NCBI GenBank assembly: GCA_965655095.1
Contig: OZ296648.1
Span: 61,318,001 to 61,382,000, forward strand
DNA: 64,000 nucleotides
Reading direction: 5' to 3'
From: Haplodiscus bocki
Taxonomy: Eukaryota
The notes under the pieces were generated by a model. It was not told the DNA's origin, ran no database searches, and saw nothing but the letters and a program-made list of their open reading frames with translations. Both the position numbers and the translations under genes were made by a program. Every line of letters starts with the position of its first letter. Position 1 is the first letter of the stretch. Below, piece by piece: positions 1 through 64,000 of the stretch.

Positions 1-214
1 ACTCGAAATGTAATGTACATTATATTTGATGGCAGTGAAATCTTTTTGATGGGTTTTCTAAGGAAAAAAAATAAGAACGATCTACATTGAACACATTTTG
101 AAAGCGTAAATCCATTTCATTTTCGTGAAGCTTCAGCGTTTTCTCTAAGAGGCGATGGCAAAAAATTTTTTTGAGAAGTTTTTGCTGCGATCCTAACATT
201 GAGCATTGGTTGCG

Positions 215-2070
215 TGGTAAATTTTGCTGCTGATTCGTGGTCGTGCGAAAGTGCCGGAAATAATATCAAAACATACAATTACGTTTTCGAGTTCCTGATT
301 TTCCACAACTGTGAGCTTGATTCCGTTCACCAAAAACTCAGGCAACACCGCTGTTTCGGACGACATTTTTCGCTACCTTGACGGAATATATCAAAATCTA
401 GGTCCTTCATTTTCCCATTTAGAGCTCCATGTTGCCATTTTTTTAACTCAACACTTTGAAAGAATTTTTTCCATCATAAACTATAAGTATGTTGCAGTTT
501 GACATTTTTTCGATGTTTTTTCCTTCGAAAAGTTCTTTGAAACGAAGTGTTCCATGGTTTTTGTAAGATTTCTGCGATTTTCAAATCTCTCATTTTGACA
601 CCTAGCTCATCAATTTACTTTAATGTTAATTAACCATAACACAAAATCTCAACTCTATGAGATACGTTTTTGTTTTTGCGATGACTAACTTTTTGGATAG
701 ATTTTTTGGAACAGATATTGAAAACTGAGTTTTTTCAAATTCTTTTCGTCAAATTTAGCCTTACGTAAAGCCGGGAAAAAACTGCAGCTTGCAATTTCGC
801 AGGAGAAATTAGCGAATCATTTTTCTACTATATTTCGATTGCTGGCACATTTTTCGCTGAGTTTTTATGCGAGAGAATCCTGAAAATCGGATCCGTTTGG
901 TGTTTCCAAATAGTTTGTCAGTTTGGAGTGTTTTATTTTGACAACTAGGCCTCTATTTTCCCTAATCTTTATATAGCTTTAATCAAACAATCCCAATCAT
1001 GTGATTGTAGCTTTTCGTTGGTGTCAATGTACAGCGCTAGAATTCTTCAAACTAACGCTGGGTTTCTATTTGCGATAAGTTTTGAGAAAGGAGTTCTTTT
1101 GATTTTTTTTTGTCAATTTGAGAACATATCTTCTTGAAACATGCCCAGGAACAATTCACACTTTGCGAAGGAGTGATGGAAGACTAGTTGGTTGTCTTTT
1201 AACGTATGCCTGCGGTAACCAATTACAGACTTTTTCGACAGGTTCTTTGGCGAAGAGAAATACAAAAAGAAATACTTTCAGCTACATTGATTTTTTTGTC
1301 AGTTTCAGTACCATGTTTTGAAAGATAGGCCGAAAAATGGCACAAATTTTCTAATGGCGCAACAAGGGGATTTCGGTGTTCTACTTGTTGGTTTGTGGTT
1401 GAGGTCAGAATCATTCTTGGTATGTTTCTGGTCGGCAGAAAGTGATGACTGAGCTGTTTATGTTATTTTAATTTATTTTTCAAGTTTTTTTTGTCAAGAT
1501 GCAGATATCTCTGAAAACCAGCAAAATTGTCAACTATTGGATCAAGAAGGCTCCGTTTATTTACCAATTCTTTTCGTGTCCATTTTTTTTTCAAATTTTA
1601 CGAAACAAATTCCAGATCAGGATAATTTGGCCCTTTGAAAGTTTTGTGAGAAATTATTTTTTTATCCTGGGAGCGAAGAACGAAGAAGAGGCCGGTTTGG
1701 CATTGCCTTATCAAAAATATTTCATTTGCTTTTTCAAAAACGTTTTAGTTGCACAGAGAGTTTTTTGATTGCTTTACTCAGGAAAAATATTTTTACCCTA
1801 TCTCGAATGCTTTTTGAAAGCTTAAATCTATTCCATATCCTTGAAGTTTTTAAGGCCCATTTTGGATGTGACCGCGCATTTTTTTTGTTTCTTTTTCAGA
1901 AACGCTTACAGTGAACCTAACACTGAGCCTTGAGAGCGCAAATCTTTTTGTTGCTGATTCGTGACCAACCGAAAGTGCCAGAAATGTTTTCAAAAGGTAC
2001 ATCTACGCGTTCTCGAGTTCTTAATTCTGCACAACTGCGATGTCTTCCATCACGATGTCAAACAACACTT
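215..2070. repeat. Dispersed repeat family upstream of the host gene
   Basis: 220-350 resembles 1940-2070 as a direct repeat. 1590-1710 matches the reverse complement of ~37625-37745. Confidence 0.55.
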
Positions 2071-2891
2071 CTCGACTTGAAGAGAACTAATCAATAGGAA
2101 ACTGATGGCTCTTTTTTTGCGTCCGAATCCTCGTAGTCCAAAAATGCCGAAAAAGTGTAATAGTTTTGACAAATCCCTTTTTCAAACTCTTATTTTTCCA
2201 TATCCACTGCATCAAGGTTGTAATTGGTATCTTTTTATCTGTAGAATGATCTTCGAATTGAAATTGCCTGATTTTGCAACAATCAACAAGCTTTTCACGA
2301 TTTCACCATGGGCTTAGATTGCCGACAAGTGCGACTGTTATTGATATTTTGTCATTTTTCAAACTCATTAATTTCTAAACTTCTTCTGCGATACAACATT
2401 GCTTGCAAAAGTGTAATAATAATTTATTATAAACTGATTATGGTATAAATTTACAAATAAAGAATCAAGAAATTAGTGGTTTGAATTCTTCCGACAATGT
2501 TTCATTCGAAAACCACTTGTTGTACGTTCGATCAGTCCTTTCTACACCCCTTTGACGGAAAAATTCGCAGTGCGACTGTGCCTCTTGTTTAATATTATTT
2601 CAAAACAAAGTTGAAGTTTTGGAAATGCCCAATTTAAGGTTCTTTTATCCCGTCACTCCTGTTTTTTATTCTTATGCTATTTTGTCATGGATTGTCAATT
2701 CTAAAATAATGCCATCAAAAATGGTAATTTTAAACTCCTAAATTTAAATTGCAATTGAAATTGGCTGAAACCTTGAAAACTTAAAAAAAAACATGGAAAG
2801 TTCGTTATTTGGCACAGTTTCGGTTGGTGCAAAAGTCATGATTTAACAAAAATGCAGGTTCGAATTTCGCTTTGTTCTTAGCAGCTAAAGA

Positions 2892-3059
2892 ATGACTTCA
2901 ATTGTGAGCTCCTCTAGAACGGATGAGAGACCTGGAGAGGTTCCTCCTCCAAAAGGTGGGTCAGCGGGTGCCATTGCTAGCCTGTACCGTCCGTTTGGAA
3001 TCCACTGGCTTGACTCTGCTCTTCAAGAAACTCTTCTTCCTGATGCTCCATGGCACAAG
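2892..3059 (+). CDS. TBC-like host gene, coding exon 1 (MTSIVSSSRTDERPGEV...PDAPWHK)
   Basis: ATG at 2892 has an in-frame TAA 6 nt upstream and a pyrimidine-rich TAGCAG acceptor ending at 2884. 56 open codons, then donor GTTTGA at 3060, phase 0. Confidence 0.8.
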
Positions 3060-3312
3060 GTTTGATTAGACTTAGTTTCAAGGCTTGTTTTGAGTTTTAC
3101 GCGAGTCAAAACTAGAAAATCTCGGAAAAACCAGTATCAAAATTTTTGATTGAATGAGTTTTCAACGACTATCAAAAAGTTTTCAATTACCGTTTCCATC
3201 CAAAAGTTCATACAACCATTCAAAACCATCAGAAAATCAAAGTAATCAGGAAACGAGAACTTTCAGTTGTGATTGAGAAACTAATGTTTCTATAAATCTT
3301 GTCAGTTAACAA

Positions 3313-4018
3313 CCCGGGTTGAAATCCCCAAGCAATTCAGCGCTGAACTGCTCCGTTTCAGAGATTTCATGATTTTAAGCGCTGATCACTGCTGTTTCAG
3401 AGTACGTGCAAAATACCAATGCTGATCAGCGTTGATTCTGCAGCAGCTCTAATTTCTTTCAAACGTAAATCAGATAAACCAGATCATCTGATTGTGATAC
3501 CGTAGTCAAACCACTATGAAATCACATAAATTGGTAATTAACATTAAATTTCAGCATGTAAAAACTGAATTTTCTAATATTTTTCTTACAGAATAACTTC
3601 AAAAATTGGAAAAATTTCAAATGCTTGCCCATTTAAGCTAATAATTGCAAAAAAATATTACGTAGCAGTTACGTTACTTTTATGGTACCAAAAAGTCCGA
3701 GAAAATAGATTTTTTCATCATACTTCTGCTCGCCCATATGAAACTAGAACAACTAGAAAGTTCATCGTTCGCATCTTCTCGCAAAATGGGCCACAAATCA
3801 GGATTTTCGCCACGATTTAAACGTTTTAGAAAACCTCGAAATGTATCGGAAGAAATTGAGAAATCCTATATTCTGAATGCATACAAAATCAATGCTGTGT
3901 CAGAGATTTTCAGGTAATGAACAGCGCTGAATTAGAACTGAAACAGCCCTGGACATCTCTGATAAGTTCTGAATCAGAGCTGATTAACGTTGAATGTCTC
4001 TGAAATGTCACCCCCGGG
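3313..4018. mobile_element. CCCGGG-ended MITE with TCAGCGCTGA subterminal repeats
   Basis: Ends CCCGGGTTGA...TCACCCCCGGG; repeated (T)CAGCGCTG(A) palindromes in both arms; related copies elsewhere in the window. Confidence 0.65.
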
Positions 4019-4193
4019 ATGAGTTTTTGAATGGATGCTAATGAAATGTTCCTGTGCCCCATGATACTTTGATTTTAAATATTTTGCCATAAAGATATCA
4101 CTGCTTTTATCACGACGGATGTGTTGTAATCCTTGAGAAATTGGGAGCGTAATAGAATGCTTATAAAAATGATCGTGGGTAAAATTTTTTTAG

Positions 4194-4340
4194 CTGAGTG
4201 AAGAAATTGGAACGAGCTGGGCAGCTAGACTACGTCAGGTGATGGAGTACCCGGAGAAAAGACAAATGGTGTTCGAAATAGCAGGACCGCAATTTGTGTC
4301 GCAACACTTTTCGGATTTGCCCAACGAACCCATGATATTG
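4194..4340 (+). CDS. TBC-like host gene, exon 2 (LSEEIGTSWAARLRQVMEYP...NEPMIL)
   Basis: TTTTTTTAG acceptor, 147 nt open, GTAAGA donor; phase 0/0. Confidence 0.85.
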
Positions 4341-4647
4341 GTAAGAAAAACAACGAATTTTAGTTGCAGTAAAAGTAATTACTACATCAATCAAGTTGGC
4401 TAAAACTAAAGAATGTCTAGAGATATTTCTATATTTCACTTTTGATTTTTTGAATTTATGACTCTGTAATCTGGAATTCTTTTCTGAGCAAACAATTATG
4501 ACGAATTTTTAGTGCTCACTGACAGAAATGTTGTATTCTATTATATAATAGATGAGAATATCAGTTCATTTGAAATTGGAAATAAAATCAAATGCCGGTA
4601 TACTCGTATATAATTTAATCAAGGTTTCTACTAGTAAAACGTTTCAG

Positions 4648-4899
4648 GAAGAACCCCAAATGGTTGGTCGTATCAGGAAAGCGCTGAGAGCGAATGCCTT
4701 GTCTTTCATGAACAGTCAATTACAAGCAGCTGTTAAAGAATTAGGGCTCCTGCCTGATAACGTCTCAAATCGGGGAGGTATGAATGGAGAATCAAATGGA
4801 GACGAAAACTCGAAACCCGCTGCACTGAAAGAGTTTATAGAAGAAACACGGGAACGATTTATGACCGCTTTAGATCGTCACTTGCTTCTTGGGGACCAA
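4648..4899 (+). CDS. TBC-like host gene, exon 3 (EEPQMVGRIRKALRAN...HLLLGDQ)
   Basis: TTTCAG acceptor, 252 nt inside ORF 4552..4911, GTTAGT donor; phase 0/0. Confidence 0.85.
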
Positions 4900-5230
4900 G
4901 TTAGTCGGTAGAGTTATAGCAATCGAGGATTAAATCATCAGTAATTTGAGAAGACATAGTTTTTGAAAGGTTCTCCAGCTCTCATTTTTCTGTGATATTG
5001 ACCAAAGACATTATGCTTGCTGTTGATTCGGATTTTTATATCCTTGCGATGCACGTGTAAGATTATACTATTCTGGTTTAAATATCATGCTCCTAGACTT
5101 CCCAAAGTACCAGGACATTTTTTGCTCTTTTTTAAAAGTATCTAATTTATAATCAATATATTGCAGATCAACAACTCCCGGATGAAGTAAATTAGTTTTG
5201 ACAAAATACTTTTGGAGTAAATTTTTACAG

Positions 5231-5267
5231 AGAAAGTTTAGTTGTACGATGAGCACCTCAAACGCAG
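5231..5267 (+). CDS. TBC-like host gene, exon 4 (RKFSCTMSTSNA), 37 nt
   Basis: TTTTTACAG acceptor, GTGAAT donor. It supplies the phase 0 to phase 1 change needed to read exon 5. Confidence 0.65.
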
Positions 5268-5507
5268 GTGAATTGAAAAAATTGACATACCAATCGCATG
5301 GAGACTCCAATGAAGTTTCGACACGGTACACAATCCCTCAGAACGGTGTTCCACTCAGTTTCAAAACACATTCCTTAGGAATGGAAAGGACAGTTTTGTG
5401 GTAGATAAGCTCCCTGTCGCTTCATCACTGGTAATAACAACAAAGTAGAGGAGCCCTAGTAGTTTCATTGAACCTTTTTTAAACAGCTGGACTTCAAACC
5501 TTTTCAG

Positions 5508-5579
5508 ATTACCTTAGAGAGGAGCTGCAACGCAGTCTACATGTTTTATCATTAAGGGGGACTGATAGTCGCGCCACCT
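5508..5579 (+). CDS. TBC-like host gene, exon 5 (DYLREELQRSLHVLSLRGTDSRAT)
   Basis: CTTTTCAG acceptor, GTAAGC donor, 72 nt, phase 1/1. Confidence 0.75.
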
Positions 5580-6369
5580 GTAAGCATGGTATTCCCAGCA
5601 GCCCCAATTCAGCAAACACATGACTTTTTACGAGTTTACTAACTTAAAATAAGGAATTGTCGCATTATATGCCCAACTGTTATCTCACTGATCAAGGTGA
5701 TCGAAACTTTATTTTGGCACAAGCTTATCTCACTTATCTAGTCGCTATTTTCAATGAATACTTCAAGTTGCCACTTGTGTGACGTAACGGTAACACACTT
5801 GGAAGCTCCGTACTGCACTCGACTTGCGCATGTGCCCAAAATTTGGCTCATCATTGCAAAAAAAATTCAAAGCTCTCATGGAGATGAAGTAATCTTTGAA
5901 ACTGTTGTTGACATCAGTGTACTTGTGTTCCAATCGACAACTCGCTTTACTGTATTAATTACTGTACTAATCCGATTTTTCGTGTTATTTGTTGTTGTTC
6001 AAGTAGTTCTCTGTACTTGAAACTTCTGAATTCACGCCCAATGAGCCTTTGAACAAATTTTCATCAACGCTACTATGGAGAGTCACTTCTGAAAGCTTTG
6101 TCAAACTACATAGATAACTAAAGAACAAAGCTAACAATCCAAGAACATAACCAAGCTAAAGACAACAAAATTTGAGTAGAGTTTGTAAGATCAGAATGTT
6201 TGGGCTAGTTGCATTTGATTAAAGATGACAACCAACAACCAAGACTTTTCTAAATTTACAAAGTTGAAAGTACTTTGACACTTAAGTTCATCGCTTGAAA
6301 AGTTTAAAAAGTCGTTTCAAGTCATTTTGAATAAATTTGGGACAAATTCAGGAATATTACCAGGAAAAA

Positions 6370-8109
6370 TATTTATTATTTTTTTGCCGCATATGTAGTA
6401 TGCAAAAAAAATTACTCATTCAGTAGGGTCGTTTTTCTTTTTTTTCTCAGTCCGAAATTGCCAACTCTTCTTATACAAAAATAAATGACAGCAATGGGGT
6501 TAGGACAATGTGGTTCTCAAGCAATATGTCCGGGTTCGAGTCTCAGTCGTGCCAAATATTTTTATGATTTCACTGACAATTTTCAGAAACTCCAATGGTT
6601 CACATGGCAGAGTGGGTAGGAAAACAAGGTTTTGAAGCGGTAGGCACGGGTTCGAATGCCAGCCTATACCTATATTTTTTAAATTAAATATTATGACGGA
6701 AAATTGTGATACCGCCCCCCTCTTATGCATGAAAAGTTTCGTTACCAGAATTTTTCTGAAACCAAGAAGAGTTCCCCTACGAAATTTTTCGACGCTGAGT
6801 CAAAAAATTTTCGACGGAAACTCTTGATACTCCCTCCCTCCCTCCTTTTATCCATAAAATTTTTTGCTACCAGAAATTCTCTGAAACACTGCACAGAAAG
6901 GTTCCTCTACGAAAAGTTTCGGTGCTGTGAGACAAAATAATTTCGACGCATAATACTCGCCCCCTTCTCTTATCCTTAACATTTTTCTTTACCAAAGTTT
7001 TCTGAAACACAGAAGGGTTCCTCTACGAAATGTTTCGGTGCTGTGAGACTAAACAATTTCAAAGGAAATTTGTGATATCGCCCCCTTTCTGATTCTTAAC
7101 ATTTTTCTTTACCACATTTTTCTCAAACACAGAAGGGTTCCCCTACAAAGTTTTTCGGTACCGTGAGACGGAAAAATTCTCAACGGAAAATCGTGATAAA
7201 CTATAGAAATCAGAGGTGGAATTGATATTTTTCGAAAACCTTTGAAAACTAGATTCAACACAGTAGTCTAGTTGTTAACCGTTTGCAAAAGTTGATCAAA
7301 CTATTTTTTAGTTTGGAGAAAAATATGCTGGTGCTAGCCGGGCGTCTTGTTTCTCATTTTCCCACTTTATTTGTTAAATGTTGATTTTTTTCCATAGCAG
7401 ATTTAGCTGCAACAATTTGAGTCAAAGAATTTTCGACGGAAAATCGTGATACTCCCTCCCTCCCCCCTCTTATCCATAAAATTTTTCGATACCAGAAATT
7501 TTTTAAAACACAGAAGGGTTCCACCACCAAATTTTTCGGTACTGTGAGACAAAAATTTTCAACAGAAAATCGTGATATCCCCCTCTTATCCATTAAAGTT
7601 TTCGATACCCGAAATTAGTGAAACACTAAAGGGTTCCCCTACGAAATTTTTCGTCACTGTGAGAACAAAAAATTTTTGACGGAGAATCGTGATACTCCCT
7701 CCTTCCCCCTCTTATCCATAAAGTTTTCAATACCAGAAATTTTCTGAAACACAGAAGGATTCCCTTTCGAAGTTTTTCGTTACAGTGAGACAACAAATTT
7801 TCGAACGAAAATCGCAATGCCAGCTTTTTTCTCTTTTATCCTTCACATTTTTGGATACCAGAAATGTACTGAAACACAAAATGGTTTCTCCACGAAGTTT
7901 TTCGGCACTGTGAGACAAAAAATTTTCAACGGAGAATCGTGATACTCTTTTGCATAAAGTATAGAAATCAGTTGTGGAATTGATGATTGTAGAAAAACGT
8001 TTGAAAACTAAATTCAAAACAGTAGTTTCCTTTTAAACCGTTTGCAAGAGTTGGTCGAAATATTTGTAGTTGTGCGAAAAATATGCGGGTGGTAGTCGGC
8101 CGTCTTGTT
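6370..8109 (-). mobile_element. Two adjacent Helentron-like non-autonomous elements with internal ~110-bp tandem repeats
   Basis: Both copies end in GC/TCGG(G/C)CGTCTTGTT (7351, 8109). Internal units TCGTGATAC...AAACACAGAAGGGTTCC...GTGAGACA are repeated about 4-5 times per copy. The same terminus occurs at 62173. The left boundary is approximate. Confidence 0.55.
6488..6668 (+). other. Two tandem tRNA-derived (non-functional) segments
   Basis: 6488-6553 has a B-box-like GGGTTCGAGTCTC and a CTC loop. 6597-6668 has A-box TGGCAGAGTGG, a TTG loop and B-box GGGTTCGAATGCC. The acceptor stems do not pair. Confidence 0.5.
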
Positions 8110-9111
8110 TAATTCTACAATCAACAGAAAATTATGTGTGGGGATAGGTCAGATAAAGCTGAAAATCTTCTCTTGTTTCAAGTCTGATCTAAAAATACGA
8201 GCTATACGCGTAAGGCAACCATTGGGCATTCCAACGCATGGCAACTGTATTAATTCTAAATAATTTTAAACAAACGCACGCCAAAATTTGAAGGCTGTGT
8301 GATAATGTTGAGAAAAGTTCGTAATGTTGCTAACACTTCCACAACTTTGTTATTTTTGTTGTCGGTCACAATTGTATTGTAACCCACAAAACTTGCTAAA
8401 ATTCAACAAGAGGTTTTAAAAAAGACTTCAATGATATCAAAGGAGCATCTGAATATAAATCACGGGAAGCTGCATCGAAATTACCAAAACTGTTTCACAA
8501 GGTTTCCGTAACGTTTGAAATCATTTCGTGCACGTTTGAGGGTGGCACACCTGCTAGTGCTCTCTCTCTCTACCTCAAAGTTTTTTAGCCTTATTTAAGA
8601 TCGATGCTTTACGTAGCCATGTATTTAGATAAAAAGTCAGTATACATATTGCTCGAGTTCTTCTGAGTGGTTCGTTTATCTTAAAAGTATCAAAAATATA
8701 TGGTTGCTGGAGATTTACAGCTCCAAAACTGTCCATATAGTTAGCTAAAAAAATTGACAGCAAATAGTTGAAAACGCCGAAAAACAAAGTTCACGAAGAC
8801 TTTTTTTTTCAAAATTTGTAATATATGAATTGCATTTTTCTCTATCCTATATATTCTTATATGAAAAATTTAGTTACCTAACAAATACCTGGCATACGCA
8901 TGAACTTTTTTTGTCAGTGAGAGACTCAAAATTTTAGACGTAAATGTGTTCCAAAAACGTTCAATATTTTGATGATAATAGTTGATACTTCGTTTGAAAG
9001 AATCAATTGACTGGTTCATCTAATGCATCTGCTGCATTCAAGCTAAGTTTCTCAGGTTTTGCATAATTTTAAATTGGTTGTCACGTTTATTTTTATTTTT
9101 ACTGGCCGAAG

Positions 9112-9291
9112 GTTTCGTAGAAGAAAGTGAATCAAAAACTGCAGATGAAGATGAGATTGCACCAAACAGGAAACGTGATGTGTCTCCTTTATCCAGCGTA
9201 GGAGGGCGATCGGCAGAAAAAATGGAGGAAAAACATAGAAACACTCAAAATAGAACTGATGGATTTGGAAAAAGAATCAATTACAGTCGAA
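9112..9291 (+). CDS. TBC-like host gene, exon 6 (CFVEESESKTADEDE...GKRINYSR)
   Basis: T-rich tract then AAG acceptor at 9111, donor GTAACT at 9292, phase 1/1. The AG at 9120 would create a TAA, so the exact 5' boundary is less certain. Confidence 0.65.
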
Positions 9292-9393
9292 GTAACTCGA
9301 ATTTTTAGTTTCTTTAACACGTAGAATTTCCTTTTATTTGATGGTCTTTAATCAGCGTGCAATATCGTAAACTTAAAAAATTTAAAGCGCTCA

Positions 9394-10142
9394 CCCGAGT
9401 TGAAAAAAAACATGACTTCTATGCCATGATCATACTATGACCATGGCGAAACATGGTCATGATCATGCCATGATGACGGCATGGCGGCAATGTTTCTTGG
9501 CATGGTTGTCATGATTCATGGCATGATCATGGTATGATCATCATGTTTTCCATGTTTTGCTTAAAAAAATGGATTCCTTGTCAATGTTTTCTTAAATAGT
9601 TGCTGCCATTTACCATTATATGGGACAATGGACTCGCTTTAGAGGAATTTACGCCTCCAAACACGAGAGTTAACAAGATTAAACGAAGATGACTCCAGAA
9701 GGACTTAGAGGTTGCTTCGGTAATAACCGAAAAGCAAGTTCTTATTAAACAACAGTTTCAATATAACATACATATTATAGCTTTGTGTTATTTTTGGTAA
9801 TTTCGAAATTTTGAGAGAGAAATCCATTTTAGTAAATATCTTTCTGGTAGTTTCTGATGGGTTTGTTCAACCTATTCAGCATTCAAAAGTAATGGACTAC
9901 CACCTGGTTACTAATTGACAAAGCTGGCTGGATAATTAGCGTCCTGACTACGTTATAATATTGGCCATGGTCACCATGGCATGGTCATGCTATTTTCCAA
10001 GACGGCCATGCCATCATCATGTTATATTTCATGATGACCATGACATGATCTTACCATGACCATACCATGGCGAGTATGAATCACCATGATCATACCATGT
10101 CATAGCATGATCACCATGTTTGACCATCGCCGTCAACCTGGG
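9394..10142. mobile_element. CCC-ended MITE with CATG/CCATGAT subterminal repeats (CMC/EnSpm-like)
   Basis: Ends CCCGAGTTGA...TCAACCTGGG with a 2-bp TSD CA on both sides; dense CATG repeats in both arms. Confidence 0.65.
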
Positions 10143-10401
10143 CAGCGTTTAAAATGTAACGTGGTCCCAAGACCATGCGACTTTGGTTTTCGAATCAAAA
10201 TTAGCTTCAATTAAAAACTGAGTAAGCAAGTGATTGCTGCTTTGTTTAGATTTCAGAAACAAATAATATACGATTAGCTTTTGAAATCTATACAAAAAAG
10301 CAGTCACTATAGGTGTCGTCATGACTTTTTTCTTGTAAAATTGGCGTTCAAATTTTTTATTATCAAAAGCCCGATTTTTCACACTTTCATTTGAACAGGA
10401 A

Positions 10402-11534
10402 GGCACTACGACAACTTGCCATAAGCGACAACTTGCCATAAGCGACAACTCGCCATTAAATCCAAAAGGCGACAACTTGCCACAAATTTAAAAAGGCGAC
10501 AACTTGCCGCAAAACTTCAAAGGCGACAACTAGCCACAAAATATAGGACGCGGCGGTACGTTTCAATGAAAATGCGCGCATTGTTTACCAATTAATCAAA
10601 CTGATTGACAGATTAAATTTAAACTTACAAATTACTGTCGAAAAGAAAGTTCACTTCATTAATGATTGACAAGTTGAATCGAACGTTCCTAAGGTGGCTC
10701 AGAAGCCTTGTTTACAAACATGAGTTACTTCAAAAGCTTTACTTGAAATGTTTCTCTGATATCTATTACATTGCTATGCAAACAAATTGCACATGATTTC
10801 TTCATGAAGATGTCAACATGACCGTGGTCAAGAGGTACGATATATGACTATCGCAACTATAATTGAGGTTCGACTCTCAGAATCCGCTCCAAATTTTACC
10901 GAATTATAGATCGCTCAGGTGATTAGTTACCCAATCCTAGGTAATCAAGGAAAAGTTCAGGAAAAGCGAGGCTCCGTGACCCCACGTGATTAAATGAAAG
11001 TCCTTCTAGAACAGACATTAAATTATTGTTTTGATAATGGTTGAGAAGTTGTTGAAGACGCTGGCGGTGAGGCTCCATTTTGGCATTGACTGGCAATATT
11101 TCTCCTGCGCGTATTCTTGCAATGCGGTTTTCAGTGAAGCTCTGTTCCTTGCGCAGGTACTGCAAGAAGCCTATAATTACGTCTTCGGGAGGAATTAGGG
11201 CCAATGATACGCAAGACTTTATCAAAATTCTAACTTTCATTTGTTGTCAGTAAATTGATGATTATCTACATCCGTTTAATGCAGACTTAATTAGTATTTG
11301 TGTTACTGGTTAATTATTTATTATTCTGTGGATTAACCTGCTAATTTTTATTGCGCGCATTTCTTGGTTGAGTGCTTTAATCTAATCAGTTTAATTATTA
11401 TGGCAAGTTGTCGCCCCTCCTTTTTGTGGCGACCTGTCGCCTCGATCGATTTGTGGCAAGTTGTCGCCTTTTGATTCCAATGGCGACTTGTCGCTTATGG
11501 CGAGTTGTCGCTTATGGCAAGTTGTCGCTTTACG
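10402..11534 (-). mobile_element. Mutator-like (MULE) non-autonomous deletion derivative
   Basis: Perfect 9-bp TSD GAACAGGAA (10393-10401 and 11535-11543). ~135-bp inverted ends are built of GCGACAACTTGCCA units. Internal ORF 10923..11240 has LALIPPEDVIIGF fused to LRKEQ...RLQQLL...VLEGLS, typical of a MULE transposase C-terminus. Confidence 0.85.
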
Positions 11535-11850
11535 GAACAGGAACTGATGCTGAAGCAGCAGTTCATTTTCACAATTCAATTTTTGTTGTGAACATCTTGG
11601 ACATTTTTAAAATCTTGGCTATGATGAAATATGTTGAATATTTCTCAAAACTACTTCTTACTTCATGATGAAGAATTAATTCTCAATCTGAAACAAGTAT
11701 GCTTTTGTAGGTTACATACGAAGCATCAATATATGTATGTACTTTCGAATGTACTTTTCTTATTGTTTTGTGATAAACTTGAGTTTTTCAGTAAGTGTTC
11801 GAAATTTTATATCCACCAAAACAGTAATATTTAACTTAATTTTGCCACAG

Positions 11851-11984
11851 GAGTTTTTCTTCAACCAGAGAATAAGCAGCCATTCGCACAGTCTTTTCCA
11901 GGCAAGTGTTGGTCTCCCGAGAGCGAGGTCCTTGGACTATCTGTCCGTTCAATCCTTGAAAGAGATCCATCTCGTCTGAAACAG
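11851..11984 (+). CDS. TBC-like host gene, exon 7 (RVFLQPENKQPFAQSFPGKCWSPESEVLG...RLKQ)
   Basis: TTTGCCACAG acceptor, GTACTT donor, open in phase 1 to phase 0. Confidence 0.85.
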
Positions 11985-12172
11985 GTACTTTCGCAACGTA
12001 TCATTTCAACATTTCACACAAGGATAAAAATGGAATTAAGAATTTTATTATCAATATTGCGTGCAATCAAGTTATCTCGGCGGCCACAGCGTATGAAATA
12101 AAAACAAAACTTAAATTCATTTAACCTGACTTTTTTGTAGCTGCTCTTCGCAAACAGAGCTGTTGTTTACAG

Positions 12173-12267
12173 ATTTGTGGAAAACTACACGGGAAATTTC
12201 TACCATCCACACTCCGAAGCTACTTGTGGGGGGAAGTTTTGTTCCAGAAGGAGCTCAACGGACCGAG
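12173..12267 (+). CDS. TBC-like host gene, exon 8 (ICGKLHGKFLPSTLRSYLWGEVLFQKELNGP)
   Basis: TTTACAG acceptor, GTAAGA donor, phase 0 to 2. LPSTLRSYLW matches the TBC N-terminal 'IPxxLRxxxW' motif. Confidence 0.85.
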
Positions 12268-15200
12268 GTAAGAGAAGTTTTCAAAGTTTTGGAATTTCAT
12301 CTCACAATCTTTATTTACATCAGTATAATTTGGATCATACTTGGGAAAAATATTATAAGTACATAGAAATATCGGAAGATTAGAGATTGAAAATTCTTAA
12401 TCATCAAGTGGTATCATTTCAATTTGGGGGGGATATCAATAATTTTTAACCTTAGTAATTAAGCTCGTAGAAGACCTGATTTCGTTTTTCGGATGCATGA
12501 AAAATCAAAAAAACACCCGGCTACCAACTGATAAACTTTTCAGCAAAATTACCATTTTATATGCCTACTACAGCAATTTTCACATTTTCTCTCAATTTTC
12601 AGAATTTTCATTTTTTCCAAAAAACCCCAAAATTTTGTCAAAAAAAGCAATTGAGAAAAATTTACCACTTTATTTGCATTCTACACTACATCAACTAACT
12701 TTTCTCGTCTTCCAGATTTTGAAAATACCAACTTTTTTTCCAAAAAAAACCTATTTTCGTAGCAAAGAAACAAATATTTTATTTGTATTCGCGCCAAATT
12801 TGCTTCAACTTTGCCAAAAAAATTTCATGAAGAAACAAAAACCCGCATTCGTGGAACTGGCAATTAAACGTTGAAAAAATGTCAGCTGCGAGATGTTGAT
12901 TTTGCTCCCATAATGAAATATAGCGGAAAATAATAACAAATATTACGATGCAAAGTTTCAAGGTTATCTAGGTAGGATACGCTTCAATTCATGGCGTGTC
13001 CTCAATAGTATGGATTGTCTGGAACGTGCAAATGGTACGCAGCTCTAAATTTGAGCCAGTTCATGATTTTCATAGAAGAGTCACAGTAGCAACGCTATAT
13101 CTGGCGACAAAATTTGCTCGAAAAATGAGATTTTTTCAAATAAAAAAAATTTTGAACAAATTTTGATCGTTTTTGGCAGCTGACAAAATCTGAAATTCTA
13201 ACTTTCCCATTTTGAGATTAGAATCACGTTCGATGATATCCGAGGTGAGAGCATATACGACTATGAGACAGCAAAAGTGAAACAGCAATCTTTTCTGAGT
13301 TTCTTTGCAGAAATTTCCATTAAAAACTAATTCGTTTGCGAATCTGGGCTTTTTTTCGTGTACGCGGCCCCAGCAAAAGGTCAATGGTATACTTAGGGTA
13401 ATTTTTGTAGTGATTTCAACGAAATTCACCTTGAGTCGAAGTCGAATGCTTACTACTATTCGCAGAAGATAAAAAACTAAAGATCTTTTGTGCTGTCTTT
13501 GATTAGCCAAAACTCGTCAATTTTCTCTTTGAGACCTAATGAGACTAGAACCAAATTCATTTAGAACCATAGTGAGATAATATACGCTGATAAAGACCTC
13601 AAATATGATACAAATTTCTGATGAAAGCAGTTTTCATGACATTTTTTGTGCTATGGACGTCCGTTAAATTTCAGCACTTTACAAAATTTCTACACAAATT
13701 GAGCTTTTCTTTGATAGCATTGTTCAAGCTAAATTGTGGTCCAGCAAACTGTTACGTGATTTTCCATTTTGCAGATTGGTAAAATTCGAATTATTTATTA
13801 ACGTAATTCGAAGCCCCAGGATTCGTTACGACAACCCACAAAACCTATAAACGACTTTTATTGAACTTTCAAGTGAAAATAAAGTCTGCTGAAAAAGTAC
13901 ATAAGACTACATACGATTATAAAGAGAGAAACGGAGAAAAAATGGATGTTTTTTTTCTGCTTGTTTTCTAGAAAAACCCTAAAAAACAAGCCCTTGGGAT
14001 GTCACGAGAATCTGCTCAACTCAATCGTACATTCTCTGGGGCAATAAAGTTTCATGTGAAAACTCACACTTATCAGTCAAAGAGGGGTACGGTTCCTAAG
14101 GTGCTGGGTTACAGACCCGAAAATTTTGGGATACTCACAAATCACGTTGGTGGTAGGAGGTTAATCGGTGAGAGAGCTCTGAGGTAAATCACACCTCAAA
14201 GTTACTCTTTTAATAAAACTGAACTAGGCGGTCCTTGGTTTTAAATTGTACCCACTTAAGTAAAACCTCTAGTGACTGTTGCAAAAATTATCCGAAAAGT
14301 GTACAAGAGAATACACTCTACAGCCTTCGGGATAAAATTGAGACGTCCAGTTCAAAACCATGCATTAGCCGGTACTGCAGACGTTTGATTGTCTACTTGA
14401 TTTCCGACAAGGAGATGCTACGTTGGTACCTTACCGACTTTGGGCTCTCGGATTTTAATCACCTTCTGGCGGACCGAGATTAAAGCGGGCTTTTATTTAT
14501 TTTTTACCCGTGCGGGGGTTAGAGTGATTTCCTCCTATTTCTCCTAAACGCCGCACTAATTCCATTAGCAACAAAGCCTTCACAAAGATGTCGTCACTTG
14601 AGCACGATTAAAGTTACGGCTGGAGTAGCTCGTTGCTAGGACCCAATTGCCGGTGGGCCAAAATACCCCGGAAAAAATTTATCGAACAGAACTAACATAG
14701 TAGGCTCATTCTAGCCAAGGAAGGAATAGTTTGCTTCGGATAGTTAAAAATCAACCATCCAGGAATATGAATCTCCAACGGTTTATTCATGGAAACGAAA
14801 CCCGGCGAATTGTCCGCTGATGAAAAACTACATCCTGGGTGAGCAAAGTTTTCCAATTGAAAAACCCGTTGGAGTTAGTATCAATCTGCAGCAAAACGAG
14901 TGCCAGACTTCGAAGCGGAAATGTTAAGTCAAGAAATGAATTTGAAAACAAAGCACGTGTCGTCTTTTAAAACATTCAAACCAACCAGATGTTCAAAAAC
15001 TACTTCTCATGGTTGATATAAACTTATCACGGAAAATATGTTTGTCCACGGAAGATCCTATCTCTGTTAATGAAACGTCAACGTGAAAAACTTTAGAATA
15101 AAACTCTTGTCGTTCACTACGTCTGGATTGCGAATTTTGACCCAAACGCAAGGGGGTGTTACTGTTTATGGAATTTCCAAGTCACAAAACCACTTTCAAT

Positions 15201-17467
15201 GTAATTCAAAACCCAATGCAAACGGCTTACCGCTGGCCATAGAAAAAATATTTCATTGAAGCTAAATTATCACATAGATGGTTTTTATTAACGTCCAGAA
15301 AAAGCTTCATTGAAACTTACTGCGCAAAGTCAAACGTTGAAGCCGTTCCTTATAGTGGCCGACCAAGAACCCATCCGAATATCCCACAAGAATATGTTTG
15401 ATGAAAAACCCAATTAATGCAACGGCCAACCGTTCGATGGAATCCCAACATTTCATGATCTCCACGTACCCGAGTATTTTCTTGCTAGTCCCGGACTGCT
15501 AAAACTTCAACTATTTTCCTCCGTTTTGAACGGTCCTATCTATACAAAAGCCTATTTTTAGATAGCTTATCTGCTCCAGTTGACATATGCCAGTCTGAAC
15601 CTGAGCAATTGTCGTAAAATCCACTGAGTTTGTGAGAAAGTTCAGACGCTGATCCAAAAATAGTCATTCTATGAAATTTCTAACTTTTATTATGGCAATG
15701 ATGCTATTCTATCTGACTGGTGTCCCATGATAGGGCAACCTCGTTGGACACTTGACATACCAAAAATGGAAGAAACAAAAAGTCCGTAAACGCCCGTCCT
15801 ATTTTTGTCTTTGTCAAAGTTTTGGTTCCGTTTGAACTCCGGTGTAACAGGAAGATGGATCGAAATTTCAGTACTCTTGATCACTTGCCTTGGCAATTCC
15901 GAAAATCAAGACTTGACATTCTCGCTCCCGTATTCCTTCCAGAGGTTAGTTACTTCTTAATGATTTTTTGAGTGAACTCAAAGTCAACCAAAGTAAAGAT
16001 TTTGTAAAGCTGATTAATATGCTTTGTGCCAATTGTGAAAGTTTTTGACTATATAGGATTTGTTGAATACGTATCAGAAGTTTTTTTTCCAAGTCAATTT
16101 GACTTTAAATGCTCGCCGTTAAATTTATGACTTCGATTTTCGGCGTTTTATGATTTGGCTTTTGGGGTATCCTCAATGATTCTGAATGTTTTTAGGTTAG
16201 TTTCCAGGTTCCGAATAATCTATCTTACACTTCACATACATTTACTTTTTCGAAGAAAAAGAGCGGAAAAATTTTTTAATCCCAGAACTTTTCATTCAGC
16301 GCAGTTAAAGTTCCGATAACTGCAGAAAAATTTGGTTGGGATTACCCAAAAACTGAAGGCATAGCAATAAATTTTAAGATTATGGCATGTAAATTAAAAA
16401 CATCACTGTGCTTGATTCCTTGTATCTAGTGTCACGTTATTTGATATTGTAACTGCTGTTGTAAACAGTCATTTAAAATTGGACGACTGGCTACCACCGG
16501 CAAATCTCCGCTTTCCAATTTTGGTAAAAATGACATTTGAGTCGCATTCTACGGCAAACTTGCTAAAATTTGGCTGTGAATAGGAGAAAAAAGTCATCTG
16601 ATTCAAGGAAAACTTTTAAATACTGCAATATATTGCAAAGTAAAACTGTAATCCATATCATCAGCGATGGGATTTACTTATAGTTAATATCGAGAAACCT
16701 TTAGTTTTGTCGCGTTATGATTAACGCTTAAACAAATGTGCCGTATTCCTCAGATATGCGCAGTAAGCAAATGAACAGCTATTGATTAATGGTTAACAAA
16801 AAACCTGCAGACGCTTTTATACGCTTGATTAAATTAGCAGGGAATATCAGTCCCAGGTTTATATTAAATCAATAATTGAATTTCGCTTAACCAAGGAACT
16901 TCAGCTGCCGTTGTAGTTGAATCAATAAATAACTAGGGAACTTTAAAGAGTTGTTTAATTAATGACCTTTGCAAACAAGACAAAGAGTTGCAGATGTTAA
17001 TAACTAACCAGGAGGAACTCGATACAAGATGACAGGCACGGGGAAATAATAAAAAGGAAGGTGTCGACATAGGGGTGGCAATAATAGTCAGTATAAAAGC
17101 AAGCTGAAAGCATTAGGATTGCACGGATGAAGAAAAAAAGCAAAAATTCTTGAGAGTTGAAACGTGGTTCAGCGCAATTGGTTCTGATATTCAAACTTCC
17201 AGACATAAGCAACGCTCCTATTGGTTTCATGATATGGCGACATACTTTCATTCGAGACTCGATCTGCAGAACAATGAACATCATTCCAACCCACTTCCAG
17301 ACCCTGGAGAAGGTTGCCAATAAATAGAACTTCTCTCTTCTCTCACGTCAATCTGCCAATAGAAAATTTAACTAAAAATTTCTTAAGTCTTGATTTCGTA
17401 AAAAATTAGAAAATTTCCCCAAAATCAACAATTACACATTTGCAGCATCCAACGAAAATCACATCTC

Positions 17468-17577
17468 TCGCAACAACCAGCATTCACGCAGCAACCAGCA
17501 CCCTCACAACAATCGGCATTCAAGCAGCAACCAGCACCCTTGCAACATCCAGCATTTACCCATCAATCAGCAACTGC
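17468..17577 (+). repeat. 18-bp coding-like tandem repeat (QQPAF/QQPAP)
   Basis: About six units of CARCAACCAGCA(TTC/CCC)nnn with the frame preserved. Confidence 0.7.
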
Positions 17578-18299
17578 GTGACCGATGCCAGCCTCCGTTA
17601 GTTATCATTAGGGTTACTAGGAGAAGACATCTCCCTAGCTGTTGACTTAGGATTACCTGCCTGGTAGTCGATTGAATATCACCGTACCGAGGTGTCTTTT
17701 TATAATAAGACTTAGAATAATTTGTAAAAGTAAAACACATGTAGGGTATCCTATAAATCCTGAAATACTGGTCTGGATTACGGCGCAACTTGGAAGGACT
17801 GACCAATTGGCTGTCTAAACTGACTAGCGCCTTAGTCGTTGATAAAAATAAAACTTTAATTACTGGTGCTCTATAAGCCTGGATGGTATCTCCCAGCGTG
17901 AGGCGAATTGCCAGCCCTAATATTAATGCTCAGTAGTCGAGTGGGCACTACTGCACTGAGGAGATTTTTTATACTAAGAGTAGCCTAAAAATAAAATGCA
18001 TGTAATTGAACTCCCGCCCTATAAGCCTGGATGGCATCTCCCAGCATGGATCAAAGCGCGACTAGGAGACTTAACCCGTTGGCCTGGTTATTAAAATCCA
18101 AGAGCAGAGCGAATGAGGTTGAGATAAAACGTTAAACAAACTGTAAAACAAACTGGCAAAAAAGTCGACTAGACAAGACGAGAGTGCACACCACCCGCAC
18201 TAATCAAAAAGTAAAATGGTGCATGCTTTATGTTTGTTCTATTTACGGAAGTTCGAGCTCCGACAAAAGCTAAGTTTATAAAAGTTTAAATTTTGATGA

Positions 18300-18492
18300 T
18301 TTGATTTTATAATTCCTTGGGACTAAATTGAAAGACTCCAATTTTCATATTTGATTTATAATTAATTTGGACTAAATTGAAAGAGTCCAAACTCCATCTT
18401 TGGTTTCGTAAATTCTTACATGGGCTAACTTAAACGAGCCAATTTCTTTGATTGATGTTATAATTTCAATTCGGACTAAATTGAACGAGTCT
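18300..18492. repeat. ~50-bp degenerate tandem repeat (4 units)
   Basis: GGACTAAATTGAAAGA-like motif recurs at ~18320, 18369, 18423 and 18473. Confidence 0.6.
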
Positions 18493-19244
18493 GAATTGGT
18501 GTAATTGAATTTTTACTTTTATACCTAATATAAAACAACTCTGATGTTACTCGATTTATAACTTCTATAAATTCCTATTAATCATGGCATGCCCTGCTAA
18601 CCCTGCTGTTGAATGTCTAACTTCACTGTTGTATAAATTGTTGCCTTTCTAAAAGATTTACTGATTAATTTAAAATAAGACCGGTTAATCAATAACTGAG
18701 ATTTAAAACCGAATTTCTATACAATTTCCTTAGGCTAAAATTGTGTTGGAATAAAAGAAACGAAAGTCAACAATATTGTGTGAAATAGAGGACCATGTGG
18801 CAATCTCCGCAATGCTATCCCACGTTCACACCCCCAGACAGAGCAAAGTAAATTCCCTTTGCACACGTGCAGTCACATTTCTCCCACGATTCAACATGCT
18901 GAATTTTCCGTGTTGATAATTTAATATTCTTTTGTATTCTTCTTTATAGCTCACAAGTCCTTGCTTCAATTCAAGCAATCCCTTTAATCGCACGGTTAAG
19001 CAAGGCACACTTAAAGAGACTTCCAAATAATAACCGTCGCTATAATGCAGCAGTGTTGACTGAGTCAACCGCCGGCACGACTGAATAAATACAGATTTGC
19101 AAAACCCCTATAACGTCCGACAGTTTATAAGAAATCCTAAGACTGTTGAAAGAGTCAAGCATCAAATACTCAATTTCTGAGCTCAACACTTTAAGAAACA
19201 AATCATCTCACGGAAAAATGGCAAGTTTGACCATTTTATTTTAG

Positions 19245-19371
19245 TCTGAAAAACCGGAGAAATCTCCGAGAGCAGTTCAGTCGTGCAATATCGAGAGGTC
19301 TTGTGGAAATGAAAATAAAGAAGCCAAGCAAAACTCCAATCAATGGACTCATCGAAAATGCTGTTGTCGAA
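19245..19371 (+). CDS. TBC-like host gene, exon 9 (SLKNRRNLREQFSRAISRGLVEMKIKKPSKTPINGLIENAVVE)
   Basis: TTTTATTTTAG acceptor, GTTAGT donor, 127 nt. Phase 2 to 0 exactly bridges exons 8 and 10. Not in the ORF track. Confidence 0.85.
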
Positions 19372-19666
19372 GTTAGTCACGTTTTCCAAGCACATGTGTA
19401 AAAATTGAGTTCAAATTCATGTTCAGGTAGTTGGTCGTGCAATCGACCCCTTGGTAAATCATAGAGTTTTTCAAACTTTTCGCCTAGTTTATTTTTGTTC
19501 CAATCAATACCTTTCTTTCTAGGACCTCTACCACAAAATGGAACATTCATGCAAAATCTTGCCTATCACGTTGAAAAATTACGTAAATCACGTCACTAAA
19601 ATCGCAAAGCTTCTTGCCAAAACGGCAACTAATTGACTGGATTCGCTTTTTCGGCTTTGCTCAAAA

Positions 19667-19856
19667 CGGTGGCGTGAGCAAGTGTCTGACCCCAAAATAC
19701 CCATTAACAGAGTACCCAACCATAAAGTTCCCAAAGTCACGAATTACTCGAGCCTGAAATAAACAAAACAAAAATACCTGAGCCCAAAATACCTAAAACC
19801 TAAATATCAAACGTCCCAAATTACCCAACTTTCAAGTAATCCTACTGATTAGGTAA
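19667..19856 (+). repeat. Solo arm of the CCAAAATACCCA repeat family
   Basis: Starts CGGTGGCG like the reverse complement of the 24162 end and ends in ATTAGGT like the arm at 21590-21780. Confidence 0.55.
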
Positions 19857-20928
19857 TCAACAAGGTTCGGACGCTAAAAATGTCCAGACGGTTTTGATTA
19901 CGTTATCTCGTTACTATTTTTTACAGCGGTCCTAAAATGCAACTTCTAAAAATGTATACCTTTGATTGCAAATTTCTCATAAGCTAAGAAGTCGATCAGA
20001 AAGCCATAAAATGAACAGATTCATAGATTTTTTGTGCAGATTGAAGCAAGTTTTGGTCGTTAATGTTTGGATATAATTGAGGAGTTTTGAGAATACAATT
20101 TTCATTTCTTACCAAAATATGGTATCCTGATTAATTATTTAAAATTTCAAGAACAATGTCAAAATCACTATAATAGTATGCTTTTTGACCAGGCGCGAAC
20201 TGAAAATAGCTGAGAATTTATATATTTTTTTTGAGAATTATCACTTTATTTCAAACTTTTCTCGACCCTCAGTCATTTTTAGTTGGTGCTGTGTTGAAAA
20301 GCATATTCTTATAAAGATTCTGTTAATTCTGTTATTTTTTAAAAGTATAAAAAATTAACCATGATAACCCATTTTGGTATACTGCTTTTATGTTTGGGTT
20401 TCATGATAAAAATGTTTTGGAGAAAGTATGGGCCACAATTATGGATTTTTGGCAATAAAAATTATTCTTTGTCCCATGAAGCTGACCACATGTCCGATAT
20501 TTATTGGCCATATTTCAAATTGTTGTCTGAAGCTGCGGAAAATCACCTTCTGCCTCCCTGAACATCCTTGACTTGGAGCGTTGAATATTATCATGCGCCA
20601 AAAATTCCTTGCTTAACATTAATAGTAAAATTATTTTAAAATTCACAACTCTTTCTTCATTGCAATTATCCGATTCGTGACGCCAGCTTTCTCACTTCAT
20701 TCAGTGCCAGTTCGGAGATGGTTTAGCAGAGCGGATAAAAGACAAAATATCTGATCAAAAATTCATTACTTTCCACCCATACTTATATATGGAAGGAAAA
20801 TCATGCACCGGCAGCGTCCGTTTTTTACGCTTACTTGCCAATTGCACGATTTTACGAGATTCTAACTTTTTGATGATTCTAAAAGTTCGACCCGGGAGAG
20901 TCGTATTTTCATTAACATTCTTTTTCAG

Positions 20929-21094
20929 ATGTACGACAAGACAGCATGCATGCAAGCGTACAACAGTGTGCCTCACATGAAGGAGACAGTGAGCATTCTC
21001 AACATTCTCTTCTGCTACAACAGGAGTTATGAGTCATACTGGGTGTACTGGCTGTACCCGCTTCAGATATCGATGGCCGATCATCAATCCCAAG
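20929..21094 (+). CDS. TBC-like host gene, exon 10 (MYDKTACMQAY...YWVYWLYPLQISMADHQSQ)
   Basis: TTTTTCAG acceptor, GTAATT donor, phase 0 to 1. Confidence 0.9.
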
Positions 21095-21589
21095 GTAATT
21101 TATTCATGATACTGAAAAGAGATTCATTCAAAGAGATAGCCTTTGTAACATTGGACTGTTCGATCGAATCACGACTATAAACGAACGTCGGACTATAAAA
21201 GTAAGTCGGACAGAACATTTTACTATGTCTGCATAACATCTTCGAGGACACCATTTGCCAAAATACTTGACTAAGGTCAATAACTTTAATCAAAAATCAG
21301 TCATTTAGTTTGATTCATATGGTGCTAAATAAAATTTCTACGTAATATTTATTTTAATAAGTATAAGTAGAAGTGAAAGGTACCAACTTTTGCTATTCAG
21401 TTTATGAAAAATTGTTTTGAAATCTCTTTACGAAAGAGTAAAGAGTAATATGCGATGACTTTCTCACTTTTGCAAAATTTATTTTTTTTAATTATATACT
21501 GTGGGAGAATATATTTGCAGGAGGTTTAATTTTATGAGAACTAGGGTCCAATCAATTTCAAACTTTCAAAATTTAGCGATCGTATGCTA

Positions 21590-24162
21590 CAGTGGGTTCC
21601 ATCCCAAAACATCCAAACCCCAAAAAAACCCAAAAAAACAAGGCTAAAATACCTAAAGTGATAAAATACCCGGGGCCAAAATACCCAGTATCCAAAATAC
21701 ACAGAGCCAAAATACCCAACGTCCCAAAATAATCAAAGCTAAAAGACCCAAGATTGAAAAATTATACTAATTAGGTCATTCAAAGCGTCCTAAAGTTGAA
21801 AGTATTCAAAATACTTGAAATTTGCATAAATATCTAATGCATTTTTGTAAATACGATGATAAATAATACCACCAGTTAAAATGAATTCTAAAGGCAATTT
21901 ATATACACTGCACAAAATTACCACCACATCTTGCATCTACTTGCGAAAATTTTCTATTTTCGAAATTGAAGTTTTCAGAAAATCGAAAAAATTTTATGAA
22001 ACTTCTGATAAGAAGGATATTTTGGAGAATCTATTCAGAAAAAGGTGGATAAATTTGACTTAAATTATCAAAGTTCAATATTGGCGCTTTTCATCATTGT
22101 GGCAAAAAATTGGCAAACCAAATGAATGGGGTTGTCGGACAAGGTTCCAGCTCTAGAAGACTGAGTACGTGAACGAATCGTTAATATAACTATACTGGGA
22201 GGGTTCTGTATGAAGTTCTCAATCAAATTAGTTACGTTAGGGACTTGTTGGCTGATCGGAGCCAAATTTAGACTGATCTGCGTATCGACTTGCTCTTGAG
22301 TATGCGTGGATTCAAATTTTCTTTCATTTCCCTCAGAAATTCCAGTGTTTTGGATATCAGCAATGTTGTTTTCAGACATTTTCATATACTGGGAGTTGCT
22401 GTAACTTTTACCATTCTTGAGCGTCATATTCATTGAGATAACTAGCATGCAATTAATGAAGACTTGTTGGCTTTTCCTGCCGATGGATTTAGGTGAAGTT
22501 AGAATAGTATACCCAATATACAGATGATTTATTAGTGCTAGTCAATGAAAAGTGAGAGCCAAATACTCGCGCCACCTTTTATATTGTTTTTTTTGGTGGA
22601 AATATCTGGTCCTGTAACGATGGTGATCATGGAGCTAGACCATGAATTCCGACGTTAATTGCTTTTTCGCTGAAATGCTAGCGAGAATACGTACATTTAC
22701 AATTTATCGCTCTTTCAATTATTTGATGAATGCAGATGAAAAAATAATCATTAAGATGTAGAAGCATGACTCTCGAAATTATTACGGATTGAAGCCGATG
22801 AATTTTAGGAAATACTACAATCAAGTTGAAAAGTGAGCTGGCATCGGTTCAACCAAGCAAATGAAAACCAATGGAGTTTATTCTTCACTAAGAAGTAGTA
22901 AATAGTGTTATTCGTGTTACAGATGAAAACCGTTAAAAGTTTTAATCACAATGAAAAAATGAAATTTTTACAGCATTGCTGTGATGAAGGTTTTCTTTTT
23001 CCGATAAAAACTGGTGAAATCAAATCCCTCCTTAGTTCATTCGGTTAACGCTGATATTATTGTTAGTGTGTCTCCTACAGGCAGAGTCCTTGTTTTTACT
23101 ATAGAGGATTCTTCAAACCAGCGAAAACATCAAAAGGATGCTTTCCGATGAAATTATGTCCCGGCTAATTTGTGCAACAAAAGTACTTCAAATAGCTGGG
23201 CCACTACACAGGACATTCTTTTTGGTTTTTGATAGTCCAGTCGGAGCTTGCCAGTGTTTGTAAGTTTTTCTTTAATAAGTATAGTCTTGCACATTCGAGC
23301 TCTCACCGGATTATAGCACAATTGTATTAGTATGTTTCTGCACATTTAGTTTTCAGTGGATGAATGTGCTTTATAAGTTTAGCAATTCCTGTACTACATG
23401 TTACATATGGTTGTGTAATTGGTTTTCTATAATAGATAATCGCGTTGATATTGTGGGGAAAAGAAGTTGTAATGCATTTTTACTTTTGTGCGGAATTTGG
23501 CTACAGTCATAGAGTTACAAACAAAACAGATATGAAGGTTTTTCACATGAAGGCATGACAGAGGGCTTTGACAGGAGGAATCACATTTTTTGACTCACAA
23601 TGCCAAAATCTTTGTGCATCAAGTGTTCAAAATATTTCTCGTAAATTACAAAGTTGAAGATTATGGATGGCCACAAAGAAAAAAATATAAATGAAATTTA
23701 ACTCCGGAATTTCAAAAACCAAAACTTTAGAAAATAGCTTTTGTGTTAAAATTTTTGGAGAATCACGGACTTTAGGAAACTTCTGAAAACTCATTAATTT
23801 TTCAACTTAAGCTAGATTGAGCATTGGTTTTTAAAATATTCTCGACATTTTCAAACAAACTAATGATGCCACTCATTCCCAAATTTTTGAGCGACATTGC
23901 TTAGCTACAAATTATTTTGATCTAGTAACACCACTATTTTACAAGATCCTTAGAATTAGGTAAATCGGAGCGTCTTGAAACTTTAGTAAATAATTCAATA
24001 AGTATGATTATTTCAATTTTGGTCTTTTCGGTCTTGTTCATTTTGGCTCTGGGTGTTCTGGCCTTGGGTATTTTGGACTTGGGTATTTTTACCTTGAGTA
24101 ATCTGGCCTTAGGTTATTTTGGCTTTGGGTATTTTGCGTTTGGGTATTTTGTACCGCCACCG
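21590..24162. mobile_element. Foldback-type element (or two facing arms) with 15-bp CCAAAATACCCA repeats
   Basis: Arm 21590-21780 and arm ~24000-24162 are reverse complements of each other. No clear TSD. Confidence 0.5.
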
Positions 24163-24270
24163 CTACTTAGTCGGTGATCGCAACTGGTTCTACAATGCTC
24201 CATAAAACTGCAATCAGAATAGCGTTAGTTTTTTATTACGAATTGTCACTTCGAAATATACTTTTTTCAG

Positions 24271-24452
24271 AGGAGCACCCTTTCAACTTGAGTATGTATT
24301 TGGACATCTTAGTTCGTTCTTGCTACTTCAAATGGCCCGAAATCCTTCTTATTAGTCAAAACGTTATTAAACGGGTTCAGAATGCAGACAGCAACTTCTA
24401 CAATCATCTGATGGACGCTTGTCTCCGAGATACAGAAAATCTTGAAATAAAA
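24271..24452 (+). CDS. TBC-like host gene, exon 11 (EEHPFNLSMYLDILVR...DTENLEIK)
   Basis: TTTTTTCAG acceptor, GTATGA donor, phase 1 to 0. 'DSNFYNHL' resembles the TBC 'xPxLxxHL' helix. Confidence 0.9.
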
Positions 24453-24955
24453 GTATGACAGTTACCTGCTATTGTTTCAATTGATCTTTAACCTTTTCTA
24501 AATCACTGCGGTTAATTACTGCACAAAATTCAGAAAATAATTGTCAAAGGTAATCAAAATTCGCGTAGCTGGTCATAGGTTATCGTAAGTATCAAAAACT
24601 GCTCTCAGTCTCAGGTTTAGCACTTGTGGTTGAACTTTGTAGAAATAAGCTATGCAAAAAAGTTTCTCATTTTCTCCCCATCAACAGAGAGTGCATCAAT
24701 TCTCATCCCCGAGAGCGCATATTTTTCCGATTAAACTTTTGAAACTTTTGACCTATTGAAAGTAAATCGATTGATTGGTCCATTCTCTATTGATGCGTGA
24801 AAAAGTAAGGCGAGTAAAATTAAAAATAAGTAATGACTAACACGAGGGTGGATAGTATCAACTCAGATGAATGCTCGCTTGAACATGAGATTGTGGGACC
24901 TGATAGCAAGTTTATCGTTCTCACTGGTTGGATTGGTGGTTCAGAAACTATCGCG

Positions 24956-25362
24956 TAGGCATGTGCGATTCAGGGATTTTTTGATCAATTCAATTCCAGT
25001 TCAATTTGAGGGCATGAATTCAAAATCAATTCAATGCAAGGCGTCTTGAAATTCCAAAAATAGTCACGCGGAAAATCACCATTTTATGGATATATTTGCT
25101 TTTACGATTCCCGCCGTAGCTTTCTGCAGTACGTTTGATTCAAAATTTTTAGTTTTTGGATAGCAAATACTAATTTTACGTCGTCTAAATTGTGTCAAAT
25201 CGAAGCACAAAAATTTGTGATACTTAACGGCAATTTTGTTGCCAACAAAAATGTTAACGAATTGAATTGTAAATTTCAATTCGCAACAATTTAGTAAATT
25301 CAATTCAATCCAGGGGAAATAATTGAATTTCAATTCTCAATTCAATGAACCGCACACGCCTA
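24956..25362. mobile_element. hAT-type MITE
   Basis: TIRs TAGGCATGTGCGATTCA / TGAACCGCACACGCCTA; 8-bp TSD CTATCGCG / CTATCGTG (7 of 8 match); AATTC-repeat interior. Confidence 0.8.
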
Positions 25363-25395
25363 CTATCGTGTTCTGATCGCTCTGTGTTACTTCAG

Positions 25396-25611
25396 GATTT
25401 CATTGGTGGTTTGATGAAGATGGAAGAATCGAAAGCGAAAGAGATACAAAAGCATATTTCAACAAATGACCCTTCGGGAACCTCACCAACAGCAACCGGA
25501 GATCAAGATCGGCCGGATACTTCTGACTCAACAACTTCCAGCTACTTGAGTACCCTGACAAAAGAGGACCTCTGCAGTCCCGTTATTTTCGTCAGAAAAT
25601 GGATCGGAGAG
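25396..25611 (+). CDS. TBC-like host gene, exon 12 (DFIGGLMKMEE...PVIFVRKWIGE)
   Basis: TTCAG acceptor, GTAAGT donor, 216 nt, phase 0/0. Confidence 0.9.
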
Positions 25612-27439
25612 GTAAGTAGTTCAATTACCCTTTTTCCTAAAAACTTCTGTTGTCGAAATTTTTGAAATTTTTGTCGTGAAAAATGTTTCCTGGATGGCCA
25701 TGTTATCCTTAGTGAAATTCAGTCGAGAATTATTGTATTTTTATGCAGTAAACTTCCAATACTTGCGATTTCCTGGACGCAAAAAAGCACTACTCTACCT
25801 TTTGACCTTCAATTTCAGACGAACAGAATTTCAATTTCAATTTGGGCACTAGTGGAAGTTCAAATTCATTAGCAAAAATACATTTAGATCACCTCCTTTC
25901 AACGTTTGTAACTCAATTTTTTTACTTAGTTTAGATTGAGTACTTCTGCGTCATTTTTCAACGGAATTTCACTGGAAACAAAATTTATGCTCCATTTGAA
26001 TCATTTTCCTAACGGATAAACTGAAAATGGCGGCGGTAAAATGACCTGAGAGGGAAGGCATTTTTTCTTCCGGGATGCTCGTGCAAAAGTTCTGACTAAG
26101 GTTGCCCAAACTGCTTGCGGTTGGTGAGTTTAACAACCGCGTCCATAGAGGACCACGTCGAGATTGCTTGCTGGTTACAAGAGGTTTCCATGCATGATAA
26201 TGCCGGTATACCGCAGCCTAAATTTTGAAAAGTAGGTTCTTCCAGTTTTTCAAAATTTTGACGGCTCGAAAGATATACCGGTGTAAAGTAAAAAAATAAT
26301 GATCTCCAAATTGGAAGCTGTTTAGTTTGATACTTTAAAATAATTGATGTCAATTTTTTTAGTCAAACATTATTGCGTGATAGAAGCATAGCAGTGATTA
26401 AAAAATAGATAAATTTGTTTAGAGAGAACGTAAAAGAACAACACTGTAAAAATGGCGCTGGTAAATGTACATGAAAAAGCAAACAATTTTACTTGTTGTC
26501 TGTATATCTTTCAGCTCCACATGCGATTTACCTGACGTACATGTATTATGAAAGGACATGACATTTCAGGTAAAATTACATGCAGCCGCAAGTAAATTTC
26601 TCGAGATTCGTAGGCAATTTTTAGGGTACATGCAAGTTAAATTTCCCGTACGTGTCAGTAAAAATTGCACGTTAACGCTGGCGATTTTTTGTTTTAAAAA
26701 AAGAGTTCCTTTCAGATAATCTAAAGCTGGGACATGACAACTTCTGGTAGACTGGTTTATGACAACCTCTATGGTGTCTTGTTTCAACCTGGCCCTGTTG
26801 GATGGGCAAAACCAAAGCACTTTTCTGTCGAAAGGCGAAGAGAAAATAGATAAAATTAAAATAGAAAAAAGTTCCACTCATCTGCAACAGCAAGAACATG
26901 AAGCAACTTGAAAATCAGACTAAGAAAAAAAATAGGTCACTTAACAGAGGATATATCGAAAAACAAACGTATGCATAATTTTTAAAAGTCATATCAGCTG
27001 GTGATGCAAGACTTTTGATCATATTTTTCTCAACTCTCTCATCTGGAGACCCCTTTCCAGAGTTTGCATGTTTAGGTTCCTCAATTTTTGCCATTTTTTA
27101 GTTTATTTGAACTAATGTTGAATTACTGAAAAGATCAAGGTGAAAACATTCTGCCATTTGCTCAAGGAACTAATTGCAGCTCGTTCGACTAAAAATTGTT
27201 GAAGGTTGAACTCGTTTTTTTTTCAGCACTTGAATTGATCAGCAATCTAAAACGTGAGGAATAGTGAATTATTTTTTAACATAATGCATATTCTTGTTTC
27301 AAATCCCCTAAAGTCACCCGTGACGTTCGCGAAAATATGGAAAAATAAGGACTGCTTCATGACATGGCAAAACATGAGACTTATATCAGACTTACTCACT
27401 CTTCCTTTCCGGCTGTTTTGACTATTTAGCAAGAAAAAA

Positions 27440-29100
27440 GTTGGAATCTTAGGAATTTGTATCAAAACTATATAACAATAATATTAAGACTCTTTCGCAT
27501 TTTTGGCCCATCAAGATTCCAATCGACGGATCAAAATCAGAGATTGTTCAATCTCAGAGTCATTTAATATTATACCACCTTCAATTTGGACAGCGAAGGA
27601 AGAGTCATTCATAGCTGTAGTTTTCCAGAAGGATGAGATAGAAAATCGAGATGTGTCTATACTAAGAGCACTTTTAACCAGTTTGGCCAATCAGGTTTCC
27701 GATTCCATTATAAGAAAAACAATTCATCGTTTTTAAGAAAAAAAAGTCCTTTTCAAGTAAAAAACTATCGATTGACAACTTAGTGGAAAAATGAAACAGG
27801 TAGAATTGAAAAATTATGAGTTTAAATATCGAGGTCTGTCAAGACTACCAGCACATTTTGGCACTTCTGGTCCATCAGAAATCCACTGCACGGATTAAAG
27901 TTAACGATTTTCGTATCCAGCTTTAGAACACAGATAAAAAACCTTGATTGAGAGTCTGAAGGAATTAAGTCAGTAGTTTTGAGAAACACGAGTTTGAAAA
28001 TCGAGATGAGTCCATAGTGATTTTGTTTAGCACTTTGACCTTTCTGGATTCCAATACAAGGAACAAAATCGACAATGTTTTAAGCCAGTAATCCTCAAAG
28101 AGTACATACTTTTCGATTGAGACCTTACGGAACAAATCAAGCATTCAGTTAAGGAAAAAGTTCGGTTTGATCAACCAGAGAAATCAAAATATTAGCGCTA
28201 ATCTGAATATTTGGACTATAGGAATTCTGACAAAGGTAATCAACTCAATGAATTTTCAATTTAATAGGCAGCTACAAAATTGGGGTTTTCGATTGAGACG
28301 TTGATGGAAGAAATCAGGCTTCTTAATACGGAGAAAAACGAGTTTAAATAACGAGATAGATCATTATTATTATCACTTTTTCGAAATTTTGAATTATCAA
28401 GATTGCAATGCAAGGAACAAAATCACATAGGTTCAATTGGAGTAGTCTTCCCAAGAAAGAGTATTTTCTATATAGGGTTGGACTGAAGAAAAGACGCCTG
28501 TAGCCATGGAGGCTATGGAGCAAAATGCGTTTGCAGTTCGAGAAGAATCTTTGTTGAAGGCATTTTTCTGAATTTTTGGGTGGTCAGGAGTCTCACACAG
28601 GGAAAAAATTCAATGATTTTTTAAATATCAGTCCACTAGTTTGAAGCTTTGGATTAAGATCTTGATTGAAGAAGTCAAGTCTGTAGCTGCCGAATATAAA
28701 GATTTTGAAATTTGAGATGAACCAGTCCAACTGGCTGCTTTTTGGGAGTTTTACATTATCCAAACTCTGATGCAAGGAACGAAAGAGAAACCTTTCCAAT
28801 CGGATACTCTTCTATAAGTTCAAAGCTGTCGGTGGAAACCCTTACGGAAGATTTCAAGCCTGTATTTGTGAAAAGGTAACAGTTTGGATATCGATATACA
28901 TCACTATAAATATAACTTTTTGGAAATCTTGAACTATCGGAGTTCTGATGCAAGGAATAAAATCAATTTTTCTCCAGCCAAACTTACTGGAAGAATCAAT
29001 TTTGTAGCCATGGAAAAAAAGCTTAAATATCGTGGGAAAACGTTGCAATTACCTTGTTTTTCGGAAATTTATGGTTTATCAGGTTTCTGATGCAACAAAA
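27440..29100. repeat. Degenerate ~175-185-bp tandem array (about 9 units)
   Basis: A GAGTTTGAAAATCGAGAT-like anchor recurs at ~27634, 27818, 27990, 28163, 28340, 28527, 28701 and 28880. Related units occur at ~39480-39830, 49540-49730 and 50390-50720. Confidence 0.7.
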
Positions 29101-30329
29101 TCAATTTTTCTTCAACCGACTCGTTCATTACCTGTAAAAAATTTTCCATTGGGACTTAGGTCAATGAAATATTTTCTGTATTTTTGCAGAAAAGGGAGTT
29201 TCACCTTCAACGAATTTCGGTACCCTGGATTTCTTGGCATTTTCTGAACGTGGAGATCATAAAAGAACATGCTGCAGCGGATACATTTTCGAAAAAAGTT
29301 TTGTATTTTTGGCCCTGATAATTTAGGAAAGTCAAAAGTTTAATGCCAAAAAACTGAAAAAACGTTCAGTTGTTTACATTTATAGTTAAACTTTTTAACA
29401 GAACTATACTTTTTTTGTTTGTTTGGAAAATTGAAAAATTTCGGAAAAGAGTTTTTTCCAGTTACGTCGGAAAACGGATACTTTTTGAGAAAAACAAGTC
29501 GCAGTTGTCAAAACAAACCCTAAAATTCATCAAAAAAATTCTGTTTTTAGCTATTAAAAAGGACAGGACAATGTGTTAACGATCATGTTAAAACAGATGA
29601 AAAGGTTGGTCCATAGAGGGATATAAACCCGCCATCTCTGGCTTCCTAATGCAGACATATGTATTATAGAAGAATTTACAACAATTCTACAGAGACGAGA
29701 AGTCTGCACGTCATGGTCGAAATCAGGAAAAGAGAAAAACTCCGACTACTGAATTGAATATTTTCCTCTCGGAATCTTTTTTCGACAAAAAATAAAAAAG
29801 ATAAGCAGTAGAGATTATTTGTGCTATGCCTTGAGTGATAAGTATTATATACATGATGTAAAAGTTGTGGATTTTTCTAAATTTAGTTACTGACGTTCGG
29901 GAATTTTGAAAAAGGTATGTGGAAAATGAATTTCTTTGTGATAATTTGAACTTCTGCTTAAGCCAAAACTGAAACTGAGGGCCTGTTTGTCTGAATTCGA
30001 AGTTAAAAAGGTGGTGTCACTTCAAATTTTTTCCTCCAATTGTAGTTTTCAAACAGAGCGTGGATCAATATCCGCATCCTTATCGTGACAAAATAAACGC
30101 TATTTGCTCGTGACAAAAACAAAACTCATTTCATAGGCTATTAATTGAATACAAATTTTTAGTTTTTAGATGATATCACGTAATCACTTTGTAGCACTTT
30201 AATGAGGGAAATAACAGCTTCATTTTAAATTAGTTAATTTACAGAGTTTCCGTATAGTACACAATAAATAATTAATCAACGAACTCACGAAAATTCTCCT
30301 TTTCCCGGATTTTTTTCAAGAAGAACATT

Positions 30330-30455
30330 GGGATTTTTTCTGTTAACTCCCCCCCCCCCCCTCACCAGTAGTAACGAGAATTTAACACTCCCCCCCCCCC
30401 TCCCAAAAAAACACAGAAGCAAATTTGTCTCTGGGAAGTTAGCAGAAAAAATCCT
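30330..30455. repeat. Small foldback element with two poly-C tracts
   Basis: GGATTTTTTCTGTTAACTCCC ... GGGAAGTTAGCAGAAAAAATCC inverted ends enclosing C13 and C11 runs. Confidence 0.6.
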
Positions 30456-31222
30456 ACATAACATAATTAATTGAAATTAGAAGATCCATTACAGCACTGA
30501 TTTTTTGCATAATTCGATTAAGTTCAACAGAGTTCTATGACAGGCTAGTCGTTTTTGCTCAATTGCTTTTTTTTCGGTCAGAGATTAATACAAAATTATC
30601 ACGTTAATTGGAAGTTCCTAGGGTTGTAATAAAATTAATTTGGTGCCAGCTTGGTATGTGTCTACATTTCACTTTGTGTTCCGGTATGCGATCTAAATTT
30701 CACGAATGTGTGGAATTTAAGTGACAAAAAAGCTCTCGGCCAAATGTATTTGAGAAAATTGTAACTGCGGAGCACCGGAACAAAAGAGCCGATTTCAACT
30801 AGAGATCGCAAATTTCTGTAGACCGCATACTGGAATAGCGCAATTAATTTATGACGAACAACAGCAATGCTAGAAGTTAGCCAGAACTCAAGTTAGTCCC
30901 AAAATTCAACCAATTACGTCTAAAATGTCAAGAAAATGTCAGTGATGAAACTGTTTTGATTCCGCTTCGAAAACTTCGCGAGAATCCAATAAAGATGATC
31001 GAAGAAAAGATTAAAAATTGACAGTTTTGTTTCAACCAAGTTACTTATCTATAAATTCAAAAATTTTCCTGGTTTAAACTGAAACTAATTAGTTTCAGAG
31101 CAAAAATAATTAACCATCCAAGCTGGAAACTTGTCTAGAACATATGATATTTGCCATTATTAGTCAAACTAGCCTTTTGGCGTTGAAATCTTAAAACAAA
31201 GTTTTTTGGAACTGAAAATTTT

Positions 31223-31951
31223 TTACAACTTTCTTTTGTAAATTGAGAAGCGATTGAAAATGAGAGATGAATAGCGAAGTTTCGCGAACGTTTTGTTCAC
31301 AAAAACAGAGAACAAGATAACAAAAACAGCGTATGTCATTTTATCTAGAAATGGTCTTAGAACTGTTCCGATATCTTTTGCCCCGCTAAGCTCAGATCTC
31401 AAAATTGATTCATTTTTCCAATTACCACTTCCACCTCCGCTTCCATCCCCGCCACCACTTCCACCTCCATGGCTGCTTCCATCGCCACTACTATGGTGTT
31501 CCCCTCCTCCGTGACTTCCAACTCCCCCGTGACCTCCACCTCCCCCATGACCTCCACCTGCCCCGTGACTTCCACCTCCTCCTCCTCCCCCAACCCCACA
31601 GCCACAGGTAGAGCACGCAGACATGGATTTACCCACGGAAACTTTCACTGATGAGGATATTCCCACTTCGGATTTGTCCCATTTTTCTTCCACTTTGAAC
31701 TTAGAAATAACTTGAAGAGACGAATCCATCGTTGCTCTATAGCATTTGGTGGGATCAAATATAGAAAGTGCGCTGCAGCAGCCATGAATTCCTGTAGTCG
31801 TACATTTACTGGATGCTTGAAACTAGGCCGATATTTCGGCTGAAAAGTCAGACCTTGCTGAAGCTGCTACTGCCCCTTCAACTCTGTCGACAGTCAGCCA
31901 AGAAAAGATACACACGGTCAAACTAATGGCGGCAAGCCAGCTTAATCCCAT
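31223..31951 (-). pseudogene. Nested intronless gene A: signal peptide, Cys-containing domain, Gly/His-rich linker, hydrophobic C-terminal segment; single in-frame TAG at codon 43 (null allele, young pseudogene, base error or readthrough)
   Basis: ATG at 31951 is in frame with ORF 31223..31729: MGLSWLAAISLTVCIFSWLTVDRVEGA...SA*FQASSKCTTTGIHGCCSALSIFDPTKCY...CSTCGC(G/H/S repeats)...YAVFVILFSVFV. 242 codons; the only lesion is the TAG at 31823-31825. Confidence 0.75.
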
Positions 31952-34900
31952 AATTTTGTAAAAATGTTGCAGTTAGCCACGTTATTGTTTGAAAGGGTTT
32001 GTCTGTGCAGAAATTGTGTCCTTAGATTTACAGCTTTGTTCTCGTTTTAAAGAGCCCTTCTGCAAAATGATGGATGCATTAACAAAAAGACGCAAAAATT
32101 TTGGCCCCTTCCATGGTGGTTCCGGCAATTTCTTTAATAACCGTTGAGAAATGAAACCAATTCGGTTTTGGTGATTCGTGTTTAATAAAGAATTTCTTCG
32201 CAAAAGTTTGAACGAAGACTCTTTTGGATGAGTCAGAAGGTAAGGTATGTCTTGCAGAATGCTGGTTTCAATGAATGAGGACAACTCAACGGATGCTGGT
32301 TTCAAAGAATGAGGACAACTCAACGGCTGGTGAGATATAATTAACCGAAAAAATTGTTCCTGAATAAAGCGATTTAGATCATTCCAAGATAAATGAGTCA
32401 ATCTGATGTCAACGAAGCACTAAAAACTCTCAGAAAATTTCGGGTTGAAGAAATCGTTGGGCAATTTCATCTCTTTGCATTTCGAATTAGCCAGTTACAG
32501 AAAAAACATCTGATACCAATAAGCGTATGAAATCTCACATCAGCAGCCATCAATGAACTTTCAACCAAACGTTGCCAAGTAAAATTGTAACAGAAAGCTC
32601 CACGCAAAGCCGATTACATGTGGTGAGGTAACCAAGCATGAGCACGTGGTCCGGGATCACAGAAAATTCTCTACGTCCTGAATACTCAGTCAATTTTAGA
32701 ACTCAGGTTTACGCGTAGGTGGGGGATCTGCAAACTCGGGAAACCCACAGCCAATTAAGGTTTAAAACCAATGCCGCAGGATAAACCGATAGTCTAGACC
32801 CGAACACATCTTGTAAAAAAGTTGCCTGTCACAAGGAGATACTAAAGTCTAAAAGTTCTGCATTCTGAGATTGCTCATCGTTAGAGATTGCTCGGTGAGA
32901 GTTCTCATTGTTAATTCATCATTCCTAGATTAAAATAGCCCGATAGTTTAATTAACGTAAAGTTAAATCCTTCGATGATCTCAGATTTTTACTTTCTTCT
33001 TCTATTGTTTGTCTTGTTTTTCCGTGGTCTTCTCTGCGACCCTAAGGCCAGAATGATTTTTTTGGTGAATTGATCTTTTTCGAACACCATCAACATCACA
33101 TCAAACTTTTGACGTCACACATGCAAAACTGTCAAGGCGTCAGAACCTTTAATTACACCACTCCCCGGGTTTGCTCACAATTGTCCTCAGTCCTGGGCAG
33201 TAGACGTGCCAGAGACGTTCATCACAATCCAGTAGGCTTAATTTGTCATCACGAATCAACAAGGGAGATCATGAAAAGTGGCGTCATACCAAGTGTGTTC
33301 CAGAAACACTATGATAAATGGCAATGATGACGCCAAGCATCAGTCAATTTTTTAACCCCTTTTAGAGTTTTCCACTGGTTTTGGTAATTGGACGAACTAG
33401 ATGTCAGTGGCGAGTAAAATTTTCTTCGAGAAGATGCCACTAGCACAGTTACTTTTTAAGTGAAACACTTTCAGCACCATTCAACTTATAAGGACTTCAA
33501 CGGCTGTATAAAGACGTTCTATTCTTATAATTTACACTGGTCTGGTCCTTTCAATAGGTTTTGAAAGGAACTTATATTTTTGTTTTTGCTTTGTCGAACT
33601 AGCTCCCAATTTGGCTATTTCCAAATTCGAATGCTCTTTTTGAGATTTCAGCAGTCTTGATTTCAAATCTCTTTCTGATTGAAATTTTGACTACATGCTG
33701 TAGCATAAACAATTGCTGGTTATAATATCAAATTTCAGATTGATTTCACTTCGTTGAATTAAATAGTACATCTAAACTAAACTAGAATATTCAAGGTGTA
33801 CATAGCAAATAATGCCATTAGACGTTGCTCAACTCGTGAAAAACTGTTTATAAAACCAGAAACTGAAACTTCTCAAGCATTTTGGGGCAGGGGGTTATCA
33901 TGGGAACCAGACTAAGTAAACTATTCCAAGGTTTCAACTTTAGGGAAAACATAAAAACACATTCATAAGTTATATGTATCAAATAATCTAAAAATGTGAC
34001 CTTTAAGCCCAATAAAAGTATAGCGTGAAAAGTCTCTTTAAGAAGCACGTAAGTGGGCCGCATTACAGGCATGAAACATGGGCCAGAAAAAAATTGAGAA
34101 TTAACAGCGGCGAAAAGCACAGAAAAAGACAAAAAAGGTGTGTAAAACATCAAATATTTCCTCGAAACACGTGGAATCTCCCCGTTATTGTCAAATTAAA
34201 ATATAAACCAAAGTGAAAACTGTCGAATAAATGAACCATGAATAACTTCTGTCATTCACTGAATTGTATTTGTTAGTAAATCAACAATAAATTTAGAAAC
34301 TAGCTTTCTGTTTAAAAAATATCGTAAGAACATGAGAATTCGGCTATTTTCGTGGCGAAATAACAATTATTCCACAACGCAATGAAAGTCCCGTTGTAGG
34401 TGTAAAGATCCCAAAGCACATTTTTTGACACAAACTGCATGTCTTCATCGAATTAGTAAAACTATCATCAATTATGAATCCATCGCACATACAGAAAAGT
34501 CAAAGCTATCTGCGTGTTAGAGTTTAAACTGAAAAGAGGAATCGTAGAGCGTGGAATTTTTTTGCCTGCGATTTGACTGGAAATCGGTATGTAGATTGTC
34601 CATTCTAAATAATTAAGATACACTACAAAACTACGTAGATAGCTTTATGTGACCTTGAAATACGGCACTTTAAAGGTCAGGGTAGGGTCAGGAGTCGAAT
34701 TGACTGTTTTGGATTACCTTAAAGTCCAAAAAGACGCTATAAAGCACTTCATTGATGATGTTTTATGTTGAGCGTTTGCTAAGGCATTCTTCGGGTTTAA
34801 AAACCTCCATCATAAATCTCAACTGAAATTGAAAGTTTCTCAATTTCTCAAGTGTTTCAGTCGCGAACCGCAACATGGACGGCCGTTAATGCCTCTAGCG

Positions 34901-36483
34901 GTCTGATTAAGTTTTTTAGCGCTGATATACCAGTACCCGAGCATGCCTATGCAAAAATCATTGATCAGTCAACTGTTTTTCAACAAAGGTTTGAGAAACT
35001 TTCTGTGATGATTGTCGTCCACAGTATTGGCTGACGACAATGGTCTATCCTGCCAGACTGCAAGAAGTTGATTATGTCAAGACATGAACTCTTAGTTCGA
35101 TCCTCAAAAGTTTCGAGTTTTAAAATCTAACAATTTTTTCGGTTAGTTTTTAAGAACGGTCAATTGTCTGGAAAATTTACACTGAAGAAAGTTGCTACTT
35201 TTACAAACAAGCCGGGAACGGTTCAGATTGGCGCAGTCCACATAGTTCAAAATTCTCATCAGACGGAATTGATTTTGATGTTGAAAAAAGTTGTCTTTTG
35301 GCATTTTTCAAGTCTATAATGTAAAAAAACATAGCTTATGCTAAAAGCACCACTAGCCCAAGGAGATACAACATACGCTGAAAATATTTTTTACCCAAAG
35401 TACTAAAGAAAAGAAAAAAACGGAAAGTCTCTGTAACAACCGAGCACTTTCTTGTTACAAGCGCCAACTAAAAACCATGTTATGAAGGTGTTAATTCACA
35501 TTGATAAATGTTCCGGGAAGATTCTTGACGACTATCGAGATTCTTACGAGTCCAGTGAAGTGAATTTTATTTCAGGTGTGAGTGATTGGCTGGTAATCTG
35601 GCCTCTTAACTTGTTTGGAAAGTGTGTTTCCTAATCAGTCTAGACCACTTAAATTTCCATAGTCACTGTTCCTATGACATTCTTTTTCGATGAAATTTAG
35701 CCAAAATTACTATTTGATTGAAGAAAAATCATAGTCATCAAGAACGATCATATCTTCAGTTATCATGAAGACTCGATAGAAGTTCATTTTCGTAGCGTTA
35801 GAAAAATTATGATCTGTCGTTTATTCAGTGCAGTCTTTGACAGAACCACTTTGTTTCAACTAGTTTTGTAAAACTGATCTCTGGATACGCGGACTTTCAG
35901 AAAAATTTGTAGGGATTGTTGACTCAAGAAAAAGTAACTTTTAGAGAACCACCAATGAAATAATTGAAAGCCCTACTTGTTCAAACGTCAAACTGTTTTT
36001 GCATTGTTGCCCTTCAACTAAAAAGATTAAAAAGTGCATTTTACAATCTGGTGCGTTCAAGATCCGTCATCAAGAAGCCCAAACGATATAAAAAGGTCGA
36101 GTAACTTACTAGTCGAAAACAGTCAGCACGTAGCTTTTTGTGTTACCACCAACAAGGGAATGAAGTGAATTGTCTTCTGAGGTACAAAGAAGCATTATTG
36201 CCGCAAGTTGCAACCCAAATGTTTAAGTTAATTTGAAAAATACACAGGCAATGCTAAATGCAACTATTGATCCCTTATCCCTTTGTCAAAAAGAATTAAT
36301 TTGAAAATCTCCAATTTTGAAAAATGAAGGTAGCACAGGAGGTATCTTATTTGATTCCGAAGCACCAGACTTTCTGGATCGAAAAGTTGTTCCAAAAGGT
36401 CAATTTTGTCAATGAAATATCAATATTCGTAGTACCCACCTTCCCTACTCATTACTCCAGCGCCGGCTTAATCAACAACAACG

Positions 36484-36681
36484 AAATTGCCGAAGTAGGA
36501 CCTTCCTATTTTTTCGGGAGATTAGCTTAATTAGGAATCTTTCTTCGATATTTTCAAAGGAGCAGTTGTTAGCAACGCTACACTTCAGGATAACCAAAAG
36601 CTACAATACCTCAGAAAGTCTTTTCAATAGAACGCTACCAAACTTTTGGTATCCGTGATGATCACAGAAACCAATTACAAT
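36484..36681 (+). mobile_element. BEL/Pao retrotransposon gag (DUF1759-like) relic
   Basis: Translates as KLPK*DLPIFSGD*LN*ESFFDIFKGAVVSNATLQDNQKLQYLRKSFQ*NATKLL...ITETNY, the hallmark Pao gag pattern with stops. Confidence 0.8.
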
Positions 36682-39600
36682 CGCTATGCGGAACCTGCGT
36701 GAACTAATGAAAATCGAACGAGAGGCGACATCGCAGTGCATTGATTTCCGTCAAAGAGGTGTCAAAAAGATTGATCAAACGTATAACAAATGATTTTCAC
36801 AAAACTTTTGATTAAAAAGAAAGTTGTCGATTGAGATCTTGTCGGATGAATTCAAGCCTCTGTTTCTCTGTTTGATTTTTTGATTTGTAGTCTTTTATTG
36901 TAGTTACTTGATAAAATGGTTGTATTGCGCTTGCTCAAGCAATGTATCGCCGAATAGTTTCGGAAAATTATGCGTTTGAAAATCAACAAAAAACCTTAAA
37001 AACTCCGCTTTTGGCATTTTCGGCCTATCATGAAAACTCTGTTGATTGTGCAAAACTCAAGGAATTTCGATTCAATGACTCTTCTTTCAGCAGATAAAAA
37101 ATTGTCAAATAATACCTTGATGGAAGAAATCAAAACAAAGTTTATGGAGAAATGAAAAATCGATTTCAGGCACGTTTCAAATTTATTATCATTGTTTGGC
37201 CGTTTTGGACAACCGGGATTCCAACGGAAAGACCAGCATCCATTATTTTTCTGTCGAAAAGTTCTCCTCAAGTAAAGCGTTATCACTTGAACCCTTGATG
37301 AAACAATTGAAGCTCGTAGTTGCTTGCAAATATGTGGTCAGAGACATAGATGTAACTAAAAATCACAAATTCGACATTTTTGGATGTCAAAAATCGAGAG
37401 CGAAGAAAAAACATAAACACTAAGGACCTAGTGCTAGATTTGCGACAAGAGTTTCTCAGAAAGAAAAGAATCGTGCAATCAACTTTCGAATTAACGGTGC
37501 TTCACGAAACTGACATAAACTTGAGTTTTCAGAAAGCATTCAACATAGATCGATTTTGATTTTTTGTTGGAGAAAACCTATCCAAAAAACCACTGAATGC
37601 AAATAAAAAAGAGCGCATGTAACTGCGATGCCAAACCGGCCTCATTTTCATTTCACGCTTTCGGGAATAAAGATCAAAGGTTGAGATAATTTCAAAGAGC
37701 CAATAAATCCCGATCTTGAAATTTGTTTCGTTAAGGAATACTGAAAAATGTTTTGGTGTAGACCCAAAAGCATGAGTAAAAAATGGAGTTTTCTTGTTGC
37801 TGCGTTATTCAAAATATTATGTCTCTTTTTGGACGTTACTGCACTCAAGATGAAGAAGATTATAAAAAAATTCAAATTATTCTTTCGCCGAAAAAAGTAA
37901 CAATTAAATATTGCGACCTCAGCCACAAATTAGTAGATGAACGATTGTGGTCTATTTGTTACGTGATTGGGAAAATTGGATAAGTTTGTGGCCTAATTTG
38001 AAGGACATAGTTCTATATGCCGCATAAAGTTCAAAATAAATGAAAATTGTTCGAATAGCAACTTTGTCTCATTGAAAGGTTTGTTCGAAAAATTATGTAT
38101 TCTCCCTTGTGACTGCCGTCAAACCATTAGAGACAATCGATTAGGTTTTTTTCTGAATCTGTGGGAATTCATTGTTTTTTTTCCGAATTACTTCCGGTGT
38201 ATAGAATTTCAATTTGAAATAAAATTTCAAAAATTTCTTTTTCCAATTTCGTTTCCCAAAAAAGAAATGGCTGTTTACTGACACAGGAATGACTAGCTTT
38301 CATCTCATAAAAAAGAGTCCGTGATTGATATTGTGCAAAATTTCAGTAAATCGACGACTTAGGTTACAAGGTACAAAACTTCGAAATATCAAATATAGTT
38401 GGAACCAAAAAATAATCTCGGTTTAGAAAACTTTTCGACAAAAAACCCAAAAAAAGTTTTCTGCAAGAAATCAAAATTTAACTGTTTAAAAGTTTGTGTT
38501 ATTTTCTGATTTCTGGCAAGTTGATGTTGTTTCTGGGAGTTGCTCTCAGTACAAACTACTAAAAGTCGACGGCATTGGTCAAAAAAGCTCAATTTTGAAG
38601 ATTTGTTTCCAGGGACCTTCATCGGAGAGCGTCGTTTCCGCAACCAAACTAATTTGAGGGATCTGATATTCATGGTTCTTCAGAAGTCAGGTAAAATTTT
38701 GAGCTGGGTGCCAAAGTAACAAATTTGGCATTCACAGAATTATTGGGAATACCCAAAAAGCTCAGTTTTGCAGCGTCTTTGGCAAAAAGACAGATAGAAA
38801 AGTTGTCAGACTACAACTGACGTCTAGTGTATGATAGCAGAGAGTCTTTTAGTTTATGTTGTGTAAAACGTGTGGCTTTTAGAGCCCTATATTTGAAAAT
38901 AAACGACCATTGATAGAACAACTATGTCCAAAGTTTCGAAAATTAGGTTCATTATTGGAATCTTTTTGCAATAAAACTATAGAGAATTCAGGTGGATCGG
39001 AAAAAATCCTACGTTACAGATGAGCCTCGTTTTTCTAACGTTGCTGCAGAAGTTCGTAATTTAGTTGCAGAGATAATGAACTTTCAAAAAAAATTAGTTG
39101 AAAGAAAAAAAAGATCCCTTTAATTTTTCCAGTATGGGTTTGTGAAAAAATTTCGCTTAGGTTTGGTTACTTTTTTCAAAAATGTTGAGTTTTGGAAAAT
39201 TACTCTTCTAGTAAATTTATTCGATCAAGAGGAGCTTTGGAGGAGGAATAAAGCAGGTAGCATTGAAAGAGTTTGAATTTGAATGTTGTAGAATATATTT
39301 AACATCATCATTTTTTAGAGCATTTTGGGACCATCAAGATTCTGACAGAACAACAAAAATCGATAAGTGTTTTTACCATAGTTTTTTAAAAGTAGACGTC
39401 TGATGATTGAGACCTGGATGGCAGCAGTCAAGCGAATAGTTGTTCCGAAATTTTAATTTATTTGTCCAGATGTGTATAACTTAGGAGCAAATTTCGCAGT
39501 TTTTGCGCTATCAAGATTCTTACGAAAGGAAAAGTATTGATAATTTGGCTTCAGGTTAGCCTTTTTTACGTAGAGTGCTCTCAATTGAACTCATGATGTA

Positions 39601-40189
39601 AAAAGTAAAACAGTTACTTTTGAAATAGCATGAGTTTGAAAACCGTGATCTTTATTTGATAATATCCCATTTTGGCATTTTCGGCCTGTCAGAATTTGAA
39701 CGCAAACAAAAACTTCATTGATTTTTCTTGTGAAGAACCCTCCTCAAGTAGGAGGCTGTCAGTTGACATTTTGATGAAAGAATTGAACCACGTTATTATG
39801 GAGAAAATTGAGTGTGAACGTTCAACATAATCCAAATTCAAAGTTCTATATTTCTAGGAAAAATTTGAAAAAAAATATTTTTGTGAAAATTCTTATAAAC
39901 TTTTTCGTACATCATTCAAAAAAGTTCGGCCTCTGAGCGAACTATTTTCATTATGAATTTTTTGGACTCTGAGAAACATTTTTTTGGAGTTTGAGGTAAA
40001 AAGTTTCAGCAGGGTTGTCAAAACTGCATTCTACGTGTCCAGAGGATCATTTTGAGGTTAAAAAACGTGAATATGTTCTCTCCCAAAAGGCAAATCACTT
40101 CGAAAAGAATCTACCTGCTGAAGGAATGATTTTCCTTCAAAAAAAAGTTAAAGCCGAAGCTAATAATGATATTCTGAGTCTACGTACTG

Positions 40190-41450
40190 GCGATCATCAC
40201 AATGACAACTACTCACTGAAGCAGCCCCCGACGTTCGGAATATCCTGGAATTAAAGGAAGAACACCACCTGGTACATGGAAAAATGGAGAACAAGTCGAT
40301 CAAGAAGACTTTTCGTTTACCCTGCCACAGAAGAAATGCTCGCAAAGACTCGCAAACTCTGAACTTTTGACTTTAGGGCGTACCCGCAAACGTACAATGA
40401 CCTCAAGAACTTCCTCGAGCGACAATGTCAAGGCTTGTAAGCCGCCTGTTTCATCTAAACAGGCAATCACCGAAACGACTAGAACCTCAACCATACGCAG
40501 TTACAGTCACGCAGAACCAACTCAATGTCAGTTCCGTTCCCAGCTTGCCACAAAATGCATCCAATGTGATTGTTGCGCTGACCGTCACAGATTTCGTCAA
40601 TGTCCAATTTTTAGGGAGTTACTGTTCCTAACAGAACTCAGGTAATCAGAAGCAAAATCATATGCTTCAATACCTCCGACCCGGACATCGAATCGAAGAA
40701 TGCTCGAAGTCAAATCACAGAACTTGCAGTTTGGAACACAACACACTCCTTCATCCATTGCATGCAAAGCAATGAAGTTAAGGCCGCATCTCAAACTGGT
40801 TCTATCCCGAAGTACACTACTGAGTGACAAGAGGAGCAGCCACAACTTACAACGGCCTCCACTTTTACTCAAAAAGTCAAAAACGGCGATGTTATGTGCA
40901 AACTGCCTTGATTCTGACCTTAGAGGAAGATGAAACTTCCTTCTGCTGTGATTTGCTAGATTCAGGATCGCAAAGTAGCCTCACAATGACTGACTCATGT
41001 CATTCAACAACTTTGCAATCCACAAGAGTTATATGGAACAGAGGACTACAAGGAATCAAAAGTAATCCTTGATACTGAGAATATTTCCTTTGATGCACAT
41101 GCTCTCATGTAACTCTGCAATTTATTCAAATATGATAATTTGTTTATATAATCCATAAGGTTGTATGATGGAAATCAAATTATCAATTGCATTTGAGGGA
41201 AATGAGCATGTTGTACCTGACATAGTTTTGGTTCAAGCGCTGAATTAGGGAAAATGAAGAAAGACACACTGTTGAAGAAGCGTTAATTATAGGAGATTGA
41301 TTGTGGATGGAAGAGAAATTTAGTTTCAGAAGAAACTGTAAATTGTCAGTCTCCTTGGAGACTGATGACTAATCAACTCTAGCTTTCAAGACTTGGGTTG
41401 GTTTTCTTACACTCAGGAGGAAGTATTTGAATTGGCAATTCTGTCAACTG
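40190..41450 (+). mobile_element. BEL/Pao gag zinc-knuckle and protease relic
   Basis: CDCCADRHRFRQCPIF, LCANCL, LLDSGSQSS and a downstream SRLG motif, spread across broken frames. Confidence 0.7.
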
Positions 41451-41755
41451 TAACTTGATAAAACCTTGTTGCAAAATTTTCGCAAATTTCTGTGTATATC
41501 CTAAAATTAACTAATCAAATTTTCACCTGTAACGCGCTAATTTCTGAAATGCTATTTTTTTGGATTTAAATTCTGGTTTCATGAGCTTTCTAACACCTTC
41601 TCTCTCATCTGTTGCCAGTCACAAATCTGTTCACACTACTAGACGAATTCCAGAAAAAGTGCCGCCTGAAAGTTTTGTTTACTGGTTGTGATGATGCGTG
41701 AGAAATTAAAATGTATTCTAGCTAAAAGGTCATGTGATCACGCTATCTGCTTTTT

Positions 41756-42669
41756 AGGCGAGGGGAGCGCAGTCTATTCGCACGAGGACACGTCAAAAGG
41801 ATTTCGTTTTTTTTGCCCGTCCTTGACATCCTTGTGCGTTTCATCTCTTTAAGTCTAATTTTCTCGGGACCTATTGGTCGGATTTATCCTATTTTTGTAT
41901 ATAGACGACGACAGGTTCACGATCTATCATATTCCAAATTTTTGGACCCCGAAAAGAATTTCCGCGAGCTATTAGGGAAAAAAAATTAAATTCTCTGATT
42001 TTTTAGAAGGCAAAGGGTATGATTTTGAGTCCTGTCTTTACAGTAAGCTTAGAAATGCTAATGTTTTTGCACTAATAGATAGAACAGCATTCAGCTGAGC
42101 GGCGTGCGGTGACACTTTTCGTCATTTTTTTCGGCCAGTTTTCGTCAAAAAAAAAGCGAATATTTTTGATTTTTTCTAAAAAGATTTCACATTCCCCATT
42201 GCCCACTGTGTTTCTTAACCTTGAGGCAATTTTTCAACAAATACATCAGTTTCCTTCTTGCTTAGCTGCATTGGCAACGTCGTAATTGACCGAATGCAAA
42301 ATTTTTGGCGGCCGACATTTTTTTCCGGCGAGTTTTTGGCGAAAAGAATTGAAAAGCCAGATTTTTTCAGAGCTCAATGGTTACTTTGTAGCACTTTTTT
42401 GGCCTGATATCCCATTTATGGCATCCCAATTCTGGTTACGCGATGGAATAAAAAGCGTTAGCTGCATTCAGTTTTCAGCCGAAAATTTTCTGATTTTTCC
42501 AAATCATTTCGACCGAAAATTATTATGGAACAAAATGGGTTTTCAAAATTTTTTTTTCAATATATAAATTTTTGCACGTTCAGCATGCCTCAAAGTGTTG
42601 CATGTCACTTCAATTGAGAAACAGACCAAGTAGTGTGTACGGCAGTGAGTTTTGATTGAAGTTTCGCCT
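41756..42669. mobile_element. Possible Kolobok-like non-autonomous element
   Basis: Short inverted ends AGGCGA...TCGCCT with degenerate TTAA-like flanks. Confidence 0.3.
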
Positions 42670-45074
42670 TCAAGTGAACTTTTGTCATGGATACTTTGCC
42701 AAAAAATGGCAAAAAAAGGGTTTCCCTAAGATTTGTCGACTCTTCCAAAAACTCTTTATCCGGTTGTACAAACAATAAATCCGGTTGTAGATGATAGGTG
42801 GTCTGAGCAAAGTATTCTTCAAATGTAGAGCATTTTTTTCAATTGTTTTTTGTGCTTTGCGATAATTTACTACGACACTCACCAGCTGGAAAATTGCCTC
42901 ATGCTTGTGTCTCCTAAAAACCGTAATCATCTTTTGAGTGTTCTTGTGACCTTGGGGTTGCACGAAAAAGCTTTTAATTGAGTTTTCTGTGGAAAATTAT
43001 TTAGAAAACACGGCTTTTTGGGTAGACTTACTGTTTCCATAATCGTATTTTTCTACTTAACAGCCTTTTTTTCAAGTTTTGGAGCCTTGATGCTATGAGA
43101 CGGCATTTGCAAAACAGCAGCTGGTTTCCATTGACTTTGAGATGACAAAGAATTCTTCTTCAGCTAAATTCTGTTTGAAGTTCTGTTAGTTACCCAGAAC
43201 CTCCACTTTTTTTTCTTTGTAGTTCTCTGCTTAATCTCTGCAGATTTTGCTACATGCTTTCTGTCATTTTATAAGCTTGTGGTTAGTGATGTAATCAAGA
43301 GTTTGAGTACCTTCGCCAGTCTTTCGATAAGCACCTTAGCGCCTCGGTTTCTGAAGTTTTGTGGTTCACTATTTGTTTATCACAGAACCGTAATGTTGTT
43401 CGATTAAAACTTGATGAGTTCTTTGATCAAAACGTTACATGATTTATTCCGGAAAAATTCTCCAATACAACTCAATCAAGTAAAGGAACGTATCGTTTGA
43501 AAACTTCCGGAGAAGTTTTTTCGATTTTTTCGTTTCGATTGATAATTCAGGACCACAGAAAATAAAATGGAATTATTTCTGCTTCCTACATTCGGAAAAT
43601 AAATTTATTTGTTGTTGCGTTGAGTGGAAGATTATTTGAGTGAAATCAAGCAAAAAACTTTGGCGACTCACCAAGAACGAATTTTGGCTACAGAAGTTTC
43701 TAAATTTTTGAATTCATTGATACTGTTCTTTATAAACGGCACTAGCGAAAGCATTGAATCGGGCAAACAAGCTTCCTAAATAAATTGTTTACTCTTAATA
43801 GTTGCTTGCTCGATGAGAGCATTCAATCTCGAGTCGTGGTTAATTTTGTATAAAGTTAAAACGTGGGAAAGTATGAACGAAAGTGACAGACAATATTGTG
43901 ATACTTTAGACCCTATGAAAACACTGATACAGTCTCCTAACAATGGTTTCAACAAATTGGTCTTATCGCAGAGTAAAACGCTTTTCAAATGCCATCTATA
44001 CAGTTACAATATGACTTTGAAAAAACAAAACTGTGAAAAAAGACAGAGATTTTCGATTTTTCAGCAATATCCCTTTCTCATTTTGAGGTGTCAAGCACTC
44101 GCAGCGGCCCCGTGGCTTTCTCAGAAGCGAATATGCTTGCTTGAGGCTATCTAAATTGAGACAAACCGATGTTCTTTTCGTTAATTCATTAAGATAGCCC
44201 AAGCGTTTTCATTTCATGTTTACAAGTTATAACATACTTAAAGTGGTAGAAATCGTTGCTGAAGAATAATCTCGCAAGTTGAAGTTTTCAGAAAAGTTTT
44301 GTGACACCCTCAAACTTTTGCGCTCAACGCTCACGAGTCTCAAAAGTCAATAAACATGTTCTCGGCATTTTTAGGTCATTTTAATTTATGATTTGGTGAT
44401 CTGCTAACGCAAATTAAGTGAAAAGTCTGGACATTTGAGACACCTTTGTTGGCAAAGTGAGGTGTCAAATGTTGGTGTCAAAGTGTTTGATTGTTTAGTT
44501 GTAGTTATCCTTGTAGAAAGAAACAATATCCGCACGTTTAAAACAAATTGATTAATTTGACTCCCAGAAAACTTCTATAAATCATCGGAAAACTGAGCTT
44601 TTCAACATTTATCATAACACAGGACTTCAAAACACGAGGGCAACTGTAGTTTCAACTGTTTGCATAACTGAAGGCAACTGCGATGCAAAATCATCATTAA
44701 ATCAGCGAAACACAAGAGTTTTTTTAACTTAAAACTCGCCTTTAAGAGATAAACATTGTTCGCGATTTTTACTGTTCGCAGTAAGAACTCCGATACCTTA
44801 AAAATCAAAAAGTTGTTGAACCATCCGAAAGCTTTTTTCATTTCAATGAACAAAAATCGAAAACTAATTTGCTCCGTTGCTTAGGCTGAAAACTTACTGG
44901 TGGATGAAAATCCGAGGTGGATGAAAATTTGAACTTTTGCTGTCATTTTGCATAATTTTGGAGGAAATTTACGTTTTTTGAATACGAAGAATGCCGTTTT
45001 AATGACCACTGCAAGCGTTTTTATCACTTCTGAGTACGTTATCACAATTTGATATTCCCATCTAATTGTGTTAA

Positions 45075-45300
45075 TATCAGAGCTGACTCAGTGTAAATCA
45101 GCGCTGAATCAGCGCTGAAGTTCAAATTTTTCCGATCAAAGAAAATCAGCGCTGATCAGCCATGATTCAGAGCTGATTCTTTCTGAATCAGTGCTGTTCA
45201 GCGCTGATGTTTTTCAGGTACTCTGAATCAGCGCTGAAAAACGCGAAATCTCTGAAACAGCATTGTTCAATGCTGATTATCTCTGGGACTTTAACCCGGG
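45075..45300. mobile_element. Partial copy (one arm) of the TCAGCGCTGA MITE family
   Basis: Ends in TTAACCCGGG; its reverse complement matches the left arm of 3313-3480. Confidence 0.65.
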
Positions 45301-47021
45301 AAATATTGTTCTATTACTAAAACTTCTCTTCTGACAGTCTTTTTTATGCTCATCAGTTCAACTATATTTTAGAATAGGAATGCTGTTAAGTTGAGATAGC
45401 ATAATCGGTAAGGAACTTCAGCAGAGATTTCATTAAGTTTTTTACAAAGTTCATTGAGGAGACACGACCAATTTTCCAAGCTGAAAACGTCGATTGAATT
45501 AATGAACTTTACTAATAAAGCAATTCCGAAAAAAATCGAAAAATTTGATCAAGGGAGTTTCTTAAAAAATGTTGTGCAAACATTGAAATAAGCAATTTTT
45601 ACCTGAAAAGATCGGTAATTTCAACATTTTAGAATAGTAATGCCACTAAATTATCATAACTTAGTCGGTACGTCAACTGAAAACTTAGTATTTTGAAAAA
45701 AAAACTCAGTGAAAGGTCTAGCATTTTATGGGACAAAACGTCTGACTACTTGATGAAATTTTACTACTCAGTGGGATATTAGGTGGTTCCTAGCACAATA
45801 ATGGCGGAATCAGTTGAATGATTAGCGGTATTGGAACAATAATTGCAATTCAGAGAAAATCAGTTGGCCTAGGACTACGCCATGGATTTTAGTTGACAAT
45901 CATCAAAGACACAAAAAGTTCTTCAAAATTAACTTGGCTGAAATTTGACCAGGAGAATAGAAGAAAAATTCCCATTTTTTTAATAAAAAAGTTGCAGCCT
46001 AGTCAGTCTTGCTTGAAACTATTGTATGCTGTAATAATGTGTACAGGGAAATATTTCAAGAAACATTCAGAAAATTGTTCAGGTTTCCGAATATACATAG
46101 ATAATATAAAATAATTTGCGTGACCAATGTTTCCGTCGTGCTGTTTCACAATAGTACTACTTACTTGTTACATTATTGATGCTTTCATCTATTGTTTGCT
46201 CATAAGTGACGCTGAGTGGCGTAATATGAACTCAGTTTTGACTTCAACTAGTCGAAGATTGTTGTAAAACTGGAAAGTTGTCTGCTACATGTAAAAAAAC
46301 ACTTTGTTTGTTTCTTAATACTTGAAAAGTTTCAAGGATTTGTTCGCATACACATTTTGGAAATAACATATAAAAAGCCGCCAAGTTTTTCAAAGTCCTT
46401 CAAAGAAACTTCGAAATTTTCAACGCAACAGAGAAATTTTAGGCGTGAATCATTGAAAAACATATAAAAAGTTTTAGCTAACATACAAAATTGTACAAAA
46501 AATTCATACAACCTCACTAGAGCTGATTTAGAGAGCTAGGAGACAATCTAAAGGAGTACATTCCGTCTTGAGAGCATTGTTTGTTATAACTTTATGACGC
46601 CAAAACGATGCTTCTTCCTGGTACCAGAAGTAGGCAATGTTTTAGAACTAACCCAATACTCACTTCGAAAGGTTGTTGTTCTCCTGCGACAATCTTCACC
46701 TCATTTTGCATCTCGGTGCAAGAAAAAGGAAACTTGGGCGAGTTTTCAATGCACACTTTTCGATATTACGGATTAATTTTTTGGTAGTTTGTGAACGATT
46801 CGTAGTTTCAAGAATGACCTAAACAAGTTGTTCACAGCTGCTATAAATGTTTCAAACTGTATGGCTCAACAGGTTGACTTGCTAACACTGGGAAAATATT
46901 TCAAAATGAAAGGAAAATATTTACAAAAATTAATGAAAAACAAGAAAAAACTTGAAAAACTAAAAAAATGAAAATGGAAAAATACAAATAGCTATTCCAA
47001 ATTATTGCCGAATTTCATTTT

Positions 47022-47368
47022 TCAACATTGATACTTGAAAAACTCAACTACTATCGATGTGATGTCTGCAAATATGGCGCAATACTTTTTGTCCCACCCT
47101 GCCTCCGCTTTGAAAGAGTTTATAATTTCGACAGACCACTTCATCGTTTTTGAGTAGCACTTGGCAGGGTCAATTTCGTCGGAAACTCCAGCAAATTTCA
47201 ACTTTGTTGGCTCCACATTTATTTCCCCGGTGCCTCAAACGTGGCCGAAAGTCTGGACAAAAAATCCCCAAAGTTTGAAGCTGACGTTGATCTTCCGTCT
47301 GCTTGCTGTACTACTGCGAGCCAGGAAAAAACGAAAGTGAAATTAACGTATGACGACCGTGAAGCCAT
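47022..47368 (-). pseudogene. Nested gene B: frameshifted paralogue of gene A
   Basis: MASRSSYVNFTFVFSWLAVVQQADG...DFLSRLSATFEAPGK*, then shifted frames CGANKVEIC and IDPAKCYSKTMKWSVEIINSFKAEAGWDKK. Aligns colinearly with gene A at FSWL.V, DF...(L/I)SA.F.A..K, DP.KCY..TM..S...I..FK.E..WDK. Confidence 0.75.
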
Positions 47369-48715
47369 TTCTGCTCCACTTGCTTCAAATATATTTTCTT
47401 TTCACAGTAATTTTCGAAAATATCTGAAGTAAACTTCAATTTAAATTTGGCCCGATTTAACCTTTAAGGGCAAAAAAATCACAATTGGAAGAAGAACTTA
47501 GCAAGATATTAATTTTTTATTCATACTTAAATTGACATTTTCACTTCTCGCGCAAAGTTAAGCAATGGACAATATTTCTCTGCAAAATGATTTCCGTTTA
47601 AACTGTTCGCTGATTATTCTGTAGGGTTTAGAAATTTTGCTTAAAATTCCAAGCTTTGCTACGCGGTGTCTCGATTGCATGGTCTTGCTGTTTTTTGAAA
47701 TGATGTGTTTCGATGAGCCACAGACAGAAGTGAAAGCCAAAAATCGAATGGGTTGAAATTTGATACCAAAAAATTTTAGTATGAAATCAAATGGTGTGAA
47801 ATTTCATATCTTTAGTTTCATTCAGAGCTTTCTAAATTCAAAGCTTCATGCCAAAAGCTTTCATTAATTATATAATAGATTCGAATAGAAACTCAAAAAC
47901 ATGGCAAATATCATCTTGATAACTGATAAAAGCCATGGCAAGAGTTACCTTACAAAAAAAGTTTAATATGAAAATTTTTGTCTAATTATCATCGCAAAAA
48001 CTTTAACATAAAATGTACAAAAAGCCAAAAAAGTGTATATCCATATTCAGTATTATAATTTGTCAAAGAGATCTGCGTACTTGTCACTGACTCTTCCAAC
48101 GATTTTGGCAAAACTATTTCTTGAAACAAAATCTTTGAATTATTTGTGAGGCACAGCAAGAATTGATAAAAATTGCATCATCTCTGCATTTCGATGAAGT
48201 GACCATTGATTGACTTTTTTTTGCAATATGCAACTTTTATTGATCCATAGTGTTTTTGTAGTTGCATATTCCAACTTAGATTGAAATATATCGGAAACCC
48301 ACAAGTGAAACAGCTTTCAAAACAGTTGCATTTAATCTGATATTTTTTGCCTTCGGTTTAATTGAACAAGTTTATTTCTCAGATTTTAAAAAAAACCCAA
48401 ATCAAAAAATACTCTCTAGATCTCTAGAACCAAAAAAATCATTCTGGAATTTCATCTAAACCTTCTAAAGCAGGCCTCAGGAAATTTTTGGAACTTTTAC
48501 GTTAACTTTCAAAATAGAAACTGAGCCAAATTTGACCTATATTGGGGTATATAATCTTTCGATTGCATCCACAAAATTGGCCCAGTTTCCAGATAATTTG
48601 TTATTTTTGCATTAATAAATAAACTATTAATTGCAAATAACCGTTCCTTTATTAGTGCAACTAATCAATTGAATGAATTTTCTGCAATGAAGATTTATTA
48701 TGTTTCTCGTGACAG

Positions 48716-48877
48716 GGTTTTGTGAGTGTTCTGGATTCGCAAGCAGTCCTTCTAGTTTGGGATCAACTCATGATGACGCAGTGGGACAGTGTCGCAATGG
48801 AAAATGTCGCAGTCGCAATTCTATTTCTGCTCAAACAGCCCCTAATGGATGCGCACAACTATTTTGACATTAAAAAT
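48716..48877 (+). CDS. TBC-like host gene, exon 13 (GFVSVLDSQAVLLVWDQLMM...AVAILFLLKQPLMDAHNYFDIKN)
   Basis: GACAG acceptor, GTTAGT donor, phase 0/0. With exon 12 it completes the TBC C-terminal 'W...F...L....L.VWD' and 'A.AIL..L...L' motifs. Confidence 0.9.
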
Positions 48878-49076
48878 GTTAGTTACATATACGAGTATAT
48901 TAGAAAAACTCGGGCTCGTAATATAGAGATCACCAAAAATTTTTCCGGAGCACTTGTCATGAACACTTCAACGTTTTTCGCCTTCTTGTGGTATTTTTGC
49001 ATGAGTATAGGAAAACTAGTCGCAGCTCATTGCTTGCAACTTGTCGAAAACAGCTGATCAAAAATAAAAGATGCAA

Positions 49077-49280
49077 CAGGTTTGAGGTCTCAGATACCTT
49101 CAGCGCTTATGCAGCTTTTATTTAGAAATTGTTAGCGCTAAGCCTTACCTGAAAATTTCTGAACAGCACTGATTCAGTTCTGATAGGCGCTGAAAACACA
49201 ACATTTTAGAGCAAAACAGCAATTAGCGATCCACAGTTCGTGTTTTCTCTCAAACAGAACTCAAAAGCGCTGATTGATTT
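49077..49280. mobile_element. Degenerate arm of the TCAGCGCTGA MITE family
   Basis: CAGCGCT repeats and TACCTGAAAATTTCTGAACAGCACTGATT match the reverse complement of 3890-3940. Confidence 0.5.
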
Positions 49281-51479
49281 TTTTTGCGTTCGGAATGATA
49301 TGTTTTGTCAATTTCTTCATTTTTCCAAAATATTTCTGTCAAGGCAGATAATTTTGACTTTCAAAATACATTGCGGAAAGCAAAAAACAACAAAAAAATT
49401 ATCTGTTGAGTCGTCCCACGAGTCAAAATATGAGCAAAACCTAAAGTTTTAAGTGCCTTAATGCATTCAACGTAACAGAACTAACAGGGGCTCAAATTTC
49501 AGGTACTCATCAACTCAATTGGGGTAAACAATTGATATTTACTTTAGATTTTCGGGATTTCAACGCAAGGATCAAGAGCCATGATTTTTTATTGATTGGT
49601 CCTCCATAACCAGAGAGCTCTCGATAGAGTCCTTGATGGAATAATTCAAGCTTGTAGTTTTAGAAAAGCAGGAGTTTGTAAAACCGAGATCAGTAAAAAC
49701 TAAAAACAAGTTTGGGTTTTTTTGGGTTTTCAAGATTTAGATGCATTAAAAAGTGTTGATTTTCCAAAAATTTCTCCTTTAGTAAAAAAATATTTCGATT
49801 GAGACTTTCCCACTGGTAGTGTTGAAGAAGAAAAATGAATCTGAAAGTCAGGATATGTCACAATGCAATTCTTCCATGTTTTACTATCAGAACTCCGACA
49901 GAGGGAATAAAATCTAGTGTTTTTATTGAATTGTCCCGTGAATCGGAGCGTTGTCAATTGAACCCATGACTCAAAAACACAAGCTGGTAGTTTTGGAGAA
50001 TTATCACTTTGAAGAAACGCTCAACTATTTTTATCAAAAATTTTTTGCCATTCTCGGCCTTCCACGATTTGGACGCAAAGAAGCAATTAATGAATTTTAT
50101 CAAAAGTCTTCCGCCCGTAAATAGCTGCTGATGGAGACGTCTCCAGGAGGACTGAAACAGGTAGCGCTGCAGAAAAATGAATTTCAATGTCGAAATTAGT
50201 CAAAATGATCAGCAAATTTTGGCATGTTTGGAAAATCATTATTCCGATATGAGGAAGAACACATAATTGCTCAATGTGTTCCACAAATAGAAAACTGTTG
50301 ATTAGGACCATGATCGATGAAATGAAACCATTTGTTGCTTAGAAAAAAGACTTTGAACATGAAGATATGTCAGAGTTAATAGCACTTTTCGCAGGCTTTG
50401 CTCTATCAAGATTCCCAAAAGGATCAAAACTGAAACTTTTTCTAATGAAACGTCTTCAAGTAAGAGGCTCACGGTTGAGCGCTTGATGCAAAAAGCCAAG
50501 TTGGCGGTTTTGGTAATTTATGAGTTTGAAAACCGAAGTTTCTATTTTTTGTTGCGTCTTTCATAATTTTCGGCCTCTCAAGATTCAGTTGCTAAAAAGG
50601 ATCTTGTAACTGAATGAACCTACTCGTTTGAAGATCTGTCAACCCAGACTTTAATTAAACAACTGAATTATTTTTTTTGGAGAAAAGTGAGTTTCAACAT
50701 CCATCAAAATCAAAAATATTTGCTCTCCTGTCATGAGGGTATCACTGAGCAGGGTGAAACAGCATGAAAACTTGCGAAGAATTTTCCTTTTTGGCTATAG
50801 AGAAAACAAAAGGACGAAAAAAATTGTTTTCATAAGCGGAAAAAAATTTGATTTAGTTGTCCGAATTTCAATTTTTTAAGTACGATTCATAATTTTTTAA
50901 CCGGGCTGTTCATGAAAATCAATAAATTTGAAAACTCTCTCAACAAAACATTTAAAAACAACTGTTTGTTTCTGTCAGGCAGGAAAAAACAACTTTTTGA
51001 AAAAAAGCAGGTTCCTCAAAATTGATTGACTTTCATTGAAGTAGCTTTGTCTATTCGTTTTTTTCCAGAAATAGGAAGATTGATAACAAGAGTCTACAGA
51101 CGTAATAAGACGTAATAAAAAGGATTGTAGTGGGATTTGAACCCATTGTTGGCGGGCTGCGTAACCACAAAGCCACCACAAGTGGGAAAAAATTACTACA
51201 CAATTGGTATGTATTAGTACGCATTTGAGCCTGAGCTCAAATGTTTTATTTTCTAAAATATTACTTCTTGTTATGATTAACTCAGAAGTTTTTGCCACTT
51301 TGTGAAACTGCAATAGTTTTGAAAAACGAAGAAAAAATTTTTGTCATTCCCCGCTTACGTTTTCCATTTTTTTTTAAAAAAAACTCAACTATCAGAAGAT
51401 ATCGTGATACCCCGTCGCATAAAACGGAATTTTCACAAAAGTAAAAGCCGAAAACCTTTTGTGAAAGTCAGAACAACAA

Positions 51480-54400
51480 CGAAAATGTGATGACCCCAAC
51501 AGTTCCTCAATTATCTGCTATCGACCCTCCACATGCTTTTCACCTGCAAAAATTGACATGTCGAAATTGTTTGGAGATTTTTTAATTGTTGAAAACAGTT
51601 TTTCGTAACCTGTAAATTTGAAAGTACAATTTGCAAAATTTGAAAAATCCAAAAAATAAGTTCTTTGTACTCTGTAAAGTTTGAATTATTTCGTTGCCCA
51701 CGAATACTAAAACAATGAAGGATTTCAAATTTTTGTTTCTTTTCTGCCCAAAATATTTTGTTGAGGAAGACACCTAAGAAATTCTTGAAATACAAAACTT
51801 AAACTTTTTTCTCATATTAGCACAAAATCTAAAAACAAACTAACCTGACTTTAGAGCAAATTTTTTGTTGTTCGATCTTCAATGCAATTGAAAGTTCCAC
51901 TTCTAATAAACTAATAGTTCATGCCTGTCTTTCGACAACGAACATACCCAATTCTTCCCAAATATCAAAGTTGTTAATCAATGATATGCTTTCAAATTTG
52001 AGTTCTGCACCTTCCTAGGACTGTCTGATTATACAGTGAAAGGGTGCACTTTCCAGTGATGGTATGAAGTGGAAGCAATGCTAAAATCCTTCTAGAACAA
52101 TCACACTTAAAGGTAAACATAATGTTTTGAACATTCTTCCATAGTCCCCGACATTTGCCAATCGCGATGTTGATTTTTTGTGTTATATATACCGGCATCG
52201 TTTTAATAAATTTTTACAACATAATCTTGTCAAAGTAATGCTTTCCATGAAACAAACAACTTTCCGAGAAATACTTGTTCCTCCATTTGGGTGGAATTGC
52301 TATTTGAAGTCTATTATCTGCGTAGTCCAGCTCCGAACGAATACCAAAAACACTCATTGAGATCCAAAAGTTCGCTTAGTTGATGACTTTTTTGCCAGCC
52401 GGCGCGTTCCTTAAAGCTGCTCGATGGTTGACGTGGTTTCGTAACCGACCTTCAGCATAATGTAGAAGTCATGGAAAATTGTTCAATTTTTTTCGGAAAG
52501 ACAAAACACCAACGAAAATTAAATGCGAAAACCCCAAAAATTCACAAGTTTATGTGCTACCGAATATCCGCATGTTTTTACTTAAGATAGTAGAGCTGGC
52601 AATTTTTTGTGGAGATCTTTTCATTGTTGAAAAATAGTGTGTCGTAACCTGCAAAGTTGAAAGTTTATTTTACAAAGTTGAAAAAAACTTCAATAAATTA
52701 GTCCCTTGTAACCTGCAAAGTTTAAACATTTGGTTGCCCACGAACGCAAATAAATTTGGAAATTCAAAACGTTGCTTTTTTTCGTCAAAAATTTTGTGTT
52801 GAAGAAAACCCATTTAGGATCTCTTGAGCCATAAAATATGATTATTTCACATTTGATAGCTCAAAATTGAGGAAAAAAACAAACTATTTTGATGTTACAG
52901 CCAACGTTCTGTTCTTCAATATTCAAAACAATTGGAAGTGCTACATTTTGTAAACTTTTCGTTCAGGCCTAACATTCGACAACGGACATCCAGAGTTTTT
53001 TCCAAAAATCGAAGTTGCCAAACAATGACATGCTTACCAAATTTGACTTTTGGGCGTTCAGAGGAATGCCCTATTATACATAAGGAAGTGCATTTTCAAA
53101 GATGATGAGCAGTGGGGCAAAGCCAAATTCCCTCTGAAATATTGCGAATTAATTTTGAAAATGATGTTTTTAACATTTTCCAAAGTCCCAAAAAACGCTA
53201 ATTGACATGTTGACTTTTCCTGCTATACAAATCGTCATCTTTTTCAAACTTTTCACCACATTATCTTGGCAAATTAAAGCTTTCCAGAGAACAAACAATC
53301 TTCAGTAAAACATTTGTTCGCTGGCTGGGTGGAATTTCTCATTGATGGCTACTATCTGCTTAAACCAGCTCGGAACAGACATTGAAAAAACCCGATGACA
53401 CCTAAAAGCTCGCGTATTGGTTGAATTCCTCCCTAACCAGCGCATTCCATAATCCTCGTGGAAGGTTGATATGGTTTCTTACCCACCTTAACCTTTTTGT
53501 AAAGACCATGAGGACTGCAAGAAAAAAAATTCGGAAAACAAAACACCAACGATTTTGTGATTACCTCGGCAATTCCCTAAATTTTCTGCTGTCGGACGTC
53601 CGCATGCTTTTTATCTAAGACAATTGACCTGCCAAAAGTTTCTTGAGATCTTTCAATTGCTGAAAAATAGCTTTTTCTAACTTGCAAAGTTCAAAGTACA
53701 ACTTGCAATATTGAAAAACATTATTGAAAAACATTGAAAAACTAAGTTATTGTTTGTAACCTTTAAAGTTGAGATTATTTAGTTGCCCACAAACAAAAAA
53801 TTTTGGTTTTTCAAACCTTTGTATCTTTGGCCCAAAATAGTGTGATGAGGAAAACAACTTAGAATTTCCTGAGCCACTAAACTTATACTTTCCTCTCAAA
53901 ATAGCTTGAAACGAGAAGAAACAAACTAACTTGTTGTTAGAGAGCAACAACTAAGTTGTTCAATTTTCGATGCAATTCACAGCCGTACTTTCGGTTAACT
54001 TTTTGTTCATGCCCAAATCTCGACAACGAGCATACCGAATTCCTTCTTATTATCAAAGTTGCCAATCACTGACATGCTTCCCAAATTTTTTTTCGTGTTC
54101 GTAGGAATGTCTTAATATACATTGAGAGAGTGTATTTTTAGGTTGGGTGGAATTGCTCTCTCAAGGCTGAAATATGCCTCTTCCAGCTGGGAAAAAAACC
54201 CGAAAACTCTTCATGAAATTTAAAAGCGCTCATACTAGTTAACTTTCTCGCTATCAGGCGCATTCTATGATCGTCCTGGAGGGACAATGTCGCTTGGTAC
54301 CCAACTTCAACATATTGCAAAGACCATGGAAGTTGCCCGGAAAAAATTTCGGAAAACATCTGCTGCTCGAATGACTACATGCTCTTTATTTAGGATAAGT

Positions 54401-56330
54401 GACCCGCCAATTTTTCTGGAGAGTTTTCAATTGCTGAAAAACAGCTTTTCTTAACCTGAAAAGTTCAAAGTACAACTTGAAAAAAAGAACAAATCAATAA
54501 ATTAGTTATTTGTTCCTTTAAAGTTTAGGGTAATTGGATGTCCACCAAAAAATTAGGTTTTTCAAACTTTTGTATTTTTGACCCAAAACAGTGTGTTCAG
54601 GAAAACAACTTAGAACTTCTTGAGCTACAGAACTTAAATTTTTCTCTCAACATAGCTATAAATTGAGAAAAAACGAACTAAATTGAAGCTAGAGCAACCT
54701 TTATTTTGTTCAGTTTTCAATGCAATTGAAATTCATACTTTGAGTATACTTTCTGTTCATGCCCAAATTTCGAAAACGAACATACCAACTTTCTCCTCAA
54801 TATCGAAGTTGCCAATCAATATTATGCTTACATTTCATTTTTGCGCCTTATTATATGTTGATAGAGTGCATTTTTAATGATGTTGTGATGTGGGGGCTAC
54901 GTCGAATTCCTTTTATTCGAATGTGAAGTAAACGTACTGAAGATAGTTTCAAAATACTTCCAGAGTCCCCAACATTCGTTAAATGCCATGTTGATTTTTG
55001 GTTCCTTATATACCAGCATACGTTTCAGAGTTGTTCACAACAAAAACTTGTCAAATTAAAATTTTCCATAACGCACACATTTTTCCGTAAAACACATGTT
55101 CCTCTAGCTACGTGGAAATGCTCTTTCAGGGCTATAATATGCCTCGTTCAGCTCGGACAAAAACCGAGAAATCTTTTTGAGGTCTAAAAGCTCGCATACT
55201 AGTTAACTTTTTCGCTAGCAGGCGCTTTCCATTATCATCCTGGAGGGATAATGTCGTTTCGTTTCCAACTGCAACATATTGTAAAGACCGTGGAAATTGC
55301 CCAAAAAACGTTTCGGAAATTTATACACCAGCGAAATGGTGATAATCTCAACAAATCCCTCTATTATCTGCTGTCGAATGACCGCATGCTTTTTATCTAG
55401 AAAATTTGACCAGCCAAAAATTCCTGGAGGTTTTTCAGTTGCTGAAAAATAGCTTTTCCTAACCTGTAGTTTTCAAAGTACAACTTGCAAAAATGAAAAC
55501 TTCAATAAATTAGTTCTTTTTAACCTGTAAACTCTCAAGTATTCAATTGCCGGGGAACAAAAAAAAACAAATTAAGATCTTCAAAATTTTGTGATCTGTG
55601 ACCTTGAATATTGTGTTCAGGAAAACAACGTAGAATCTCTTGATCTACAAAACCTAAACTATTCACTTGTGATGGCTCAAAATCGAGAAAAAAGAAATTA
55701 ACCTGATATTACAGCAAACTTTATGTTGTTCAATCTTCAAAACAGTTGAAATGGCTCTTTTCGTTAAACTTTTTGCTCGTGCTTAATCTTCGACAACGAA
55801 CATACCGAATTCCTCCCAAAAATCAAAGTTGCCAATCAAAGACATTCTCGACAATTTTGGATTTTGCGCATTCCCAGGAATCCTTCAACATACTTTGAAA
55901 GATTGCATTTTTTGATGATGATGTGAAGTGGGGGCAATGCCGAATTCTTTCTAGAACTTTCCGAAGTAAATGTAAAGATGGCGTTTTCAACATTCTTCCA
56001 TAGACCCGACAATAGCTAAATGCCATGTTGATTTTTGGCGTTTTATATACCAACACACTTTTCAAACTTTTCCATAACAATAACTTGTCTAAATAAATTT
56101 TTCCGTAACGCACACAATTTTTCGTAAAACACCTATTCCTCTAGCCTTGTGGAATTGCTTTTTGAAGGCTAATATCTGCCTAGTCCAGCTCGGAAGAAAA
56201 ACTGAAAAAACTCGTTGAGGTCTCTTACTAGCCGGTGTTTTCCATAGTCCTGGTGGCGGGTTGATATGCTTTCGTACCGACTTTCAACATATTGTAAGGA
56301 CCATAGAAATCGACTTAAGAATCTCGTGAA
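51480..56330. repeat. Tandem array of about five ~1-kb units
   Basis: Anchor TCGACAACGAACATACC and colinear flanks recur at ~51931, 52975, 54019, 54769 and 55789 (one unit is internally deleted). Confidence 0.85.
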
Positions 56331-56896
56331 ATCCGGGCTAAAAAACATAAAAGAAAAAATGGGAGTTGCTGTATTTTTGAGCTGTAGAACATCACTAGAA
56401 ACGTGGTAATTCAAAACGTCTTGACAACTGAGGTTGCGGTTAATTATTTAAATGGTGTGATTTCTCAAGTTTTGGGTATTTTTGACCTTGGAGGTTTTGG
56501 GCTTGCGTGTTTTGAAATCGGGGTTTCTATCTTTCAACCGTTTGAGACAAAGCGATCCATGACTTTTCCAGTGTTTTTGCTTCGGAGCTGCACGCGACAG
56601 AAATTATTTCAATTCTACTGCACTTTTTGTAATCATAACTTATTATCATATTTATCTTTTAAGCTATTCCAGAACTCATGAATATGCTTGAGATAAGTGT
56701 TGTCCAGAGTTTTGTAATTTTATCCAATACTGATTAGAAAAAGTCACAAACTTAACATACTGAAGCACAAACCACAACACAAAAGTGTTGAAAACATTGA
56801 ACTAATCAACAGTTTTCAAAACTCAAGGGTACTTACGTTTCCCAAGCGTTAGAATGTAACTCATTTCCTACCCCTCCTGAGAAGTCATAGGAACCT

Positions 56897-57022
56897 ACCG
56901 GTGGCCATCGGTGGTCCAGAGCATTCTCACGGATGGACAATCGGTGGACAACCGGTGGTCCACCCGTGACAGCCATCAATTCTCGACATGGCCATCGATG
57001 GACCACAAGTGGCTATCGATGG
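56897..57022. repeat. GC-rich GGTGGCCATC/GATGGAC short-unit cluster, probable transposon arm
   Basis: Repeated GGTGG(C/T/A)C and CCATCGATGG motifs in an otherwise AT-rich background. Confidence 0.45.
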
Positions 57023-58256
57023 AAATAAAAATCTCAAAATAAACTATGCGCCTAAAAAATCCCGTGTACCTCGGAAGATCTGCATCTATGAGCCACCGGT
57101 TATAACTACTATGAGCACTAGGTCTGCGGAAAAACGTATTTTTAGCAAAATTCAAATTAGTGACTTTATAGTTTAAAAACTAATAAAAACACCTCACAAT
57201 TGATCCTGCAATCAAAAAAACTCAAAACAATCCCTAGAAAAATCTGCAGAGGCGGAAACAGTGCTTGAATGTCCACCGGAACTAAAATACGTTAAATTAA
57301 CACGTTGAATAATTGAGGACACCAAAAACACTTCTTCTGCAGTTTTGCTTATCGACTAAATCTACCAAAAAGAGCTGACACTGGCAGGGCTACCAACGAG
57401 CATGTGCATAAACAGGATCCCCCATTGCCCAGAAAAAATGAGAAAGCATAAAAAATCAAGGTTACAATGTTTTCGAGGTCAATCATATTGAATTTTGAGG
57501 ACGTTAATCCAACTCCCCATAAAAGTATTCAAAAATCATCAGTATGGGAATAGTATTTAAAAAACCATGAAATCTATAGAAATATCGAAACAAGTACCGG
57601 AAAACAAGAATAAGATCAAGAAAATTAGATGTCATTCCCAAAAAGAGATATAGAAAAACAGGAAAAAAATGCAAAACTTCAAATATTTTTCACAAAAAAT
57701 GATGTTATTCCTGAAATGGATTTAAACGTTATTCTTTAGGTGCTAAACTTGGCCCCCTTCTCGAATATTATACAGGCTAACGGATTAGTGCCTAAAGGAT
57801 TAATATCTAAATCATTGCCGAATAATATCTGGAACTGATATGATTTTAATCATTTTTGGGGAATAATATCTGAAGTTTTACATATTATGGGGATCAGGAA
57901 TAACACGCGGAAGAACCTTAAAATCCATTAATCGATGGCTGGGGCCAGATAATGAACATATATGACTATTTGGTGAGATGCAATGGAGCCTCGTTACAGG
58001 AAGGCAGCATGTCATTTTTTGAGAAGGGAACAAAAATCCATGAAGCAAGAATAACGCAAGAAGCAAGCAGACTATAAAGTTGCATAAATTTTTGAAATTA
58101 AAATGAAAAACTGCTGTCTATCTTTAAAAAAGAAAACTAACAATCGTTTTCGACCCGTCCTTGTGATCCATTCGGTTGAAGTTTTCGTTCACTTGGGGAC
58201 GATCATGGAAAACAAAATTTTGCCGAAAAGTTTCAAAATTTAAGAGCATGAAAAAT

Positions 58257-58909
58257 CCCCAGGTCCCAGATGTTTCAACGCTGAAACGTACTTATTAAGA
58301 AATTTAACGTTTTTAAGCGCTGCTTGGAACTGAAAATCAAGAAATAATTTTACCAGCACTTATCAATTTCATCTGTTCAAGGTTTATTTTATTTGCGCTG
58401 GTAGTAAAATGGGAGATTCCAACTATCAGGAAAACCAGCAAGACCACAATGACAGGTTGATACCCGTGCTGGATCGCCATGCCATGAGCCATTCCATGAT
58501 TTTTTCATATCATAAGCTTTAAAACGTCATAGATGATACATGGATGATGTTCCATGAATTTCCGGTTCGCAGTCGCCGAGATAATGAGCCGAAAAACGGC
58601 GTTTCAGAAGTTTGACGTGTTTGAGCGCTGTTCAGTACTGATTCAGAGAACATGAAAAACACTAGCTCTAATCAGCGCTGTTTCATAGTGATCAGCCCTG
58701 ATTTTCTCTGAATCAGTGCTGTTAAGAGCTGGATATAATGGTTTGAAAAACGACGAAAACTGACTTTTTTCCGCCGAGAAAACAGATCTTCATCGATGAA
58801 CAGTGATGAAACAACGCTGTTCGGAGTAATAAAATTAGCACTGACCAGCTCTGCATGCTTATAAATTAGTTCTTAATTGCGCTGAAGTCATAAGAGGTTT
58901 CAACACGGG
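58257..58909. mobile_element. Diverged near-full copy of the TCAGCGCTGA MITE family
   Basis: AGCGCTG repeats in both arms; right end TTTCAACACGGG. Confidence 0.55.
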
Positions 58910-59719
58910 TGAGCGAAAATATGGATGTTTTTAAAAAAACACAATGTTCCCTGCACAGCAGATTGGTCCTCAATTGAAATTGTGAGAAAAAGAGGTCATA
59001 TTCCCCCAAAATTTTTAAAAATCAAAAATTTCAAAATTCTTCTAAACTCTAACAACTTTCACGACTGTATGATGAATTGACATGCATGATTAATGGTCCG
59101 AACGTTATCAAGCATGTTTAAAAATGGTTTAATTGATATCCACAACTTATGCATAATTATCCTTGGTTGGGCAACAGCATCCATCAAAATTCATGATTAT
59201 ATTTGATATTACTTGAACTGCTATCAGTGGTCAACATGTAGATGCCATGCGTCACATTCGGCCTGACTAGAAACGACAATAAAATTATATACACTACAAA
59301 AAGTTATATCAATTAGTACCTAAGTAGTAACATTCTTCTTACTCTGGCATCTACAACTCTAGCACTAAAAAAAGGTACTAAAATTTACAGCTCTGGCATA
59401 TATGCTATTTTTGCGTAGAAATTGAGATAAAATGAGTGTGTGGAAAAAAATTGAGATAAAATGAGCGTGTGGAACAATACATAGTTGTTGGCTCAACTAA
59501 ATTATGCACAATTTTTCGATAATATGCGACAACACTCCGCAGTTCTGATCTGAGCAATAAAAAAAGTAAAGTAAGAAATTAATTGGGTCAAATTTTGATT
59601 ACTTTATTATTATTGCTACCAGTCAAATAATTTTTTTTGTTAGTTAGATAAAATCATTGTGTCATAAAATCAATCAGTTTTTCCATTAAAAACTCGAAAT
59701 AAGCTGTTTTGAATTTCAG

Positions 59720-59839
59720 GTTTTGCTGAAGTTACCTTGTGAATTGCATACTAAAAACATCTTGCATGCGTACAAACATCTGCACAACAGTGGAAACCCC
59801 ACCCAGATCCCAAATCTAATCACAAGTTCACACCCTTGA
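59720..59839 (+). CDS. TBC-like host gene, terminal exon 14 (VLLKLPCELHTKNILHAYKHL...SSHP*)
   Basis: TTTCAG acceptor at 59719, 39 codons then TGA, phase 0. Total spliced CDS is 2058 nt = 685 aa. Confidence 0.8.
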   Translation, partial: VLLKLPCELHTKNILHAYKHLHNSGNPTQIPNLITSSHP

Positions 59840-60629
59840 CATCTCTACAGAGGCTCCAACTGCCAATGGAAAAAATAACCTATAGCACAAATACCGTGCT
59901 TGTGGAAAAGGAAGTAAAGTTGTTTCTGACTGCATCTCAATCTCAACTCATATTTCACTGATTTGACTCCTACCATCAATTCCACAAAATCAAACTTCGT
60001 CGTTTAACTCTTTTGAAAAAAAGTGAGAGAAAATCAAATTTTTGTGTCAATTTTTTTTTGACAACGAATTTTGAAAATACCAGTTGGTTCAAAACTTTAC
60101 GTGGTCGAGAATTTATGGGATTTTCAACTTTTTACTACAAATAGGCATTCCATTTATATCTGGTAAAATATCACTCTTGTTTGAGTTAAAATATTAAATG
60201 AACCAGCCAGGAACGGCATTGCCTGAAAGGTTCAAAATTCTTGAAAAGGGGAGCTTTTGACACTTTAAAAAAATTGGGTTTTTCCAAAAAAAGATCGGTA
60301 GAAAATAGACCTCTTTGAAAAAATTTTCTCCACACCAGCAAAAAAAATTGAGACAATTTGGTCTTCAAAAAATTGTGGTTTTCGGATAATTTTCCTATAG
60401 CGAAGGGGTTGTCAAAATTCTAGTCATAAAAGGAAAAATTTTAGTCTCGCAATGCCGAAAAACTTTGTAGTGGGACCCCTTGGGGTTTTCGAAACGTTCG
60501 ATTTCAATGCACCGGTTGCTCTTGTTGCTAGTAAAATAAGGCCTTTTTTCAACACGGCTCTTTTTTGGGAGTATACGAATTCTCTTTCCGTTTTCGTCAA
60601 ATACACGAAGAAAAAAGCTAGCCACTGTA

Positions 60630-61276
60630 CAGTAGTGTTTCAAAAGAATGGAGCTCCTATGCACAAATTGACCAACTTTAGACATCAATATCTCTGAAAC
60701 TATTTGAAATGGTTACTTTTGGTAGAATAAAAAGTTTCTGAGATTTTTATCTAGCTTACAATCGTTTTTGTTTCAAAATTTACCAATACAGCATAAGTTA
60801 GAAATGGTGATTTTTGGACAATTTTAAATAAATTTCGTGTATTTTTGATATTTAAAAGCCTCACTGAAAATTTTTTTGTACGTAAATATTCTCCTAAAAT
60901 TCTTGAAACCATCATTATATTTAGTTTTCGAAAATATTTCAAATTGCGCATAAAATTGCTGCTTTCGTACACTGAACTTTGAAGTTACATATTCTAGGAT
61001 AGGTTTTACGATTTGCATTTGAAAAAATTGCGACATGTATTTAAATTCAAAATATTTCTTCATCAAAATATATCACAGGATTCAAGAAATTCTGGGGAAT
61101 TTTTGTGGTACATAATTTCTCGAAAAAGTTTTTTCTAACTTGGTCAAACTTCAAAAAAACGATAGAGTTTACCAAAATTGGCAAATCTTAACCAATGAGA
61201 TTGAGAATTAAGAGCAAATAACGAGATCCCATTGGCTGAAACGCTCATAAGCTCCATTTTTTTTAACACACTACTG
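60630..61276. mobile_element. Tc1/mariner-type MITE
   Basis: TA-flanked TIRs CAGTAGTGTTTCAAAAGAATGGAGCT / AGCTCCATT(T)nAACACACTACTG. Confidence 0.8.
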
Positions 61277-62172
61277 TAGTAGTTTGCCACTTTTACCTAA
61301 CTGTAAAACTGCCGACTAAAAACAATGAAATGATTGAGCTCCCCGTTTCGCCCACAAAATGTTCGATTTCAAATATGTCTGCATAAAGAACAAATTTGAT
61401 TCTGTTTGAATAAAAAGCAGTCTCAAATTTTGAAAGCTGCAAAAAACTCTTTCTTCCCTTCTTAACAACTGAGCGAAATAGCTTCCATTAAAGAGTTCAA
61501 AAAATGAAATTCGATTAATGAAAACTTTCTGTTTCAGTAAATATATTGTTACCTTTTCTTAAATGGCTAACGTGTTTGCATTTTCATCAACTTCGGGAGC
61601 ACGTTTTCTTTTATAAATCTACACATAAGTCATCAAACTAGAACTTGTGTAAGAACAAGCCGAGAATGGCCAAGTAGACGCCTCAACATAAGGGGAGCTT
61701 TAGTTGTTGTGAATGTTTTGCTTTTTGTTCGTGCAATAATTTGGTATACTCTTCATAGATATCACAAAAAATTTTAAGTAAAGTCCAAAACTTTTCCTGA
61801 AACGCGAGAGTAGGAGTATATAAAAATTCCGGAAGAGGGATTATCACCCAAATTTTAAGAGATCGTTCTTCTTAAGAAAATGGAATACTGCAGAGAGGTT
61901 ATCATAGCTATTTCTAGAAGTTTCTATTCTATATTCTTGTAGTTTCAATTACATGATTTTCGAACAAAAATTATTTTTCTCGTTTCCTTTCTAAAACTCT
62001 GGACTATCTTTGCAGCGTTCTACTGATAGTATGCACTGCCTGAAGAACATATAATTTCTGCGGTTAGATTTACCAGAATGTACACAGTAGGTCTTCTGCC
62101 ACTTAAAGTATTCTAAGTACTGCTTCAGTTGGTCTTCTTTACTTGAAAGTAACAGTGCCGACTGAAAAGTAT

Positions 62173-62639
62173 AACAAGACCGCCGGCTACCAGCGGCATA
62201 ATTTGCGCCTTCCCGGTTTTGTAAATAAGGCTTCTAAGAAGATGAAAATGTTTTTTTTTTCGAAAAAACACTGTTTCTTCATCATATTTTCTAGTTTTTC
62301 CCATGTTCGAAGTTTTCTGACTTTTTGCTAAAAGAAACCTCGTAATTAGGGCGGAAATGACACTCTTAAGAAATAATTCCATTTGATACGCATTCTACCG
62401 TAAAATTGCCACCATTAGAGATTTCGAAAAATTTCAAGTTTTTTTGGAAAAAGCAATCTATTTTTTCAAAAGAGACCCAAATTTCGAACGTTTCGAGAAA
62501 TCTCACTATTTCAGTGGCATTCTACGGCAAATTTGCTACAATTTAGTCAAAAATAATTTCACGTTCAGTAGCGTAAGCAAACTTGCCGATGAGGAGTGCA
62601 AACATCGGGTAAAAAAACGTCGGAACTTGAGAGGAAGAT
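62173..62639 (+). mobile_element. Helentron-like non-autonomous element
   Basis: Starts AACAAGACCGCCGGCTACC (homologous to the ends at 7351 and 8109); subterminal hairpin CCGATG...CATCGG; A/T-rich flanks with no TSD. Related fragments lie at ~12500-12900 and 16480-16620. Confidence 0.55.
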
Positions 62640-64000
62640 AATAATCAAGCTGGCTCTTACTTGAAATATTGTGTTTTTAGAAAAGCGGAAAATTTTGATT
62701 TTACGAAGTACTTATAGTGTTACTCGGTTTTTGTTTTTTTGACGCTTTTTCCGTCCGAAATAAAGAATTAAAGGAAGTTGGATTAAGGGTTAAGAGGTAC
62801 CCTATCGTTATCCTAAAAATTCTCCGGAGTCCTGTGCGCCTTGGGTGGCCATGCTAGTTTTATGCTAATTTTCGGACTTTCGAATTTTTCAATTTTTGGA
62901 ATGACTCAAAGTTTTATTACGTTGTAGACTCGGTTTCTGGTCGACAATTTCCAAAGAAGATTTTAAGAAACTGATTTTTGAAGTCCTTTTGTGTCGAATC
63001 AAAACAATTGGAAAAAGAAAATGCAATAAAGAGGCGAAATGTTATTAGGAGGCAACAAAGAGCATACAGGCAGCACTCCAACCACAAAAACTTGTGGCAA
63101 TTTGGGAAAACAGTCAGAAGAGACTCCAACTGATCATTTGCATTTTTTCGATAACTTTCGTCATCTTGGTCTCATTTGTACGTTGTCACTTAGGAATATT
63201 CATTCCTAACAATTCAATTTTAAAACAATAAGCCTTAGTCGACGTTGAATGAAGTGTTTGTACAAATCCGAACACTTAATGAATGATTAAAGATGATTCA
63301 TCGAAAAGTCTCCGTGCTTTAAATTTGTCTGCAGTGTTATAATTTTTCCTGTCTTTTTGACGAATATCGAACCGAACGATTCGCAGAGTCACATGTGAAG
63401 AATGTTAAAGAGAACACATAATATGTAGAAGACAGCTTACCAGTTTACAGCGCTTTTCCTCTGTAATTGCTTTGGTTAAGTTTTCATTCAAGAACTCAGC
63501 GTTATTCGTGAAAAAATGTTTTTCTCTTACCAATGAAATAGCAAGAAACGCAGCAGCGCTGCAATATTATCCATCAACCATCACGAATGGCTCAAAAAAG
63601 AAACTGCTGAAAACAGCCAGAAAAGGTAGGTTCTAGACTGCGCCAGGAGGCTCCCTCGTAAGAAAATGTCGCAGGCTGCCGCCTGTGACGGCCTGATCTA
63701 CTCCGTCAATTACAATGGACAAAACTTGGGCATGCAGGGATACACGTTGCCCTTATTTGAAGATTAAACTGATAAAACTGTTAATAAATATTTTGCTGAA
63801 TAAATTTCCTCCCCCTTCGTTTTTATAAAATATGATATATATTTATATAATAATATATATACATATACAATCCTACGCATATTTATGTATCTCTGTGGAA
63901 AATCCATACCAATAGCAAACAAGCTAGTATCATTCGCGAACGGGTAAAAACAAATGTTAATAGTGCTCAATTGATTTGCAGTCTTATACTCTAATCTGAT

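What the first reader, a model, noticed from the sequence alone, without database searches (positions are those of the whole stretch)
31223..47368. Unrecognised family of secreted Cys-domain proteins nested antisense in the 23-kb intron of the TBC-like gene
Seen: two intronless minus-strand loci about 15 kb apart, both inside intron 12 (25612-48715), align along ~115 aa. Copy A reads IFSWLTV..VEG / DFSAEISA*FQASSKC / FDPTKCYRATMDSSLQVISKFKVEEKWDK. Copy B reads VFSWLAV..ADG / DFLSRLSATFEAPGK / IDPAKCYSKTMKWSVEIINSFKAEAGWDK. The ORF track shows only their 3' halves, so both the homology and the signal peptides are hidden. I do not recognise the DPxKCYxxTM...FKxExxWDK domain. Inference: a lineage-specific, fast-turnover family of extracellular proteins (surface coat, mucus/adhesive, toxin or symbiosis effector) undergoing birth and death in a host intron.
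Basis: partly seen in the sequence, partly recalled or inferred. Interest (0 to 1): 0.8.

Follow-up and report, generated by a model that had tools for sequence, protein, structure and literature searches.

The report
Orphan signal-peptide ORF pair, mostly broken
Two diverged copies of a small gene-like reading frame with no relatives anywhere sit in one long intron; one copy is dead and the other occurs in the population as intact, nonsense and transposon-disrupted versions, so it is probably a dispensable or dying lineage-specific gene, not a thriving new protein family.

Summary
Two minus-strand loci 15.4 kb apart in a 23-kb intron share a unit of about 93 codons: a signal-like N-terminus plus a region ending FKxExxWDK. 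The protein pieces score z about 6 and 15 above shuffles. In the 1.5-Gb genome each copy is the other's only match.

No Pfam, PDB, PHROG or Rfam hit was found. HMMER over 1.84 billion representative proteins found one protein, and that is an allele of copy A.

- **Copy B** is dead: a TAA stop plus two frameshifts.
- **Copy A** is polymorphic, with three alleles:
  - The reference TAG at codon 43 is a segregating nonsense SNP.
  - Other reads carry AAG (Lys), the only form seen in a second sample. By my inference this gives an open 226-codon allele.
  - A third allele carries a 21.9-kb rearranged Polinton/Maverick that replaces 257 bp right after WDK.

Between alleles, 18 of 19 changes alter the protein or a stop and one is synonymous. 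The locus is no better conserved than the neighbouring intron. The fold model is unconfident (pLDDT 45.5). No RNA data exist.

Verdict: a real, two-member, lineage-restricted ORF pair, most likely a dispensable or decaying orphan gene for a secreted protein. The "Cys-domain family" label and any function remain unsupported. Interest is modest.

The parts
31223..31951 (-). Copy A: single frame of 242 codons plus stop. The reference allele is interrupted by TAG at codon 43.
   Evidence: ATG at 31951 with A at -3 and G at +4 (read from the sequence).
31874..31951 (-). Copy A codons 1-26: signal-peptide-like segment. Hydrophobic core in residues 3-20, then V-E-G before A.
   Evidence: Kyte-Doolittle mean 1.9-2.0 over residues 1-20. 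The -3/-1 residues are read from the sequence. SignalP was not available.
31673..31873 (-). Copy A codons 27-93: the part shared with copy B, ending FKVEEKWDK. Three helices are predicted at low confidence.
31823..31825 (-). TAG nonsense codon 43 of the reference allele. It is polymorphic with AAG (Lys): plus-strand A>T at 31825.
   Evidence: The T allele has depth 11.7 of 41.1 in X1, 10.7 of 30.3 in X2, 6.6 of 11.6 in X3 and 38.7 of 38.7 in X4. The ENA allele P0001 also has AAG.
31417..31672 (-). Copy A linker plus Gly/His/Ser-rich low-complexity stretch. It is encoded by an 18-nt minisatellite and GGN hexamer repeats. It is absent from copy B and replaced by the Polinton insert in the third allele.
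   Evidence: TRF arrays at 31425-31469 and 31503-31585. Homology to the ENA contig stops at 31673 and resumes at 31416.
31223..31416 (-). Copy A tail with a hydrophobic segment (codons about 201-219). It is unique in the genome. The alternative allele ends at codon 226 (Y227 to stop).
   Evidence: All six allele differences here change the protein or the stop. The Polinton-bearing allele also has a 1-base deletion at 31383.
47219..47368 (-). Copy B piece 1: ATG, signal-like segment, DFLSRLSATFEAPGK, then TAA.
47170..47221 (-). Copy B middle piece. It is homologous to SKCTTTGIHGCC of A only in a second frame. Relative to A it has a 4-base insertion just upstream and a 2-base deletion at its end.
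   Evidence: DNA alignment. The protein-level score of this piece alone is not significant.
47022..47216 (-). Copy B piece 3 (third frame): EIDPAKCYSKTMKWSVEIINSFKAEAGWDK plus 21 residues that do not align with A, then stop.

Best explanation
A and B are diverged local duplicates of a taxonomically restricted (orphan) coding unit. The unit is a start codon in good context, a cleavable-looking signal peptide and a roughly 65-residue, probably helical region ending FKxExxWDK.

Copy B is a pseudogene. Copy A is a single-exon ORF. Its intact allele would give a 226-residue protein. That protein would have a signal peptide, the small domain, a Gly/His/Ser-rich low-complexity stalk made by a minisatellite, and a short hydrophobic C-terminal anchor. 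It would be a small secreted or membrane-tethered surface protein.

Copy A is not under detectable protein-level constraint. It segregates in the population as an intact allele, a nonsense allele (the reference) and a Polinton-disrupted allele. It is therefore dispensable and probably on its way to loss.

Shown:
- The duplication and the orphan status.
- The breaks in B.
- The three A alleles.
- The substitution pattern between alleles.

Inferred:
- That the unit was ever translated.
- Secretion and membrane anchoring.
- The single-exon gene model.
For: - Homology is real and confined to the ORF head.
- Each copy's only genome-wide match is its neighbour on the same strand 15 kb away.
- Both copies keep an ATG in a favourable context and a hydrophobic N-terminus despite low identity there.
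- In the DP..WDK stretch, 15 of 28 residues are identical although six of those codons differ synonymously (counted from the alignment). This is a modest sign of past protein-level constraint.
- The TAG is a segregating SNP, and AAG is the only form seen in sample S2.
- S2 unitigs cover 31023-32049 without gaps. Their 6 + 6 + 12 differences are all accounted for by the SNPs shown plus 31759 and 31777 as in L007. That leaves an open 226-codon frame.
- Each allele keeps four Cys in the domain: C59 with Y71 in one, S59 with C71 in the other.
- No TE or viral affiliation: two copies only, and no PHROG or Pfam hit.
Against: - There is no purifying selection. Of 19 allele differences outside the minisatellite, 16 are nonsynonymous, 2 make or remove stops and 1 is synonymous.
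- A-versus-B mismatches are even over codon positions: 44/92, 37/93 and 44/92.
- The locus (92-97% identity between haplotypes) is no better conserved than other unique intron DNA.
- Two of the three allele types are null.
- No AATAAA/ATTAAA or TATA motif lies nearby.
- No RNA run exists for the organism.
- The fold model is poor, pLDDT 45.5.
- The long open frame owes about 85 codons to a stop-free GGN repeat.
- The homology with B, the Polinton insertion point and the start of the minisatellite all fall at WDK. This might mean the true exon ends there.
Confidence: 0.5

Rival explanations
1. The unit was never coding. A roughly 300-bp piece of intronic DNA was duplicated locally. The open frames, hydrophobic starts and Gly-rich tail are by-products of base composition and a GGN minisatellite.
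For: - Allele differences look neutral or worse.
- There is no third-position excess between A and B.
- The locus is not a conservation peak.
- There are no homologues, no confident fold and no RNA evidence.
- Chance ORFs of this size are expected in a 1.5-Gb AT-rich genome once the stop-free repeat is discounted (my estimate, not a tool result).
Against: - Similarity shows at the protein level (z about 15) but not with blastn at word size 9.
- Similarity begins near a retained ATG in both copies and ends at the same codon.
- Both N-termini stay signal-like although only FSWL is conserved.
- Flanks on both sides align only at random level: 39% and 47% identity against 55% inside. Neutral decay of a larger duplicate would not produce that contrast.
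Confidence: 0.22
2. The shared 93 codons are exon 1 of a longer, spliced gene nested in the intron. The Gly/His-rich stretch and tail of A would then be intron or UTR, and the Polinton allele would carry a harmless intronic insertion.
For: - Three independent boundaries coincide at WDK (31673): the end of A/B homology, the Polinton insertion point and the start of the minisatellite.
- The tail shows no coding constraint and has a frameshift in one allele.
- A GT lies 2-12 bases after WDK in A and B (read).
Against: - The candidate donors lie at different offsets and phases in A and B, and are weak.
- No second exon shared between the A and B downstream regions was found by tblastx or local alignment.
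- The Polinton allele lacks the 257 bp that would hold A's donor.
Confidence: 0.18
3. The TAG in copy A is decoded by programmed readthrough or recoding, helped by the small hairpin next to it, so the reference allele is functional as it stands.
For: One frame continues across a single TAG. A 5-bp stem (GCCGA/TCGGC) lies just before it (noted in earlier finding s1-359435).
Against: - The stop is a plain SNP. AAG occupies the codon in other haplotypes of the same samples and is the only form seen in sample S2.
- The hairpin is upstream of the stop, whereas known readthrough stimulators lie downstream (general knowledge).
- The hairpin is present in the AAG allele too.
Confidence: 0.02

Closest known systems
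Taxonomically restricted (orphan) genes for small secreted proteins in invertebrates, with presence/absence or null-allele polymorphism
   Same: - No detectable homologue outside the lineage.
- Short and intronless.
- Signal-like N-terminus.
- Low-complexity tail.
- A local duplicate that has decayed.
- Null alleles segregating.
   Different: Expression and function are unknown here. Only two loci exist, and there is no sign of purifying selection. It may already be a relic and not a working orphan gene.
Gly/His-rich secreted proteins (for example shepherin-type Gly/His antimicrobial peptides and Nereis jaw protein Nvjp-1; recalled from memory, not tested)
   Same: Copy A has a signal-like start followed by a stretch of GGH/GGS-type repeats. 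Such stretches could bind metals or act as a flexible stalk.
   Different: - No sequence homology was found.
- The Gly/His stretch is a young 18-nt minisatellite present only in A.
- It is missing from B and from the Polinton allele.
- It makes up only about a quarter of the ORF.
Genes nested antisense in long introns of a host gene
   Same: Both copies lie on the opposite strand inside one 23-kb intron of a RabGAP-TBC-like gene.
   Different: Nesting is only positional here. No transcript evidence and no regulatory relation to the host gene is shown.
Transposon- or virus-borne ORFs (Polinton/Maverick cargo)
   Same: The only database relative (P0001) lies directly beside Polinton genes: polB, integrase, capsid and an A32-like ATPase.
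   Different: - The Polinton is an insertion into one allele of copy A.
- Its terminal repeat starts at the base after WDK.
- That repeat supplies the last 49 residues of P0001 by read-through.
- The A/B unit itself occurs only twice in the genome.

Membership tests
Any curated protein family or solved structure (Pfam-A, PDB, PHROGs) | A significant profile or sequence match | tested here: not met
   - No Pfam hits at E <= 10 for four pieces.
- No PDB hit at E <= 1.
- PHROG matches only to the low-complexity stretch, at E 0.3-0.6.
- No usable hit from Atlas features.
   - Own genome: only A and B, by single-sequence and profile search.
- 5.8 billion clusters and 1.84 billion representatives returned only P0001, an allele of A.
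- Copy B returned nothing.
- Caveat: unannotated genomes of related animals could not be searched.
Disulfide-rich (Cys) domain | A conserved, even set of cysteines at fixed spacing in all members | tested here: inconclusive
   Three Cys positions are shared by A and B, two of them in B's shifted frame. The alleles differ by C59S and Y71C, so each keeps four Cys at different places. The fold model has pLDDT 45.5 and is not usable.
Sec-dependent secreted protein | N-terminal hydrophobic core of 7-15 or more residues, followed by small residues at -3/-1 | tested here: met
   Kyte-Doolittle mean 1.9-2.0 over A residues 1-20. The motifs V-E-G|A in A and A-D-G|R in B are read. This is a hydropathy and rule-of-thumb check only; SignalP was not available.
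Sec-dependent secreted protein | Demonstrated expression and secretion | not testable with these tools
   No RNA run is on record for the organism.
Protein-coding gene under purifying selection | An excess of synonymous over nonsynonymous change between alleles or copies | tested here: not met
   One synonymous change of 19 between alleles, with P(<=1) = 0.02-0.05 under neutrality. A-versus-B mismatches are even across codon positions.
Transposable-element or Polinton ORF | Many genomic copies, or a constant position inside an element | tested here: not met
   The unit has two copies only. By contrast, the Polinton terminal repeat next to P0001 gave 67 matches from 8197 first-look candidates, many in inverted pairs 16-18 kb apart. 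The flanking repeats at 30638-30840 and 32585-32873 belong to unrelated short dispersed families.
Programmed stop-codon readthrough | A stop codon fixed and conserved, with coding constraint downstream | tested here: not met
   TAG alternates with AAG within and between samples. There is no constraint downstream.
Structured RNA (Rfam) | A covariance-model match at A or B | tested here: not met
   No match at either locus at E <= 1 over 30500-47800.

The most novel reading that the evidence does not exclude
The intact allele of copy A encodes a working, very fast-evolving orphan surface or secreted protein. It would have a helical four-Cys head, a metal-binding Gly/His stalk and a membrane anchor. 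It would be kept polymorphic (intact, nonsense and Polinton-disrupted alleles, with dN above dS) by balancing or diversifying selection, as seen for immune or symbiont-recognition molecules.
Probability: 0.12. Interest if true: 0.55.

Novelty: new member of a known kind. Interest (0 to 1): 0.25.

Why it matters
If the intact allele is expressed, this locus shows an orphan gene close to its end. One gene carries three allelic states: intact, nonsense, and disrupted by a virus-like Polinton. A dead duplicate sits next door. That makes it a usable case for studying how lineage-specific secreted proteins are lost. It would also be a usable case for asking how they are kept polymorphic.

If it is not expressed, it is a cautionary example. 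A long ORF with a signal-like start and a paralogue can persist in intronic DNA without being a gene. Either way it does not define a new protein family of general importance.

Tried and rejected
- **A larger segmental duplication around A and B.** blastn and tblastx of 12 kb around each copy gave extra matches at 27.8-28.4 kb against 50.2-50.4 kb. That stretch is a dispersed repeat with thousands of candidates genome-wide, so it is not part of the duplication.
- **A sits inside a split transposon.** The read laying joints 30390/30757 to 32607 suggested this. The two flanking repeats belong to different short dispersed families and the joints have 22-31-base sides. Rejected.
- **The P0001 tail (after WDK) or the copy A hydrophobic tail is homologous to the copy B tail.** The P0001 tail is the Polinton terminal repeat. 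A tail against B tail is not significant: 1749 of 5000 shuffles score as high, and the DNA comparison is also null.
- **Copy A is a conservation peak between haplotypes.** A first look suggested so. The full profile shows many intron windows at 92-97% identity. Rejected.
- **Fold recognition.** AlphaFold2 on the 5-row alignment gave pLDDT 45.5. No fold search was run because a low-confidence model gives meaningless matches.
- **Expression.** No RNA run is listed. The four runs that hold the stretch have no library kind on record, so neither transcription nor strand could be assessed.
- **Second copy in other data.** The word search with copy B found nothing, so the state of B in other haplotypes is unknown.
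- **Source of the ENA assembly.** A paper search for ERZ26859043 found nothing.
- **Organism identity.** Not established.
Full report
**What is there**

Copy A lies on the minus strand at 31223-31951. It is one frame of 242 codons broken by a single TAG at 31823-31825. In order, it reads:
- A hydrophobic N-terminus (residues 1-20, Kyte-Doolittle mean about 1.9-2.0), followed by V-E-G|A.
- A roughly 65-residue stretch ending FKVEEKWDK.
- A linker and a Gly/His/Ser-rich stretch encoded by an 18-nt minisatellite and GGN hexamers.
- A tail with one more hydrophobic segment.

Copy B lies at 47022-47368 on the minus strand. It has the same head, but it is cut by a TAA (47219-47221), a 4-base insertion and a 2-base deletion, so its three homologous pieces lie in three different frames.

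Both copies lie inside a 23-kb intron of a plus-strand gene. The donor follows 25612 and the acceptor AG is at 48714-48715. The next exon weakly matches the end of RabGAP-TBC (E 0.011, below the cut-off).

**Is the similarity real?**

Yes.
- The two protein pieces score 45 and 88 against shuffle means of 20.7 +/- 4.1 and 22.6 +/- 4.3. None of 5000 shuffles reached either score.
- tblastx gives a summed E of 4e-8.
- In six-frame searches of the whole 1.5-Gb genome, each copy finds only itself and its partner. A profile built from both finds nothing further.
- That the sole genome-wide match lies 15 kb away on the same strand is itself strong evidence of a local duplication.

The homology is confined to the ORF head:
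- DNA identity is 55% from the ATG to WDK, against 39% upstream and 47% downstream, which is the level of forced alignments.
- The middle piece (SKC...GCC) is not significant by itself.
- The tails after WDK do not align.

**Relatives elsewhere**

No relatives were found:
- Pfam-A, PDB sequences, PHROGs and the ESM Atlas features gave nothing.
- Rfam gave nothing at either locus.
- The word-index search found one protein, P0001 (142 aa, ENA assembly ERZ26859043).
- Exhaustive HMMER over 1.84 billion representatives found only P0001 again.
- Copy B found nothing.

**P0001 is an allele of copy A, not a relative**

Its contig (L007, L008, L009) is collinear with the window from about 24.3 to 44.0 kb. 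Identity is 82-94% over blastn blocks and 92-97% in unique stretches.

Over codons 1-93 it differs from the window at 13 bases, one of which turns TAG into AAG.

Directly after WDK the contig carries about 21.9 kb of Polinton/Maverick-type DNA:
- It encodes a protein-primed polB, an rve integrase, a double-jelly-roll capsid domain and an A32-like ATPase.
- The first 921 bases of the insert are a terminal repeat. In the window's genome it gave 67 matches, many in inverted pairs 16-18 kb apart, and some of them reach the insert's first base.
- The last 49 residues of P0001 are therefore read-through into that repeat.
- The insert has only one such terminus and an internal 5.2-kb duplication at 99.1% identity.
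- It replaces window 31417-31672, which holds the linker and the Gly/His stretch.

**The stop codon is a polymorphism**

Contigs of four public runs of the organism were laid on 30000-33500. They show plus-strand A>T at 31825, which is TAG to AAG:
- Depth 11.7 of 41.1 in X1.
- Depth 10.7 of 30.3 in X2.
- Depth 6.6 of 11.6 in X3.
- Depth 38.7 of 38.7 in X4, which is a second sample.

The accompanying SNPs are the very ones that separate L007 from the window. The ENA contig is therefore another haplotype of the same species or of a very close relative.

In X4, unitigs 31023-31344, 31315-31782 and 31753-32049 carry 6, 6 and 12 differences and no gaps. I infer that the two unlisted differences in each of the last two unitigs are 31759 and 31777, as in L007. 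Every difference is then accounted for.

That would leave a haplotype with AAG, no Polinton and an unchanged Gly/His stretch. It has five tail substitutions and an earlier stop (Y227 to stop), giving an open 226-codon allele. This assumes the three unitigs belong to one haplotype.

At least three allele types therefore exist: nonsense (the reference), intact, and Polinton-disrupted. The last also has a 1-base deletion at 31383.

**Selection**

- Outside the minisatellite, the alleles differ at 19 sites. Sixteen are nonsynonymous, two create or remove a stop and one is synonymous.
- With 22-27% of random changes expected to be synonymous, P(<=1 of 19) is 0.02-0.05. There is no purifying selection and, at most, a hint of dN above dS.
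- A-versus-B mismatches are spread evenly over codon positions: 44/92, 37/93 and 44/92.
- The A locus is 92-97% identical between haplotypes, no more than many other intron windows.
- In favour of past protein-level constraint, 15 of 28 residues in DP..WDK are identical although six of those codons differ synonymously.
- Both copies also keep an ATG in a good context and a signal-like start.
- Each allele of A keeps four cysteines in the domain by different means: C59 with Y71, or S59 with C71. This last point is anecdotal.

**Other gene features**

- No AATAAA/ATTAAA motif lies within about 500 bases downstream of the stop, and no TATA[AT]A motif lies within 450 bases upstream of the ATG.
- AlphaFold2 on the small alignment predicts three helices, but at pLDDT 45.5 and pTM 0.29. 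No fold comparison was attempted.
- No RNA run is listed for the organism, so transcription, strand and splicing are untested.

**Interpretation**

The most likely reading (about 0.5) is a lineage-restricted, intronless gene for a small secreted or membrane-tethered protein. It was duplicated locally. One copy has been lost to frameshifts. The surviving copy is dispensable, with null alleles common and no constraint visible.

The rivals are:
- A never-coding duplicated intron fragment (about 0.22).
- Exon 1 of a longer spliced nested gene (about 0.18). This is prompted by three boundaries coinciding at WDK: the end of A/B homology, the Polinton insertion point and the start of the minisatellite.
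- Programmed readthrough of the TAG (about 0.02). The AAG allele argues against this.

**Novelty and score**

Orphan ORFs with signal-like starts are common in invertebrate genomes. What is slightly unusual here is the documented three-state polymorphism, including a Polinton allele. I rate it a new member of a known kind, with interest about 0.25.

Noticed in passing
L007:10280 onward, through L008, to L009:6726 (replaces window 31417-31672): One haplotype carries a roughly 21.9-kb Polinton/Maverick-type insert directly after the WDK codon of copy A. It encodes polB, an rve integrase, a DJR capsid domain and an A32-like ATPase. It has only one terminal repeat and is accompanied by loss of 257 bp of host DNA.
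   Followed up: partly
L009:9466-14703 and L009:15768-21005: An internal 5.2-kb direct duplication at 99.1% identity inside that Polinton-type insert. It repeats a block of three called genes of 64, 132 and 443 residues.
   Followed up: no
window 45095-45212 (+): A weak H/ACA snoRNA-like match to SNORA69 (34.7 bits, gathering score 47, E 0.007). It is sense to the host gene inside the same intron and could be an intronic snoRNA.
   Followed up: no
window 31673 (the WDK codon of copy A): Three independent boundaries coincide here: the end of A/B homology, the Polinton insertion point in another haplotype and the start of the Gly/His minisatellite. This is unexplained. It may mark an old exon end or the end of the duplicated unit.
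   Followed up: partly
window 31740 and 31777 (codons 71 and 59 of copy A): The two alleles differ by C59S and Y71C, so each keeps four cysteines in the domain at different positions. This could be compensatory or chance.
   Followed up: no
window 24250-44000 against L007/L009: Haplotypes differ by 3-8% even in unique intron DNA, and by 20-28% over 28.0-29.5 kb and 34.0-34.5 kb. The species is very heterozygous, or two close lineages are being compared.
   Followed up: partly
window 27750-28450, 30234-30467, 30638-30840 and 32585-32873: Short dispersed repeat families with hundreds to thousands of genomic candidates flank copy A. One of them explains a spurious 27.8-kb against 50.2-kb similarity.
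   Followed up: yes
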